Origin: a virus | Taxonomy: Duplodnaviria; Heunggongvirae; Uroviricota; Caudoviricetes | Reading direction: 5' to 3' (one strand) | Virus record (IMG/VR): IMGVR_UViG_2597490083_000002 | DNA length: 57,346 nucleotides | Made by a program: the position numbers and the translations under genes | Notes under the pieces: model-generated | What the model saw: the letters and a program-made list of their open reading frames with translations, nothing else | What the model was told of the DNA's origin: nothing | Database searches by the model: none | Part shown: one piece after another, positions 1 through 57,346 of the stretch | How positions within the stretch are numbered: position 1 is the first letter of the stretch | Layout of the letters: the number at the start of each line of letters is the position of its first letter

Positions 1-561
1 TCAAAACTGAAAGCGCATCCAGGCAAAGTACACATTGCCATTGTTGTAGGTACCCGGAATGTAGGTCATCTGAAAAGTCACTGGGCCATAACCCACGGAG
101 GCCAATGGCAGTAGAACCGGGAGAGGGATGTAATTCCAGTTATCGCGTGCCGTTACGCCAGCGGTGAATCCCAGACCTAAATGAAAATTTTCATCCGCCA
201 GCGGTCGCCAGGTACTTTCCCATCCGTATCCGGCAATCGGTTCCCATTTGTTCCACGAGTCCTTAAATGCCATGGCATACAGGCCATGCCAGTTTCCTTT
301 TTCATCCCAACGCGACAGGCCAAAACCGCCACCCCACGGTCGCTCGTTATAGCGATCGGTTTTTTCTTTGTCGTAAGCGAAACGTGCATGCCAGGTGATG
401 GCAGGAATATATAAATCATAATGTTCAGGCTGTTGCCAGGTTTGTGCAATATTTTCTCTAAACGTTGTCATCCTCTCATCTGCGTTAGCAAAAACTTTAC
501 CAACGCTGATTAACTGAATAAAAACAAAGGAAAAGATAGCGACATATTTACTCACGTTCAT
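1..561 (-). CDS. pagP: Lipid A palmitoyltransferase PagP (CrcA)
   Basis: ORF 1..585 matches PagP along its length; start placed at internal [10 protein letters not shown] (186 aa), the signal-peptide start I recall for PagP. Confidence 0.9.
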
Positions 562-1149
562 TTGTGACCATAAAACATTTATCAAAAATCTACTACTAGC
601 ATAGCAAAGCTACAATTAACATAACCTTAATAGACCCAACATAAAGAATAATCTGAATAGCTGCTCTATTTATTTCCGCTTGTTCAAGTTAAATATTTCC
701 GCGCATCGATTAAAGATGATGCGTCGTTTTCTGCGATGGGAATAGTCAAAAAAGAAAAACCAAGTCTTTTTTGATGACAAAATGCAATCAAGGAAAAATT
801 ATTTTATTTTTTTAACGAGATACAACAATCATCTTAACGAAGTATATAATATATATCGTCAACCCATGCTCATATTAGATTATTTTTTGAGCGCACAGCC
901 GCAGCTAACACCATTGCAATTAACAAATTTGCATCAATCCACCATCAATTTACACACATTATTATGTGATAATTGCCAACCGCTAAATATGCGTTTTGTT
1001 ATCTATGTATAAAAACAGCAACTTCAATGTCTTAATGGCAGTTTTTCTTGATTTTAATCAGCATTCATCGCCAATTTATTGGGCATATTTTTTCCTTAAG
1101 CTTTAGGAAGTTTTTATTATTTACTTTGGGCCTGGAGACAGGAAAAATT

Positions 1150-2535
1150 ATGCTGACATTCATTGAACTCCTTATTGGGGTTGTGGTTATTGTGGGTGTG
1201 GCTCGCTACATCATTAAAGGGTATTCCGCCACTGGTGTGTTATTTGTCGGTGGCCTGTTATTGCTGATTATCAGTGCCATTATGGGGCACAAAGTGTTAC
1301 CGTCCAGCCAGGCTTCAACAGGCTACAGCGCCACGGATATCGTTGAATACGTTAAAATATTACTAATGAGCCGCGGCGGCGACCTCGGCATGATGATTAT
1401 GATGCTGTGTGGCTTTGCCGCTTACATGACCCATATCGGCGCGAATGATATGGTGGTCAAGCTGGCGTCAAAACCATTGCAGTATATTAACTCCCCTTAC
1501 CTGCTGATGATTGCCGCCTATTTTGTTGCTTGTCTGATGTCACTGGCCGTCTCTTCCGCAACCGGTCTGGGGGTTTTGCTGATGGCAACCCTGTTTCCGG
1601 TGATGGTAAACGTTGGTATCAGTCGTGGCGCAGCAGCTGCCATTTGTGCCTCCCCGGCGGCGATTATTCTCGCACCGACTTCAGGGGATGTGGTGCTGGC
1701 GGCGCAGGCTTCCGAAATGTCGCTGATTGACTTCGCCTTCAAAACGACGCTGCCTATCTCAATTGCTGCAATTATCGGCATGGCGATCGCCCACTTCTTC
1801 TGGCAACGTTATCTGGATAAAAAAGAGCACATCTCTCATGAAATGTTAGATGTCAGTGAAATCACCACCACTGCCCCCGCGTTTTATGCCATTTTGCCGT
1901 TCACGCCGATCATCGGTGTACTGATTTTTGACGGTAAATGGGGTCCGCAATTACACATCATCACTATTCTGGTGATTTGTATGCTGATTGCCTCCATTCT
2001 GGAGTTCCTCCGCAGCTTTAATACCCAGAAAGTTTTCTCTGGTCTGGAAGTGGCTTATCGCGGGATGGCAGATGCGTTTGCTAACGTGGTGATGCTGCTG
2101 GTTGCCGCTGGGGTATTCGCTCAGGGGCTTAGCACCATCGGCTTTATTCAAAGTCTGATTTCTATCGCTACCTCGTTTGGTTCGGCGAGTATCATCCTGA
2201 TGCTGGTATTGGTGATTCTGACCATGCTGGCGGCAGTCACGACCGGTTCAGGCAATGCGCCGTTTTATGCGTTTGTTGAGATGATCCCGAAACTGGCGCA
2301 CTCTTCCGGCATTAACCCGGCGTATTTGACTATCCCGATGCTGCAGGCGTCAAACCTGGGTCGTACCCTATCACCCGTTTCTGGCGTAGTCGTTGCGGTT
2401 GCCGGGATGGCGAAAATCTCACCATTTGAAGTCGTAAAACGCACCTCGGTGCCGGTGCTTGTTGGGCTAGTGATTGTTATCGTTGCTACAGAGCTGATGG
2501 TGCCAGGAACGGCAGCAGCGGTCACAGGCAAGTAA
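1150..2535 (+). CDS. dcuC: Anaerobic C4-dicarboxylate transporter DcuC
   Basis: ORF 1048..2535; recognised DcuC N-terminus MLTFIELLIGVVV at 1150 after AGGAAA; 461 aa polytopic membrane protein, convergent with dpiA fragment as in E. coli. Confidence 0.9.
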   Translation: MLTFIELLIGVVVIVGVARYIIKGYSATGVLFVGGLLLLIISAIMGHKVLPSSQASTGYSATDIVEYVKILLMSRGGDLGMMIMMLCGFAAYMTHIGANDMVVKLASKPLQYINSPYLLMIAAYFVACLMSLAVSSATGLGVLLMATLFPVMVNVGISRGAAAAICASPAAIILAPTSGDVVLAAQASEMSLIDFAFKTTLPISIAAIIGMAIAHFFWQRYLDKKEHISHEMLDVSEITTTAPAFYAILPFTPIIGVLIFDGKWGPQLHIITILVICMLIASILEFLRSFNTQKVFSGLEVAYRGMADAFANVVMLLVAAGVFAQGLSTIGFIQSLISIATSFGSASIILMLVLVILTMLAAVTTGSGNAPFYAFVEMIPKLAHSSGINPAYLTIPMLQASNLGRTLSPVSGVVVAVAGMAKISPFEVVKRTSVPVLVGLVIVIVATELMVPGTAAAVTGK

Positions 2536-2543
2536 ATAGTAAT

Positions 2544-2570
2544 GCCGGAGGCAAGTTTCCTCCGGCTTTA
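2544..2570. terminator. Hairpin plus T-run between convergent dcuC and dpiA
   Basis: gccggagg-caagtttc-cctccggc followed by ttta; lies between the two convergent 3' ends. Confidence 0.45.
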
Positions 2571-2575
2571 TCATG

Positions 2576-2917
2576 TCACCCACTGTGGTATATGCGTTGT
2601 GGTCTGCCAACTTTGCCGTGAACAATTTCAGCAATAATCAGATGGCGGCTGGCGCAATATTCAAGATAACGCCTGGCAGTGGTGCGGCTGATGGTCAGTG
2701 CCTGCGCCACCGTTTCTGCCGTATGTTGCACACCAGGCTCTTTAAACAGTTTTCGCACCGCGTTTAGCGTCAAGGGGTCAATGCCGGTCGGCAGTTCGTC
2801 TTTGGGTTCACCGCGAGCATAGGCATTAAACATCTCATCAATTTGCTTCTGGCTGGCGCTATCAATACTTTCCAGCATATGTTTACGCTGGCGGAAACGG
2901 GTTAGCGTTTGCCCCAG
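2576..2917 (-). pseudogene. dpiA: dpiA (citB) response regulator, 3' fragment; 5' part displaced by Mu-like insertion
   Basis: ORF 2576..2878 has the winged-helix C-terminus (TTARRYLEYCASRHLIIAEIVHGKVGRPQRIYHSG); reading frame runs up to 2917 where Mu-type end sequence begins. Confidence 0.75.
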
Positions 2918-3254
2918 TGTATTGATTCACTTGAAGTACGAAAAAACCGGGAGAACATTGGATTATTCGGGATCTGATGGGATTAGATTTGGTGGGGCTT
3001 GCAAGCCTGTAGTACAAATTTTAGGCGTTAACCAATGAAACGCGAAAGATAGTAAAAAATTGCTTTTGTTTCATTGAAAAAACGAAAAACAAAAACACTA
3101 TAAATCATTTCAATCATAGCTTCAAAAAACGTTCAAAACCGATAACAACCAGGCTGTCATCAAATGACTCATATCACAAATCAGCTCATGCCGTTTAGGT
3201 ATGTTACATGTGTGATTATGTGAGGTGAAGTATGTTTTAGCTGGCTCATGGTTG
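2918..3254. promoter_or_regulatory. Mu-like attL terminal region (expected transposase end-binding sites)
   Basis: Position and sequence resemblance to the Mu left end as I recall it; individual binding sites not resolved. Confidence 0.45.
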
Positions 3255-3764
3255 TTATACGGCTTTTTTCGCATCTTGTGGTTCCAACAAAGGAGCTACA
3301 GGCTCTTCCTGTTTATGAACACCATACATTGACAAAATCTCTTGGCGAGTTTCTGGAGGTAATTTATGCAGCGCCAAAGCTGTTTGTAGTGTTTGGCGAT
3401 CAATACCCAGCGTTGCCAATAGGGTGTCAACGGAGATGGAGGGGCGTTCTTGCATTAATCCGGAAAGCCCATATTTAGCCATGTTTAGCTCTATCTCTCG
3501 GACTTCATTTTCTCCTAGTTTATTGATTAACAGGGAGAACATTTTCAATGTATCAGCATTCATTTCTTCGATAGCAATTTTTTGCATAGCCGGTATTGCC
3601 GGGATATATTCAACCCCAGGCCCGCGACGCCCTTCTTGTGAACGCTTCGGCCATCCTTCTTTCTTTGCTCGTTTATGCACCCCCTGTATTGTCCCAGGCA
3701 TTCCATCCAGTTCAGTAATTTGTTTGGGTGTCATCCACTGGTTTATCTCATTTGCGCTTTTCAT
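3255..3764 (-). CDS. Mu-like repressor c
   Basis: 169 aa; N-terminal winged-helix similar to the transposase N-terminus (GMPGTIQGVHKRAKKEGWPKR); C-terminus ...EILSMYGVHKQEEPVAPLLEPQDAKKAV resembles Mu Repc tail. Confidence 0.8.
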   Translation of the reverse strand: MKSANEINQWMTPKQITELDGMPGTIQGVHKRAKKEGWPKRSQEGRRGPGVEYIPAIPAMQKIAIEEMNADTLKMFSLLINKLGENEVREIELNMAKYGLSGLMQERPSISVDTLLATLGIDRQTLQTALALHKLPPETRQEILSMYGVHKQEEPVAPLLEPQDAKKAV

Positions 3765-3935
3765 AAACTAAGTTTACCAGATTTATCTATATAAAAATCA
3801 ATGGATTACAAAATAAACCACATTAACTGATATAAACCGGTTTGGTTTATTTGGTAATGTATAAAACAGATAATCAAGACGAATTATTTGTTTTGGTAAC
3901 CCTTTATCATACGCAATATGGTTGGTGTGCGAAAG
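3765..3935. promoter_or_regulatory. Divergent c / ner-A control region (operator and early promoter expected)
   Basis: AT-rich intergenic region between divergent repressor and ner; by analogy to the Mu O1-O3/Pe region. Confidence 0.4.
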
Positions 3936-4172
3936 ATGAGTAACGATTGGCATCGGGCCGACGTGATTGCGGCCCTCAAAAAAACAGGAACCCCTCTGGC
4001 AAAATTGTCCAGACGTTCAGGTTATTCAACCGGGACGCTTGCAAATGCATTAGTCAGGCCATGGCCTAAAGGTGAACGCATTATTGCTGACGCCTTAAAC
4101 ATGAAACCTGAGGAAATTTGGCCTAGTAGATATCTAAGGGATCACAATGAGAGAGTGGATATCAGCAATTGA
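3936..4172 (+). CDS. ner: Ner-like DNA-binding protein
   Basis: [13 protein letters not shown]...TLANAL...WPKGE..IA.AL...PE.IWPSRY matches Ner family; start at MSNDW inside ORF 3918..4172. Confidence 0.8.
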
Positions 4173-5781
4173 ATGCATGGGTTTATCTGGTTTACCTGGT
4201 TCATTAATGGGGGTTCACAAAAGAGCTCAGAGAGAAGGATGGCTCAAGAGAAGAAGAGAAGGAATTAGAGGGGTTGCTTACGAATACCATATATCTTCTC
4301 TTCCTAACATTGCTCGAGCTGAAGTTTTGCTCCAACAAGGAAAATTTAAAACCAGTCAGGGATGTTTTGAAATCGCCCGCCCCACGCTGGAAGCTCATGA
4401 TTATGATCGTGAGGCACTATGGAGCAAATGGGATAAAGCCAGCGATTCCCAGCGCAGCCTGGCTGAAAAATGGTTGCCCTCAATTCAGGCCACAGACGAA
4501 ATGCTGAACCAGGGGATTTCAACGAAAACGGCTTTTGCGACCGTTGCAGGGCATTACCAGGTCAGCGCATCCACTTTGCGGGACAAGTATTACCAGGTAC
4601 AGAAGTTTGCGAAGCCTGACTGGGCGGCTGCACTTGTTGATGGACGTGGAGCATCCCGTCGCAATGTTCACAAAAGTGAATTTGACGAGGATGCCTGGCA
4701 GTTTCTGATTGCAGATTATCTGCGACCGGAAAAACCCGCCTTCCGCAAATGTTATGAGCGTCTGGAACTGGCAGCCCGCGAGCATGGCTGGAGTATTCCC
4801 TCCCGTGCCACGGCCTTTCGCCGGATTCAGCAACTGGACGAGGCAATGGTTGTTGCCTGTCGTGAAGGTGAACATGCACTGATGCATCTGATACCGGCAC
4901 AGCAGCGAACTGTGGAACACCTGGACGCCATGCAGTGGATCAACGGCGACGGTTATCTGCATAACGTCTTTGTACGCTGGTTTAACGGTGATGTGATCCG
5001 TCCGAAAACATGGTTCTGGCAGGATGTGAAAACCCGAAAAATTCTGGGCTGGCGCTGCGATGTGAGCGAGAACATTGATTCAATTCGCCTCTCGTTCATG
5101 GATGTTGTGACTCGCTACAGTATCCCGGAGGATTTTCACATCACCATTGATAACACCCGTGGTGCTGCGAATAAATGGCTGACGGGAGGCGCGCCCAATC
5201 GCTACCGCTTTAAGGTAAAAGAGGACGATCCAAAAGGACTGTTTTTACTGATGGGTGCGAAAATGCACTGGACAAGCGTTGTTGCCGGTAAAGGCTGGGG
5301 CCAGGCAAAACCTGTTGAACGTGCTTTCGGTGTTGGTGGGCTTGAGGAATACGTTGATAAGCATCCGGCACTGGCTGGCGCATATACGGGGCCAAATCCG
5401 CAGGCAAAACCTGATAACTATGGCGACCACGCTGTTGATGCAGAGCTGTTTCTGAAAACCTTTGCCGAAGGTGTGGCGATGTTCAATGCCAGAACAGGCC
5501 GTGAAACAGAAATGTGCGGGGGCAAACTCTCGTTTGATGATGTTTTCGAGCGTGAATACGCCAGAACGATTGTGCGTAAGCCAACCGAAGAACAAAAACG
5601 GATGCTGTTACTGCCTGCCGAGGCGGTGAACGTTTCACGCAAAGGCGAGTTTACGCTTAAAGTTGGCGGCTCCCTTAAAGGCGCGAAAAACGTTTATTAC
5701 AACATGGCATTAATGAATGCCGGAGTGAAAAAAGTTGTGGTCAGATTTGATCCACAGCAGTTACACAGCACGGTTTATTGA
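4147..5781 (+). pseudogene. Mu-type DDE transposase A, truncated at residue 544 by IS600
   Basis: Strong identity to MuA as I recall it, through ...[15 protein letters not shown]; the stop codon TGA is the first 3 nt of the IS600 terminal repeat; C-terminal domain absent. Confidence 0.85.
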
Positions 5782-5842
5782 GATAGCCTGAGTTTAACGG
5801 ACACTCCTTCCTGAAATAGAATGGCATCAGAAGGAGCTAATA

Positions 5843-6145
5843 ATGAGCAGAAAAACCCAACGTTACTCTAAAGAGTTCAAAGCCGAAGCTGTCAGAACGG
5901 TTCTTGAAAATCAACTTTCGATCAGTGAAGGCGCTTCCCGATTATCCCTTCCTGAAGGCACTTTAGGACAATGGGTTACCGCCGCCAGAAAAGGGCTCGG
6001 TACTCCTGGTTCCCGCACGGTGGCTGAACTGGAATCTGAAATTCTGCAACTGCGTAAGGCGTTAAATGAAGCTCGCCTTGAGCGCGATATATTAAAAAAA
6101 GCAACAGCGTATTTTGCACAGGAGTCGCTGAAAAATACGCGTTAA
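5843..6145 (+). CDS. IS600 OrfA
   Basis: 100-aa HTH/leucine-zipper protein; identical copies at 20399..20701(-) and 29973..30275(+). Confidence 0.9.
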   Translation: MSRKTQRYSKEFKAEAVRTVLENQLSISEGASRLSLPEGTLGQWVTAARKGLGTPGSRTVAELESEILQLRKALNEARLERDILKKATAYFAQESLKNTR

Positions 6146-6180
6146 TCGAACAATGGCGACAACAATTTCCCATTGAAGCG

Positions 6181-6999
6181 ATGTGTCAGGTATTTGGTGT
6201 ATCCAGGAGCGGTTATTACAACTGGGTACAGCATGAACCCTCAGACAGAAAACAAAGTGATGAGCGGCTAAAACTGGAGATTAAGGTGGCACATATCCGC
6301 ACTCGCGAAACATATGGAACCCGGCGGCTCCAGACGGAGCTGGCAGAGAATGGCATCATCGTTGGTCGTGACCGACTGGCACGTCTTCGTAAGGAGCTGA
6401 GGCTACGCTGTAAGCAGAAACGCAAGTTCAGAGCGACTACGAACCCGAACCACAATCTGCCAGTTGCGCCAAATCTGCTGAACCAGACGTTCGCTCCTAC
6501 AGCACCAAATCAGGTCTGGGTGGCGGACCTGACGTATGTTGCCACACAGGAGGGATGGTTGTACCTCGCTGGCATCAAAGATGTTTATACGTGCGAAATT
6601 GTCGGCTACGCCATGGGAGAGCGCATGACAAAAGAGCTGACAGGTAAAGCCCTGTTTATGGCGCTCAGGAGCCAGCGCCCACCTGCCGGGCTAATCCACC
6701 ACTCTGATCGAGGTTCACAGTACTGCGCATACGATTACCGGGTCATACAGGAGCAGTCTGGTCTGAAAACATCAATGTCGCGTAAAGGTAACTGTTACGA
6801 CAACGCTCCGATGGAAAGCTTCTGGGGAACGCTGAAAAATGAGAGCCTGAGCCACTATCGTTTTAATAACCGGGATGAAGCCATCTCAGTAATACGGGAA
6901 TACATTGAGATTTTCTACAATCGTCAGCGTCGTCACTCTCGTCTGGGGAATATCTCCCCGGCAGCCTTCAGGGAAAAATATCATCAGATGGCTGCTTAA
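6181..6999 (+). CDS. IS600 OrfB (DDE catalytic domain; normally made as OrfAB by -1 frameshift)
   Basis: 272-aa IS3-family integrase-core ORF; identical copies elsewhere in window. Confidence 0.9.
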   Translation: MCQVFGVSRSGYYNWVQHEPSDRKQSDERLKLEIKVAHIRTRETYGTRRLQTELAENGIIVGRDRLARLRKELRLRCKQKRKFRATTNPNHNLPVAPNLLNQTFAPTAPNQVWVADLTYVATQEGWLYLAGIKDVYTCEIVGYAMGERMTKELTGKALFMALRSQRPPAGLIHHSDRGSQYCAYDYRVIQEQSGLKTSMSRKGNCYDNAPMESFWGTLKNESLSHYRFNNRDEAISVIREYIEIFYNRQRRHSRLGNISPAAFREKYHQMAA

Positions 7000-7042
7000 A
7001 AAAAGAACAAATGGTAGTGTCCGCTATTGCCAGTACACCTCA

Positions 7043-7241
7043 ATTCTTTGGCATTTTTTACCTCGTTACGCGCGTCTGTGGCTTTGCCAACGGATACTTC
7101 CGCGTGCGCACGAGTGAACCAGTGCGTGGCAACGTCTTCCTCCACAACATGACGGCCTTTAACAAACTCGCGCCGAGAACCGTCGGGAAGCGTGAGCACA
7201 AACGGGGTATGTACGTGTATTACTGCATCATTTTTTGCCAT
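7043..7241 (-). pseudogene. Hypothetical phage protein, 3' end removed by IS600
   Basis: ORF 6996..7241 runs into the IS600 right end; phage-derived part is 7043..7241, directly upstream of the capsid gene. Confidence 0.4.
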
Positions 7242-7282
7242 CGGGTCATCCTTAATGGCCCCGCCAGGGGGCCATGTGGCTG

Positions 7283-8224
7283 TTAAATGCCATCAACGTA
7301 CGAAATGGTTTCTTTGTACACTGGCTCGACTGCACCCAGCTTGCCGTAGTAAGTGACGATCTGATACAGACCGCGATACTGCACCGGCACGCTCTGAAGC
7401 GGAACCAGCGGGTAGCGGACGTATTTTTTATCGTTGGTGTACGCAACTATGCGATCCTTATTCCCCACACCACGGCCTTTCAGCCATTTAACCGCGCGGA
7501 TATTCAGCGGAACACCGTTCTGGTGATAGCTGATGGTGTTGGTCTGAAGGTTCGTCAACAGGGACTGGTTACCTGCAGATGAAACGATGATGCTGGACAA
7601 CAGAGCAAACTGCTCAGGCGGGATCAGCAAATCACGCGGAACCACAGAGTAACCAGAAGCGGCCCACGCATCAGACAGCACCTGGTTAATGCTTGCGCGG
7701 ATTTCGTCCGGTGTTGAGGTTGCCCACGTTTTGGCAGCGTTGTTGACAGGCACGCCGTCCAGGGTAACAAGGCCTTTCAGGTTTAATGCGGAATCGCCAA
7801 CATATACCTGTTCATCGTTATCCATCTGCCATTTCAGTTGCATACCGTCATACTTCTGCGTATCAATCGGGCGGCCGACCTGCTGAGCAGCCTGCAATTC
7901 TATGACCGTCCAGCCAAGTTCCATCCCCCACAGGTTCAGCGGGTTACCGGATTTGCCGATATCCACGTTCACGCCAGCAATAGCGGTTGAGTCTTTGCCT
8001 ACCCAGTTTTTTCCATTCGGATTTGCGCCAGTACCCGCAGCGGCGAAGCTGGTATTCGTCCAGCTGGAAATGTCATCTGCGATGGAGGCGTCTTCACGCA
8101 GTTGAATATCGCGGCTCCAGGTGTACCCCACCAGTGGCAGGTTCAGCGTCTGGTCGAGTCTCTCCAGCTCCCCGATGAGAAAGGCACCAGAGCTGTCAAC
8201 GGTTGCCTGATCAAAAGTAATCAT
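7283..8224 (-). CDS. Putative phage major capsid protein
   Basis: 313 aa, last gene of a terS-terL-portal-head morphogenesis-scaffold-capsid order; assignment by position and composition, not a recognised named homolog. Confidence 0.55.
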   Translation of the reverse strand: MITFDQATVDSSGAFLIGELERLDQTLNLPLVGYTWSRDIQLREDASIADDISSWTNTSFAAAGTGANPNGKNWVGKDSTAIAGVNVDIGKSGNPLNLWGMELGWTVIELQAAQQVGRPIDTQKYDGMQLKWQMDNDEQVYVGDSALNLKGLVTLDGVPVNNAAKTWATSTPDEIRASINQVLSDAWAASGYSVVPRDLLIPPEQFALLSSIIVSSAGNQSLLTNLQTNTISYHQNGVPLNIRAVKWLKGRGVGNKDRIVAYTNDKKYVRYPLVPLQSVPVQYRGLYQIVTYYGKLGAVEPVYKETISYVDGI

Positions 8225-8368
8225 TCGTCTGTTCCTTAAATCTTCCAGGAAATTTCTGCATTGCCGTCAGCATCACCGGCACCTGTGAATTCAGCGTTGG
8301 TCAGCACCACGTTTTTGCCACTGACTGACGTGGACATGAATCCACCCAGAGGCACTTTGATGGATTCA

Positions 8369-8725
8369 TCAGTGGAGATCGCCTTTTTTGATAGTGCTGG
8401 CATCAAAATCAGAACCGAGATTAACGGTCACGTAGCCACGCTTCATGGCGTCGCCCGGGAAGTTCTTGCCTGTTCCCACCTGGCGAACCATGTCCGGCTG
8501 CGACGTGGTCGGATAAGGGCGCACGTAGATCCCCTTCACCTTGTCTGCGGTATCACCATCTGCCAGCGGCACGAAAAAACCGTCATCATCGTATTTACCA
8601 GCCAGGCCATAGGCAGCGAAGGCGTTATCGGATTTAAGGACCACCGGTTCGACGGTTAAGTCCTGCGGGCGAGAGACAGCCCCGGCAATGCCAACAGGCA
8701 TCCGGTACAGAAATACATTATTCAT
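8369..8725 (-). CDS. Phage head protein (hypothetical; decoration-like small protein)
   Basis: 118 aa between scaffold/protease-like gene and capsid gene. Confidence 0.35.
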   Translation of the reverse strand: MNNVFLYRMPVGIAGAVSRPQDLTVEPVVLKSDNAFAAYGLAGKYDDDGFFVPLADGDTADKVKGIYVRPYPTTSQPDMVRQVGTGKNFPGDAMKRGYVTVNLGSDFDASTIKKGDLH

Positions 8726-8728
8726 TTT

Positions 8729-9949
8729 TTACCCTTTACGGTTTGCCCAGAATTCAGCGTTTTGTTTGTTCAGGGAAGCGATACTGGTCATGCCCATGTT
8801 TAGGCGCTGTGCATCGCCGGTGGTGGCGCGGGTGTTTCGCCCTTTGGCAACCTCAGACACGGCATTAAACGCCATGTCGACCGATTGTTTCGGTAATTTG
8901 CGGATATCCGCATCACCGACTATCTGGCGAACCAGCGTTTTGTCAGCAGAAGCCAGAACCTCGCGTTTGAACGCGGTCGGTTTCATCTTACGGCTCAGAT
9001 CGATACCCGGAACGATAACTTCGGCACGCCAGGCTGAGTCACCAGTAATCGTGGTTTCCTCTTCATCGTCCTCGCCGTCACCGGTCGGATTATCGTCAGG
9101 CTTATTATCGTTATCGCCCGTGGCATTTCTTTCCAGCTTAGCCAGCAGGGCTTTCAGTAATGTTTTGAGGTCATCATCACTGTCGCCGGTTGGATCTCCG
9201 CCCATCTCTGGTGCTTTGTCCGGTAGTGGTTGCTGCGGGGACAGGTTGATGTTGAGATTAACGCCCTGCGGCAAATCCCCCTCATCTCCTGTAACCGATG
9301 CGGGAGCCGACTCCACCAGTTCGTTCATGGTGTCGGCATCTCCTGTCTTGATGGCCGCACGCATGCGGTTCCACCAGTTTTTCTTTTGATTTGCCATTGT
9401 GTCTCTGTCTCCAATTGCACAACGATTTCCGGCTCTGCCTTTAGGGACAAGAGCCACATGGTTTCCGGTAATATCGACCTGCTCGGCTTTACCTGGCTCG
9501 GTCTGCTCGTACTCCGCGTCATAGCCGCACGACACTTCGCGCAGGCCATCTTCGATAAGCTGAATGGCGCTTTCGTCTTTGACGATAAGGTCAGCCAGCA
9601 TCAAATCAGACTGCTCACCCGTCCCGCGCCGGACATTCTGGAGGTGCCCGACAGCAAGCACTTTCCAGTTCTCGGGATTTACCAGCCGCACATTCCCGTT
9701 TTCATCTTCAGGATGCAGGATCGTGATGCTCATCCCTTCGAATGAGGCAAGCGTGGCCGGATGGAATACCTGCTCAGGAGAACGCGTGACGACTATTTCA
9801 ACGAACTTATCGGGTTTCAGTTTTGGCAGGTCATCAGCACCATAGAGCTGCTTACCTGTTCGTCCTATCGGCACGTCTTTGCACAGCAACGAGCCGTCAG
9901 CCAGGCGGTATCGGGTTTCCCCGAGCCTGGTCTCAAAAAAGTATTTCAT
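8729..9949 (-). CDS. Putative head scaffold/maturation protein
   Basis: 406 aa with long acidic low-complexity central tract (GDSDDDL...GDGEDDEEETT), typical of scaffold-type proteins; position between head-morphogenesis and capsid genes. Confidence 0.45.
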   Translation of the reverse strand: MKYFFETRLGETRYRLADGSLLCKDVPIGRTGKQLYGADDLPKLKPDKFVEIVVTRSPEQVFHPATLASFEGMSITILHPEDENGNVRLVNPENWKVLAVGHLQNVRRGTGEQSDLMLADLIVKDESAIQLIEDGLREVSCGYDAEYEQTEPGKAEQVDITGNHVALVPKGRAGNRCAIGDRDTMANQKKNWWNRMRAAIKTGDADTMNELVESAPASVTGDEGDLPQGVNLNINLSPQQPLPDKAPEMGGDPTGDSDDDLKTLLKALLAKLERNATGDNDNKPDDNPTGDGEDDEEETTITGDSAWRAEVIVPGIDLSRKMKPTAFKREVLASADKTLVRQIVGDADIRKLPKQSVDMAFNAVSEVAKGRNTRATTGDAQRLNMGMTSIASLNKQNAEFWANRKG

Positions 9950-9952
9950 GGG

Positions 9953-10735
9953 TTATGCTGCCCTTTTCATTGCGAATGGAACGCGAACAAACACGATCTC
10001 TTTATAGCAGCGGCAGTTTGGCAGCTCGCCCGCGTGGCCGGTCATGCCGTCCAAAGTTGGAGGTGAATCCCAGCGGACGAATTTACCTTTCATGTGATCG
10101 TGGGAATCTCGGACATCGCCATCATCGGCTGTACGCCAAATATAACCATCCGAGCCAATAGCTATCGCTCGGGCCATATCCAGCGCGCCCGTTGCTCTTC
10201 CCAGTTCCGTTCGGGCAATCAGATCGGCCCTAGACTTAGCAACATCGCCGGTAGATGCAATCTCTTTAGCAAACTGCTCCGCCCGACCACCGGTGACAAC
10301 AGCCTCTATCGCTTTGTTCTGGATGTCGTACACCCTGTCTGCGGCCTCGAGAGGCAGAGATTTGATGTACTTGACCTGTTCGGCGATGATGGATTGCATC
10401 ACCTGGCCCACAGGAGCGCTTTCCACAAGATTGCGGAGCTCGCGACTGATGTTCTTGCTGTGTTGCCGCCAAACTTTCTCGTTCTGCCGGGTTAGGTCCG
10501 CAGTAAAGTTTTCCGCGACCTTTGTCGCCCAGGGGGTGATGATTTCACTGTAACGCTCCAGCGCCGCAATAATTTCCGTGATACTGTCATTTGAACCATC
10601 GTAGCGACCATTTACGATGTCTCCGACCGCCCTCGCTATCCTGCGTAGGCTGGTTCGATACCGGATTTCCGCCTGACGGCTCCTGCGGTTCGTCATCAGG
10701 TTCGCCGATGCCGGGCGGCGCTTCATCTTCGGCAT
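9953..10735 (-). CDS. Phage head morphogenesis protein (Mu F / SPP1 gp7-like)
   Basis: 260 aa; placed directly after portal; true start may be an internal Met because the ORF overlaps the portal 3' end. Confidence 0.6.
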   Translation of the reverse strand: MPKMKRRPASANLMTNRRSRQAEIRYRTSLRRIARAVGDIVNGRYDGSNDSITEIIAALERYSEIITPWATKVAENFTADLTRQNEKVWRQHSKNISRELRNLVESAPVGQVMQSIIAEQVKYIKSLPLEAADRVYDIQNKAIEAVVTGGRAEQFAKEIASTGDVAKSRADLIARTELGRATGALDMARAIAIGSDGYIWRTADDGDVRDSHDHMKGKFVRWDSPPTLDGMTGHAGELPNCRCYKEIVFVRVPFAMKRAA

Positions 10736-12053
10736 TCTCGATGTCCTCGTTGGTAATGGATGCCCCTATGCCGGTTACGTCAGAATTTTCTCGCAAATCA
10801 GTCATAGCGGCTTTCAGTGTCATCAGACCATCACCCATCGCCGTACTGATTGCGTTGGTGGTGTTTAACGCCACCGTTGAGCGATCGACATCAGACATTT
10901 GCCAGAGCGGGTTAAACTCAAACGTGAAATCGTCCGGCAGCGGCTTGCCAAGTTCCGAACGATGCATGATGTCCAGTATCCGCCGCACCGGAAGACGTAA
11001 ACGCCTCTCCTGCAACGAACTGATGCGATCGTAATAGTTGGCAAGGTCTGCATCACCGGTAGAAAATCCTTTCGGGGACTGTCCGAACAACCGCACCAGT
11101 GGGATACCAACAGCGCCACTAATCTGTTCTGCAAACTGCGAAAGGATGTCATCCAGACCACTGAAGCTGTACTGATGGGTTTCAAACTTATCCCGCGAGT
11201 CCATGAGCGTCATGCCTTCATTACTCTGGAACTGTCGAATCAGGTCGATATTCTTCAGCAACGCTTCATACGCAGGACCACCAAGTGCGATAAGCTCGCG
11301 TAGCTTCTCCACGCTGTAGGTACGCAAATGCGCCTTGTAGACCAGCTGCGCCGCGCCGACAGTAGCGCTGTCGAACGCGGTAAGACGATCCCAGATACGC
11401 TCTACAACCGACATTCCCCATTCGTTCTCGGTCATCTTCTGCTGAAATGGCAACGTGACGCCATCAAAGCGAATCAGGCGACTGTGATGAATGCGCCAGG
11501 CAGGAATTCCCGTTGCTGTGGTCACCACATCGTAAAACTCAGGTTTACCCAGGTCCGGCCCCATATCTTTAATGCGGCGGGTCAGTGCCGGGTCGACCAT
11601 CCAGCGGTCGAGCGGGAGAATCCCCTTAAACTTGCCCTTACCGATGGTTTCGGGTCGCAGCGGGGTCATTGGTGCCTGCCCCTCAATCATGATGAAACCC
11701 ACCGCGCCGCCGTAGAGGCGCGACCATTTCAGCACGTCATTCAGCGCATCCCAGATTTGCAACTCATCCAGTTGTGATTCGAGAATGCCACGATCTTTTG
11801 CATCAATTTCCGAAGTGATGCGAATGCCTTTGCGGGTCATATCATCCGGGATAGCATCGACTGCTTCGCCGATGATCCAGGATGAACGATAGGACCATTC
11901 CACCAGCATGCGGTTACGACTGGTGAAATTAGCCCGGTAGGTGGATGCTGAGTGCTGGTTAGGTGTCTGCATCCCTACTCGGGCAATAAAATTCTCATAA
12001 CCATCAGCTGTGGCCTGCACAGTTCGCCGCAGGGCTTGTTTGTTTCGTGCCAT
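10587..12053 (-). CDS. Phage portal protein
   Basis: 488 aa immediately downstream of terminase large subunit; size and position typical of portal. Confidence 0.6.
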   Translation of the reverse strand: MARNKQALRRTVQATADGYENFIARVGMQTPNQHSASTYRANFTSRNRMLVEWSYRSSWIIGEAVDAIPDDMTRKGIRITSEIDAKDRGILESQLDELQIWDALNDVLKWSRLYGGAVGFIMIEGQAPMTPLRPETIGKGKFKGILPLDRWMVDPALTRRIKDMGPDLGKPEFYDVVTTATGIPAWRIHHSRLIRFDGVTLPFQQKMTENEWGMSVVERIWDRLTAFDSATVGAAQLVYKAHLRTYSVEKLRELIALGGPAYEALLKNIDLIRQFQSNEGMTLMDSRDKFETHQYSFSGLDDILSQFAEQISGAVGIPLVRLFGQSPKGFSTGDADLANYYDRISSLQERRLRLPVRRILDIMHRSELGKPLPDDFTFEFNPLWQMSDVDRSTVALNTTNAISTAMGDGLMTLKAAMTDLRENSDVTGIGASITNEDIENAEDEAPPGIGEPDDEPQEPSGGNPVSNQPTQDSEGGRRHRKWSLRWFK

Positions 12054-12797
12054 CAGGCCTGTCTCCCCAGCTGTTCCCAGATATCCAGCGATGTATCGAT
12101 TGGCGCGAAGGCCATAATGAATGCATCAGCAACGTTTGGTGACGGTATCTCGCGTTTTGCGAGGTCTTTTTTACTTTCGACCATCACACGTCCGTTACGG
12201 TCGAAATCACGATGAGGTGTTGTCAGTTCCAGTTTCAGCTTTTCAAGCAACGGACAACGAGAATCTATGCTGATCAGCTCATCCACAGGATACTGTTCTC
12301 CGTTGTTAATGGCGTTAAACGTATTTCTGAAACGGTCAGCCACCATGCCTGAGCCTTAAGATTTGCGAAAAAGTCTTTGTTGGGGATGCCGTTGTACTCG
12401 TCATCTGGCTCATGCACACCAGCACCGGCGTTAAACCTCTGGTAATTCACACGTCGCGCGTATGCGTTCTCGCTCTTCCGGTCAGCGTTAATTTCAGAGA
12501 ATTTAGCACCGGCAGACGCACCAACACCGATAGAGTCGTAAACAATATCTGCTTCACGCTCCAGCGCCGCCTGATAAGTACGCTGGCAGCTCTTCAGTAA
12601 TTCATCTTCTTTGGCCTTCCATTCGTCGGCCCAGAAAACAACGGATCCGTGACGGTAAACGTTAGCGCACTTATCTGTACCACTGTCAGCCACGTCAAAG
12701 CCAATACGCTTTCTTCCACTGGGTTCGAAATTTAACGTTTTGTGCGCATCCACTGCGGCTTCTATCCAAGACAGTTTGATGATTGCTGGATTTGCCC

Positions 12798-13703
12798 CTA
12801 TATTTCCAGACATCTGTTATCACTTAACCCATTACAAGCCCGCTGCCGCAGATATTCCCGTGGCGAGCGATAACCCAGCGCACTATGCGGATGCCATTCG
12901 TTATAATGCTCGAACGCCTCTGCAAGGTTCTTTGCTGCCGTTAACCCGTCTGGTTTGGGCATGATACTGATGTAGTCACGCTTTATCGTTTTCACGAAGC
13001 TCTCTGCTATTCCGTTACTCTCCGGACTACGCACCGCCGTGTTCTTCGGTTCAAGTCCCAACATCCGGGCGAACTGGCGTGTTTCATTAGCCCGGTAGCA
13101 TGAACCATTATCCGTCAGCCACTCCACTGGAGACGACGGAAGATCGTTGCCGAAGCGGCGTTCCACCGCTCCCAGCATGACGTCCTGTACTGTTTCACTG
13201 TTGAAGCCGCCGGTAGTCACCGCCCAGTGCAGTGCCTCACGATCACAGCAGTCCAGCGCGAACGTGACACGCAGTCTCTCTCCGTTATCACAGCAGAACT
13301 CGAACCCGTCAGAGCACCATCGCTGATTGCTTTCTTTCACGGCCACTCTGCCTGTATGTGCCCGTTTCGATGGCGGTACAGCAGGTTTTCGCTCAAGCAA
13401 CAGCGCATTCTGGCGCATGAGCCGGTAAACACGTTTGGCATTGATCGCAGGCATACCATCAAGTTCTGCCTGTCTGCGAAGCAGCGCCCATACCCGACGA
13501 TAACCATACGTGGGCAGCTCTCCGATAACATGGTGTATACGGAGAAGCACATCCGTATCATCAGTGTGACGACTGCGGCGGCCATCCATCCAGTCATCGG
13601 TTCGTCTGAGAATGACGTGCAACTGCGCACGCGACACCCGGAGACAACGGCTGACTAAGCTTACTCCCCATCCCCGGGCAATAAGGGCGCGTGCGCTATC
13701 CAC
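12798..13703 (-). CDS. insD: IS2 OrfB (InsD)
   Basis: 301-aa DDE transposase ORF matching IS2 InsD. Confidence 0.9.
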
Positions 13704-14026
13704 TTTTTTGCCCGTCCATATTCAACGGCTTCTTTGAGGAGTTCATTTTCCATCGTTTTCTTGCCGAGCAGGCGCTGGAGTTCTTTAATCTGCTTCATGG
13801 CGGCAGCAAGTTCAGAGGCAGGAACAACCTGTTCTCCGGCGGCCACAGCAGTAAGACTTCCTTCCTGGTATTGCTTACGCCAGAGAAATAACTGGCTGGC
13901 TGCTACACCATGTTGCCGGGCAACGAGGGAGACCGTCATCCCCGGTTCAAAGCTCTGCTGAACAATTGCGATCTTTTCCTGTGTGGTACGCCGTCTGCGT
14001 TTCTCCGGCCCTAAGACATCAATCAT
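13661..14026 (-). CDS. insC: IS2 OrfA (InsC)
   Basis: Begins [26 protein letters not shown] inside ORF 13661..14071. Confidence 0.85.
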
Positions 14027-14735
14027 CTGTTCTCCAATGACTAGTCTAAAAACTAGTATTAAGACTATCACTTAAATAAGTGATACTGGTTGTCTGGAGA
14101 TTCAGGGGGCCAGTCTAATTGCCGCATCATCATCAGACTCCGGAACGCCCTCATACACATGTTTAAAACCATCCGGATCACGGCGTCGCGCCGCGTCGAT
14201 AACCTTAAGCATGGTGTCAGACAGAAACGGATTTTCGTCATAGTTAATTTTGCGGATGAGAGTGCCTTCGGGCGGATCAACAACGAAGTTGCGCCAGACG
14301 AAATCAGTAACAAGTCCGGGGTTGAATATGAACCAGCATTCCGAACCCTCTTTACGGATCGTTGGCTCCAGAATTTTCCACTGGTATTCCGTCAGTGCGT
14401 GGGCTTCTTCCAACCACAACATATCGATCCCCTCCAGTGACTTAATTTCTTCGATGTTGCGCCATAATCCATAAAAAACAAATTCCGAGCCAGTAACCCG
14501 GTTAATGATTTTGTTGTTCAGAATACGGAAACGGTGCCGCAGACCAAACCTGTCTATCTGAATTTTGAGCAGGGTATACACCGACTCTTCGATTTTATTC
14601 TGGATCTGACGGGCACAACAAAAACGCAGGGTGTATTTATTCGACAGAAATATGGCAATGCCAGCGGCATCCCATGATTTTGACGATGACCGACCACCAT
14701 AAAGCACTTTGTTACGTGCCCGCATAGTCCAGAAA

Positions 14736-15500
14736 CTACGTAAAGCCGGATTCAGCGTCGGTTTGGATGTCAGAGTAGAAGTCATTGAGGTCACGCTCTC
14801 CATTGCCATCATCAATACCTGCATCACGGCGAAGACGATCAGCCTCCAGAGACACCTTATCAGTGGCGGCCTTGCGGTAGGCTGTATCAGCAAATATTTT
14901 TCCTACCGTCGCAAGCGTGCCAACGATGGACTCAATACGAACTGTATTGCGCATCATTGCTTTCTCGGCGGCGCTGATATTTTCAATCAGCATCTTCCTT
15001 TCCTGGTCCCCATTAGCATCTTCCAGCGACACCAACCACCGACCAATATTCTCTGCAGCGACAAGGTTGTTAGCACGAAGGCGAAATAATTCGTCCTCGA
15101 GCGTCAACGCTTTAGCGTCCTCTATCACCTCATCTTTGAGCAGAAGGCGACGGGCATAACCACCGTGTTTTAATGCCTGCTGGTTACCGGGTTGGAATGG
15201 GTTAGTCGGGGGATCGGTACGCATTCCGCGTATCGGTTTCGTATCCGGTGTAGATTCTGTTTTTAGTTGCGTACTTTTTTGTGTAAGGCCAGTAATGGCA
15301 GGCTTTCTGCTGGTACGCACTTTCCTTTTTTGCGTACCATTTTTGCAAACCTGCGTACCGCCACTGCGTGCCCAATCAAGCTTTTTGGCCCTCTTCCTGA
15401 TAGCCCCTTCTGTAACGCCGTATTTCTCGCCTATATCACGGAGGCTAAGGACTCCGGCCCGGTATGCCGATTCGATGGCCTCCCAGTCCGGTTTTGCCAT
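14736..15500 (-). CDS. Phage terminase small subunit
   Basis: 254 aa with N-terminal HTH (LSLRDIGEKYGVTEGAIRKRAKK); directly upstream of terL. Confidence 0.7.
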   Translation of the reverse strand: MAKPDWEAIESAYRAGVLSLRDIGEKYGVTEGAIRKRAKKLDWARSGGTQVCKNGTQKRKVRTSRKPAITGLTQKSTQLKTESTPDTKPIRGMRTDPPTNPFQPGNQQALKHGGYARRLLLKDEVIEDAKALTLEDELFRLRANNLVAAENIGRWLVSLEDANGDQERKMLIENISAAEKAMMRNTVRIESIVGTLATVGKIFADTAYRKAATDKVSLEADRLRRDAGIDDGNGERDLNDFYSDIQTDAESGFT

Positions 15501-15694
15501 GATTATGCTTCCTGTGATTTACTGTTATCGCTGCCTGTCACAATAGGTTGCTTTAATTCTTCCTCATCACTCACTCCTGCGACGCTCCGTGGCAGGGCCC
15601 CCCACAGGAGTACCTTGTAAATGTAAGGTGTTTAAGCCTAAATTAAGTCGTATCACGGTTAAATAGCAAAGAAAAATTCACAGAAGGAAAGACA

Positions 15695-16207
15695 TTGATG
15701 GAGTGGATAAATGCTTTGATGAACTATTTTGTACTTCATCCATATCGCCTATGGGGGCTTCTTTTTATAATAGCGTTCACAAAATCCACTTTACTCATTT
15801 CGGCGATATTGCCACCAGCATCAATTATGATGGCCACTGTAATTACAGTCAGCAAGACGACTCTTTCACCATGGGAAGCTGGAATCACGGTCATGAGTGG
15901 CGCATGGTGCGGTACTATCGTTAATTACCATCTTGGTATAATAATTGGGCATATCCCTCAACTTGCATGTATAATATCGAGCCGTTCCAATACAATAGAA
16001 CGGGTTCGCCTTCAGTTGCAAAATAACTCTGTGTCAATACTTTTCACTTCGCGCTTTATCGCCGTGCTGCGTTACATTGCTCCTTTGGTGGCAGGAATGT
16101 TGCAACTTCATCCAGTGAAAGTGTATACAGTGAGTCTGATTTCAGCTGCTAGCTGGTCAGCACTTTATGTTGGTAGTTTTAGCTTCGTGTTGCCTTTTTT
16201 TAGCTAA
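15695..16207 (+). CDS. DedA-family-like small membrane protein (prophage moron)
   Basis: 170 aa, about 4 hydrophobic segments; LLISAILPPASI and SRFIAVLRYIAPLVAGM resemble the two DedA signature motifs; opposite strand to the phage late genes, between Rz fragment and terS. Confidence 0.5.
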   Translation: MMEWINALMNYFVLHPYRLWGLLFIIAFTKSTLLISAILPPASIMMATVITVSKTTLSPWEAGITVMSGAWCGTIVNYHLGIIIGHIPQLACIISSRSNTIERVRLQLQNNSVSILFTSRFIAVLRYIAPLVAGMLQLHPVKVYTVSLISAASWSALYVGSFSFVLPFFS

Positions 16208-16295
16208 ACTGCCCATAAAAAGCTCTTGCGAATCCAGCGTCCCCCATTCCTCTGACAACAGAATCTGATTTGAAGGATAATGAGTAAAATTACCG

Positions 16296-16541
16296 CTACC
16301 CCCCAAGGCATTGGATCCTGATGTACTCCTGAAGCATTCTCAATGCTGTCTGGTCGCTGATGATTCCGTCCCGGATACCGAGAACGTTTCGTCCAGCAAC
16401 TGGAGAGAGTTCGACGGTGGCATCATTGCCCATGCCGGAGGCGCTGGAGGTTTCGGCTGAGGATGGCACAGGGCATTTTCCTTTGACGAGCACCCGACCA
16501 CCATTATCAAGCTTGCGCCGAAGAGCATCATTTTCAGCTTT
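16296..16541 (-). pseudogene. Rz i-spanin, C-terminal fragment with embedded Rz1 o-spanin; 5' end removed by IS911
   Basis: ORF 16296..16493 ends ...VLGIRDGIISDQTALRMLQEYIRIQCLGG; overlapping +1-frame ORF has lipobox [17 protein letters not shown] and a proline-rich tract; both run into IS911. Confidence 0.7.
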
Positions 16542-16613
16542 TGAAGTGGCACACTGAATTTGGCCACCTGAACAGAGGTGATATGCTCACCTCAGAACAA
16601 CACAGGTGCTCCA

Positions 16614-17782
<1,169 letters not shown>

Positions 17783-17811
17783 CCACTTCAGTGGCGGTAA
17801 GACGGGGAATA

Positions 17812-18233
17812 TGTTTAACCTGATGTTGACCTCTAAAAAGCTGACAAAAACGGCAATTAACGAGGCGCTCCGGAGGATGAAAAAAGCAGGTCTGAACAAG
17901 TCTGAACTTGAGGCTTTTTTGCGGGATATGATTAACGGTAAGCAAAAGAGCTGGCTGGCGCATTGTACTGATGCAGAGGCGTTATGTATTGATCGGGTCA
18001 TAAGTGAGGTGCTGGCAGAGCATCCAGGATTGATTAGCGTCCTTCGGCAACGGTATGAGGGGCGGGGGATGACCAAATGCAAAATGGCTGAACTGCTGAA
18101 TGATGCACACCCGAAATGGAGTTTAAGAACCTGTGAAAGACGCATTGAGCATTGGCTAAAGGTGGCAGAATTTATTTTGTACAAACCAATGGTTATGGCT
18201 TTTGGTATAGAGAAAAAAGTTATTGCTTTTTGA
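17812..18233 (+). CDS. Putative late-gene antiterminator (Q-position protein), possibly 5'-truncated by IS911
   Basis: Sits directly upstream of the same terminator/tRNA arrangement that follows Q at 26880..27260, but the sequence differs from that Q; start taken at first Met after the IS911 junction. Confidence 0.4.
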
Positions 18234-18310
18234 CGTAAAAACTGCTTCAATTCTTGTACGCTTCGCAAAGCTGTACCGCGAGGCGAATAGCAGACATGGA
18301 CATTTGAAAG

Positions 18311-18338
18311 AGCCCGCTTTATGCGGTTTTTTTTATAC
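18311..18338 (+). terminator. Short hairpin plus T8 run downstream of the Q-position gene (tR'-like)
   Basis: gcccgc-ttta-tgcgg followed by tttttttt; weaker stem than the copy at 27347. Confidence 0.4.
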
Positions 18339-18422
18339 CTGAAAAACGGCACAGGACGTTAAACGTGCTGGTGATCAGATGAGTTTGCAGATGTGATGAC
18401 ATATGGTTATTATTCTGCCTCC

Positions 18423-18499
18423 GGCCCTTTAGCTCAGTTGGTCAGAGCGAGCGACTCATAATCGCCAGGTCGCTGGTTCAAGTCCAGCAAGGGCCACCA
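18423..18499 (+). tRNA. tRNA with CAU anticodon (Ile2/Met type, ileZ-like)
   Basis: Hand fold: acceptor GGCCCTT, anticodon loop CUCAUAA, T-loop TTCAAGT, CCA encoded. Confidence 0.8.
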
Positions 18500-18500
18500 A

Positions 18501-18577
18501 CCACCACTAGCTCATCCGGATAGAGCATCAACCTTCTAAGTTGACGGTGCGAGGTTCGAGTCCTCGGTGGTGGGCCA
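18501..18577 (+). tRNA. tRNA-Arg (UCU), argN-like
   Basis: Acceptor CCACCAC/GTGGTGG, anticodon loop CUUCUAA, T-loop TTCGAGT. Confidence 0.85.
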
Positions 18578-18579
18578 GC

Positions 18580-18654
<75 letters not shown>

Positions 18655-18657
18655 TAT

Positions 18658-18732
<75 letters not shown>

Positions 18733-19342
18733 GCGAGATTTGAGACGAAGGTTGTTATTTGCACTGACACAATATTGTGTGGGAATGTCTGACTCCTTAC
18801 CATCTCCTGTTCTGTGATGTTGTTTTGTTGCAGTTCCAGTGCTCTTTTTTCAGCACCAGAATGGTGCATTGTCGGTCAGGTTACGTAGTGAACCTCTGGC
18901 AGGGGACTGATAATGCATCATTCTGGTGTTGTAAATATCTCTTCGGACAACTTACAAAATATTCTAAGCAAACCCCGGGAACACACTCTTAACTGCCTTG
19001 GCTGGCGGTTTTTTGTACAGTGCTCGGTATGTGTGAGCTGGAAATCAGATTTTGCATGGACTGGAATCATGCTGTTATTTAGGGGCGAAGAACTGGCTTT
19101 TTCTTCCGCCTTCTCACCAGTAACGATTAGAAAAATAATGAAATGCCCCTCCGGGGAGGAGGACCGTAGAAAAAAGGACCCGCCAGCAAAAACATTGGGG
19201 ATGAACAGCTTTCGCTACTCAGATTGCTGGCGGGTAAAGTTCCTCATGAATTAAGAATGCTACGCGATCTTTTTTAATGGAAATGAAAATTATTGTCAAT
19301 TAGTCGTGCGTGTTTTTTCATACAATATTGGTAAAGGTGATT

Positions 19343-19382
19343 CAGGCCATCAGAGTTTTGCTGATGGCCTTTTTTCTTTCCG
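19343..19382 (+). terminator. Rho-independent terminator upstream of holin fragment
   Basis: ggccatcag-agttttg-ctgatggcc followed by ttttttctttcc. Confidence 0.5.
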
Positions 19383-19411
19383 ATAGCACAGGTCTGTCGG
19401 GGGGGCGGGAT

Positions 19412-19501
19412 ATGTATCAGATGGAAAAAATATCAACAGGCATTGCCTACGGCACCTCCGCCGGCAGTGCCGGCTACTGGTTTTTGCAGTGGTTGGATCA
19501 G
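19412..19501 (+). pseudogene. Holin, N-terminal 30-codon fragment cut by IS600
   Basis: [30 protein letters not shown] is near-identical to the N-terminus of the intact holin at 28063..28278; IS600 end follows immediately. Confidence 0.7.
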
Positions 19502-19544
19502 TGAGGTGTACTGGCAATAGCGGACACTACCATTTGTTCTTTTT

Positions 19545-20363
19545 TTAAGCAGCCATCTGATGATATTTTTCCCTGAAGGCTGCCGGGGAGATATTCCCCA
19601 GACGAGAGTGACGACGCTGACGATTGTAGAAAATCTCAATGTATTCCCGTATTACTGAGATGGCTTCATCCCGGTTATTAAAACGATAGTGGCTCAGGCT
19701 CTCATTTTTCAGCGTTCCCCAGAAGCTTTCCATCGGAGCGTTGTCGTAACAGTTACCTTTACGCGACATTGATGTTTTCAGACCAGACTGCTCCTGTATG
19801 ACCCGGTAATCGTATGCGCAGTACTGTGAACCTCGATCAGAGTGGTGGATTAGCCCGGCAGGTGGGCGCTGGCTCCTGAGCGCCATAAACAGGGCTTTAC
19901 CTGTCAGCTCTTTTGTCATGCGCTCTCCCATGGCGTAGCCGACAATTTCGCACGTATAAACATCTTTGATGCCAGCGAGGTACAACCATCCCTCCTGTGT
20001 GGCAACATACGTCAGGTCCGCCACCCAGACCTGATTTGGTGCTGTAGGAGCGAACGTCTGGTTCAGCAGATTTGGCGCAACTGGCAGATTGTGGTTCGGG
20101 TTCGTAGTCGCTCTGAACTTGCGTTTCTGCTTACAGCGTAGCCTCAGCTCCTTACGAAGACGTGCCAGTCGGTCACGACCAACGATGATGCCATTCTCTG
20201 CCAGCTCCGTCTGGAGCCGCCGGGTTCCATATGTTTCGCGAGTGCGGATATGTGCCACCTTAATCTCCAGTTTTAGCCGCTCATCACTTTGTTTTCTGTC
20301 TGAGGGTTCATGCTGTACCCAGTTGTAATAACCGCTCCTGGATACACCAAATACCTGACACAT
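19545..20363 (-). CDS. IS600 OrfB
   Basis: Identical 272-aa ORF. Confidence 0.9.
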   Translation of the reverse strand: MCQVFGVSRSGYYNWVQHEPSDRKQSDERLKLEIKVAHIRTRETYGTRRLQTELAENGIIVGRDRLARLRKELRLRCKQKRKFRATTNPNHNLPVAPNLLNQTFAPTAPNQVWVADLTYVATQEGWLYLAGIKDVYTCEIVGYAMGERMTKELTGKALFMALRSQRPPAGLIHHSDRGSQYCAYDYRVIQEQSGLKTSMSRKGNCYDNAPMESFWGTLKNESLSHYRFNNRDEAISVIREYIEIFYNRQRRHSRLGNISPAAFREKYHQMAA

Positions 20364-20398
20364 CGCTTCAATGGGAAATTGTTGTCGCCATTGTTCGA

Positions 20399-20701
20399 TT
20401 AACGCGTATTTTTCAGCGACTCCTGTGCAAAATACGCTGTTGCTTTTTTTAATATATCTCGCTCAAGGCGAGCTTCATTTAACGCCTTACGCAGTTGCAG
20501 AATTTCAGATTCCAGTTCAGCCACCGTGCGGGAACCAGGAGTACCGAGCCCTTTTCTGGCGGCGGTAACCCATTGTCCTAAAGTGCCTTCAGGAAGGGAT
20601 AATCGGGAAGCGCCTTCACTGATCGAAAGTTGATTTTCAAGAACCGTTCTGACAGCTTCGGCTTTGAACTCTTTAGAGTAACGTTGGGTTTTTCTGCTCA
20701 T
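20399..20701 (-). CDS. IS600 OrfA
   Basis: Near-identical 100-aa ORF. Confidence 0.9.
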   Translation of the reverse strand: MSRKTQRYSKEFKAEAVRTVLENQLSISEGASRLSLPEGTLGQWVTAARKGLGTPGSRTVAELESEILQLRKALNEARLERDILKKATAYFAQESLKNTR

Positions 20702-20976
20702 TATTAGCTCCTTCTGATGCCATTCTATTTCAGGAAGGAGTGTCCGTTAAACTCAGGCTACCTCAGTCAGCGCTGGAACGACGAGAAGCCAGAAACCATT
20801 CAACCACAATCCAGACCATCATCCGCAATCACCGTATCGAAAACTGGCTATGTGTTTTTCGACAGGTGAACCATGAAATCAAAAATCAAATCGCTACTGG
20901 TCGCTGGTTATAACCACGGCTGGTTAAGTATTTCGTTTGTCGATTTCTGGTTTAAAAATCTCAATCTGAGGGAATC

Positions 20977-22801
20977 ATGAGGCCAAGTGAACTTAGCGAC
21001 CTGCTTTGGGCGCAGGTTGACAGGGTGGCTCCGCACCTGTTGCCAAACGGCAAGATAGAGGGGCATGAGTGGGTTGCCGGTAACGTCAACGGTGACAAGG
21101 GAAACAGCCTTAAGGTCAACCTTATCGGCAAGAAAAAATGGGCTGATTTCGCTGAGGGAGACGGCGGTGACATGCTTGATTTGTGGATGGCATGTCGTGG
21201 AATTAACCTGCATCAGGCTATGCAGGAAGCGAAAGCATTTCTCGGTATCAAGGATGACGATCACCATTTCGATGCCAGACGTGAGAAGAAATTCTCCAGA
21301 CCTGATCGTAAGAAAATCGCCCGCTACGTTACCAGAACAGAATCCCATCTTGAGTACCTGCAATCGCGTGGCATATCGCCAGAAGTCGTAAAGCGCTACG
21401 AGGTTGTCAGCGGCAAGGTGTGGAATGGAGAACGAGAACTGGATGCTCTGGTGCTTCCGTACAAACGCGATGGTGAGTTGTTGCAGGTCAAGCGAATCAG
21501 CACTGAGCGCCCGGACGGGAAGAAAGTCATTATGGCAGAAGGTGATTGCGAACCTTGCCTGTTCGGATGGCAGGCTCTGGACGCTGGCGTGAGGGTGGTT
21601 GTGCTTTGCGAAGGCGAAATTGATTGTATGAGCTATGCGCAATACGGCATCTCGGCGTTATCCGTGCCGTTTGGTGGCGGGAAAGGCGCTAAGCAACAGT
21701 GGATTGAGTTTGAGTATCACAACCTCGACAGGTTTGAGGAAATATTCATCTCGATGGACGTTGATGATGTTGGTCGTGAAGCCGCAAGGGAAATCGTAAG
21801 CCGACTCGGTGAACATCGTTGCCGTCTTGTTACTCTGCCGTACAAAGACATCAACGAATGCCTGATGAACGGTGTTACCGAGGATGAAATCTGGCAGTAC
21901 ATCGGCACGGCATCCTACTTCGATCCTGAAGAACTCTACAGTGCGCGAGAGTTTTACCAGGACACTATCAACGCTTTCTACGGCAAGCAGCAGTATCTGT
22001 TTAATCCACCGTGGGAATCTCTGGCAGATAAATTCCAGTTCCGTGAGGCAGAGTTGACGCTGGTCAATGGTGTGCACGGTCACGGAAAGGCATGCCCACT
22101 GAATGAGCCTATTCTTTTAGCTGATGGGACATGGACTACTCACGGGAATGTAAAAATTGGCGATCAGGTGGCGTCAGTAGACGGCAATCCGTCAACTGTC
22201 ACTGGGATATTCCCGCAGGGTGTTAGAGATGTTTACCGAGTCACATTTGAAGATGGTCGTTATGTTGATTGCGCAGGCGATCACCTATGGGAGGTCACTA
22301 GTCGTGGATTCACGAAAGGCGAGAAACGCCGCGTGATAGATACCTTCGGGTTGAAGCGGTTGAGTGAAACGAAGAGGCACAAAAATGGCGTTAGGATTCC
22401 TGAAATAACTGGTGACTTTGGCGACCACTCAGAGCCATTAGCATGGGTTATCGGCTCCCTTCTCGGGGATGGTAGTCTTAGCAATGGGAGCGTGAAGTTT
22501 TCAAACGTCGAGCCATACATGATCGAGCGTATGAAGGCTGAACTGCCTGATTACAACTTCTCTGGAGATGGTAAGGACTGGCTGATATCAACGGCGCGTG
22601 GTCAGGTAAATCCACTCATGGAGACCCTGCGAGGTTATGGACTAATGGGGTGCACAGCAAAAAACAAATTCATCCCTCGTGTGTTTTTTTCCGCAAATAA
22701 ATCAACGCGTATAGGCATGCTGTGTGGTCTGCTTGAAACGGATGGGTATGTCGAGAAGGATGGAACGCTTGTTTTTTCCTCAGCAAGTGAAGAACTGCGC
22801 A
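20977..22801 (+). pseudogene. Phage toprim-type DNA primase / P-loop NTPase carrying an intein-like insertion; 3' end removed by IS911
   Basis: Toprim-like acidic motifs (VVVLCEGEIDCMSY, FISMDVDDVG); Walker-A-like GVHGHGK followed from Cys at 22093 by Hint-like and LAGLIDADG-like motifs; ORF continues into IS911 at 22802. Confidence 0.65.
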
Positions 22802-22810
22802 ATGAAGTGG

Positions 22811-23979
<1,169 letters not shown>

Positions 23980-24071
23980 TGGAGCACCTGTGTTGTTCTG
24001 AGGTGAGCATATCACCTCTGTTCAGGTGGCCAAATTCAGTGTGCCACTTCAGACATTCTGAGGTGACAGCG

Positions 24072-24950
24072 ATGATGACGTTTAACCTGCGTGAACAACA
24101 AAAAAGACTACAGGCGCGAATGGATGAGTTACGGGCAGAGATTGCATTTGCTCAGAAGGGCGAAAAGCCATGGCCTTATCGTTCCTGCCTGATGCGTGAA
24201 GGTCGCGGATATTGCGAAAAACATGGCGAATATCACACGCATATACTGGTGTGGAGCGATCGTAATGGCGAGGACAGAGAAGAAATTTCATGCTGCCCTG
24301 ACTGCTTAATCGCTGAGGCCAACGATTTGACCATGGAGCTGTCGTCCATCAAGGCGGAAGAGCTGACTGATAACGCCGGAATTGCCCTGCGTTTTCGGGA
24401 CTGCGAGTTTGATAATTATCTGGAGGTTAATCCTGGCGCAGCCAGAAATCTTGCGGCCTGTCGCCGCTATGCGGAGAACTGGCCAGATATGCTGGAGAAC
24501 GGTACCAGTCTTGTTATGACCGGCAGTTGTGGTACCGGAAAAAATCATCTGGCTGTGGCTATGGCAAAACACATCATCCGTAACTATCTGGCCAGTGTGG
24601 AGATCACCGACGTGATGCGCCTTACCCGTGCTGTGAAAAATTGCTGGCGGAATGACAGCGAAAAAACAGCGGATGAAGTTATTGAGCGTTATGCGTCAAT
24701 GGATTTGCTGATCATCGACGAAGTTGGCGTTCAGTTTGGCAGCGCGGCTGAAATGGCTATTTTGCAGGAAATTATCAACGCCAGGTACGAAAGTATCTTG
24801 CCCACCATTCTGATCAGTAACCTCTCACCGGAAGAGTTGTGGGCGTTCATCAGTCCCCGAATTGCCGACAGGATCACAGACGGGGGACGCAACTGGTTGT
24901 CGTTTAACTGGCCCAGTTACCGTTCTCGTATCAGAGGTGTGGCTGCATGA
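24072..24950 (+). CDS. DnaC/IstB-like helicase-loader ATPase (phage replication protein)
   Basis: Walker A GSCGTGKNHLAVA, Walker B LLIIDEVG; starts MMTFNLREQQ just after IS911; overlaps next gene by 4 nt. Confidence 0.8.
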   Translation: MMTFNLREQQKRLQARMDELRAEIAFAQKGEKPWPYRSCLMREGRGYCEKHGEYHTHILVWSDRNGEDREEISCCPDCLIAEANDLTMELSSIKAEELTDNAGIALRFRDCEFDNYLEVNPGAARNLAACRRYAENWPDMLENGTSLVMTGSCGTGKNHLAVAMAKHIIRNYLASVEITDVMRLTRAVKNCWRNDSEKTADEVIERYASMDLLIIDEVGVQFGSAAEMAILQEIINARYESILPTILISNLSPEELWAFISPRIADRITDGGRNWLSFNWPSYRSRIRGVAA

Positions 24951-26338
24951 CAACTCCAGTATGGCGTAACGATGACCTTGAAGGCGCTGTCATCGGCGCG
25001 TTCTTTCTGCGCGGAGCAGATCCTGAAGTGATGGATATTCTGGCCACACTGCCAGCGGACGTTTTTTCTGTACGAGCGTATCAGGATATCTATACAGGCA
25101 TCTGCAGACAGGCCCGTGTTTCAGGAGTGATTGACCCCGTGCTGTTGTGTAATGAGATGCCGGAACTTGCCCCGGTGATTACTGATACCGGGCGTAAAAC
25201 CTGGGTGAAGTCTTCACTGGAGCACTATGTTGCAGCGTTGCGGCGCAATGCCGCACTGCGCGATGCAGAAAAAACACTGAATGAGGCGCTGCAGAAATTA
25301 CGTGATGCGCATACCTGTGAAGCAGCTGAAGATGCCCTGAAGGATGCGCAGAACATGATGGTCACACTGTCGACAGGAAAGGGCGTCATTCAGCCGGTAC
25401 ATATTGATGATGTGCTTCCGGAAGTGGTTGAGCGTGTTGAATGCCGGAATCAGGGGCTGGAGAAATCCAGGACGTTGATGACCGGTATTGATGAACTGGA
25501 CGCAAAAACAGGCGGTATGGAGCCCGGAGACCTGGTATTCATTGCCGCCCGTCCTTCGATGGGGAAAACCGAACTTGCGCTGGACATCATCGACAAGGTG
25601 ACTGAGCAGGGGCATGGTGTGCTTCTGTTCACCATGGAGATGGCGAACATCCAGATTGGTGAACGTATGGTGTCTGCGGCTGGAGGGATGCCAGTATCAC
25701 GCCTGAAATCTGTGGCTCACTTTGAAGATGAAGACTGGACGCGTTTCTCACAAGGGGTGGGGCGGATGACCGGGCGCAATATCTGGATGGTGGACCAGGC
25801 GAACCTGGCCATTGATGAGATATGCGCAACAACGAAACACCACCTGATTAAATATCCGGAAACGGCGCTGGTGGTGGTTGATTATCTCGGGCTGATAAAA
25901 ACCCGAACCACGGGGCGTCATGACCTTGCCGTGGGTGAAATCTCAAAGGGGCTTAAAGGCCTGGCAAAATCCGGTGGTTTTCCGTTGATTGCGCTGAGCC
26001 AGCTCTCCCGCGGTGTGGAGTCCAGACCCAATAAACGTCCCATGAACTCAGACCTGAAAAATTCCGGAGAAATAGAGGCGGATGCAGACATCATTCTGAT
26101 GCTTTACAGGGATGAAGTGTACAACCCGGATACGCAGGCCAGGGGCATCGCAGAAATCAATATCACGAAACAACGTAACGGTTCTCTGGGAACGATTTAC
26201 CGGCGTTTTTATAACGGACATTTTCTGCCTGTGGACCAGGAAAGTGCACGGGTGCTTTCCACTCCCATGAAGCCCGGCAATCCGCGCAGATACAGTAATA
26301 AACGAACTGACAGCAGTAAGATGGAGCGTTTCTTTTGA
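24947..26338 (+). CDS. DnaB-like replicative helicase (phage)
   Basis: 463 aa; Walker A AARPSMGKTE, RecA-fold motifs (VVVDYLGLI, LSQLSRGVE); no intein in this gene. Confidence 0.85.
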   Translation: MTTPVWRNDDLEGAVIGAFFLRGADPEVMDILATLPADVFSVRAYQDIYTGICRQARVSGVIDPVLLCNEMPELAPVITDTGRKTWVKSSLEHYVAALRRNAALRDAEKTLNEALQKLRDAHTCEAAEDALKDAQNMMVTLSTGKGVIQPVHIDDVLPEVVERVECRNQGLEKSRTLMTGIDELDAKTGGMEPGDLVFIAARPSMGKTELALDIIDKVTEQGHGVLLFTMEMANIQIGERMVSAAGGMPVSRLKSVAHFEDEDWTRFSQGVGRMTGRNIWMVDQANLAIDEICATTKHHLIKYPETALVVVDYLGLIKTRTTGRHDLAVGEISKGLKGLAKSGGFPLIALSQLSRGVESRPNKRPMNSDLKNSGEIEADADIILMLYRDEVYNPDTQARGIAEINITKQRNGSLGTIYRRFYNGHFLPVDQESARVLSTPMKPGNPRRYSNKRTDSSKMERFF

Positions 26339-26592
26339 ACAACCAGACAATGACTTTTACCCCTGAACAATTGCGTAAACACGCGCAGGAAATGCTGCGT
26401 CATGCTGAACAACTCGAAAAAACGGGCATAACAAAAGATGCTATCCGTAAAGATATGGTACCCGCGCTTCGGGAACTGATGCAGGCGAAGCATCGCGCAC
26501 AGAAAGCAGTAGATGAGCTGGTGGACTGTGTGGCAGAGCTGGAAACCAGAGTCGGAAAGTTTGAAAAACTGGTGCAGGAGGCGCTGCGCTGA
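26335..26592 (+). CDS. Hypothetical small helical phage protein
   Basis: 85-aa ORF overlapping dnaB-like stop by 4 nt; no recognised family. Confidence 0.4.
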   Translation: MNNQTMTFTPEQLRKHAQEMLRHAEQLEKTGITKDAIRKDMVPALRELMQAKHRAQKAVDELVDCVAELETRVGKFEKLVQEALR

Positions 26593-26683
26593 TGCGCCAT
26601 GAGTTTGTTTTGCCCTGGCTTGTGCGCGATCATTATGTCCCTGGTGGAAAGCCCGGGATAAAAATCACCGAACCGGAGAGTAT

Positions 26684-26887
26684 TTGATGAGCGTCAAAAT
26701 TCAAACGATACCGGAACTGCTTATCCAGACACGAGGTAATATGACCGAAGTTTCACGAATGCTGAACTGTAATCGCGCCACGGTAAGAAAATATGCTGAA
26801 GATAAAGAGGGCAAAGGGCACGCCATTGTTGATGGTGTTCTGATTGTTCATCGTGGATGGGACAGGGGTAAAGACAGTGATGCGTGA
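26684..26887 (+). CDS. ninH: NinH-like DNA-binding protein
   Basis: [57 protein letters not shown] resembles lambda NinH as I recall it; directly upstream of Q. Confidence 0.7.
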
Positions 26888-27260
26888 TATTCAGCAGGTT
26901 CTTGAGCGCTGGGGCGCGTGGGTGGCTAATAATCATGAGGATGTGACCTGGTCGTCCATTGCTGCCGGTTTTAAGGGATTAATCCCTTCAAAAGTAAAAT
27001 CCCGCCCGCAATGCTGTGACGATGACGCGATGGTTATATGTGGGTGTATGGCCCGCCTTAACCGGAACAACAACGATCTACATGACTTGCTGGTTGACTA
27101 CTACGTGTTTGGGATGACATTCATGACGCTGGCGCGGAAGCATGGATGCTCAGATGGTTATATAGGAAAGAAGCTACAAAAAGCCGAGGGGGTGGTGGAA
27201 GGAATGTTGATGATGTTGGGTGTCCGGTTAGAAATGGACAAATATATTGAACATCCCTGA
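26880..27260 (+). CDS. Q: Late-gene antiterminator Q
   Basis: [34 protein letters not shown]...[16 protein letters not shown] matches the Q family found in lambdoid prophages (quuD-type as I recall it); followed by terminator and tRNAs. Confidence 0.8.
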
Positions 27261-27346
27261 TGGTAAGGGGCGACTTTCTAGAAAATATTTTACGTACGTA
27301 AAAAACGGGATATTCTGTTAAGAGTGGTTGCTTCGCCACACAGCTT

Positions 27347-27371
27347 AAACCCGCCTCCGGGCGGGTTTTTT
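27347..27371 (+). terminator. tR'-like rho-independent terminator downstream of Q
   Basis: cccgcc-tccg-ggcggg followed by ttttttat. Confidence 0.55.
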
Positions 27372-27459
27372 ATGCCTGAAAAACGGTACAGGACGTTAAA
27401 CACGCTGGTGGTCAGATGAGTTTGCAGATGTGATGACATATGGTTATTATTCTGCCTCC

Positions 27460-27536
27460 GGCCCTTTAGCTCAGTTGGTCAGAGCGAGCGACTCATAATC
27501 GCCAGGTCGCTGGTTCAAGTCCAGCAAGGGCCACCA
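27460..27536 (+). tRNA. tRNA with CAU anticodon (Ile2/Met type)
   Basis: Identical to 18423..18499. Confidence 0.8.
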
Positions 27537-27537
27537 A

Positions 27538-27614
27538 CCACCACTAGCTCATCCGGATAGAGCATCAACCTTCTAAGTTGACGGTGCGAGGTTCGAGTCC
27601 TCGGTGGTGGGCCA
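27538..27614 (+). tRNA. tRNA-Arg (UCU)
   Basis: Identical to 18501..18577. Confidence 0.85.
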
Positions 27615-27616
27615 GC

Positions 27617-27692
<76 letters not shown>

Positions 27693-27695
27693 TAT

Positions 27696-27770
<75 letters not shown>

Positions 27771-28062
27771 GTCAGAGTCTTTCAGTCTGCGATGATGGGA
27801 AATCCCGGAGTGACTGAAAGACGTTTAAGTTATGAATGATCGCCTTTTTTTGCAAAATTGCTGTGCAGAAATACTAACCTTCGGGCGTGCGATCATTCAT
27901 AAGCACTCTGCTTTTATTCCGATTAACTGTGGGTGGTTTGTTGGATAGAGTGCTTTCCTTACTGTATATATCGTTTCGCCCGCTTTTGCGTTTTTTTCTT
28001 TTCAAATCCCTTTCATTTCTCAGTGTAAAACTACGCCATCCGTTATTTGCGGAGGTGAGGCT

Positions 28063-28278
28063 ATGAAATCCATGGACAAAATTTCAACGGGCATTGCCTA
28101 CGGCACCTCCGCCGGCAGTGCCGGCTACTGGTTTTTGCAGTGGTTGGATCAGGTCAGGCCATCACAGTGGGCTGCGATTGGTGTGCTGGGAAGTCTGCTT
28201 CTGGGGCTTCTGACTTATCTGACGAATCTGTATTTCAAAATAAGAGAAGACAAGCGTAAGGCTGCACGGGGAGAGTAA
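28063..28278 (+). CDS. Holin (lambdoid S-position)
   Basis: 71 aa, hydrophobic core [22 protein letters not shown], basic C-terminus [13 protein letters not shown]; first late gene after tRNAs. Confidence 0.85.
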
Positions 28279-28281
28279 ATA

Positions 28282-28911
28282 ATGAAGCATGAAGAAATGA
28301 ATCAGCGATTCAATCACCTGGAAAATGAAATCACTGAGCTTAATAAAAAATTGTCGGCGTTGGTGAGTTCTGAAGATGAAAACAAACGCCGCGATGAGCA
28401 TTATGCGGCGATTTACGATTACTGCCACAAAGTCGCTCACGAGACTTTTATGAAGTTTTTGCAGGAAAAGTTTTTACCGGCCGCATTGTCAGAAAAAGAG
28501 GCGGCTTACCTGCGGCCTGAGTACGTCATTACGGTTAACAGTGCCGGAGAGGAAGAGCATAAAAGTGATTTTATTGCGTCTGCACCGGATAAAGACCAGG
28601 AACCCCATCGGCCTTTCAGGGTTTCCTGTGAAGAGGGTGAGTTCGTCGTTTATGAGAACGGAAAACCTGTCCGGGCATCGCATCATCACTGCCTGAAAAT
28701 TATTAATCTCGCTATCAGATGCCTGAAAGACGAAAACACCAGAGTTATGAAACGCATTGGCCGTTGCATGGGGTATTTGCAGGTGGCGGCAGAGATTGAA
28801 GCACTTGCCAGTGGTGCAGACATGGATGCTGCGGTGCGGGAGGCTCTTCTTCGTGATTTCAATACTCCCCCTTTAAGAAAGAGCCTGATGACTGGATCCA
28901 GCCGGGGCTGA
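28282..28911 (+). CDS. Hypothetical acidic protein inserted between holin and endolysin
   Basis: 209-aa ORF starting 4 nt after holin stop; no recognised family; N-terminal predicted coiled coil, His/Cys-containing central region. Confidence 0.5.
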   Translation: MKHEEMNQRFNHLENEITELNKKLSALVSSEDENKRRDEHYAAIYDYCHKVAHETFMKFLQEKFLPAALSEKEAAYLRPEYVITVNSAGEEEHKSDFIASAPDKDQEPHRPFRVSCEEGEFVVYENGKPVRASHHHCLKIINLAIRCLKDENTRVMKRIGRCMGYLQVAAEIEALASGADMDAAVREALLRDFNTPPLRKSLMTGSSRG

Positions 28912-28976
28912 CTTATCTTAAAAGGCGTATATAAGTTGGCTCGTTATTTGTTGCCGATAAATCCTGATAAATATCC

Positions 28977-29510
28977 ATGAGCGCAAAAATCAAATACGGC
29001 CTGTCGGCTGCTGTTCTGGCGCTGATTGCCGCAGGCGCGTCTGCTCCCCAGATACTTGACCAGTTTCTGAACGAAAAAGAGGGTAATCACACAACGGCAT
29101 ACCGTGATGGTTCTGGCATATGGACCATCTGTCGTGGTGCCACAATGGTGGATGGTAAGCCTGTCATACCGGGAATGAAGCTGTCGAAGGAAAAATGTGA
29201 CCAGGTTAACGCTATTGAACGTGATAAGGCGCTGGCATGGGTGGAGCGCAATATTAAAGTACCTCTGACCGAACCCCAGAAAGCGGGTATAGCGTCATTT
29301 TGCCCCTATAACATTGGCCCCGGTAAGTGTTTCCCGTCGACGTTTTATAAGCGGCTGAATGCCGGTGATCGTAAGGGCGCATGCGAGGCGATTCGCTGGT
29401 GGATAAAAGATGTTGGGCGCGATTGCCGCATACGTTCAAATAACTGCTATGGACAGGTTATTCGTCGTGACCAGGAAAGCGCATTAGCCTGTTGGGGGAT
29501 AGATCAATGA
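28977..29510 (+). CDS. Endolysin (lysozyme with N-terminal signal-anchor-release segment)
   Basis: 177 aa; hydrophobic N-terminus [16 protein letters not shown] then lysozyme catalytic region [22 protein letters not shown]. Confidence 0.85.
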
Positions 29511-29908
29511 GCAGAGTCACCGCGATTATCTCCGCTCTGGTTATCTGCATCATCGTCTGCCTGTCATGGGCTGTTAATCATTACCGTGATAACGCCATTA
29601 CCTACAAAGAGCAGCGCGACAAAAACGCCGGAGAACTGAAGCTGGCGAACGCAACCATTACTGACATGCAGCAGCGCCAGCGTGATGCTGATGCACTCGA
29701 TGCTAAATACACGAAGGAGTTAGCTGATGCGAAAGCTGAAAATGATGCTCTTCGGCGCAAGCTTGATAATGGTGGTCGGGTGCTCGTCAAAGGAAAATGC
29801 CCTGTGCCATCCTCAGCCGAAACCTCCAGCGCCTCCGGCATGGGCAATGATGCCACCGTCGAACTCTCTCCAGTTGCTGGACGAAACGTTCTCGGTATCC
29901 GGGACGGG
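29507..29908 (+). pseudogene. Rz i-spanin, last ~22 codons replaced by IS600
   Basis: ORF 29492..29911 ends ...VLGIRDG then TGA supplied by the IS600 terminus; the other Rz fragment at 16296 shows the missing tail. Confidence 0.8.
29727..29908 (+). pseudogene. Rz1 o-spanin lipoprotein (embedded in Rz), C-terminus altered by IS600
   Basis: [22 protein letters not shown] lipobox, PQPKPPAPP tract; ends ...SGTGEVA* inside IS600. Confidence 0.65.
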
Positions 29909-29972
29909 TGAGGTAGCCTGAGTTTAACGGACACTCCTTCCTGAAATAGAATGGCATCAGAAGGAGCTAATA

Positions 29973-30275
29973 ATGAGCAGAAAAACCCAACGTTACTCTA
30001 AAGAGTTCAAAGCCGAAGCTGTCAGAACGGTTCTTGAAAATCAACTTTCGATCAGTGAAGGCGCTTCCCGATTATCTCTTCCTGAAGGCACTTTAGGACA
30101 ATGGGTTACCGCCGCCAGAAAAGGGCTCGGTACTCCTGGTTCCCGCACGGTGGCTGAACTGGAATCTGAAATTCTGCAACTGCGTAAGGCGTTAAATGAA
30201 GCTCGCCTTGAGCGAGATATATTAAAAAAAGCAACAGCGTATTTTGCACAGGAGTCGCTGAAAAATACGCGTTAA
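29973..30275 (+). CDS. IS600 OrfA
   Basis: Identical 100-aa ORF. Confidence 0.9.
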   Translation: MSRKTQRYSKEFKAEAVRTVLENQLSISEGASRLSLPEGTLGQWVTAARKGLGTPGSRTVAELESEILQLRKALNEARLERDILKKATAYFAQESLKNTR

Positions 30276-30325
30276 TCGAACAATGAACCGCCCCGGGTTT
30301 CCTGGAGAGTGTTTTATCTGTGAAC

Positions 30326-31208
<883 letters not shown>

Positions 31209-31212
<4 letters not shown>

Positions 31213-31535
31213 TTTTTCCAGAGGCGGTCGAACTCCGCCTTCGCAAAATAAGCGGAAGCCTGGCGAAGGATATCGTTACTGCGGCGCAGTTCACGATTTT
31301 CACGCTCCGGCTCTTTCAGACGCTGACGTTCAGCGGTGGTGAGCCCTCCATCACCGCCCCCGGTATCCCGCTCATGCTGGCGAACCCAGACACGCAGAGT
31401 CTCCGGCGTACAGCCAATCTTTGGAGCAATGGAACAAATTGTCGCCCATTGTGAGTCATATTCGCCCTGACTTTCCAGAACCATACGGACTGCCCGTTGA
31501 CGGACTTCGGGGGAAAAACGAGTATTTTTAGTCAT
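31209..31535 (-). CDS. IS629 OrfA
   Basis: [42 protein letters not shown]... 108 aa. Confidence 0.85.
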
Positions 31536-31619
31536 CCTGTTTACCTCTTTCTCAGGAAGTTTAGTCTCCAGGATTCCCGGGGCGGTTCACAATGGCGACA
31601 ACAATTTCCCATTGAAGCG

Positions 31620-32438
31620 ATGTGTCAGGTATTTGGTGTATCCAGGAGCGGTTATTACAACTGGGTACAGCATGAACCCTCAGACAGAAAACAAAGTGAT
31701 GAGCGGCTAAAACTGGAGATTAAGGTGGCACATATCCGCACTCGCGAAACATATGGAACCCGGCGGCTCCAGACGGAGCTGGCAGAGAATGGCATCATCG
31801 TTGGTCGTGACCGACTGGCACGTCTTCGTAAGGAGCTGAGGCTACGCTGTAAGCAGAAACGCAAGTTCAGAGCGACTACGAACCCGAACCACAATCTGCC
31901 AGTTGCGCCAAATCTGCTGAACCAGACGTTCGCTCCTACAGCACCAAATCAGGTCTGGGTGGCGGACCTGACGTATGTTGCCACACAGGAGGGATGGTTG
32001 TACCTCGCTGGCATCAAAGATGTTTATACGTGCGAAATTGTCGGCTACGCCATGGGAGAGCGCATGACAAAAGAGCTGACAGGTAAAGCCCTGTTTATGG
32101 CGCTCAGGAGCCAGCGCCCACCTGCCGGGCTAATCCACCACTCTGATCGAGGTTCACAGTACTGCGCATACGATTACCGGGTCATACAGGAGCAGTCTGG
32201 TCTGAAAACATCAATGTCGCGTAAAGGTAACTGTTACGACAACGCTCCGATGGAAAGCTTCTGGGGAACGCTGAAAAATGAGAGCCTGAGCCACTATCGT
32301 TTTAATAACCGGGATGAAGCCATCTCAGTAATACGGGAATACATTGAGATTTTCTACAATCGTCAGCGTCGTCACTCTCGTCTGGGGAATATCTCCCCGG
32401 CAGCCTTCAGGGAAAAATATCATCAGATGGCTGCTTAA
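31620..32438 (+). CDS. IS600 OrfB
   Basis: Identical 272-aa ORF; the upstream extension in ORF 31497..32438 is IS629 end sequence. Confidence 0.85.
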   Translation: MCQVFGVSRSGYYNWVQHEPSDRKQSDERLKLEIKVAHIRTRETYGTRRLQTELAENGIIVGRDRLARLRKELRLRCKQKRKFRATTNPNHNLPVAPNLLNQTFAPTAPNQVWVADLTYVATQEGWLYLAGIKDVYTCEIVGYAMGERMTKELTGKALFMALRSQRPPAGLIHHSDRGSQYCAYDYRVIQEQSGLKTSMSRKGNCYDNAPMESFWGTLKNESLSHYRFNNRDEAISVIREYIEIFYNRQRRHSRLGNISPAAFREKYHQMAA

Positions 32439-32481
32439 AAAAAGAACAAATGGTAGTGTCCGCTATTGCCAGTACACCTCA

Positions 32482-32789
32482 AACTACTCATTGCCAGATG
32501 GGAACTGACCGCAGAACAGGCTGTCGCACAGCAGTTAAAAAATCAGGTGTCAAAAGGAAATCTTATCGATACCGGATTTTGTATTTTTGCCCTTAGTAAG
32601 CTGGCGATGGCTTTATCCAGTACGCTTGACTCCATTCCTTTGTCCATGCAACGACAGTTCCCGGATTTAACGCCGCGTCATATTGATCATCTGAAAATCC
32701 TTATTGCTAAGGGAGCGAATCAGTGCGCGCGTGCGGGGGATAAATTACCGGATTTACTCGATGAATATATCAGAACAACAACTGAGTAA
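32482..32789 (+). pseudogene. nu1: Lambda-type terminase small subunit Nu1, C-terminal fragment only
   Basis: GFCIFALSKLAMALSSTLDSIPLSMQRQFPDLTPRHIDHL...DLLDEYI aligns with the C-terminal half of lambda Nu1; N-terminal DNA-binding half and cos are absent. Confidence 0.75.
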
Positions 32790-34671
32790 TATGATGGTGG
32801 CAGTCACTATCGCACTGCAGCCACTGGTCAGGGTATTGCCGGTGACGGCTGTAGAATGGGCCGATCAAAATTATTACCTGCCTAAAGAATCGTCATACGG
32901 TGAGGGGGAATGGAAAACGCTGCAGTTTCAGGTCGCCATCATGAACTGCATGGGCAATGACGAGATTCGTACAGTTAACCTGATTAAATCTGCCCGTGTT
33001 GGTTATACAAAAATGGTGCTTGGTGTGATCGGGTATTTTATTGAGCACAAATCCCGCAACACTCTTCTTTTTCAGCCGACGGACTCAGCTGCTGAAGATT
33101 TTATGAAGTCTCACGTGGAAGCAACAATTCGTGATGTTCCTTGCCTGAAAAAACTTTCTCCCTGGCTGGGCCGGAAACACCGGGATAATACGCTCACACT
33201 GAAGCGTTTTTCCTCTGGTGTGGGGTTCTGGTGTTTGGGTGGTGCTGCTGCCAAAAACTACCGTGAAAAATCTGTCGATGTGGTCTGCTATGACGAACTC
33301 TCCTCGTTTGAACCGGATGTGGAAAAAGAAGGTTCGCCAACACTGCTTGGCGATAAACGTATTGAAGGTTCGGTATGGCCAAAATCCATACGCGGTTCAA
33401 CGCCAAAAATTAAAGGCTCCTGTCAGATTGAAAAAGCTGCGAATGAATCTGCGCATTTCATGCGGTTTTATGTCCCTTGCCCTCATTGCGGGGAGGAGCA
33501 GTATCTGAAGTTTGGCGATGATGCGACGTCGTTTGGCCTGAAATGGGAGAAGGGTAAACCGGAAACGGTGTATTACCTGTGTGAACATAATGGCTGCGTG
33601 ATCCGTCAGTCTGAACTTGATCAGACCGGGGGGCGCTGGATTTGTGACAATACCGGGATGTGGACGTGTGACGGTCTGACGTTTTTCAGTGCTTCGGGTA
33701 ATGAAATTCCGCCGCCGCGCTCCATCACTTTCCATATATGGACGGCGTACAGTCCGTTCACCACCAGGGTACAGATAGTCTGTGACTGGCTGGATGCACT
33801 GAAAGATCCCAACGGCGTGAAAACTTTTGTGAACACCACGCTGGGCGAGACCTGGGAAGAGGCCGTGGGCGAAAAACTCGATCACCAGGTACTGATGGAT
33901 AAGGTTGTGCCTTACACGGCAACGGTGCCTGTCCGGGTGGTTTATCTGACGGCGGGCATTGACTCGCAGCGAAACCGTTTTGAGATGTATGTCTGGGGGT
34001 GGGCTCCGGGAGAGGAAGCCTTTCTGGTGGATAAAATCATCATCATGGGACGTCCTGATGAGGAAGAGACGCTGTTACGTGTGGATGCGGCGATCAATAA
34101 AAAATACCGCCATGCAGACGGTACCGAAATGACCATTTCCCGTGTCTGCTGGGATATCGGGGGGATCGATGGCGAAATCGTGTATCAGAGGTCAAAAAAA
34201 CACGGTATTTTCCGGGTACTGCCGGTAAAAGGTGCCTCTGTCTATGGCAAGCCGGTGATCACCATGCCGAAAACCCGCAATCAGCGGGGTGTGTATCTGT
34301 GTGAGGTGGGGACGGATACCGCAAAAGAAATTCTCTATGCCCGAATGAAGGCCGATCCCACCCCTGTGAATGAGGCCACATCGTATGCCATCCGCTTTCC
34401 TGATAATCCGGAGATTTTTTCGCAGACAGAGGCACAACAACTGGTGGCGGAGGAACTGGTGGAAAAGTGGGAAAAAGGAAAGATGCGTCTGTTGTGGGAT
34501 AACAAAAAGCGGCGTAACGAAGCGCTGGACTGCCTGGTGTATGCCTATGCGGCATTACGTGTGTCCGTGCAACGCTGGCAACTTGATCTGGCTGTGCAGT
34601 TGCATCCCGCAAGGATGCAACTGCACAACCGACCCTTGAAGAACTGGCAGCGAAGCTGTCCGGAGGAGTGA
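32761..34671 (+). CDS. A: Lambda-type terminase large subunit gpA
   Basis: MNISEQQ... TAVEWADQNYYLPKES, KSVDVVCYDELSSF, high identity to lambda gpA over the full length. Confidence 0.9.
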   Translation: MNISEQQLSNMMVAVTIALQPLVRVLPVTAVEWADQNYYLPKESSYGEGEWKTLQFQVAIMNCMGNDEIRTVNLIKSARVGYTKMVLGVIGYFIEHKSRNTLLFQPTDSAAEDFMKSHVEATIRDVPCLKKLSPWLGRKHRDNTLTLKRFSSGVGFWCLGGAAAKNYREKSVDVVCYDELSSFEPDVEKEGSPTLLGDKRIEGSVWPKSIRGSTPKIKGSCQIEKAANESAHFMRFYVPCPHCGEEQYLKFGDDATSFGLKWEKGKPETVYYLCEHNGCVIRQSELDQTGGRWICDNTGMWTCDGLTFFSASGNEIPPPRSITFHIWTAYSPFTTRVQIVCDWLDALKDPNGVKTFVNTTLGETWEEAVGEKLDHQVLMDKVVPYTATVPVRVVYLTAGIDSQRNRFEMYVWGWAPGEEAFLVDKIIIMGRPDEEETLLRVDAAINKKYRHADGTEMTISRVCWDIGGIDGEIVYQRSKKHGIFRVLPVKGASVYGKPVITMPKTRNQRGVYLCEVGTDTAKEILYARMKADPTPVNEATSYAIRFPDNPEIFSQTEAQQLVAEELVEKWEKGKMRLLWDNKKRRNEALDCLVYAYAALRVSVQRWQLDLAVQLHPARMQLHNRPLKNWQRSCPEE

Positions 34672-34875
34672 ATGGTTACAGTCGCTGAACTGCAGGCGCT
34701 GCGTCAGGCGCGCCTTGATTTATTAACCGGTAAACGGGTTGTGTCGGTACAGAAAGACGGTCGCAGGATCGAATATACGGCAGCGTCCCTGAATGAGCTT
34801 AACCGTGCGATCAACGATGCGGAGTCGGTTCTGGGTACGACCCGACGCCGCCGACCGCTGGGAGTGAGGTTATGA
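34672..34875 (+). CDS. W: Head-tail joining protein gpW
   Basis: TGKRVVSVQKDGRRIEYTAASLNEL matches lambda gpW. Confidence 0.85.
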   Translation: MVTVAELQALRQARLDLLTGKRVVSVQKDGRRIEYTAASLNELNRAINDAESVLGTTRRRRPLGVRL

Positions 34876-36465
34876 AACGAACGCCTGTCCTGATTGATGT
34901 GAACGGCGTTCCGCTTCGTGAGAGTCTCAGCTACAACGGAGGCGGCGCAGGATTTGGCGGGCAAATGGCAGAGTGGTTACCACCGGCGCAGAGTGCCGAT
35001 GCGGCCCTGTTGCCTGCATTGCGTCTGGGGAATGCCCGGGCAGATGATCTGGTGCGCAATAACGGTATCGCGGCTAATGCGGTGGCCCTGCATAAGGATC
35101 ATATCGTCGGGCACATGTTTCTTATCAGCTACCGTCTGAACTGGCGTTGGCTGGGGATGCGGGAGACCACGGCAAAAAGTTTTGTCGGGGAGGTGGAAGC
35201 AGCCTGGTCGGAATACGCAGAAGGAATGTTTGGCGAGATCGACGTGGAAGGGAAACGCACGTTTACGGAATTTATCCGTGAAGGGGTGGGCGTGCATGCC
35301 TTTAACGGCGAAATCTTTGTGCAGCCGGTCTGGGATACGGAAACCACGCAGTTATTCCGTACGCGTTTTAAAGCCGTGAGTCCGAAACGGGTGGACACGC
35401 CAGGACACGGTATGGGGAACCACTTTCTGCGGGCCGGGGTTGAGGTCGATCGGTATGGGCGGGCGATTGCGTACCATATCTGTGAGGATGATTTTCCGTT
35501 CTCTGGTGCCGGACGCTGGGAGCGGATCCCGCGTGAGCTTCCCACCGGGCGTCCGGCCATGCTGCATATTTTTGAGCCGGTGGAGGACGGGCAGACCCGT
35601 GGGGCTAATCAGTTTTACAGCGTAATGGAGCGGATGAAGATGCTGGACTCCCTGCAGGCCACGCAGCTTCAGTCGGCCATTGTGAAGGCGATGTATGCAG
35701 CCACAATCGAAAGTGAACTTGATACCGAAAAGGCATTTGAATATATCGCGGGGGCACCGCAAGGTCAGCAGGATAATCCGCTTATTAATATTCTGGAGAA
35801 GTTCACCCGCTGGTATGACACGAATAACGTGACGCTGGGCGGTGTTAAAATTCCGCACCTTTTTTCCTGGCGATGCGCTGAACCTGCAGACAGCGCAGGA
35901 TTCAGACAATGGATTTTCGGCGCTTGAACAGGCGCTGCTGCGGTATATTGCAGCCGGTCTTGGCGTTTCCTACGAACAGTTGTCCCGTGATTACTCGAAG
36001 GTCAGTTACTCAAGTGCCCGCGCCTCCGCCAATGAGTCGTGGCGCTATTTTATGGGGCGGCGAAAATTTATTGCGGCCCGGCTGGCCACGCAGATGTTTT
36101 CCTGCTGGCTGGAAGAGGCGCTTCTTCGGGGGATTATTCGTCCGCCACGGGCGCGTTTTGATTTTTACCAGGCGCGTTCAGCCTGGTCACGGGCAGAGTG
36201 GATTAGCTCCGGAAGAATGGCCATTGACGGGCTCAAGGAGGTCCAGGAATCGGTGATGCGCATTGAGGCCGGACTGAGCACGTATGAGAAAGAACTGGCA
36301 CTGATGGGCGAAGATTATCAGGACATTTTCCGCCAGCAGGTCAGGGAATCCGCAGAGCGCGAAAAAGCCGGACTCTCACGTCCGGTGTGGATAGCCCAGG
36401 CGTATCAGCAGCAGATAGCGGAGAGTCGCAGGCCGGAAGAGGAGACAACATCACGTGAGACGTAA
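34872..36465 (+). pseudogene. B: Portal protein gpB, frameshifted
   Basis: Two overlapping ORFs (34872..35927 and 35842..36465) each align to lambda gpB; the frame switch maps to the T6 run at about 35860-35865. Confidence 0.85.
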
Positions 36466-37960
36466 TCTTTCACATATTATCGCTGCGGCATTCAATGAGC
36501 CGCTGCTTCTGGAGCCCGCCTATGCGCGGGTTTTCTTTTGCGCGCTCGGGCGTGAGATGGGCGCAGCAAGCCTTTCGGTACCGCAACAGCAGGTACAGCT
36601 TGACGCTCCCGGGATGCTGGCTGAAACGGACGAGTACATGGCCGGAGGCAAACGACCTGCCCGTGTTTACCGGGTGGTGAACGGTATTGCTGTACTGCCG
36701 GTGACCGGCACGCTGGTACACCGGCTGGGTGGCATGCGGCCATTTTCCGGAATGACTGGCTATGACGGCATTGTCGCCTGTCTTCAGCAGGCAATGGCGG
36801 ACACTCAGGTACGGGGCGTACTGCTGGACATTGACAGTTCTGGCGGGCAGGCCACCGGCGCGTTTGACTGCGCTGACATGATTTACCGTCTCCGGCAGCT
36901 GAAGCCTGTCTGGGCACTGTGCAATGACACGGCCTGTTCAGCCGCCATGTTACTGGCATCGGCCTGCTCCCGACGGCTGGTTACCCAGACATCCCGTATC
37001 GGCTCCATTGGGGTGATGATGGGCCATGTCAGCTATGCCGGTCATCTGGCACAGGCCGGTGTGGATATCACGCTGATTTACGCCGGATCGCACAAGGTGG
37101 ATGGCAATCAGTTTGAATCCCTGCCAGCAAAGGTTCGCCAGGACATGCAGCAGCGCATTGATGCGGCGCGCCGGATGTTTGCTGAAAAAGTGGCGATGTA
37201 TACCGGTTTATCTGTGGATGCGGTTATGGGAACAGAGGCCGCCGTTTTTGAAGGTCAGTCCGGTATTGAGGCCGAACTGGCGGATGAATTAATCAATGCG
37301 TCGGACGCCATCAGCGTGATGGCTGCGACGCTGAACACACACGATACAGGAGGCACTATGCCGCAATTAACTGCAACGGAGGCTGCCGCGCAGGAGAACC
37401 AGCGAGTGATGGGGATCCTGACGTGTCAGGAAGCGAAAGGACGTGAACAACTGGCCACGATGCTGGCAGGGCAACAGGGTATGAGCGTTGAGCAGGCCCG
37501 GGCGATTCTGGCCGTGGCGGCACCGCAACAATCTGGTGTATCTGCGCAGAGTGAAGCCGATCGCATTATGGCATGTGAAGAGGCGAAAGGACGTGAACAA
37601 CTGGCGGCAACGCTGGCGGCGATGCCGGAGATGACGGTGGAAAAAGCCCGTCCGATTCTGGCTGCTTCACCGCAGGCGAATGCCGGACCCTCACTTCGTG
37701 ATCAGATTATGGCCCTGGATGAGGCAAAAGGGGCAGAGGCGCAGGCTGAAAAACTGGCGGCCTGTCCGGGGATGACCGTGGAGAATGCCCGGGCTGTACT
37801 GGCGGCAGCCTCAGGCAGGGCAGAACCGGTTTCTGCATCCACAACCGCCATGTTTGAACATTTCATGGCGAACCATTCACCGGCAGCGGTACAGGGTGGC
37901 GTGCCACAGACGTCAGCAGACGGTGATGCGGACGTGAAAATGCTCATGGCCATGCCATGA
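36455..37960 (+). CDS. C: Prohead protease/minor capsid gpC (with in-frame scaffold Nu3-like C-terminal region)
   Basis: FNEPLLLEPAYARVFFCAL, SIGVMMGHVSYAG, GSHKVDGN match lambda gpC; Ala/Gln-rich C-terminal repeats. Confidence 0.85.
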   Translation: MRRNLSHIIAAAFNEPLLLEPAYARVFFCALGREMGAASLSVPQQQVQLDAPGMLAETDEYMAGGKRPARVYRVVNGIAVLPVTGTLVHRLGGMRPFSGMTGYDGIVACLQQAMADTQVRGVLLDIDSSGGQATGAFDCADMIYRLRQLKPVWALCNDTACSAAMLLASACSRRLVTQTSRIGSIGVMMGHVSYAGHLAQAGVDITLIYAGSHKVDGNQFESLPAKVRQDMQQRIDAARRMFAEKVAMYTGLSVDAVMGTEAAVFEGQSGIEAELADELINASDAISVMAATLNTHDTGGTMPQLTATEAAAQENQRVMGILTCQEAKGREQLATMLAGQQGMSVEQARAILAVAAPQQSGVSAQSEADRIMACEEAKGREQLAATLAAMPEMTVEKARPILAASPQANAGPSLRDQIMALDEAKGAEAQAEKLAACPGMTVENARAVLAAASGRAEPVSASTTAMFEHFMANHSPAAVQGGVPQTSADGDADVKMLMAMP

Positions 37961-37996
37961 AGTCAGTGCTGACCATCAATATGAGGTTTTTACAAT

Positions 37997-38344
37997 ATGG
38001 TAACGAAAACCATCACTGAACAGCGTGCGGAAGTACGTATTTTTGCCGGTAATGATCCGGCCCATACCGCCACAGGCTGCAGCGGGATTTCCTCGGCAAC
38101 ACCGGCTCTGACGCCCCTGATGCTGGATGAGGATACCGGGAAACTGGTGGTCTGGGACGGACAGAAGGCAGGCCATGTGGTTGGCATACTGGTACTGCCG
38201 CTTGAAGGTACAGAGACGGTGCTGACGTATTACAAGTCGGGGACCTTTGCGACGGAGGCCATCCACTGGCCTGAGAGAGTGGATACACACAAAAAGGCGA
38301 ATGCCTTTGCCGGCAGTGCCCTGAGTCACGCAGCGCTGCCGTAA
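37997..38344 (+). CDS. D: Head decoration protein gpD
   Basis: DPAHTAT...TPLMLD...KLVVWDG...GIL...YYKSGTF matches lambda gpD. Confidence 0.85.
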   Translation: MVTKTITEQRAEVRIFAGNDPAHTATGCSGISSATPALTPLMLDEDTGKLVVWDGQKAGHVVGILVLPLEGTETVLTYYKSGTFATEAIHWPERVDTHKKANAFAGSALSHAALP

Positions 38345-38401
38345 CATTTTATCAGGTCACTGCGGTAGCCTGACTGATTTCTGAATGAAAGGAACTGATT
38401 T

Positions 38402-39430
38402 ATGGGATTGTTTACGACCCGCCAGTTACTCGGTTATACCGAACAAAAAGTTAAATTTCGTGCGCTGTTTCTGGAGCTGTTTTTCCGCCGTACGGTGAAT
38501 TTCCATACCGAAGAGGTAATGCTGGACAAAATTACCGGAAAAACGCCGGTGGCGGCCTATGTCTCCCCGGTTGTTGAAGGAAAGGTGTTGCGTCACCGTG
38601 GCGGTGAAACTCGTGTACTGCGCCCGGGCTACGTTAAGCCGAAACACGAATTTAATTACCAGCAGGCGGTGGAGCGTCTTCCCGGTGAAGATCCGGCCCA
38701 GCTGAACGGCCCGGCTTACCGTCGCCTGCGTATCATCACCGATAACCTCAAACAGGAAGAGCACGCCATTGTCCAGGTGGAAGAGATGCAGGCGGTGAAT
38801 GCCGTGCTGTATGGCAAATACACCATGGAAGGAGAGCAGTTTGAAACTGTTGAGGTCGATTTTGGCCGGTCGGTGGGAAATAACATTACGCAGGCAGGAG
38901 GGACGGAGTGGAGCGCTCAGGACCGCGATACCTTTGATCCGACGCATGATCTGGATGCGTACTGTGATTTTGCTTCCGGCACCATCAATATTGCCATTAT
39001 GGATGGTAAGGTCTGGCGTCTGCTGAATGGCTTTAAGCTGTTCCGCGAAAAACTGGATACCCGTCGTGGCTCAAATTCACAGCTGGAAACGGCAGTGAAA
39101 GACCTGGGGGCGGTGGTGTCCTTCAAAGGGTATTATGGTGATCTGGCAATCGTGGTGGCAAAAACGTCCTATGTGGCAGAGGACGGTACCGAAAAACGTT
39201 ATCTGCCGGACGGCACACTGGTACTGGGAAATACGGCCGCAGAGGGTATTCGTTGCTACGGTGCCATTCAGGATGCGCAGGCATTGTCTGAAGGCGTGGT
39301 GGCGTCTTCCCGTTATCCGAAACACTGGCTGACCGTGGGTGATCCGGCGCGTGAATTCACCATGACGCAGTCCGCGCCGCTGATGGTGCTGCCGGATCCG
39401 GATGAGTTTGTGGTGGTGCAGGTGAAATAA
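38402..39430 (+). CDS. E: Major capsid protein gpE
   Basis: High identity to lambda gpE (PGYVKPKHE, AIVQVEEMQAV, KLDTRRGSNSQLETAVKDLG, GDPAREFTM.QSAPLM). Confidence 0.9.
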   Translation: MGLFTTRQLLGYTEQKVKFRALFLELFFRRTVNFHTEEVMLDKITGKTPVAAYVSPVVEGKVLRHRGGETRVLRPGYVKPKHEFNYQQAVERLPGEDPAQLNGPAYRRLRIITDNLKQEEHAIVQVEEMQAVNAVLYGKYTMEGEQFETVEVDFGRSVGNNITQAGGTEWSAQDRDTFDPTHDLDAYCDFASGTINIAIMDGKVWRLLNGFKLFREKLDTRRGSNSQLETAVKDLGAVVSFKGYYGDLAIVVAKTSYVAEDGTEKRYLPDGTLVLGNTAAEGIRCYGAIQDAQALSEGVVASSRYPKHWLTVGDPAREFTMTQSAPLMVLPDPDEFVVVQVK

Positions 39431-39481
39431 TCCGTGAGCGGGAGCTAAATGCTCCCGTTTTTCATTCAATCAGGAGCGGGT

Positions 39482-39868
39482 ATGGCTACGAAAGAAGAAA
39501 ACCTGAAACGTCTTTGTGAGCTGGCTGAGAGGCTGGGGCGTGAACCGGATGTCTCCGGTAGTGCGGCAGATATTGCGCAGCGAGTGGCGGAACTGGAGGA
39601 AGAGCTTGGAGATGCGGGGGAGGTCGCAGAGCCGGATACGTACTCACCATCGAAAGATGATCCGACCGCGCATAAAGGCGAGTCAGTTCCTGAACAGCCA
39701 GGCATTGTTACCGGAGACGAAACGGGGCAGGTTACGGTGGTGGCACTGGCGACACTGCATACAAAATGTAATGGTTCAGTGATATTTGTTTCACCGGGAA
39801 CGTCGTTTCGTGTTTCTGCTGAGGTGGCTGCCAGCATGGCGGCAGGTGGTCTGGCAAAAAGGCAGTAA
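39482..39868 (+). CDS. FI: DNA-packaging protein FI
   Basis: VTVVALATLHTKCNGSVIFVSPGTSFRVSAEVAASMAAGGLAKRQ matches lambda FI C-terminus; start at MATKEE. Confidence 0.8.
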   Translation: MATKEENLKRLCELAERLGREPDVSGSAADIAQRVAELEEELGDAGEVAEPDTYSPSKDDPTAHKGESVPEQPGIVTGDETGQVTVVALATLHTKCNGSVIFVSPGTSFRVSAEVAASMAAGGLAKRQ

Positions 39869-39879
39869 CAGGAGATGTC

Positions 39880-40257
39880 GTGGACGGTTTCGATAATCTG
39901 TTTGATGCTGCGCTTGCCGGTGTCAATGAAGTCATTCTCCGTGATATGGGGATCAGCGCCGTCATTACGTCCGGAGAACTTGAGGGGACACACCTGACAG
40001 GGGTTTTTGATGATCCCGAAAGTATTTCTTTTGTTGCCGGGGGGATCCGGCTTGAGGATTCCTCACCGTGCCTGTTTGTGAAAACGGCAGATATATCGCA
40101 GTTACGCCGTCAGGATACGTTAACTATCGGGGATGATTCTTTCTTTGTGGATCGTATTACTCCGGATGACGGGGGATGCTGTTATATCCGGTTAAGGCGG
40201 GGCAGTCCTGCCCCACAGAATAATGCCAGAATGAGGCGATATGATGAAGGGACTTGA
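39880..40257 (+). CDS. FII: Head completion protein FII
   Basis: FDNLFDAA...GVFDDPE.IS...QLRR.DTLTIG...DGG matches lambda FII; track start is a GTG. Confidence 0.8.
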   Translation: MDGFDNLFDAALAGVNEVILRDMGISAVITSGELEGTHLTGVFDDPESISFVAGGIRLEDSSPCLFVKTADISQLRRQDTLTIGDDSFFVDRITPDDGGCCYIRLRRGSPAPQNNARMRRYDEGT

Positions 40258-40828
40258 GAATGCCATCCGCAATCTGAACAGCCTCGATACCCGCATGGTG
40301 CCACAGACCAGCGCATGGGCGGTAAACCGTGTGGCGGCAAAGATTGTTTCTGTCGCCACACGGCAGGTTGCGCAGAATACCGTTGCCGGGGATAACCAGG
40401 TGAAAGGTATTCCCCTGAAAACGGTCAGGGAGCGTGTCAGGCTGCTTAAAGCCAGCCCCTCAGGAAAAATGTATGCCCGCATGCGTGTTAACCGGGGTAA
40501 CCTGCCCGCCATTAAGCTGGGTACCGCACAGGTCAGACTGGCCCGCTCCCGGCATGGCAGCAACTCACGTCATCGTGGCAGCGTACTGAAAGTGGGGAAA
40601 TACCTTTTCCGGGATGCGTTTATTCAGCAACTGGCGAATGGTCGCTGGCATGTGATGCGGCGTATTGACGGCAAAAATCGTTACCCCATTGATGTGGTGA
40701 AAATCCCGATGTCCGGACCGCTGACACAGGCATTTGAAGATGCCCGCGACCGCATCATTGCTGCGGAAATGCCGAAACAGCTGGGGTATGCCCTGAAACA
40801 ACAACTGAGGTTACATCTGAGTAAATGA
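40241..40828 (+). CDS. Z: Tail completion protein gpZ
   Basis: ANGRWHVMRRIDGKNRYPIDVVKIPMSGPLTQAFE matches lambda gpZ. Confidence 0.8.
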   Translation: MMKGLENAIRNLNSLDTRMVPQTSAWAVNRVAAKIVSVATRQVAQNTVAGDNQVKGIPLKTVRERVRLLKASPSGKMYARMRVNRGNLPAIKLGTAQVRLARSRHGSNSRHRGSVLKVGKYLFRDAFIQQLANGRWHVMRRIDGKNRYPIDVVKIPMSGPLTQAFEDARDRIIAAEMPKQLGYALKQQLRLHLSK

Positions 40829-41226
40829 ACCGACACACACAAATCCGTCAGAGCGTGCTGGCACGCCTTCGGGAACAGTGTGGAGACAGCGCCACGTTTT
40901 TTGACGGGCTTCCGGCATTTATTGATGCGCAGGAACTGCCCGCCGTGGCGGTGTGGCTGAGTGATGCGCAGTACACCGGAAAAATGACGGATGAGGACGA
41001 CTGGCAGGCTGTTCTGCATATTGCCGTTTTCGTCCGTGCACAGGCGCCGGATTCTGAGCTGGATACGTGGATGGAGAACACCATATTTCCGGCCATGAAG
41101 GATATTCCGGTGCTTTCCGGACTCATCGACACCATGATCCCACTCGGTTTTAACTATCAACGTGATAATGAGATGGCCACCTGGGCGATGGCGGAAATCA
41201 CGTACCAGATCACGTACACGAATTAA
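40825..41226 (+). CDS. U: Tail terminator gpU
   Basis: ATFFDG.PA..D....PAVAV.L....YTG...D.D.WQA.LHI.VF..AQ.PDSELD.WME matches lambda gpU. Confidence 0.85.
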   Translation: MNRHTQIRQSVLARLREQCGDSATFFDGLPAFIDAQELPAVAVWLSDAQYTGKMTDEDDWQAVLHIAVFVRAQAPDSELDTWMENTIFPAMKDIPVLSGLIDTMIPLGFNYQRDNEMATWAMAEITYQITYTN

Positions 41227-41236
41227 GGAGGTGGTA

Positions 41237-41977
41237 ATGACCACACCAAATCCACTGGCAAAGACGAAAGGTGCGGGGACGACGTTCTGGATGTATACCG
41301 GCAACGGCGATGCGTTTGCGAACCCTTTGTCGGACACTGACTGGCTGCGTCTTGCGATGGTGAAGGATCTGCAACCTGGCGAAATGACCGCTGATGCAGA
41401 AGATGACACTTATCTCGATGATGAAGATGCAGACTGGAAAACGACAACCCAGGGGCAGAAATCCGTTGGTGATACTTCGGCGACGCTGGCCTGGCGTCCG
41501 GGTGACAGCGGGCAGAAAAAACTGGTTCAGTTGTTCGACTCCGGTGAAGTCTGCGCGTTTCGTATCAAATATCCCAACGGCACTGTTGATGTTTTCCGCG
41601 GCTGGCTGAGCTCACTGGGTAAAACCATTGCCTCAAAAGACGTGATGACCCGCACTGTGAAAATCAGCGGTGTGGGGCGTCCGTATCTGGCAGAGGAAGG
41701 CACTGAAACCGTGGGTGTTACCGGACTGACGGTGGCACCGGCATCTGTCAGTGTCAAAGCGGGAGCAACCACCACACTGACCTTTACAGTAAAACCTGAC
41801 GGGGCCAGTGACAAAGCGATCAGTGTGCATTCGTCAGATCCTCAGACTGCTTCGGTGACCCTGAGCGGGCTTGTGGCCACGGTGAAAGGCGTGAAGCAGG
41901 GCAGTGTCAGCATCGTGGGCATGACCTCTGACGGAGAGTTTGTGGCAGTGGCTGCGGTGACCGTCAGCGCACCATAA
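41237..41977 (+). CDS. V: Major tail protein gpV
   Basis: KGAGTT.W.Y.G.GD..ANPLSD.DW.RLA.VKDL.PGE.TA, FPNGTVDVFRGW.SS.GK matches lambda gpV; AGGAGG RBS upstream. Confidence 0.9.
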   Translation: MTTPNPLAKTKGAGTTFWMYTGNGDAFANPLSDTDWLRLAMVKDLQPGEMTADAEDDTYLDDEDADWKTTTQGQKSVGDTSATLAWRPGDSGQKKLVQLFDSGEVCAFRIKYPNGTVDVFRGWLSSLGKTIASKDVMTRTVKISGVGRPYLAEEGTETVGVTGLTVAPASVSVKAGATTTLTFTVKPDGASDKAISVHSSDPQTASVTLSGLVATVKGVKQGSVSIVGMTSDGEFVAVAAVTVSAP

Positions 41978-41996
41978 CAGGACGATACTCATCATT

Positions 41997-42019
41997 GCCC
42001 CGGTTATCCGGGGCTTTTT
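41997..42019 (+). terminator. Hairpin plus T-run downstream of V
   Basis: gccccgg-ttat-ccggggc followed by ttttt. Confidence 0.45.
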
Positions 42020-42035
42020 GCATCCGGAGAACATG

Positions 42036-42422
42036 ATGTTTCTGAAACAGGATACGTTTAATTATGAAAAACAGTCCGTGGTGCTCAGTGAGCTGTCCGG
42101 GCTGCAGAGAATTGAATATCTGACGTTTGTTCAGCAGCGAACGGCAAAGTTTGATGCACAGGAGGGAGAACTGCCGGAGGCTGAACGACAGATTGCTTTT
42201 CTGCGTATGGGAATGGATATCAATGCCTGGCTGGTTTCCCGCTCACTGTGGAATGCTGAGCAGTCTCAGGATGTTGAGACGCTTTGCGCATCCATTATGA
42301 CAACATGGTCGTATGATGCGCTGGGCGCGGGGGCGGAGAGGGTTCTGTCGCTGAGCGGTATGGGGACCATTGAGAATGCCGGGGATGATGATCATGAGGC
42401 GCTGACGCCGGAAAAGTCCTGA
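42036..42422 (+). CDS. G: Tail assembly chaperone gpG
   Basis: Position between V and T/H; start taken at MFLKQD by analogy to lambda G (MFLK...); track ORF starts at an upstream TTG. Confidence 0.7.
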   Translation: MFLKQDTFNYEKQSVVLSELSGLQRIEYLTFVQQRTAKFDAQEGELPEAERQIAFLRMGMDINAWLVSRSLWNAEQSQDVETLCASIMTTWSYDALGAGAERVLSLSGMGTIENAGDDDHEALTPEKS

Positions 42423-42430
42423 CGCGGGAA

Positions 42431-42760
42431 ATGCAGTTTGTCATGCGGCTTGCCCGGGAGTTCCGGCGGGCAGACTGGCGGCGGATGCTGTCGGATATGT
42501 CGGCCACTGAGCTTGGTGAGTGGGGCGATTATTTCCGGATGCAGAGCTTCAGTGATGTGTGGATGGATGCGCAGTTTGCCTCGCTGAAGGCATTGATCGT
42601 GAGAATGGTGTCCGGCAGCAGCGATGCTGCGGTGGCTGATTTCAGCCTTTTACCGGAAGAGAACGGGATACCGGAGCGAACGGACGAAGAACTGATGCAT
42701 CTTGGGGAAGGTATTTCCGGAGGTGTGCGTTATGGACCAGATAGCCAACCTGGTCATTGA
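42431..42760 (+). CDS. T: Tail assembly protein gpT (expected to be made as a G-T fusion by -1 frameshift)
   Basis: T ORF is in the -1 frame relative to G and is open upstream of its first ATG back into the end of G, as in lambda. Confidence 0.65.
   Translation: MQFVMRLAREFRRADWRRMLSDMSATELGEWGDYFRMQSFSDVWMDAQFASLKALIVRMVSGSSDAAVADFSLLPEENGIPERTDEELMHLGEGISGGVRYGPDSQPGH

Positions 42761-57346: not shown

Follow-up and report, generated by a model that had tools for sequence, protein, structure and literature searches.

Phage Mu (NC_000929.1) and its relatives D108 and SfMu are the closest described systems to the locus reported here. D108 and SfMu represent the known alternative type of immunity, and SfMu is the Mu-like phage that has been characterised from Shigella flexneri. 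In the annotated genomes of Mu, D108, SfMu and PhiR68_1, the repressor gene c lies on the minus strand and is followed by ner and the transposase gene A on the plus strand. Shigella flexneri is a known host of SfMu, and Mu remnants have been reported in this species (PMC4406740). The roles of the MuA domains have been described, and subdomain IIIalpha is required for activity (PMC3362531). Among bacterial genomes, a prophage inserted in yphC of Escherichia coli UMNF18 (NZ_AGTD01000001.1) appears complete at least through gemA and encodes a full length A protein of 662 aa.

We analysed a 57,346-nt stretch of DNA (the window) in which Mu-derived sequence follows pagP, dcuC and part of dpiA and is itself followed by a copy of IS600. 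This segment (the stump) is very probably a dead Mu-type left end, inserted in dpiA and cut by IS600, that is carried by S. flexneri at large. The features of the locus, in window coordinates, are as follows.

2576-2917, minus strand: 3' half of dpiA, 342 of 681 nt (codons 114-226 plus the stop codon), colinear with dpiA of E. coli AH62 up to 2917
2576-2878: longest ATG-initiated open reading frame in the dpiA remnant, 100 aa, with the DpiA HTH_64 domain (Pfam E = 3e-49)
2918-3254, plus strand: Mu-type left end (attL), beginning TGTATTGATTCACTTGAAGTACG
2928-2944: L1, no mismatches to the MuA site consensus
3032-3048: L2, one mismatch to the MuA site consensus
near 3073-3089: L3-like site, one base different from Mu in L3
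3255-3764, minus strand: c, repressor gene, intact, 169 aa (Pfam HTH_Tnp_Mu_1, E = 4.5e-12)
3364-4326: divergent immunity cassette, covering the greater part of c, the control region between c and ner, ner itself and the first 60 codons of A
3765-3935: control region between c and ner, holding candidate operators and candidate divergent promoters
3805-3820 and 3843-3858: arms of a 16-nt inverted repeat in the control region
3813, 3832 and 3844: ATAAACC/GGTTTAT motif, with a fourth copy at 3740, within c
3850 and 3892: TTTGGTAA in the control region
3933-3906 and 3910-3883, minus strand: promoter-like sites
3936-4172, plus strand: ner, intact, 78 aa (Pfam HTH_35, E = 4e-29)
4147-5778, plus strand: truncated transposase gene A, 544 codons, corresponding to MuA residues 1-545 of 663
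5779-7042, plus strand: IS600 (IS3 family), 1264 bp, with ends TGAG...CTCA
5843-6145 and 6181-6999: IS600 orfA and orfB (Pfam HTH_Tnp_1 and rve)

The pagP-dcuC-dpiA region of E. coli AH62 is colinear with positions 1-2917 of the window (99.2% identity). This colinearity breaks exactly at 2917, and position 2918 is base 1 of Mu, which bears out the Mu-type left terminus that the original prediction had placed in dpiA; the gene lies here at its native locus. The terminus aligned to Mu-family left ends, with Mu nt 1-447 on 2918-3363 (91.5% identity), and a second alignment placed Mu 1511-2964 on 4327-5780 (97.8% identity). Like Mu, the stump has the same terminal sequence and L1 site, and its attL is 96.2% identical to Mu nt 1-345, although the run of A residues after L1 is one shorter than in Mu. 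Identity to the other left ends is 74-81%, namely 74-79% for D108 and SfMu and 80.6% for the UMNF18 prophage, from which the stump differs in having an attL of Mu type. Three MuA consensus sites were found in the window against 0.49 expected, and none of 100 shuffled sequences reached three. The host pentamer before the terminus is CCCAG, which agrees with the known target preference of Mu; together with the exact terminus, it suggests that a Muvirus entered dpiA by transposition. The Mu right end (attR) and the 5-bp target duplication are absent from the window, and the stump holds 2.86 kb of the about 36.7 kb of Mu, with no right end, B gene or late genes.

Open reading frames and Pfam domains agree on c, ner and A in Mu order and orientation after the left terminus, as had been predicted, and the coordinates originally given for the elements were each exact or no more than 3 bases off. 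The c protein combines a Mu-type winged-helix N-terminus with a C-terminal ...KKAV tail. An in-frame ATG upstream of ner, at 3918, would yield a protein of 84 aa. The first 26 nt of A lie within the end of ner, as they do in the UMNF18 prophage. The repressor and transposase also share an N-terminal domain, as in Mu: residues 7-65 of c and residues 1-60 of A are 40% identical (E = 3e-14), in keeping with the common DNA-binding domain that the original prediction had noticed.

The stump A protein matched HTH_Tnp_Mu_1 (residues 9-141), HTH_Tnp_Mu_2 (148-255), DDE_2 (256-472) and Mu-transpos_C (485-544). The DDE_2 domain is matched end to end (E = 1e-134), and the catalytic triad is invariant, with D268, D335 and E391 aligned to D269, D336 and E392 of Mu. 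In contrast, Mu-transpos_C is matched only over profile positions 1-50 of 61. The truncated protein is therefore an incomplete MuA homologue. It retains subdomains Ialpha, Ibeta and Igamma, IIalpha with its DDE triad and the larger part of IIbeta, whereas the remainder of IIbeta and the whole of domain III (IIIalpha and IIIbeta) are gone. The catalytic and C-terminal domains had both been predicted to be missing; the C-terminal loss stands, while the catalytic domain is present with its triad. Changes private to the stump A gene comprised 9 non-synonymous and 6 synonymous substitutions, against 6 non-synonymous and 18 synonymous summed over five intact relatives (Fisher p = 0.04), a pattern that fits relaxed constraint. 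This excess rests on 15 changes, and six of these cluster by the cassette boundary, where they may be mosaic sequence rather than decay.

We found that the stump is a mosaic. The attL and the 3' end of c are 96% identical to Mu and the core of A is about 97-98% identical to all Muviruses, and the immunity cassette is the gap between the two Mu alignments, flanked on both sides by ordinary Mu sequence. Codons 61-544 of A are 97% identical to Mu in protein and 97.8% in DNA. D108 and SfMu follow the same mosaic rule, whereby c, ner and the 5' end of A vary while the rest of A is 97.3% identical in protein to the stump, and the cassette boundaries fall where Mu and D108 classically differ, within c on one side and around A codon 60 on the other. 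The cassette itself lies outside the Mu immunity group (c 39%, Ner 59% and A residues 1-60 43% identical) and outside the D108/SfMu group (c 32-34%, Ner 53.5% and A residues 1-60 43-45%). Across Mu, D108, SfMu and PhiR68_1, identity was 28-39% for c and 49-59% for Ner; by tblastn, c was 35% identical to Mu and 28% to D108/SfMu. Divergence of c, Ner and A residues 1-60, together with that of attL, means that neither the left end nor the immunity region of the stump is a remnant of SfMu. The departure of ner and the A N-terminus from canonical Mu had been anticipated. The proposal that it marks a distinct Mu-family member holds for the ~1-kb immunity cassette but not for attL and the A core, which are ordinary Mu/D108/SfMu sequence.

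The UMNF18 prophage has the same immunity type. Its c is 84.6%, its Ner 98.7% and its A residues 1-60 91.7% identical to those of the stump, and the control regions can be aligned. At the DNA level the cassette matched UMNF18 only (88.2% identity), which is one of 5426 complete E. coli genomes, and Salmonella proteins were 85-87% identical to c. The cassette is thus closest to that of the E. coli UMNF18 prophage and to those of Salmonella prophages (S. enterica homologues). Among phage records, none matched the cassette at the DNA level further in than its edges and none carried a repressor of this type, the best being 36% identical in amino acids. The repeats and motifs in the c-ner control region are candidate operators and promoters by position, by analogy with O1-O3, Pe and Pc of Mu; an Rfam search of 2500-7100 returned no RNA family. 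Because c, Ner and A residues 1-60 diverge, operator and enhancer specificity presumably differ from those of Mu. The cassette adds one more member to the small Mu/D108 mosaic series and could serve in studies of how the specificities of repressor, operator and transposase enhancer vary together.

On the right, IS600 supplies the stop codon of A with its first three bases (TGA, 5779-5781). The Mu-derived DNA therefore ends at 5778, and A is cut where the original prediction had it. We set the ends of IS600 by comparison with two further copies in the window; the element is 99.7-99.8% identical to other copies and to RefSeq-annotated IS600 elements. It is flanked by TAT on the left and ATT on the right with no 3-bp target duplication. 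The two other copies in the window lack one as well, which suggests that copies recombined or that adjacent DNA was deleted. From 7043 the sequence is a head module like that of vB_EcoM-689R2/SEN34, followed by lambdoid prophage DNA, with no similarity to Mu; the head genes at 7283-12053 are of 689R2/SEN34 type, with non-Mu capsid, portal and terminase genes on the opposite strand. A blastn search with the whole Mu genome retrieved no Mu DNA outside the stump anywhere in the window, and thus none past 5780, except a 98-nt match of 80% identity at 54356-54453. The B gene, semi-essential early genes, mor/C regulators and lysis, head and tail genes of Mu are absent from the window, consistent with the predicted loss of downstream Mu genes. 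The 98-nt match adjoins the tail-fibre gene of the lambdoid prophage.

Because the DNA to the right of IS600 is not Mu and the target duplication is missing, we infer that an IS600-mediated rearrangement took away the rest of the prophage. A Muvirus with a cassette unlike those of Mu, D108/SfMu and PhiR68_1 would have transposed into dpiA of an S. flexneri ancestor. A copy of IS600 would later have landed in, or recombined at, A codon 545, and a rearrangement at IS600 would have joined this codon to an unrelated prophage, so that the rest of A, B, the middle and late genes and the right end were lost from the dpiA locus. The remnant (attL, intact c, the control region, intact ner and a transposase without domain III) would then have been passed on by vertical descent, as a fixed trait of S. 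flexneri. With only one end and a transposase that lacks subdomain IIIalpha, the stump is presumably immobile. If any part is still active, it is most likely the repressor, which would shut the early promoter and could make the cell immune to Mu-like phages that arrive with matching operator specificity. On this account the stump is an ordinary decayed prophage that is unusual only in its set of repressor, Ner and transposase N-terminus, a set that no sequenced Mu-like phage shares. The locus would be correctly labelled as a pseudogenised dpiA plus a defective prophage, and it would mark an IS600-mediated rearrangement that parted dpiA from the DNA normally beside it. Users of Mu tools or Mu-like phages in Shigella would have a resident repressor and a truncated end-binding transposase to reckon with.

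The stump is widespread in S. flexneri. Its exact 544-aa A product is indexed in 945 blocks of the collection, and among the matches listed the pagP-dcuC-dpiA'-c-ner-A'-IS600 context was present in all nine chromosomal or large contigs; the seven of these loci that extend past IS600 all run into the same capsid gene. Carriers include CP001383.1 and LM651928.1 (NCTC1, isolated in 1915). Among 10 strains compared over 2576-7100, nine had 0-3 substitutions, and the Mu-derived part showed no difference within c, ner or A. Three of the four polymorphisms in Mu-derived DNA, each in a different strain, lie within 16 bp of the candidate operator/early-promoter region (simulation p of about 4e-4). The natural variants of the control region are 3837T, 3844T and 3852C. 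The S. flexneri annotation already lists a putative repressor, a transcriptional regulator and a putative transposase here; a literature search found no paper on this dpiA stump locus.

While surveying the contexts of IS600 OrfB, we came upon another Mu left-end stump in S. flexneri, independent of the first and located in yeaW (CP026765.1). Like the dpiA stump, it has a Mu-type terminus and attL (94% identical to Mu), keeps a repressor gene, is truncated by IS600 and has lost adjacent DNA. Unlike the dpiA stump, it encodes a 202-aa repressor whose N-terminus is of HTH_3 type, and no transposase remains since ner is cut after about 31 codons. That the yeaW stump too ends at IS600, with neighbouring host genes missing, suggests that the same route of decay recurs. 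Apart from bringing this stump to light, the ten OrfB contexts included none in which Mu genes adjoin another IS600 copy.

An alternative, which we consider unlikely, is that the prophage is merely split, with an inversion between two IS600 copies having moved the remainder elsewhere in the chromosome. The 3' end of A, B, the late genes, attR, the 5' half of dpiA, dpiB and the cit genes would then lie at a reciprocal junction, with attR joined to CCCAG-CCGTTCATAGG. The layout of the window fits an IS-mediated inversion or translocation: the left part carries pagP, dcuC and dpiA in descending K-12 order, and the right end carries ybhB at the lambda attachment site. Recombination between IS600 copies also appears to be common here, as none of the three copies in the window has a target duplication. 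However, neither the MuA C-terminus nor the DpiA N-terminus, used as protein queries, retrieved clusters of Shigella-type fragments from a collection where the stump proteins are abundant, 155 of 194 S. flexneri strains yielded no PCR product for the SfMu mor-lysozyme or gin-mom regions (PMC4406740), and the yeaW stump arose by simple deletion that reaches into the host genes beside it. These arguments against a split are all indirect.

Candidates for the reciprocal fragment did not hold up. The MuA C-terminus matches were limited to fragments at contig ends, an A gene disrupted by IS10 and a construct-like contig, and a 117-aa match to the DpiA N-terminus was a frameshifted E. coli dpiA rather than a fusion to Mu. 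Several E. coli contigs with the MuA C-terminus start 2-5 nt from the IS600 site; we attribute these starts not to IS600 but to breaks in the assembly graph where co-resident Mu-like prophages differ by a TGT/TGC polymorphism. Patterns for the IS600/A 3' and attR/dpiA 5' junctions had no match in viral contigs or metagenomes, a search made uninformative by the absence of the known left junction from the metagenomes too.

Equally improbable in our estimation is that the stump was retained because it is useful, its repressor and perhaps an inactive transposase that binds phage ends acting against superinfecting Mu-like phages of the same immunity. The full length c and ner, unchanged in all strains compared, would be expected of such a module, as would the repressor gene kept in both independent stumps, every DNA-binding subdomain retained in the truncated A and the clustering of polymorphisms in the control region. 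Passive decay likewise predicts that the repressor is lost last, since its loss before that of the killing genes would be lethal. Strain divergence is also too low for showing selection, since with so little diversity among S. flexneri strains purifying selection on c or ner would go undetected, and phage pressure may be slight given the rarity of the immunity type noted above in E. coli genomes. The broader proposal that S. flexneri holds at least two IS600-ended Mu left-end stumps, each with its own repressor, as working anti-phage modules is more doubtful still. If it were true, the repressor of the dpiA stump would be expressed and would give immunity to transposable phages of the same type, a transposase that binds DNA without catalysing might interfere with these phages, and the substitution cluster in the control region would reflect ongoing selection on expression of the module.

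Two further alternatives are refuted. Engineered Mu derivatives often retain the left end, c, ner and part of A, and one construct-like contig was among the protein-search matches, but a laboratory mini-Mu/Mud construct or assembly chimera has essentially no chance of being correct, as many independent S. flexneri chromosomes, NCTC1 among them, share these junctions and the cassette is not that of the Mu c used in laboratory constructs. Plain insertion of IS600 into an otherwise intact prophage, which the end of the A reading frame exactly at the end of IS600 might suggest, is just as untenable in view of the non-Mu DNA from 7043 and the missing 3-bp duplication.

Southern blots with an SfMu probe showed common bands of 4.5 and about 3.5-3.7 kb (PMC4406740). 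The EcoRV fragments predicted for the stump are 2.8 and 3.8 kb, and the 3.8-kb fragment may be the smaller of these bands.

Up to base 2917 the window carries ordinary E. coli/Shigella backbone: pagP, dcuC and, from dpiA, the 3' half. This stretch matches E. coli AH62 at 99.2% identity, and its colinearity with that genome ends exactly at 2917. Phage Mu base 1 corresponds to window base 2918, and the Mu-type left terminus and the shortened dpiA of the original prediction are both borne out. What is left of dpiA, 342 of 681 nt, encodes the C-terminal HTH_64 domain, and disruption of this gene is the host-side effect of the Mu-family remnant (2918-5778, hereafter the stump). The host pentamer preceding the terminus, CCCAG, presumably agrees with Mu target preference. 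Two blocks align to Mu, namely Mu 1-447 with 2918-3363 (91.5%) and Mu 1511-2964 with 4327-5780 (97.8%). As had been proposed, the downstream Mu genes are absent from the window: apart from a 98-nt match at 54356-54453, the 57 kb hold no other Mu-like DNA. The MuA end-site consensus was matched 3 times in the window versus 0.49 expected, a number reached in 0 of 100 shuffles, and the L3 region differs from Mu at one base. Sites and genes of the stump are as follows.

2928-2944, L1, perfect match to the MuA end-site consensus
3032-3048, L2, MuA end-site consensus with one mismatch
3255-3764, minus strand, c, repressor of 169 aa with the Mu DNA-binding domain
3936-4172, ner, HTH_35 protein of 78 aa
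4147-5778, A, truncated transposase of 544 codons

The stump is a three-part mosaic. The attL together with the last ~36 codons of c is nearest to Mu (96.2%), with the Mu-like phages D108 and SfMu and the Mu-like prophage of E. coli UMNF18 at 74-81%. From about codon 61 of A, Mu, D108, SfMu, the Mu-like phage PhiR68_1 and UMNF18 are all 97-100% identical per 100-nt block. The remaining part, a cassette at 3364-4326 comprising most of c, the control region, ner and A codons 1-60, is nearest to the UMNF18 prophage (c 84.6%, Ner 98.7%, A residues 1-60 91.7%). The identity of c to its Mu, D108, SfMu and PhiR68_1 counterparts is only 32-39%; for Ner the range is 49-59% and for A residues 1-60 it is 43-45%, in keeping with the earlier remark that ner and the A N-terminus are unlike canonical Mu. 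The top match of the repressor among all phage records was 36%, and no cassette DNA match past its edges was found in 50,697 phage records. Among 5426 complete E. coli genomes the cassette was covered in UMNF18 alone; Salmonella enterica proteins are 85-87% identical relatives of the repressor.

The cassette edges, inside c and near A codon 60, coincide with the edges that separate Mu from D108. The cassette is a further allele in a mosaic system already known, and not a new kind of element. The sole new component is an immunity cassette absent from sequenced Mu-like phages. The proposal of a distinct Mu-family member thus holds for this cassette (c, ner, A 1-60) and fails for attL and the A core, which are ordinary Mu-type sequence. 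More distant relatives of the repressor's DNA-binding domain (proteins P0011-P0020) are ~215 aa long and fused to Peptidase_S24 (LexA/cI-type self-cleavage), an architecture that differs from the Mu, D108 and stump repressors.

Repressor and transposase N-termini have a common domain, as predicted (c versus the A N-terminal domain, 40% identity across 60 residues, E = 3e-14). However, A had also been thought to lack its catalytic domain, and this is incorrect. DDE_2 is complete (256-472, E = 1e-134) and preceded by HTH_Tnp_Mu_1 (9-141) and HTH_Tnp_Mu_2 (148-255), and the residues aligned with Mu D269, D336 and E392 are invariant between stump A and the Mu and UMNF18 A proteins. Mu-transpos_C was matched over 50 of 61 profile positions. 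The protein stops at Mu residue 545 of 663, and the end of subdomain IIbeta and the entire domain III are missing. In MuA, subdomain IIIalpha does not tolerate insertions or deletions and is required for transpososome structural transitions, and IIIbeta is the site of MuB and ClpX contacts (PMC3362531). Because domain III with these roles is lost, the stump A protein is predicted to be catalytically dead, yet it may still bind Mu ends and enhancer. Changes private to stump A are 9 non-synonymous and 6 synonymous, versus totals of 6 and 18 in five intact relatives (p = 0.04), and past nt 350 of A all three are non-synonymous (G325S, R428H, L439F). This would fit, as weak evidence, relaxed constraint after inactivation.

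With a single end and no domain III in its transposase, the stump should be unable to transpose. The repressor is the only plausible remaining activity: if made, it would silence the early promoter and could exclude Mu-like phages of the same immunity, and the truncated transposase might add interference. Retention of the repressor is equally predicted by passive decay, since losing it ahead of the prophage's killing genes is lethal to the host.

The control region (3765-3935) aligns with UMNF18 and not with Mu or D108. Within it lie an inverted repeat of 16 nt, recurring copies of an ATAAACC/GGTTTAT motif and promoter-like sites directed toward c; from their position, the repeats are candidate operators. 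Across 2576-7100 in ten strains, nine show 0-3 substitutions each and the tenth, ECMA0423, has additional differences, all in the dpiA part. The differences within Mu-derived DNA in these strains all lie outside c, ner and A, which tells little on selection since the S. flexneri strains are too alike. Of the four polymorphic sites in the Mu-derived 2.86 kb, three (3837, 3844 and 3852, each in a different one of the ten S. flexneri strains) sit within 16 bp, in the repeats proposed as operators and in the candidate early-promoter -35 region (p about 4e-4 for the clustering, by simulation).

A is ended by IS600, as predicted: the TGA stop of the A frame is the first IS600 triplet, which puts the last base of Mu DNA at 5778. 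Comparison with the two other copies in the window set the limits of this IS600.

5779-7042, IS600, 1264 bp, ends TGAG...CTCA, 99.7% identical to elements annotated IS600 by RefSeq
19502-20765, IS600
29909-32482, IS600, interrupted by a 1303-bp insertion (30286-31588)

The insertion in the third copy holds an ALIL frameshift pseudoknot (31138-31254, Rfam RF01497), a type of feature found in IS3-family elements. The first copy is bordered by TAT on its left and ATT on its right, with no 3-bp duplication, and target duplications are likewise lacking at the other two. From 7043, on the opposite strand, lie capsid, scaffold/protease, MuF-like protein, portal and terminase genes of vB_EcoM-689R2/SEN34 type, followed by IS-riddled lambdoid prophage DNA up to an ipaH gene and to ybhB, which lies at the lambda attachment site. 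This non-Mu right flank and the missing duplication rule out a simple insertion of IS600 within an intact prophage; IS600 marks a rearrangement that took away the rest of Mu from this locus.

We favour deletion of the rest of Mu, because decay by this route is seen twice, the other case being a further left-end stump of the Mu family. This stump (positions 1391-2598 of S. flexneri CP026765.1:1785379-1792197) has its Mu terminus in yeaW, and its attL and c 3' end are 94% identical to Mu. Its repressor is 202 aa long, has an N-terminus of HTH_3 type, ends in a Mu-like ...KKAV tail and differs from that of the dpiA stump. Its ner is cut by IS600 after about 31 codons, with yeaG beyond, which looks like a plain IS600-associated deletion and speaks against the alternative that an inversion moved the remainder of the dpiA prophage elsewhere in the genome. 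We consider such an inversion unlikely: indirect searches for the reciprocal junction were negative or uninformative, and 155 of 194 strains in the SfMu survey lacked a PCR product for the mor-lysozyme or gin-mom regions (PMC4406740).

The left junction was recovered from S. flexneri SFBU1023 (99.9% identity to window 1-6407) and from a record labelled E. coli ECMA0423, and the assembly collection indexes an identical 544-aa product in 945 blocks. Among the matches listed, all nine loci lie on S. flexneri chromosomes or large contigs and have the order pagP-dcuC-dpiA'-c-ner-A'-IS600 (primes denote truncated genes). All seven loci that reach past IS600, including CP001383.1 and LM651928.1 (NCTC1, a 1915 isolate), run into the same capsid gene. 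Public records already name the stump genes putative repressor, transcriptional regulator and putative transposase. Mu remnants are described as common in S. flexneri in the SfMu paper, which does not describe this locus (PMC4406740). The stump is an ordinary, widespread, previously annotated prophage remnant.

A ~0.5-kb repeat common to the yeaW and dpiA stumps may explain many 'partial' c proteins at draft contig ends. In several unrelated E. coli assemblies (loci L019-L022), contigs start 2-5 nt from the A position where S. flexneri has IS600, and in one contig an IS10 end has inserted about 22 nt upstream of it; both observations are probably due to breaks in assembly at a polymorphism together with coincidence. 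Frameshifted dpiA alleles with 117-aa and 161-aa products occur in many E. coli and metagenome entries (P0036-P0049; L024). Their frameshifts lie only a few codons from where Mu inserted, but they result from single-base changes without Mu DNA.

Elsewhere in the window, 20977-22836 (plus strand) is a 619-aa prophage primase-like ORF with Toprim_2 and weak Hint and LAGLIDADG matches, which suggests an intein or homing-endonuclease insert; it runs into an IS-type ORF beginning near 22811. At 54524-56287 and 56870-57346 (both minus strand), an IpaH-type type-III effector gene with LRR and NEL E3 ligase domains lies beside ybhB, where the lambdoid prophage has its tail-fibre end, on the lambda attachment-site side. 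A prophage tRNA cluster, Met-Arg-Thr-Gly, is present in two copies (18423-18732 and 27460-27770, plus strand), which indicates a neighbouring pair of lambdoid late-region fragments with IS elements between them.

Follow-up and report, generated by a model that had tools for sequence, protein, structure and literature searches.

IS600, described from E. coli, EIEC and Shigella, is a 1264-bp element with TG...CA ends that carries OrfA (HTH_Tnp_1) and OrfB (rve). In Shigella, IS-associated rearrangement takes place at a high rate (PMC8072062). Here we describe an IS600 copy (copy 1) within the window, the whole stretch of 57,346 nucleotides that was analysed. It shares the length, ends and genes of its relatives, and its surroundings resemble other IS-mediated rearrangements of Shigella in having a multi-copy IS at a synteny break, pseudogenised neighbours and a state fixed in the lineage. 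Unlike the usual IS600, however, copy 1 lacks a 3-bp target duplication and has a private G>A substitution at position 5 of its left inverted repeat. Contrary to the host-locus rearrangements of Shigella, both partners here lie inside prophages, one in gene A of Mu and the other in a head gene of a myovirus.

The left partner shares a canonical L end and the c-ner-A gene order with the Muvirus phages Mu, D108 and SfMu, and its A gene is 98% identical over 1.45 kb; unlike complete Muvirus prophages, it is reduced to the first 2.86 kb. Shared Southern-blot bands have suggested that most S. flexneri strains carry a Mu-related remnant, and the c-ner region of SfMu could not be amplified from other S. 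flexneri strains (PMC4406740). The right partner resembles prophages of the SEN34 and vB_EcoM-689R2 type. It has the same order of head genes and is colinear over 5.7 kb, at 99.3% identity with intact E. coli prophages and 95% with vB_EcoM phages. Unlike the intact SEN34-type prophages, the copy in the window has no tail module, its terminase gene is split by IS2, and its Q-tRNA segment lies in inverted orientation between IS911 and IS600.

Results

Features of the locus

The features on which the analysis draws are as follows.

1048..2535, plus strand: host gene dcuC (Pfam DcuC, E=4.8e-151)
2576..2917, minus strand: 3' fragment of the host response regulator gene dpiA, cut by the Mu insertion (the match to K-12 ends inside dpiA)
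2918..5778, plus strand: left-end remnant of a Mu-type prophage (BLAST to phage Mu, Pfam, PHROG)
3255-3764, minus strand: Mu repressor c (Pfam/PHROG matches)
3918-4172, within the Mu left-end remnant: Mu ner (Pfam/PHROG matches)
4147-5778, plus strand: first 544 codons of Mu transposase A (ORF 4147-5781, 544 aa)
5779..7042, plus strand: IS600 copy 1, complete, 1264 bp, flanked by TAT and ATT, with no target-site duplication
5843-6145, plus strand: OrfA of IS600 copy 1 (ORF list)
6181-6999, plus strand: OrfB of IS600 copy 1 (ORF list)
7043..7241, minus strand: STY1053-family head-region gene without its last 7 codons (phrog_6497 positions 1-66 of 73)
7283..12786, minus strand: head/packaging module of a SEN34-like temperate myovirus prophage (Pfam, PHROG)
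7283-8224, minus strand: DUF2184 major capsid protein (Pfam/PHROG)
8369-8725, minus strand: cement or minor capsid protein (Pfam/PHROG)
8729-9949, minus strand: DUF2213 protease or scaffold (Pfam/PHROG)
9953-10735, minus strand: Mu-F-like head morphogenesis protein (Pfam/PHROG)
10587-12053, minus strand: DUF1073 portal (Pfam/PHROG)
up to 12786, minus strand: 3' part of the large terminase gene, at the end of the head/packaging module
12787..14117, minus strand: IS2 in the terminase gene, a simple insertion with the 5-bp duplication ATTGC
19502..20765, minus strand: IS600 copy 2, flanked by GAC and CTG in IS orientation, with no target duplication
29909..32481, plus strand: IS600 copy 3, split by a nested element, with outer flanks GGG and AAC and no duplication
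30284-31589: IS629-like IS3-family element nested in IS600 copy 3, with the duplication CAA

The Mu stump and IS600 copy 1

Transposition had placed a Mu-type phage inside the host gene dpiA. The corresponding K-12 sequence (locus L012, 14202-17118) aligns in reverse to window positions 2917-1 at 98.8%, and the final host base, window 2917, is K-12 654,201. At this joint GCCCCAG is followed by TGTATTGATTCACTTGAAGTACGAA, with the canonical Mu end directly at host DNA; the L end of the remnant reads TGTATTGATTCACTTGAAGTACG... In S. flexneri records the dpiA fragment is called PF20714 HTH_64. When the stump was compared with phage Mu by BLAST, Mu 1-447 matched at 91.7% and Mu 1519-2964 at 98.0%, a megablast match to Mu 448-1518 in the c-ner region was absent, and the best phage matches were Mu and D108. 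Transposase A ends at codon 544 of 663, with residues 545-663 missing. All four Mu transposase Pfam domains are matched, the C-terminal one (Mu-transpos_C) only over positions 1-50 of 61, and the stump does not encode a full-length transposase with C-terminal domain III. The stop codon of the truncated gene, TGA, is made of the first three bases of IS600 copy 1, and the right end of Mu is absent from the 57-kb window.

Copy 1 is 99.7% identical, over 1264/1264 bp, to elements annotated as 'IS3-like element IS600 family transposase'. It begins with TGAGATAGCC and ends with CACCTCA, giving termini of the TG...CA inverted-repeat type that equal those of seven control copies except at position 5; the second of its two private substitutions is at position 307. 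OrfA (HTH) and OrfB (DDE/rve) appear to form the overlapping-frame pair joined by a putative -1 frameshift, as judged on the ORFs, the Pfam matches and a recorded 385-aa product. The same gene in S. flexneri records has PF01527, PF00665 and PF13683 as well as this joined product. Compared with copies 2 and 3, copy 1 shows only the two private substitutions, and nothing in its sequence is mosaic in a way that would point to a crossover. Apart from being a potentially mobile IS, it serves no function at present.

The head module

The product of 7043-7241 is identical to the first 66 of the 73 residues of the annotated STY1053-family protein in an intact prophage. Its reading frame continues for 15 codons into IS600 and stops at 6996, which gives a fusion of 81 aa. 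Beyond it, the head module is colinear with the intact prophage (L002, 12001-17768) at 99.3%. The earlier note had called this segment a lambdoid head-gene module unrelated to the Mu-like stump. It is indeed unrelated to Mu, but it is not of the lambda type: the Pfam matches of the head genes at 7283-12053 (PF06381, PF04233, PF09979, PF23982 and PF09950) and their nearest phages, vB_EcoM-689R2 and SEN34-type myoviruses, identify it as SEN34-like. These genes lack homology to the lambda head proteins (gpB, the S49 protease gpC, gpD and gpE), and a lambda-type set (S49 peptidase, gpJ etc.) sits elsewhere in the window, at about 32.7-56 kb. In a broad sense the prophage may still be termed lambdoid, judging by the late-regulation and lysis genes of its colinear intact relatives, which carry DUF1133/DUF1364 late-regulator-region genes, a holin, RrrD and lysis genes, hokD, Cro/CI and ydaT/ydaV. 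The lambdoid look of this prophage type is confined to its early and lysis regions.

The joint

Two unrelated elements are joined at copy 1, since the left and the right flank each follow an intact reference of their own as far as the IS boundary. On the left the match to Mu runs to Mu 2962-2964, after which Mu continues differently, GGTTTAT being followed there by TGCTACACC. At the right joint the intact prophage reads GACTTTG followed by ATTCTTTGG; the match begins at the very first base after the IS, and leftwards the intact prophage goes on to DUF4054 and tail genes, of which the window has none. Neither the Mu nor the myovirus continuation occurs anywhere in the 57 kb. The canonical L end within the host gene dpiA shows that Mu was an element distinct from the myovirus prophage. 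The SEN34-like prophage also lay in the same chromosome as Mu. A single IS600 now links codon 544 of Mu A to codon 66 of the STY1053-family gene.

The IS is preceded by TAT and followed by ATT, which form no direct repeat. Among seven control IS600 copies from E. coli genomes, five have a perfect 3-bp duplication, one has a 4-bp duplication and one has none, where a 3-bp match is expected by chance in 1 of 64 cases. The position of the joint is fixed only within 2 nt, as TG are both the next two bases of Mu after TAT and the first two of the IS. This overlap on the Mu side is compatible both with recombination between two IS600 copies and with transposition of a single one. The description in the earlier note thus proved accurate for the IS600 copy at 5779-7042, the truncated Mu-type A gene to its left, the 3'-truncated head-region ORF to its right and the unequal triplets, which read exactly as claimed.

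Occurrence

The junction is real, widespread and fixed in S. flexneri. Nine S. flexneri chromosomes or large contigs share both junction 50-mers without a difference, among them LM651928.1, CP001383.1, CP012137.1, CP020342.1, CP026772.1 and CP182556.1. The left junction additionally occurs in two contigs whose ends fall within the IS or shortly beyond it, and in five IMG/VR contigs. The ORF of the Mu A stump is present in 945 collection blocks and the 81-aa fusion ORF in 471, among them 92 blocks with a longest contig above 1 Mb. None of the 5426 complete E. coli genomes contained the whole junction, the two flanks contiguous, or Mu at the same dpiA site. In the S. flexneri representative genome the C-terminal part of Mu A is missing: the search recovered only residues 1-545, even though it used a motif at residue 589.

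Discussion

Origin of the joint

The earlier note had read the locus as a product of recombination between IS copies or of IS-adjacent deletion, and not as a simple insertion. An IS-dependent rearrangement is borne out by flanks that come from two loci and by the missing duplication, and the comparison with related genomes that it proposed revealed contiguous flanks without IS600 in no complete E. coli genome. A single deletion as the whole cause did not hold up, because the host flanks are oppositely oriented relative to K-12: K-12 coordinates fall along the host DNA to the left of the prophage cluster (dacA to dcuC to dpiA') and rise along that to its right (ybhB to bioA, at the lambda attachment site). 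At least one inversion of about 150 kb, roughly K-12 654-807 kb, would have belonged to the multi-step history that includes the joint.

We consider it likely, at a probability of about 0.6, that copy 1 is a recombinant joint whose two sides derive from different earlier IS600 insertions. One IS600 would have inserted in Mu gene A, duplicating TAT, and another near the 3' end of the STY1053-family gene, duplicating ATT. Homologous (RecA-type) recombination between these 1.26-kb repeats could then have joined the Mu stump to the head module. The remainder of Mu (about 33.7 kb) would have gone to the other product, together with the 5' portion of dpiA and the tail module of the prophage. That product would have been lost, either at once or through later IS-driven events; its hybrid junction is expected to read ...GGCAGACTTTGATT, IS600, TATTGCTACACC... 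We infer this two-copy origin from the scar itself, since the protein searches and contig scans yielded no reciprocal junction and neither of the parental insertions (a TAT-duplicated IS600 in intact Mu A and an ATT-duplicated one in an intact STY1053 gene).

The same scar, a complete IS with no duplication and with flanks from two loci, would be left by a single IS600 at one site that underwent intramolecular transposition into the other, producing an adjacent deletion or inversion in one step. Such a step could proceed, for instance, through a reactive tandem dimer or circle junction, which are known from IS3-family elements, and the missing second parental insertion also agrees with it. The copy-out/paste-in transposition of this family normally yields simple insertions, however, and six of the seven control copies are simple insertions with duplications. 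Moreover, the many genomic IS600 copies, three of them in the window alone, offer 1.26 kb of homology, and homologous recombination easily spans distances of tens to about 150 kb. We therefore regard transposition of a single element as possible but rather unlikely. That a simple insertion struck an older Mu/prophage joint and its 3-bp duplication was later mutated away seems very improbable. Nothing but the presence of a complete IS would suit this explanation, whereas the older joint would need to lie at the IS ends with single-base precision, TAT and ATT differ by at least two substitutions, and the flanks are contiguous in no genome among the complete E. coli searched. IS600 is multi-copy and a classic cause of mis-assembly, which raises the question of whether two contigs were mis-joined across it. 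The identity of both junction 50-mers in nine independent chromosomes or large contigs, the 92 blocks in which contigs above 1 Mb accompany the junction-specific 81-aa ORF, and the five IMG/VR contigs with the left junction make such an artefact barely credible.

The preferred reading, recombination between two IS600 copies, also agrees with the rest of the window. None of its three IS600 copies has a duplication, whereas IS2 and the IS629-like element do, and this pattern fits repeated IS600-IS600 exchange in the region. Copy 2 adjoins the inverted Q-tRNA fragment of the same myovirus-type prophage. Inversion between the window's own IS600 copies was rejected, as the six triplets (TAT/ATT, GAC/CTG and GGG/AAC) never pair in any combination; the partner of copy 1 would therefore lie outside the window.

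Candidate traces of the lost sequences

An exact-pattern scan for the predicted reciprocal or simple-insertion junctions gave no match in viral_contigs, against five for the real left junction as positive control; a single match in metagenome_contigs was a chance one in sequence that resembles neither IS600 nor Mu. A protein search did not recover the 5' part of dpiA, and the sole 117-aa match to an N-terminal DpiA stump came from an E. coli locus that is normal but for a frameshift in dpiA. No variant of the DUF4054 protein had an IS-derived or truncated N-terminus.

C-terminal fragments of Mu A came from several sources. Those of P0156 lie on contigs that begin at Mu 2964-2966 and are best explained by assembly-graph forks in strains with a second, complete Mu-like prophage; the P0155 fragment is a contig-end fragment; and that of P0162, from an unrelated sample, lies beside the end of an IS10 located 22 bp upstream of where IS600 sits. 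In E. coli VL7S7 (H61) a match reached 13 nt further into the right flank, which proved to be a chance resemblance at an IS600 between yjaZ and thiH with its own GAC duplication. IS2 was rejected as a sign of shared descent with the pgl-adjacent prophage of E. coli FDAARGOS_943, as the two IS2 sites are 215 bp apart and independent. A locus of EIEC O121 has IS600 within a DUF3383 gene and IS911 beside a 'Gam' gene, but it belongs to a different prophage at yebW/yebY.

Consequences for the prophages

The joint explains two dead prophages, a Mu without everything after codon 544 of A and a myovirus prophage without its tail genes, and it permanently inactivates both. It is conceivable, though we think it improbable, that the Mu stump, with an intact c, ner and the DNA-binding and catalytic-core domains of A, is kept because it makes S. 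flexneri immune to incoming Mu-type phages of its own immunity type or interferes with them, the IS600 joint fixing this state. The c, ner and A ORFs are open in most of the genomes examined. In some, however, A is shortened or not called, and decay may simply not have had enough time since fixation. The event itself is of a kind already known, an ordinary scar of IS-mediated rearrangement and a textbook case for a multi-copy IS in Shigella; it matters little beyond bookkeeping and raises no new question. Within that bookkeeping, copy 1 marks one end of a synteny break relative to E. coli K-12, and the junction 50-mers serve as a lineage marker that separates the S. flexneri carriers from the 5426 E. 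coli genomes.

Mu remnant and myovirus prophage joined by IS600

The element at window 5779–7042 is a bona fide IS600. It is 1264 bp long, starts with TGAGATAGCC and ends with CACCTCA, and shows 99.7% identity over its full length to IS600-annotated elements of E. coli genomes, in agreement with the IS600 copy that the earlier note placed at this junction. Compared with copies 2 and 3 further right in the window, this copy 1 carries two private substitutions, at window 5783 and 6085 (IS positions 5 and 307). The G>A change at position 5 lies in the terminal inverted repeat; all 11 S. flexneri loci that were checked have it, and the seven E. coli control copies lack it. Copy 3 and its IS629-like insert form an IS nested in an IS.

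Mu genes and IS600 copies in the window
3255–3764, minus: repressor c
3918–4172: ner
4147–5781: transposase A stump, all four Mu transposase Pfam domains
5843–6145: IS600 copy 1 OrfA
6181–6999: IS600 copy 1 OrfB
19502–20765, minus: IS600 copy 2
29909–32481, plus: IS600 copy 3, interrupted by a nested IS629-like element
30284–31589: IS629-like IS3-family element, 1306 bp, inside IS600 copy 3, CAA duplication

To the left of IS600 copy 1 lies a genuine Mu left end. Host DNA (pagP', dcuC and the dpiA 3' part) aligns with K-12 in the reverse direction as far as window 2917 (K-12 654,201, within dpiA), and the canonical Mu L end, TGTATTGATTCACTTGAAGTACG, starts at 2918. Mu interrupts dpiA (citB), a response-regulator gene of the host (window 2576–2917/2918). 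The closest phages to this Mu stump are Mu and D108. Its transposase A measures 544 aa versus 663, is 98% identical at the DNA level to Mu 1519–2964, and stops at a TGA at the start of IS600 copy 1.

On the right, 7043–7241 (minus) codes for residues 1–66 of a 73-residue STY1053-family protein, and the truncated ORF extends 15 codons into IS600 copy 1. Beyond it lie genes for a DUF2184 major capsid protein, a cement protein, a DUF2213 protein, a Mu-F-like protein, a DUF1073 portal and the large terminase. This stretch is colinear at 99.3% with intact prophages of E. coli FDAARGOS_944 and FDAARGOS_943, and shows 95% identity to vB_EcoM-689R2-type phages and 82% to Salmonella phage SEN34. Prophages of this type combine lambdoid-looking late-regulation and lysis genes with a contractile tail. 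The earlier note was therefore right that an unrelated head module adjoins the Mu stump, but the head genes are not of lambda type: the right flank belongs with the SEN34-like myovirus prophages and not with the lambda head-gene family. The large terminase gene is interrupted by IS2 (window 12787–14117; 5-bp duplication ATTGC). A similar prophage in FDAARGOS_943 has IS2 in the same gene 215 bp away, so the two are independent insertions.

Simple insertion versus rearrangement

The triplets flanking IS600 copy 1 (TAT versus ATT) form no direct repeat, as had been noticed from the sequence, while six of the seven control copies in E. coli genomes have a duplication (perfect 3-bp in five, 4-bp in one; none in the seventh). 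More telling are the empty sites: Mu reads ...GGTTTAT and then TGCTACACC, and the intact prophage reads ...GACTTTG and then ATTCTTTGG. Each flank tracks its own reference exactly to the IS end, with a 2-nt TG ambiguity at the Mu-side joint, and neither the Mu nor the intact-prophage continuation was found anywhere in the window. We regard this comparison as decisive against simple insertion of copy 1; together with the missing duplication, it bears out the proposed rearrangement. None of the window's three IS600 copies has a target duplication, in contrast to IS2 (ATTGC) and the nested IS629-like element (CAA), and pairing their six flanks does not recover one in any combination.

Two routes could have produced such a joint. 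Two IS600 copies at different places would recombine, one product retaining just one, hybrid IS whose two flanks stem from different parents; alternatively, a one-step transposase-mediated rearrangement from a single IS600 copy would leave the same scar. We favour homologous exchange between IS600 copies because the element is multi-copy here, because simple insertions are its normal transposition product, as the control copies indicate, and because three copies that lack a duplication sit in a 27-kb stretch. Shigella genomes are known for the expansion of IS elements and for rearrangements associated with them (PMC8072062).

Recombination between IS copies or IS-adjacent deletion had both been suggested earlier, and deletion alone does not suffice. 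K-12 coordinates fall along the left host flank (657 kb to 654.2 kb, window 1–2917) and rise along the right one (from 807.3 kb upward, window 56765–57346), so that more than one step must have been involved, among them at least one inversion whose ends lie near K-12 654 kb and 807 kb. A synteny break of ~150 kb, probably an inversion, has the prophage/IS cluster at one of its ends. As the sole place where Mu sequence ends, the IS600 copy 1 joint is the prime candidate for an inversion end point, though a later deletion may have removed the true one.

Search for reciprocal and ancestral forms

Neither the reciprocal junction nor the ancestral single IS600 insertions were found in protein-collection searches and contig pattern scans; the scans returned nothing, while their positive control, the real left junction, gave five matches. 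In the S. flexneri representative of the GTDB collection, Mu A is limited to residues 1–545, though one search motif lay at residue 589. The protein collection held no DpiA N-terminal stump, and no IS-truncated DUF4054 protein was seen. S. flexneri has most likely lost the rest of Mu, the dpiA 5' part and the tail module.

Mu A C-terminal fragments were considered as the other product and rejected as contig-end effects or an unrelated IS10 insertion. In a Logan contig from an unrelated sample (SRR11783474, positions 1–26), a Mu-like A gene directly adjoins the end of an IS10; the joint falls 22 bp upstream of the position that IS600 occupies here.

Occurrence of the junction

The IS600 junction is real, fixed and lineage-specific. 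In the assembly collection, 945 blocks encode the 544-aa A stump, with the same neighbourhood at every place shown (e.g. CP001383.1, CP012137.1, CP020342.1, CP026772.1, LM651928.1). In nine A-stump loci the two junction 50-mers, with the G>A at IS position 5, agree base for base; two more loci have the left junction and end before the right one. The 81-aa fusion ORF, in which the STY1053-family gene reads on into IS600, occurs in 471 blocks, 92 of them with contigs >1 Mb. The junction is absent from all 5426 complete E. coli genomes; none of them has Mu at the same dpiA site, and none has the two flanks contiguous without IS600, the arrangement that the earlier note set against its own reading. 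The junction is already present in published S. flexneri genome records and is a finding of known kind. In the SfMu study, two Southern-blot bands were common to most S. flexneri strains, a Mu-related remnant was suggested, and SfMu c-ner PCR was negative in those strains (PMC4406740); these results fit a heteroimmune Mu stump like the present one.

Other prophage and IS features

Further features of the window
16366–16541 and 29732–29907: 176-bp perfect inverted repeat, lysis-gene (Rz-region) fragments
16542–17790 and 22803–24051: two inverted IS911 copies, 99.8% identical to each other
18423–18732 and 27460–27770: four-gene tRNA cluster (Met/Ile-CAT, Arg-TCT, Thr-TGT, Gly-TCC), two copies, 98.5% identical
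20977–22836: Toprim-type primase ORF, 619 aa, truncated by IS911
32.7–56.7 kb: lambda-type ipaH prophage, ending at the lambda attachment site by ybhB and bioA
54524–56287: ipaH effector gene, 587 aa, LRR_TTSS and NEL domains

The IS911 pair encloses IS600 copy 2, the primase fragment and a Q-tRNA segment of the myovirus prophage; this segment is inverted and is bounded by IS911 and IS600 copy 2. Neither IS911 copy has a target duplication, and pairing their flanks by inversion between the copies matches two of three bases in both pairings. The inverted segment and the duplication-less pair are further IS-driven events in the region. The two arms of the 176-bp repeat run up to IS911 and IS600 copy 3, respectively; the tRNA clusters lie one in each late-regulatory region of two prophages.

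The primase ORF may contain an intein or homing-endonuclease insert, as suggested by two weak Pfam matches, one to Hom_end_hint that stays below the curated cut-off (E=3.1e-05) and one to LAGLIDADG_3 that lies just above it (E=4.3e-05). At its tail end, the lambda-type prophage carries the ipaH gene, adjoining the lambda attachment site and ybhB; the exact protein sequence of this ipaH is on record in CP004057.1 only.

What the first reader, a model, noticed from the sequence alone, without database searches (positions are those of the whole stretch)
15501..16295. DedA-family-like membrane protein encoded as a reverse-oriented moron between the lysis genes and terminase
ORF 15695..16207 is on the strand opposite to all neighbouring phage late genes and sits between an Rz fragment and terS, a position where lambdoid phages often carry accessory genes. 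It encodes a 170-aa hydrophobic protein with LLISAILPPASI and SRFIAVLRYIAPLVAGM, resembling the two DedA signature motifs, but with Thr/Ala where the conserved acidic residues are expected. A phage-borne DedA-like protein could affect envelope properties of the lysogen.
Basis: partly seen in the sequence, partly recalled or inferred. Interest (0 to 1): 0.55.

Follow-up and report, generated by a model that had tools for sequence, protein, structure and literature searches.

The report
Prophage-borne mini DedA membrane protein
A decaying Shigella prophage carries, backwards between its lysis and DNA-packaging genes, an intact host-derived gene for a very small DedA-type inner-membrane protein with its own conserved promoter-like element; the gene is real and under selection, but its effect on the bacterium is untested.

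Summary
Window 15698..16207 (+) encodes an intact 169-aa protein; the true start is the ATG at 15698, not the TTG at 15695. It passes Pfam's curated threshold for the DedA/VTT domain (52.4 bits against 33.9), and RefSeq already names it "DedA family protein".

It is a 0.6-kb AT-rich cassette (41% GC; flanks 51-54%) lying antisense between terS and an IS911-truncated Rz. Prophages with 98.6%-identical terS lack it. An unrelated Citrobacter youngae lambdoid prophage has it in the same slot and orientation.

It belongs to a small Enterobacterales-only subfamily of 167-180 aa, which is only the DedA core. Both conserved arginines are kept. The "missing" Asp is not conserved in the nearest (YabI-like) clade.

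dN/dS is 0.15-0.25. The exact protein occurs on at least 1000 Shigella contigs. No sequenced phage isolate carries it.

Two new leads emerged. A PhoP-box-like direct repeat plus a -10 element travels with the gene. Chromosomal members sit next to Mg2+ transporter genes (mgtE with an M-box riboswitch, or corA).

Function and expression are inferred, not shown. This is a new variant of a known family, of moderate interest.

The parts
15698..16207 (+). Gene for a 169-aa minimal DedA/VTT-core inner-membrane protein (stop codon included). Lys29 codon is 15782-15784, Arg119 codon 16052-16054, Arg125 codon 16070-16072.
   Evidence: ORF listing and sequence. Pfam PF09335 52.4 bits, above the gathering score of 33.9. 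Alignment with 8 K-12 paralogs. dN/dS 0.15-0.25. AF2 model with pLDDT 75.5.
15623..16217 (+). Mobile cassette ('moron'): about 75 nt of leader, the ORF and about 10 nt of tail. This is the stretch shared at 82% nt identity with the Citrobacter youngae prophage copy. GC is 41%.
   Evidence: blastn of the window against L003-L005. Upstream and downstream alignments. Composition.
15629..15645 (+). Direct repeat TGTTTA-agcct-AAATTA. It is PhoP-box-like (9/12 to (T/G)GTTTA-N5-(T/G)GTTTA) and is positionally conserved at about -69..-65 from the ATG across the subfamily in Enterobacteriaceae. The regulator has not been identified.
   Evidence: Scans and anchored upstream alignment. Unbiased 5-mer sharing test. 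Box definition and architecture I from PMC3335776.
15659..15664 (+). -10-like hexamer TTAAAT, 13 nt after the repeat (12 nt in the Citrobacter copies). It is conserved as TTAAAT or TCTAAT in relatives.
   Evidence: The generic sigma-70 scan found no hit of 9/12 or better here.
15684..15689 (+). Shine-Dalgarno-like AAGGAA, 8 nt before the ATG at 15698.
   Evidence: Read from the sequence. The GGAG/GGAGA-type purine tract is conserved in relatives.
14736..15500 (-). Terminase small subunit gene (flank). Homology with DedA-less prophages ends at its start codon.
   Evidence: phrog_370, 319 bits..
16296..16541 (-). C-terminal fragment of the Rz spanin gene, with an intact-looking Rz1 embedded at about 16340-16531 (flank). 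Truncated by IS911.
   Evidence: Pfam Rz1 74.7 bits. Homology to the L001 'lysis protein' ends at 16541.
16542..17790 (+). IS911 (IS3 family) that cuts Rz. Beyond it the prophage is inverted relative to E. coli FDAARGOS_943.
12785..14117 (-). IS2 inserted in the terminase large-subunit gene (context: the prophage is defective).

Best explanation
The feature is a real, intact gene under selection for a 169-aa inner-membrane protein of the DedA (VTT-domain) superfamily. A lambdoid prophage of Shigella/E. coli carries it as a self-contained 0.6-kb accessory cassette, or moron. The cassette lies antisense to the late operon at the lysis-terminase junction, the slot that lambda uses for bor (from memory).

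Shown here:
- Family membership.
- It belongs to a small Enterobacterales-only subfamily that is chromosomal in Citrobacter, Kosakonia, Enterobacter, Hafnia, Serratia, Morganella and Arsenophonus. Ca. Riesia also has it, but its context was not examined. In this subfamily the Glu essential in YqjA/UptA-type proteins is invariably Lys, while both re-entrant-loop arginines are kept.
- The phage copies nest next to the Citrobacter/Kosakonia chromosomal copies.
- The cassette carries a conserved leader.

Inferred:
- The gene was captured from a Citrobacter/Kosakonia-like chromosome together with its native promoter. That promoter is a response-regulator-type direct repeat (PhoP-box-like) placed 12-13 nt upstream of a -10 hexamer.
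- It is therefore expressed in the lysogen under host control (most likely low-Mg2+/envelope-stress signalling) rather than with the phage late genes.
- The protein acts as an extra DedA paralog. It would bind and move an anionic lipid head group (undecaprenyl phosphate or a phospholipid) through a pocket that is now tri-cationic (K29/R119/R125), without the usual carboxylate coupling, and so alter envelope or divalent-cation homeostasis of the host.
For: Family:
- Pfam PF09335 scores 52.4 bits against the gathering score of 33.9.
- PGAP names the gene 'DedA family protein'.
- YabI is the best-scoring K-12 paralog.

Core architecture:
- The AF2 model has pLDDT 75.5 and pTM 0.72. Its helices are 2-13, 15-30/32-35/41-52, 58-84, 87-109, 111-118/124-134 and 139-168.
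- This matches the amphipathic helix / re-entrant loop / TM pseudo-repeat described in PMC7818093.

Subfamily:
- Only 12 of 4748 profile hits among 1.84 billion representatives reach E<=1e-30.
- K is at the E39 site in all 19 sequences that cover it among the subfamily members and fragments. E is there in 126 of the other best hits. R119 and R125 are conserved.
- 70 loci were found among 185,579 species genomes, all Enterobacterales.

Functional importance of E39/D51/R130/R136 and of UptA E32/R112/R118:
- bioRxiv 10.64898/2026.09.20.752871, PMC7818093, PMC11474028.

Lipid-phosphate link:
- The next-best relatives are DedA-PAP2(-LssY_C) fusions.

Moron status:
- (boundaries, DedA-less relatives, GC).
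- Two different terminase backbones carry the cassette in E. coli/Shigella.
- A third backbone carries it in C. youngae.

Selection:
- dN/dS is 0.23 between phage copies and 0.11-0.19 among chromosomal copies.
- The identical protein is on at least 1000 contigs, although IS2 and IS911 have wrecked the neighbouring genes.

Promoter:
- A conserved repeat plus -10 element lies upstream of the gene in at least 8 different genomic contexts. In Hafnia it lies upstream of the MFS-DedA pair.
- 5-mer sharing has P of about 0.001 against shuffles.
- The spacing matches PhoP architecture I (PMC3335776).

Mg2+ link:
- mgtE with an M-box riboswitch is adjacent in the Enterobacter clade and in Arsenophonus, and lies three genes upstream in Hafnia. 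corA is adjacent in Morganella.
- DedA mutants are rescued by Mg2+/Ca2+ (PMC10846249).
Against: - No expression data were available. The generic sigma-70 scan finds no 9/12 promoter upstream and no intrinsic terminator.
- The Shigella copy of the repeat has a 1-nt insertion and only 9/12 matches to the PhoP box. The motif could equally be an ArcA- or PmrA-type site. The search pattern was derived post hoc.
- Scores against experimentally defined DedA equivalogs are far below cutoff: PRK10847 30.7 against 236, UptA models 16-19.5 against 250-300. No known substrate can therefore be transferred.
- The Glu-to-Lys change removes a residue required for YqjA function and for full C55-P binding by UptA. 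The transport chemistry may be different or absent.
- Mg2+-transporter synteny is missing in Kosakonia, Citrobacter, Entomohabitans and reduced Arsenophonus. The gene itself is not downstream of the M-box.
- The surrounding prophage is defective, so retention could partly reflect clonal expansion of Shigella lineages.
Confidence: 0.6

Rival explanations
1. The gene is a superinfection-exclusion or anti-phage membrane protein. The prophage expresses a small polytopic inner-membrane protein to block DNA entry, or to alter UndP-linked surface glycans used as receptors by competing phages.
For: It occupies a classical moron slot and is antisense to the late genes, so it would be expressed in the lysogen. 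It is an inner-membrane protein. It is linked to the prophage in three different backbones.
Against: There is no hit in PADLOC. The only PHROG hit is weak and of unknown function. The subfamily is mostly chromosomal. It is kept in obligate endosymbionts with 0.57-0.93 Mb genomes, which argues for a housekeeping envelope role rather than defence. No sequenced phage isolate encodes it.
Confidence: 0.12
2. The gene is a divalent-cation (Mg2+) homeostasis factor rather than a lipid translocase. The subfamily would work with, or substitute for, Mg2+ channels. The prophage copy would help the host under Mg2+ limitation inside host cells.
For: Chromosomal members lie next to Mg2+ transporters of two unrelated families: mgtE with an M-box riboswitch (112 and 108 bits) and corA (189 bits). 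A perfect PhoP box lies in the shared Enterobacter intergenic region, and a PhoP-like box lies upstream of the gene itself. The literature links DedA proteins to divalent-cation homeostasis and Mg2+ uptake (PMC10846249).
Against: The adjacency is not universal. The mgtE linkage may stem from a single ancestral arrangement. A tri-cationic pocket (K29/R119/R125) is a poor site for a cation. The phage cassette carries no transporter partner. This reading overlaps with the best explanation at the level of regulation.
Confidence: 0.15
3. The gene is silent hitch-hiking DNA. A host gene was picked up by illegitimate recombination, is not expressed or useful in Shigella, and persists only because the defective prophage is fixed in successful clones.
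For: The prophage is decaying, with IS2 in terL, IS911 in Rz and an inversion. No strong sigma-70 promoter or terminator was found. The Shigella copy is the most diverged of its clade, and its repeat element carries a 1-nt insertion. Only 6 of 5426 complete E. coli genomes have it.
Against: The reading frame is intact and identical on at least 1000 contigs, while its neighbours are disrupted. dN/dS is 0.15-0.25, including 0.23 between the two phage-borne lineages. All 34 subfamily-invariant residues are retained. The cassette has spread to at least three phage backbones in the same slot and orientation.
Confidence: 0.1
4. The gene is a lysis-timing accessory: a membrane protein that modulates holin, endolysin or spanin function.
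For: It lies immediately downstream of Rz/Rz1 in every phage-borne instance, and next to the lysis cassette in C. youngae too.
Against: It is on the opposite strand to the late operon, so late transcription runs antisense through it. The lysis cassettes it accompanies are unrelated: RrrD with a class II holin in one case, a GH19 endolysin with holin_8 in the other. Most family members are chromosomal, with no lysis genes nearby.
Confidence: 0.03

Closest known systems
E. coli YabI and the YabI-like / DedA-PAP2 fusion clade of the DedA superfamily (PF09335)
   Same: YabI is the best-scoring K-12 paralog (39.9 bits). After the subfamily itself, members of this clade are the best-scoring proteins in the 1.84-billion-protein search. 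They share the VTT core and both re-entrant-loop arginines. Like this protein, they lack the Asp that YqjA has at position 51.
   Different: YabI-like proteins keep the Glu (FLESL / SESLG) and Gly (PG), where this subfamily has Lys (KST) and Pro (PPAS). They also carry extra C-terminal TM helices or PAP2/LssY_C domains (254 aa, or 450-700 aa). Identity to YabI is only about 22%.
YqjA/YghB (E. coli) and UptA (B. subtilis): the experimentally studied DedA proteins (alkaline and temperature tolerance; undecaprenyl-phosphate recycling)
   Same: The fold and motif positions are the same. R130/R136 of YqjA correspond to R119/R125, and S52 corresponds to S42. The arginines are needed for function and for C55-P binding.
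   Different: E39 is replaced by Lys29 and D51 by Ala41. E39A/D51A YqjA is non-functional, and UptA E32A binds about 30% less C55-P. The protein has no flanking TM helices and is about 50 aa shorter. NCBIfam equivalog scores are far below cutoff.
Lambda bor and other lambdoid morons at the lysis-terminase junction (from memory, not tested here)
   Same: A single small gene in opposite orientation to the late operon, just downstream of Rz. Its composition is atypical (AT-rich). It is presumably expressed from the prophage to change a host envelope property.
   Different: Bor is an outer-membrane lipoprotein with no relation to DedA. Here the gene is a polytopic inner-membrane protein with clear chromosomal orthologues and a host-type regulatory element.
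PhoP-activated 'architecture I' promoters (mgtA, phoP, slyB, pmrD; PMC3335776)
   Same: A direct repeat with 11-bp periodicity resembling (T/G)GTTTA-N5-(T/G)GTTTA. It is in direct orientation, overlaps the -35 position and lies 12-13 nt upstream of a -10-like hexamer.
   Different: Only 9-10 of 12 positions match, and the half-sites are mostly GTTGA/ATTGA. Binding by PhoP or any other regulator has not been tested. ArcA- or PmrA-type sites are similar in sequence.

Membership tests
DedA / VTT-domain superfamily (Pfam PF09335) | Profile HMM match above the curated gathering score | tested here: met
   VTT_dom 52.4 bits against 33.9, E 9.3e-14, covering profile positions 3-121 of 123. All relatives carry PF09335.
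DedA / VTT-domain superfamily (Pfam PF09335) | [quoted passage not shown] | tested here: met
   The AF2 model (pLDDT 75.5, pTM 0.72) has helices 2-13 | 15-30, 32-35, 41-52 (break at P39-P40) | 58-84 | 87-109 | 111-118, 124-134 (break at 119-123) | 139-168. This rests on a prediction only. No solved DedA structure exists to compare with.
DedA / VTT-domain superfamily (Pfam PF09335) | Two conserved arginines in the second re-entrant loop (YqjA R130/R136; UptA R112/R118) | tested here: met
   R119 and R125 align with them. Both are invariant in the subfamily and present in 136 of the 150 best hits.
YqjA/YghB/UptA-type (carboxylate-dependent) DedA proteins | Membrane-embedded Glu in the first re-entrant loop (YqjA E39; UptA E32) | tested here: not met
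   Lys29 occupies the site. K is invariant in the subfamily, while 126 of the other best-scoring DedA proteins have E.
YqjA/YghB/UptA-type (carboxylate-dependent) DedA proteins | Asp after the PG turn (YqjA D51) | tested here: not met
   Ala41 (PPAS) occupies the site. This Asp is also absent from YabI and from most of the nearest relatives, so it is not diagnostic for the superfamily.
YqjA/YghB/UptA-type (carboxylate-dependent) DedA proteins | Match to NCBIfam equivalog models (PRK10847; UptA NF052604/NF052605) at their cutoffs | tested here: not met
   30.7 bits against 236; 19.5 against 250; 16 against 300.
YqjA/YghB/UptA-type (carboxylate-dependent) DedA proteins | Complements yqjA yghB or uptA mutants; binds C55-P | not testable with these tools
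   Needs genetics and native mass spectrometry.
Phage moron (accessory gene cassette in a prophage) | Present or absent between otherwise near-identical phage backbones, with sharp boundaries | tested here: met
   Prophages with 98.4-98.6% identical terS lose homology at the terS start codon and lack the gene. Cassette boundaries are 15623 and 16217 against C. youngae.
Phage moron (accessory gene cassette in a prophage) | Atypical composition relative to the flanks | tested here: met
   GC is 41.2% against 51.1% (terS), 54.5% (Rz fragment) and 51.8% (window).
Phage moron (accessory gene cassette in a prophage) | Own promoter and terminator; expression from the repressed prophage | tested here: inconclusive
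   The generic scan found no sigma-70 match of 9/12 or better and no intrinsic terminator. A conserved direct repeat plus -10-like element does travel with the gene. No expression data were available.
PhoP regulon promoter (architecture I) | PhoP box (T/G)GTTTA-N5-(T/G)GTTTA in direct orientation about 12 nt upstream of the -10 hexamer | tested here: inconclusive
   The window has TGTTTAagcctAAATTA (9/12), 13 nt before TTAAAT. The Citrobacter copies score 9-10/12 at 12 nt. The background rate of 9/12-or-better matches is about 2 per kb. Binding was not tested.

The most novel reading that the evidence does not exclude
The 'KST/PPAS' mini-DedA proteins would be a functionally distinct class of DedA protein. 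In this class the charge-reversed first re-entrant loop (Glu to Lys) creates a carboxylate-free, tri-cationic site. The class would belong to the low-Mg2+ (PhoPQ-type) envelope response of Enterobacterales, acting alongside MgtE/CorA. Lambdoid phages would have mobilised this module, promoter included, into Shigella and E. coli. There it would act as a lysogenic-conversion factor for envelope remodelling, for example undecaprenyl-phosphate supply for lipid A or O-antigen modification and tolerance to antimicrobial peptides during intracellular life.
Probability: 0.15. Interest if true: 0.7.

Novelty: new variant of a known kind. Interest (0 to 1): 0.42.

Why it matters
DedA proteins are emerging as lipid-carrier (undecaprenyl-phosphate) and phospholipid translocases. 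They underlie polymyxin resistance, alkaline tolerance and divalent-cation homeostasis, but no structure exists and their mechanism is debated.

This subfamily is a natural experiment. It is the bare core of the fold, with the supposedly essential glutamate replaced by lysine. It is nevertheless conserved under purifying selection, even in 0.57-Mb endosymbiont genomes.

Its presence on prophages of Shigella and Citrobacter shows that envelope-lipid machinery can be moved by phages as a ready-to-use cassette with host-type regulation. I found no such gene in 50,697 phage genomes, among the phage proteins of BFVD, or in the literature searched.

If the gene is expressed under PhoPQ-type control, it would be a candidate fitness or virulence modifier in Shigella. 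It would also be a compact model protein for DedA biochemistry. If it proves silent, it is simply an annotated hitch-hiker.

Tried and rejected
Searches that found nothing useful:
- PDB sequence search and Foldseek against PDB. No DedA structure is solved, and the hits are noise.
- The afdb50 fold library was unavailable.
- BFVD. The only weak hit is a giant-virus 'SNARE-associated' protein (E 0.5), and no phage protein matched.
- blastn and tblastn against 50,697 phage records. No subfamily member was found. The nine weak hits (30% identity or less) are canonical dedA on what look like host contigs.
- PADLOC. No defence-system model matched.
- Rfam on the cassette. There is no riboswitch or leader. 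The M-box found in relatives belongs to mgtE, not to this gene.
- Generic promoter and terminator scan. Nothing convincing lies upstream or downstream. The two + strand 10/12 hits lie inside or after the ORF.
- Literature searches for phage- or prophage-borne DedA, 'moron', and the RefSeq accession. Nothing was found; the 'moron' hits were the author name Morona.

Models and hits set aside:
- The first AF2 model, from 14 sequences, was too poor to use (pLDDT 57.8). It was redone with 56 sequences.
- IMG/VR hit L111 (73% identity) was rejected as phage-borne. The gene lies in host DNA just outside the left end of a Mu-like prophage.
- The PLSDB 'plasmid' hit (C. freundii, 74%) was rejected as a true plasmid gene. 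The record carries icd, rluE, mnmA and purB, and the gene sits next to a DinI/ars/Lom prophage remnant at icd.
- The antisense ORFs inside the gene (49-52 aa) have no support.

Ideas considered and downgraded:
- A universal functional partner was sought by neighbour clustering. Apart from Mg2+ transporters in some lineages, none recurs.
Only the Glu site is informative.
Full report
**1. The observation**

Window 15695..16207 (+) is an open reading frame of 170 codons from a TTG. Its neighbours are all on the minus strand:
- the terminase small subunit, 14736..15500 (phrog_370, 319 bits);
- an N-terminal fragment of the large subunit, 14102..14893 (Pfam Terminase_3, 133 bits), cut by IS2;
- the C-terminal part of Rz, 16296..16541, with Rz1 embedded (Pfam Rz1, 74.7 bits).

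Homology with the intact 'lysis protein' of E. coli FDAARGOS_943 stops at 16541, where an IS911 starts. Beyond the IS the prophage is inverted relative to that genome.

The real start is the ATG at 15698, giving 169 aa. Relatives are 167-169 aa long and begin MEW/MAW. One Kosakonia copy has TTC where Shigella has TTG.

**2. Family**

The protein passes Pfam's gathering score for the VTT (DedA) domain: 52.4 bits against 33.9, E 9.3e-14, covering nearly the whole profile. NCBI's pipeline already calls it 'DedA family protein', WP_011069285.1. It scores far below the cutoffs of the experimentally anchored NCBIfam models: PRK10847 30.7 against 236, and the UptA models 16-19.5 against 250-300.

I fetched the eight K-12 paralogs from NC_000913.3 and aligned them. 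YqjA E39 aligns with Lys29, G50 with Pro40, D51 with Ala41, S52 with Ser42, R130 with Arg119 and R136 with Arg125. YabI is the best-scoring paralog (39.9 bits).

E39, D51, R130 and R136 are the residues whose mutation inactivates YqjA (bioRxiv 10.64898/2026.09.20.752871; PMC7818093). In B. subtilis UptA the equivalent E32, R112 and R118 contribute to undecaprenyl-phosphate binding, and E32 is modelled as hydrogen-bonded to R118 (PMC11474028).

An AlphaFold2 model from 56 sequences (pLDDT 75.5, pTM 0.72) gives two repeats of amphipathic helix, broken (re-entrant) helix pair and long TM helix. Nothing flanks them on either side. This is the bare core described for the family. No solved structure exists for comparison.

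**3. A distinct small subfamily**

A profile of 14 relatives was searched against 1.84 billion representative proteins.
- It found 4748 DedA proteins at E<=1e-3, but only 12 at E<=1e-30.
- Scores then fall to about 85-94 bits, for YabI-like proteins and 450-700-aa fusions.

Pfam shows those fusions to be DedA-PAP2, often with LssY_C.

I aligned the best 150 hits to the profile.
- All 19 subfamily sequences that cover the site have Lys at the E39 position, in the signature KST...LPPAS.
- 126 of the remaining sequences have Glu there.
- The D51 position is A, S, T or V in most of the nearest clade, YabI included, so only the Glu-to-Lys change is unusual.
- Both arginines are near-universal.

The subfamily is confined to Enterobacterales. 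A scan of 185,579 species genomes gave 70 loci: Shigella/E. coli, Citrobacter, Kosakonia, Enterobacter, Lelliottia, Huaxiibacter, Entomohabitans, Morganella, Proteus and Arsenophonus. Cluster look-ups add Hafnia/Obesumbacterium, Serratia, Proteus hauseri and Ca. Riesia, which has a 0.57-Mb genome. Retention in such reduced genomes argues that the Lys form is functional, not degenerate.

**4. It is a moron**

Only 6 of 5426 complete E. coli genomes carry the DNA. In them, and in 14 IMG/VR prophage contigs, it always lies next to the same lysis cassette (class II holin, RrrD, Rz). That cassette is joined to two different terminase modules.

Prophages whose terS is 98.4-98.6% identical lose homology exactly at the terS start codon. 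In the slot they have nothing or a 61-aa same-strand ORF.

The closest phage-borne relative is in Citrobacter youngae (78% aa identity). It sits in the same slot and the same reverse orientation, but in a lambdoid prophage with a GH19 endolysin, other holins and a lambda-type Nu1/GpA terminase. Nucleotide similarity between the two runs from 15623 to 16217 at 82% identity. That is 75 nt upstream to 10 nt downstream of the ORF.

The cassette is 41% GC, against 51-54% in its flanks.

Chromosomal, non-phage copies at 72-74% identity occur in several contexts:
- C. meridianamericanus, between cytochrome b561 and a 2-thiouracil desulfurase;
- Kosakonia, between an EF-G paralog and an L,D-transpeptidase;
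- C. amalonaticus at 57% identity, between an MCP and a porin.

The C. youngae phage copy is closer to these chromosomal copies (82-84% aa identity) than to the Shigella copy. This points to capture from a Citrobacter/Kosakonia-like chromosome.

No record among 50,697 phage genomes carries a subfamily member. No bacteriophage protein in BFVD has the fold. I found no paper on a phage-borne DedA.

**5. Selection**

Nei-Gojobori dN/dS values:

| Comparison | dN/dS |
|---|---|
| Two phage lineages (Shigella vs C. youngae) | 0.23 |
| Phage vs chromosomal copies | 0.15-0.25 |
| Among chromosomal copies | 0.11-0.19 |

The exact 170-aa protein is recorded on at least 1000 contigs of S. flexneri, S. 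sonnei, S. dysenteriae and E. coli. Meanwhile the adjacent terL and Rz are destroyed by IS elements. The gene is therefore maintained, with constraint perhaps slightly relaxed on phages.

**6. Expression signals**

A generic scan finds no sigma-70 promoter of 9/12 or better upstream and no intrinsic terminator. Rfam finds nothing in the cassette.

Anchoring upstream regions at the start codon shows a conserved element. Its form is (T)GTT[G/T]A-N6-ATT[G/T/A]A, followed after 9-13 nt by T[T/C][A/T]AAT. In the window the repeat is TGTTTAagcctAAATTA (15629-15645) and the hexamer is TTAAAT (15659-15664).

The element is present upstream of the gene in these contexts:
- both phage lineages;
- C. meridianamericanus;
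- C. amalonaticus;
- a Citrobacter-like locus flanking a Mu-type prophage;
- two different Enterobacter contexts;
- Lelliottia and Huaxiibacter.

In Hafnia it lies upstream of an MFS gene that precedes the DedA gene by 22 nt.

Synonymous sites between these lineages are saturated (dS above 1 for C. amalonaticus). Intergenic conservation therefore implies function.

An unbiased 5-mer test on ten upstream regions found GTTGA, AAATA and AATAG each shared by 8 of 10. Shuffled sets averaged a maximum of 5.1, and P is about 0.001.

The layout is a direct repeat with 11-bp periodicity, in direct orientation, 12-13 nt upstream of a -10 hexamer. This is that of PhoP 'architecture I' promoters (PMC3335776). 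The match to the PhoP box is 9-10 of 12. The background rate for matches of 9/12 or better is about 2 per kb, so sequence alone does not identify the regulator. My regular expression was derived after seeing the alignment.

**7. Neighbourhood of chromosomal members**

- In Enterobacter, Lelliottia and Huaxiibacter the gene is divergent from an mgtE-family gene.
- In the Arsenophonus nasoniae group mgtE follows it.
- In Hafnia mgtE is three genes away.
- These mgtE genes carry M-box Mg2+ riboswitches (RF00380, 112 and 108 bits).
- The Enterobacter intergenic region also holds a perfect 12/12 PhoP box.
- In Morganella the convergent neighbour, 10 nt away, is corA (189 bits).
- Other lineages show no such neighbour.

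DedA mutants of Klebsiella are rescued by Mg2+/Ca2+, and a Xanthomonas DedA protein has been tied to Mg2+ uptake (PMC10846249).

**8. Most likely mechanism**

Shown:
- It is a DedA-superfamily minimal-core membrane protein of a Lys-type subfamily.
- It is a mobile cassette that phages carry into Shigella, E. coli and Citrobacter.
- It is under purifying selection.
- It comes with a conserved upstream element.

Inferred:
- It is transcribed in the lysogen from that element under a host response regulator, most plausibly of the PhoP type.
- It acts as an additional DedA paralog on an anionic lipid head group. The arguments are the retained arginine pair, the neighbouring DedA-PAP2 fusion clade and the known C55-P and phospholipid roles of the family.
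- Lys29 replaces the carboxylate that normally pairs with the second arginine, which gives a different or uncoupled transport chemistry.

**9. Novelty and verdict**

The gene is already annotated as a DedA family protein, so family identity is not new. To my knowledge, and within the searches run, four points are new:
- the recognition of a Glu-to-Lys minimal-core subfamily;
- its mobilisation by lambdoid phages into a fixed slot;
- the promoter element that travels with it;
- the Mg2+-transporter synteny.

I rate it a new variant of a known kind, with interest 0.42.

Noticed in passing
L006:9673-9842 (-), L009:10810-10979 (+), L078:8520-9467 (-), L093:1365-2378 (-): Chromosomal members of the short DedA subfamily lie next to Mg2+ transporter genes of two unrelated families. 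These are mgtE with an M-box riboswitch (Enterobacter clade, Arsenophonus nasoniae group, Hafnia) and corA (Morganella). In Enterobacter a perfect PhoP box, TGTTTAAGAACGGTTTA, lies in the shared intergenic region.
   Followed up: partly
window 15629-15664; also L023, L025, L027, L033, L042, L054, L056, L111 at about -70..-30 from the start codon; L093:3380, L094:3245: A conserved direct repeat plus -10-like element (PhoP-box-like architecture) travels with the gene through phage and chromosomal contexts. In Hafnia it sits upstream of an MFS gene that forms an apparent operon with the DedA gene.
   Followed up: partly
window 12785-14337: The IS2 that splits the terminase large-subunit gene sits 215 bp away from the IS2 site in the otherwise 99.5-99.8% identical prophage of E. 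coli FDAARGOS_943 (L001). Each copy appears to have its own 5-bp target duplication. This suggests independent IS2 insertions, or a local hop, in the same gene.
   Followed up: no
window 16542-19501: IS911 truncates Rz at 16541/16542. Beyond it the sequence matches the reference prophage in inverted orientation, starting in the DUF1133/Q-like region. The N-terminal part of Rz, RrrD and most of the holin gene are missing at this junction.
   Followed up: partly
window 18423-18732 (+): A prophage tRNA cluster. ARAGORN calls Met(CAT), Arg(TCT), Thr(TGT) and Gly(TCC). RefSeq annotates the first of these as tRNA-Ile in the related E. coli prophage, presumably a lysidine-modified CAT anticodon.
   Followed up: no
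L002:7377-7925 (+): In E. coli RMDEC465 a second reverse-oriented gene of unknown function (182 aa, phrog_30882, no PADLOC hit) lies between the DedA cassette and a different terS. Together they form a two-gene antisense island. An 'anti-CBASS Acb1 family' gene follows the terminase.
   Followed up: partly
L112 (NZ_CP056259.1 29515-44021): An 82-kb Citrobacter freundii 'plasmid' in PLSDB carries housekeeping genes (icd, rluE, mnmA, hflD, purB). The DedA gene there sits beside a DinI/ars/Lom prophage remnant next to icd. The record looks like a chromosomal segment rather than a plasmid.
   Followed up: no
L093:6035-6607 (-), L094:5979-6554 (-): In Hafnia a second, different DedA paralog (190 aa) lies two genes downstream of the Lys-type one. 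In L093 it is followed by a Na+/Ca2+-exchanger family gene.
   Followed up: no

Follow-up and report, generated by a model that had tools for sequence, protein, structure and literature searches.

The window (the whole 57,346-nucleotide stretch of DNA that was analysed) contains, on the plus strand at 20977..22836, an open reading frame (ORF) of 619 amino acids that represents the 5' portion of the primase-helicase gene of a lambdoid prophage. In public databases this ORF carries the label "toprim domain-containing protein" or, for S. flexneri, "putative bacteriophage protein". Direct reading of the translation shows GVHGHGK, next ACPLNEPILLADGTW, and further on DHLWEV, LAWVIGSLLGDGSL, and LCGLLETDGYVEKDG. 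The first part of the ORF (20977..22089, plus strand) is the N-extein, which comprises the primase (toprim) domain and the start of a gp4/DnaB-type helicase domain and ends at the Walker A lysine, Lys371, of GVHGHGK. This part can be aligned both with the 968-amino-acid allele of E. coli strain FDAARGOS_944 (L001) and with the 626-amino-acid allele of EPEC E2348/69 (L002), and it matches PHROG 239, "DNA primase/helicase", with an E value of 3.5e-103. The toprim-type motifs that the first-pass annotation had noticed upstream were recovered by Pfam as a Toprim_2 domain at ORF residues 209-296 (E 2.5e-11). The layout is that of gp4-type proteins, with Toprim_2 in the window and with AAA_25 and DnaB_C placed by Pfam over residues 355-594 of the intein-free allele. 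Because AAA_25 and DnaB_C cover this region of the intein-free protein, the insertion site can be assigned to the Walker A loop of a helicase domain of the gp4/DnaB type, located after the toprim primase domain. Of this architecture, nothing beyond the toprim part and the initial half of Walker A is left in the window.

The rest of the gene as it is present here (22090..22802, plus strand) encodes residues 1-238 of a 342-residue intein, including block A (beginning Ala1-Cys2), block B, and most of a LAGLIDADG domain, and this insert is missing in the intein-free allele. The last complete intein codon in the window is that of Asn238 (22801-22803). On the 5' side of the ORF, the segment 20766..20976 (plus strand) holds the 3' end of a helix-turn-helix replication gene and an intergenic spacer, and it matches the FDAARGOS_944 sequence from position 5790, which lies in the annotated coding sequence upstream of the primase gene. 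The left boundary of this 2-kb prophage fragment is formed by IS600 (19502..20765, minus strand), which is 99.8% identical to copies annotated as "IS3-like element IS600 family transposase". On the other side lies a 1,249-bp IS911 (22803..24051, minus strand), 99.1% identical to copies annotated as "IS3-like element IS911 family transposase". For the IS911 transposase, the NCBIfam model of the IS3 family gives an E value of 2.7e-88, IS3-family models match IS600 too, and the IS911 termini, TGAAGTGG, are found at both sides of the element. Beyond IS911 are a DnaC-like loader (24072-24950, plus strand; PHROG 50, DnaC-like helicase loader) and a DnaB-like helicase (24947-26338, plus strand; PHROG 19, DnaB-like replicative helicase; Pfam DnaB_C, E 3e-72). 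Together these two genes (24072..26338) form a replication module that is unrelated to the primase-helicase.

Alleles with and without the insert

The 1,825 bases of the ORF that precede the IS element were used as a query against 5,426 complete E. coli genomes. The primase-helicase gene is present in 295 of these genomes, and the match is full-length through the intein in 79. In a spread sample of the remaining genomes, the match breaks off at precisely query base 1112 (window 22088) in 28 rows, one base short of the junction, as would be expected of intein-free alleles. In about 216 E. coli genomes the primase-helicase gene lacks the 342 residues, and its flanks join there as a canonical Walker A motif.

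Alignment of the FDAARGOS_944 and E2348/69 alleles shows that they differ by a single block of 342 residues, ACPLNE...YVATHN, between Lys371 and the threonine of GVNGHGK/TEVVGH. At the DNA level, the insert is exactly 1,026 bp long and in frame (GGAAAG/GCATGC...CATAAC/ACCGAG versus GGAAAA/ACGGAG), and the exteins that flank it are 98.9% and 98.7% identical between the two alleles. The intein-free site reads GGTCACGGAAAA/ACGGAGGTTGTC, and taking out the 342-codon insert regenerates the Walker A sequence GVNGHGKT. Since the boundary is set by this comparison, the intein extends from Ala372 to Asn713 with Thr at +1, and this Thr after Asn713 is the point of extein resumption that an alignment with intact homologues was expected to reveal. 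The start is put at Ala372 (GCA, 22090-22092) because only that boundary gives the GVNGHGKT of the intein-free allele. The first-pass annotation had described an intein-like element at 22093-22801 inside a prophage primase/NTPase gene. The exact insertion polymorphism bears out the element, its host gene, and its general position, and the start has to be moved one codon earlier, to 22090. Uninterrupted alleles, for which a search of related genomes had been proposed, were also found, both as intact 968-amino-acid genes and as intein-free genes of 626 amino acids.

The intein DNA of the window is 100% identical to that of FDAARGOS_944 over the part encoding residues 1-238. In the N-extein, there are 6 nonsynonymous and 7 synonymous codon differences between the two, including N367H in the Walker A motif. 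At codon 367 (22075-22077) the window has His, and all three intact alleles compared have Asn (GVNGHGK). Five nonsynonymous changes, of which N367H is one, are private to the window allele, and all five lie in the N-extein.

We also considered the synonymous changes at the junction codons (AAG and ACC around the insert in FDAARGOS_944 versus AAA and ACG in E2348/69) as a mark of homing-site immunity. This idea was dropped, as the intein-plus allele of a Klebsiella phage has AAA and the difference is therefore inconsistent.

Endonuclease motifs, splicing blocks, and class of the intein

Judged by its sequence, the 342-residue insert is an intein with a two-motif LAGLIDADG endonuclease, located in the Walker A motif of a prophage primase-helicase. 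The first LAGLIDADG motif, LAWVIGSLLGDG, can be read directly at 22438..22473 (plus strand; intein residues 117-128). The second motif, IGMLCGLLETDG, lies at 22711..22746 (plus strand; intein residues 208-219), is covered by LAGLIDADG_3, and aligns with the GLIDSDG motif of PI-SceI. Because there are two motifs and each has its acidic residue (Asp127 in LLGDG and Asp218 in LLETDG), the intact element resembles a mobile intein. The Hint and LAGLIDADG profile check proposed in the first-pass annotation gave hits for both parts: Hom_end_hint at ORF residues 379-424 with an E value of 3.1e-5 and 24.5 bits, under the Pfam cut-off of 32.1 bits, and LAGLIDADG_3 at ORF residues 579-611 with an E value of 4.3e-5 and 24.1 bits, over the cut-off of 22.5 bits. 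With the whole insert as input, Pfam reports Hom_end_hint (below the gathering cut-off), LAGLIDADG_3 (35.2 bits), and Hom_end. Among solved structures, the middle (endonuclease) part matches PI-SceI (E 8e-8), and for the splicing domain the best matches are DnaB inteins of mycobacteria, 6rix and 6riy (E 2.3e-9) and also 6bs8. The match to 6rix improves to an E value of 9e-11 once the endonuclease domain is taken out. The window copy ends 19 residues past the glycine of the second motif (Gly219), and the second lobe of the endonuclease is missing.

Class 3 inteins are recognised by the lack of a nucleophile at position 1 together with a WCT triplet, in which Trp is residue 12 of block B, Cys is residue 4 of block F, and Thr is residue 5 of block G (PMC2807308, PMC5050341, and, for the triplet, PMC6195587), and their splicing is started by the block F Cys (PMC2807308; PMC5050341). 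An experimentally studied member is Msm DnaBi1 (6bs8), which resides in the P-loop of DnaB and has Trp67, Cys118, and Thr137 as its WCT triplet (PMC6195587). The "classic" insertion site of P-loop inteins has the invariant Lys on one side and the nucleophilic Thr on the other (PMC5050341). Over residues 13-79, the intein studied here can be aligned with 6rix and 6bs8, both DnaB inteins, and the His of block B is part of this alignment. Within block B, His65-Leu66-Trp67 (22282..22290, plus strand) aligns with His65 and Trp67 of Msm DnaBi1, and when the intact intein is used, His65, Trp67, Cys322, and Thr340-His341-Asn342 align to His65, Trp67, Cys118, and Thr137-His-Asn of 6bs8. Position 1 of the intein is Ala1 (GCA, 22090-22092) and holds no Cys, Ser, or Thr nucleophile, and the W of the triplet, at position 12 of block B, corresponds to Trp67 (22288-22290). 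The intact alleles end in CLCIMVDHPRHLYVTRGYVATHN, which closes with His-Asn and is followed by Thr at +1, and they have Cys322 at block F position 4 and Thr340 at block G position 5. The window copy has lost both residues along with the whole of blocks F and G and the +1 position. By these features (Ala1, Trp67, Cys322, Thr340, and Thr+1), which are all that the sequence definition of class 3 asks for, the intact enterobacterial intein belongs to that class, and what the window holds is a fragment of such an intein. Counted against this explanation were the Hom_end_hint score, which is under the Pfam cut-off, and the Ala at block B position 7, versus Thr, Ser, or Asp in the inteins that have been studied.

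Alternatively, this could be a standard class 1 intein that starts from Cys373, the first nucleophile, with Ala372 as the last residue of the N-extein. The second position of the insert is indeed a Cys, and a typical block A sequence (CPLNEPILLADG) follows. However, excision of Cys373-Asn713 would give GVNGHGKA-TEVV, which is one residue more than the GVNGHGK-TEVV of the intein-free allele, and the Walker A motif would be broken. Moreover, the full WCT triplet occurs together with Ala1, a sister intein with 50% identity begins A-M-A and has no Cys near its start, and the Shigella primase inteins were listed by Tori et al. as being without an N-terminal nucleophile (PMC2807308). A class 1 intein is therefore very unlikely. 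As the intein starts at Ala372, we assign it to class 3, with Cys322 as the nucleophile, and Cys373 is not regarded as a Cys1 nucleophile.

Intact alleles give a 968-amino-acid precursor in which the P-loop is split, with GVNGHGK before and TEVV after the 342-residue intein. By analogy with the class 3 inteins that have been studied, the block F residue Cys322 would attack the peptide bond between Lys371 and Ala372, after which the N-extein would move to the side chain of Thr+1. Cyclisation of Asn342 would then free the intein, and an O-N acyl shift would produce GVNGHGKT in the 626-amino-acid enzyme. The LAGLIDADG endonuclease would probably cleave intein-free alleles and in this way spread the element through gene conversion.

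Truncation of the gene and state of the prophage region

Homology to the FDAARGOS_944 allele spans 20766 to 22804 (99.3%) and then ends, which agrees with the earlier claim that the C-terminal splice junction and the C-extein are missing at this locus. Comparison with that allele found the remaining 1.08 kb of the primase-helicase gene nowhere in the 57-kb window. IS911 takes the place of intein residues 239-342 and the C-extein, and the tail of the ORF (22804-22836) comes from the IS911 inverted repeat. As the TG at 22803-22804 is common to the gene and the IS911 end, the junction is placed at 22802-22804. The gene had been described as cut by IS911 at 22802; IS911 does adjoin it at this point, but the event was not a simple insertion. 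This possibility was rejected, as the IS911 at 22803..24051 is flanked by CAA and GAC, without a 3-bp target duplication, and is followed on its right by foreign DNA from a different replication module, which sets in 20 nt ahead of the DnaC-like loader's start codon. The unmatched flanks and the origin of the right flank imply that the truncation involved a later deletion or rearrangement, beyond the insertion itself.

A second IS911 copy, inverted and 99.8% identical to the copy at 22803-24051, is found at 16542-17790, where it truncates a Q-like antiterminator gene (17791-18233). Neither of the two copies in the window has a matching 3-bp duplication, the flanks being TTT/GTG and CAA/GAC. 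An inversion between them was considered and rejected, since these flanks do not pair accordingly and the missing 3' part is neither beside the other IS911 copy nor elsewhere in the window. A cluster of four tRNA genes (Met-CAT, Arg-TCT, Thr-TGT, and Gly-TCC) occurs twice, at 18423-18732 and at 27460-27770, with 98.5% identity. Each cluster is downstream of a Q-like antiterminator gene, and they appear to be the remnants of two lambdoid late-regulatory regions. The second, inverted IS911 and the duplicated Q-antiterminator/four-tRNA module suggest that two scrambled lambdoid prophage remnants are present here. Full or partial IS600 copies and other repeats are located at 5779-7042, 19502-20765, 29909-30285, and 31589-32482, and the sequence at 16366-16541, for example, is repeated at 29732-29907. 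These copies and repeats show that the prophage region has been heavily scrambled by IS elements.

In this S. flexneri-like window, IS600 and IS911 flank a 2-kb piece that includes the N-extein and intein residues 1-238. Because Cys322, Thr340, the His-Asn end, Thr+1, and the helicase core are all missing, the window copy can neither splice nor give a helicase. The block F Cys is absolutely required for class 3 splicing (PMC2807308), and by the same analogy a class 3 intein without it would probably be unable to cleave even its N-terminal junction. The view that the gene is dead here was correct, as the window contains neither Cys322 nor the C-terminal splice junction nor the helicase core, and this copy of the primase-helicase is a pseudogene. 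The changes in the N-extein, N367H among them, fit a decaying pseudogene.

It could be argued that the gene is split rather than dead and that a 3' piece elsewhere in S. flexneri cooperates with the piece found here, for instance as a trans-splicing split intein. A 3' piece of such a primase-helicase gene does exist elsewhere in S. flexneri, since a 274-amino-acid ORF (P0003; MVDHPRHLYVTRGYVATHNTEVVGH...) comprises the last 19 intein residues and the complete C-extein. It is present on 194 S. flexneri contigs and the ORF of the window on 262 contigs, and the break falls in the endonuclease domain, which is where natural and engineered split inteins divide. However, P0003 as called starts at Met324, past the essential Cys322, and its private changes of D to G and N to K (AITDLTDNLF), taken together with N367H in the 5' piece, look like decay. 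In addition, the flanks of neither IS911 copy in the window suit a simple inversion. A pattern specific to P0003 had no match in a metagenome scan. We regard a split gene of this kind as exceedingly improbable. It is also very doubtful that the 5' and 3' ORFs may be a functional pair, whether as an IS-generated split intein or with the truncated primase being retained to hamper the replication of incoming lambdoid phages. An ordinary contiguous primase domain, or a non-splicing bacterial intein-like (BIL/Hint) domain, with which the Hom_end_hint score under the Pfam cut-off would agree, is refuted by the canonical Walker A motif at the join in the approximately 216 intein-free E. coli genomes, by the His-Asn end of the insert with Thr after it, and by matches to inteins in the PDB with E values of 1e-9 to 1e-11.

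We consider it very probable that the window contains a decayed lambdoid-prophage primase-helicase gene (for protein "P" of the Stx phages Min27 and 24B) whose Walker A loop harboured a mobile class 3 intein. A better annotation for the ORF would be a pseudogene in which the N-terminal fragment of a primase-helicase is fused to a truncated class 3 intein.

Occurrence and relation to known inteins

The window is 99.8% identical to S. flexneri SFBU1023 over 8 kb, including the primase-IS911 junction, and this junction was found in none of the complete E. coli genomes searched. The exact 619-amino-acid ORF occurs on 262 Shigella contigs and is recorded under an S. flexneri UniRef entry. The complete intein, with 99.1% amino acid identity to the FDAARGOS_944 copy, is found in phages Min27, 24B, Stx2a_F403, Stx2a_F451, and phiXuzhou21. 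The P22-like Klebsiella phage phiKp_30 (L006:782-3688) has the same 968-amino-acid primase-helicase, with an intein that is 97.7% identical. The phiKp_30 copy indicates that the intein-bearing gene module occurs across enterobacterial genera.

The finding is real and, after the corrections given above, correctly interpreted, yet it is already known. Tori et al. (2010) catalogued "-n Primase" partial inteins of S. flexneri 2a that stop before block F, and they grouped the Shigella primase inteins with those that have no N-terminal nucleophile (PMC2807308). The S. flexneri 2a entries in InBase are named ShP-Sfv-2a-301-n and ShP-Sfv-2a-2457T-n. The fragment in the window corresponds to the object in that catalogue, with agreement in the organism, the gene, the lack of an N-terminal nucleophile, and the place where the sequence is cut off. 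Smith et al. (2012) reported the intact intein in protein P of phage 24B and mentioned a 968-amino-acid orthologue in an S. flexneri prophage (PMC3430580). Beyond correct annotation, the locus has little importance. It shows that mobile inteins occur in the P-loops of phage replication ATPases even in enterobacteria, and it shows how prophages are broken up by IS expansion in Shigella. The intact alleles of E. coli and Stx phages (79 of the 5,426 complete E. coli genomes) would be a convenient candidate class 3 intein; the homing endonuclease seems to be complete, and the host is genetically tractable.

The partial primase inteins of Tori et al. resemble the window copy in organism group, in their prophage primase host, in the absence of an N-terminal Cys, Ser, or Thr, and in the truncation before block F; at the level of these descriptions no difference was detectable. 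Protein P of phages 24B (vB_EcoP_24B) and Min27 is the same 968-amino-acid primase-helicase with the same intein at the same site. The phage genes are unbroken and encode blocks F and G, Thr+1, and the helicase domain, none of which is reached in the window, where the intein breaks off after residue 238. The 24B intein was given as residues 372-702, without a class, in PMC3430580, and our alignment places it at 372-713.

The DnaB intein of mycobacteriophage Bethlehem and Msm DnaBi1 (6bs8) are like the enterobacterial intein in that residue 1 is not a nucleophile, block B contains His65 and Trp67, block F has a Cys at position 4, the end is Thr-His-Asn, and Ser or Thr stands at +1. They likewise follow the Walker A lysine in an ATPase of the DnaB type. 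Identity to these two inteins is low and limited to the splicing blocks. DnaBi1 is a mini-intein, unlike the enterobacterial intein with its complete LAGLIDADG endonuclease; the enterobacterial intein also differs by the Ala at block B position 7 and by its host, a gp4-like primase-helicase of enterobacterial lambdoid phages.

A closer relative is the sister intein of 339 amino acids, which is present in a DnaB-like helicase of phage TL-2011a (L005:1898-4291) and of approximately 49 Stx2a-converting phages. The 50% identity extends over 339-342 amino acids, the class 3 residues A1, HLW, CLC, and THN/T are shared, and the sister intein occupies the same Walker A K/T position as the intein of the primase-helicase. 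The host of the sister intein is different, as it is a DnaB-like helicase with 39.6% identity to the intein-free DnaB-like helicase of the window and about 19% to the primase-helicase. Alignment with the intein-bearing TL-2011a helicase shows that the Walker A site of the DnaB-like helicase in the window (SMGK/TELA, boundary 25567/25568) is empty, which confirms that this adjacent gene has no intein. Compared with a functional pair of the 5' and 3' ORFs, a more modest and better-supported reading is that two sister class 3 inteins aim at the same Walker A K/T position in two non-orthologous lambdoid replicative helicases. Of these, the window holds a dead copy in the primase-helicase and, 2.8 kb away, an empty site in the DnaB-like helicase.
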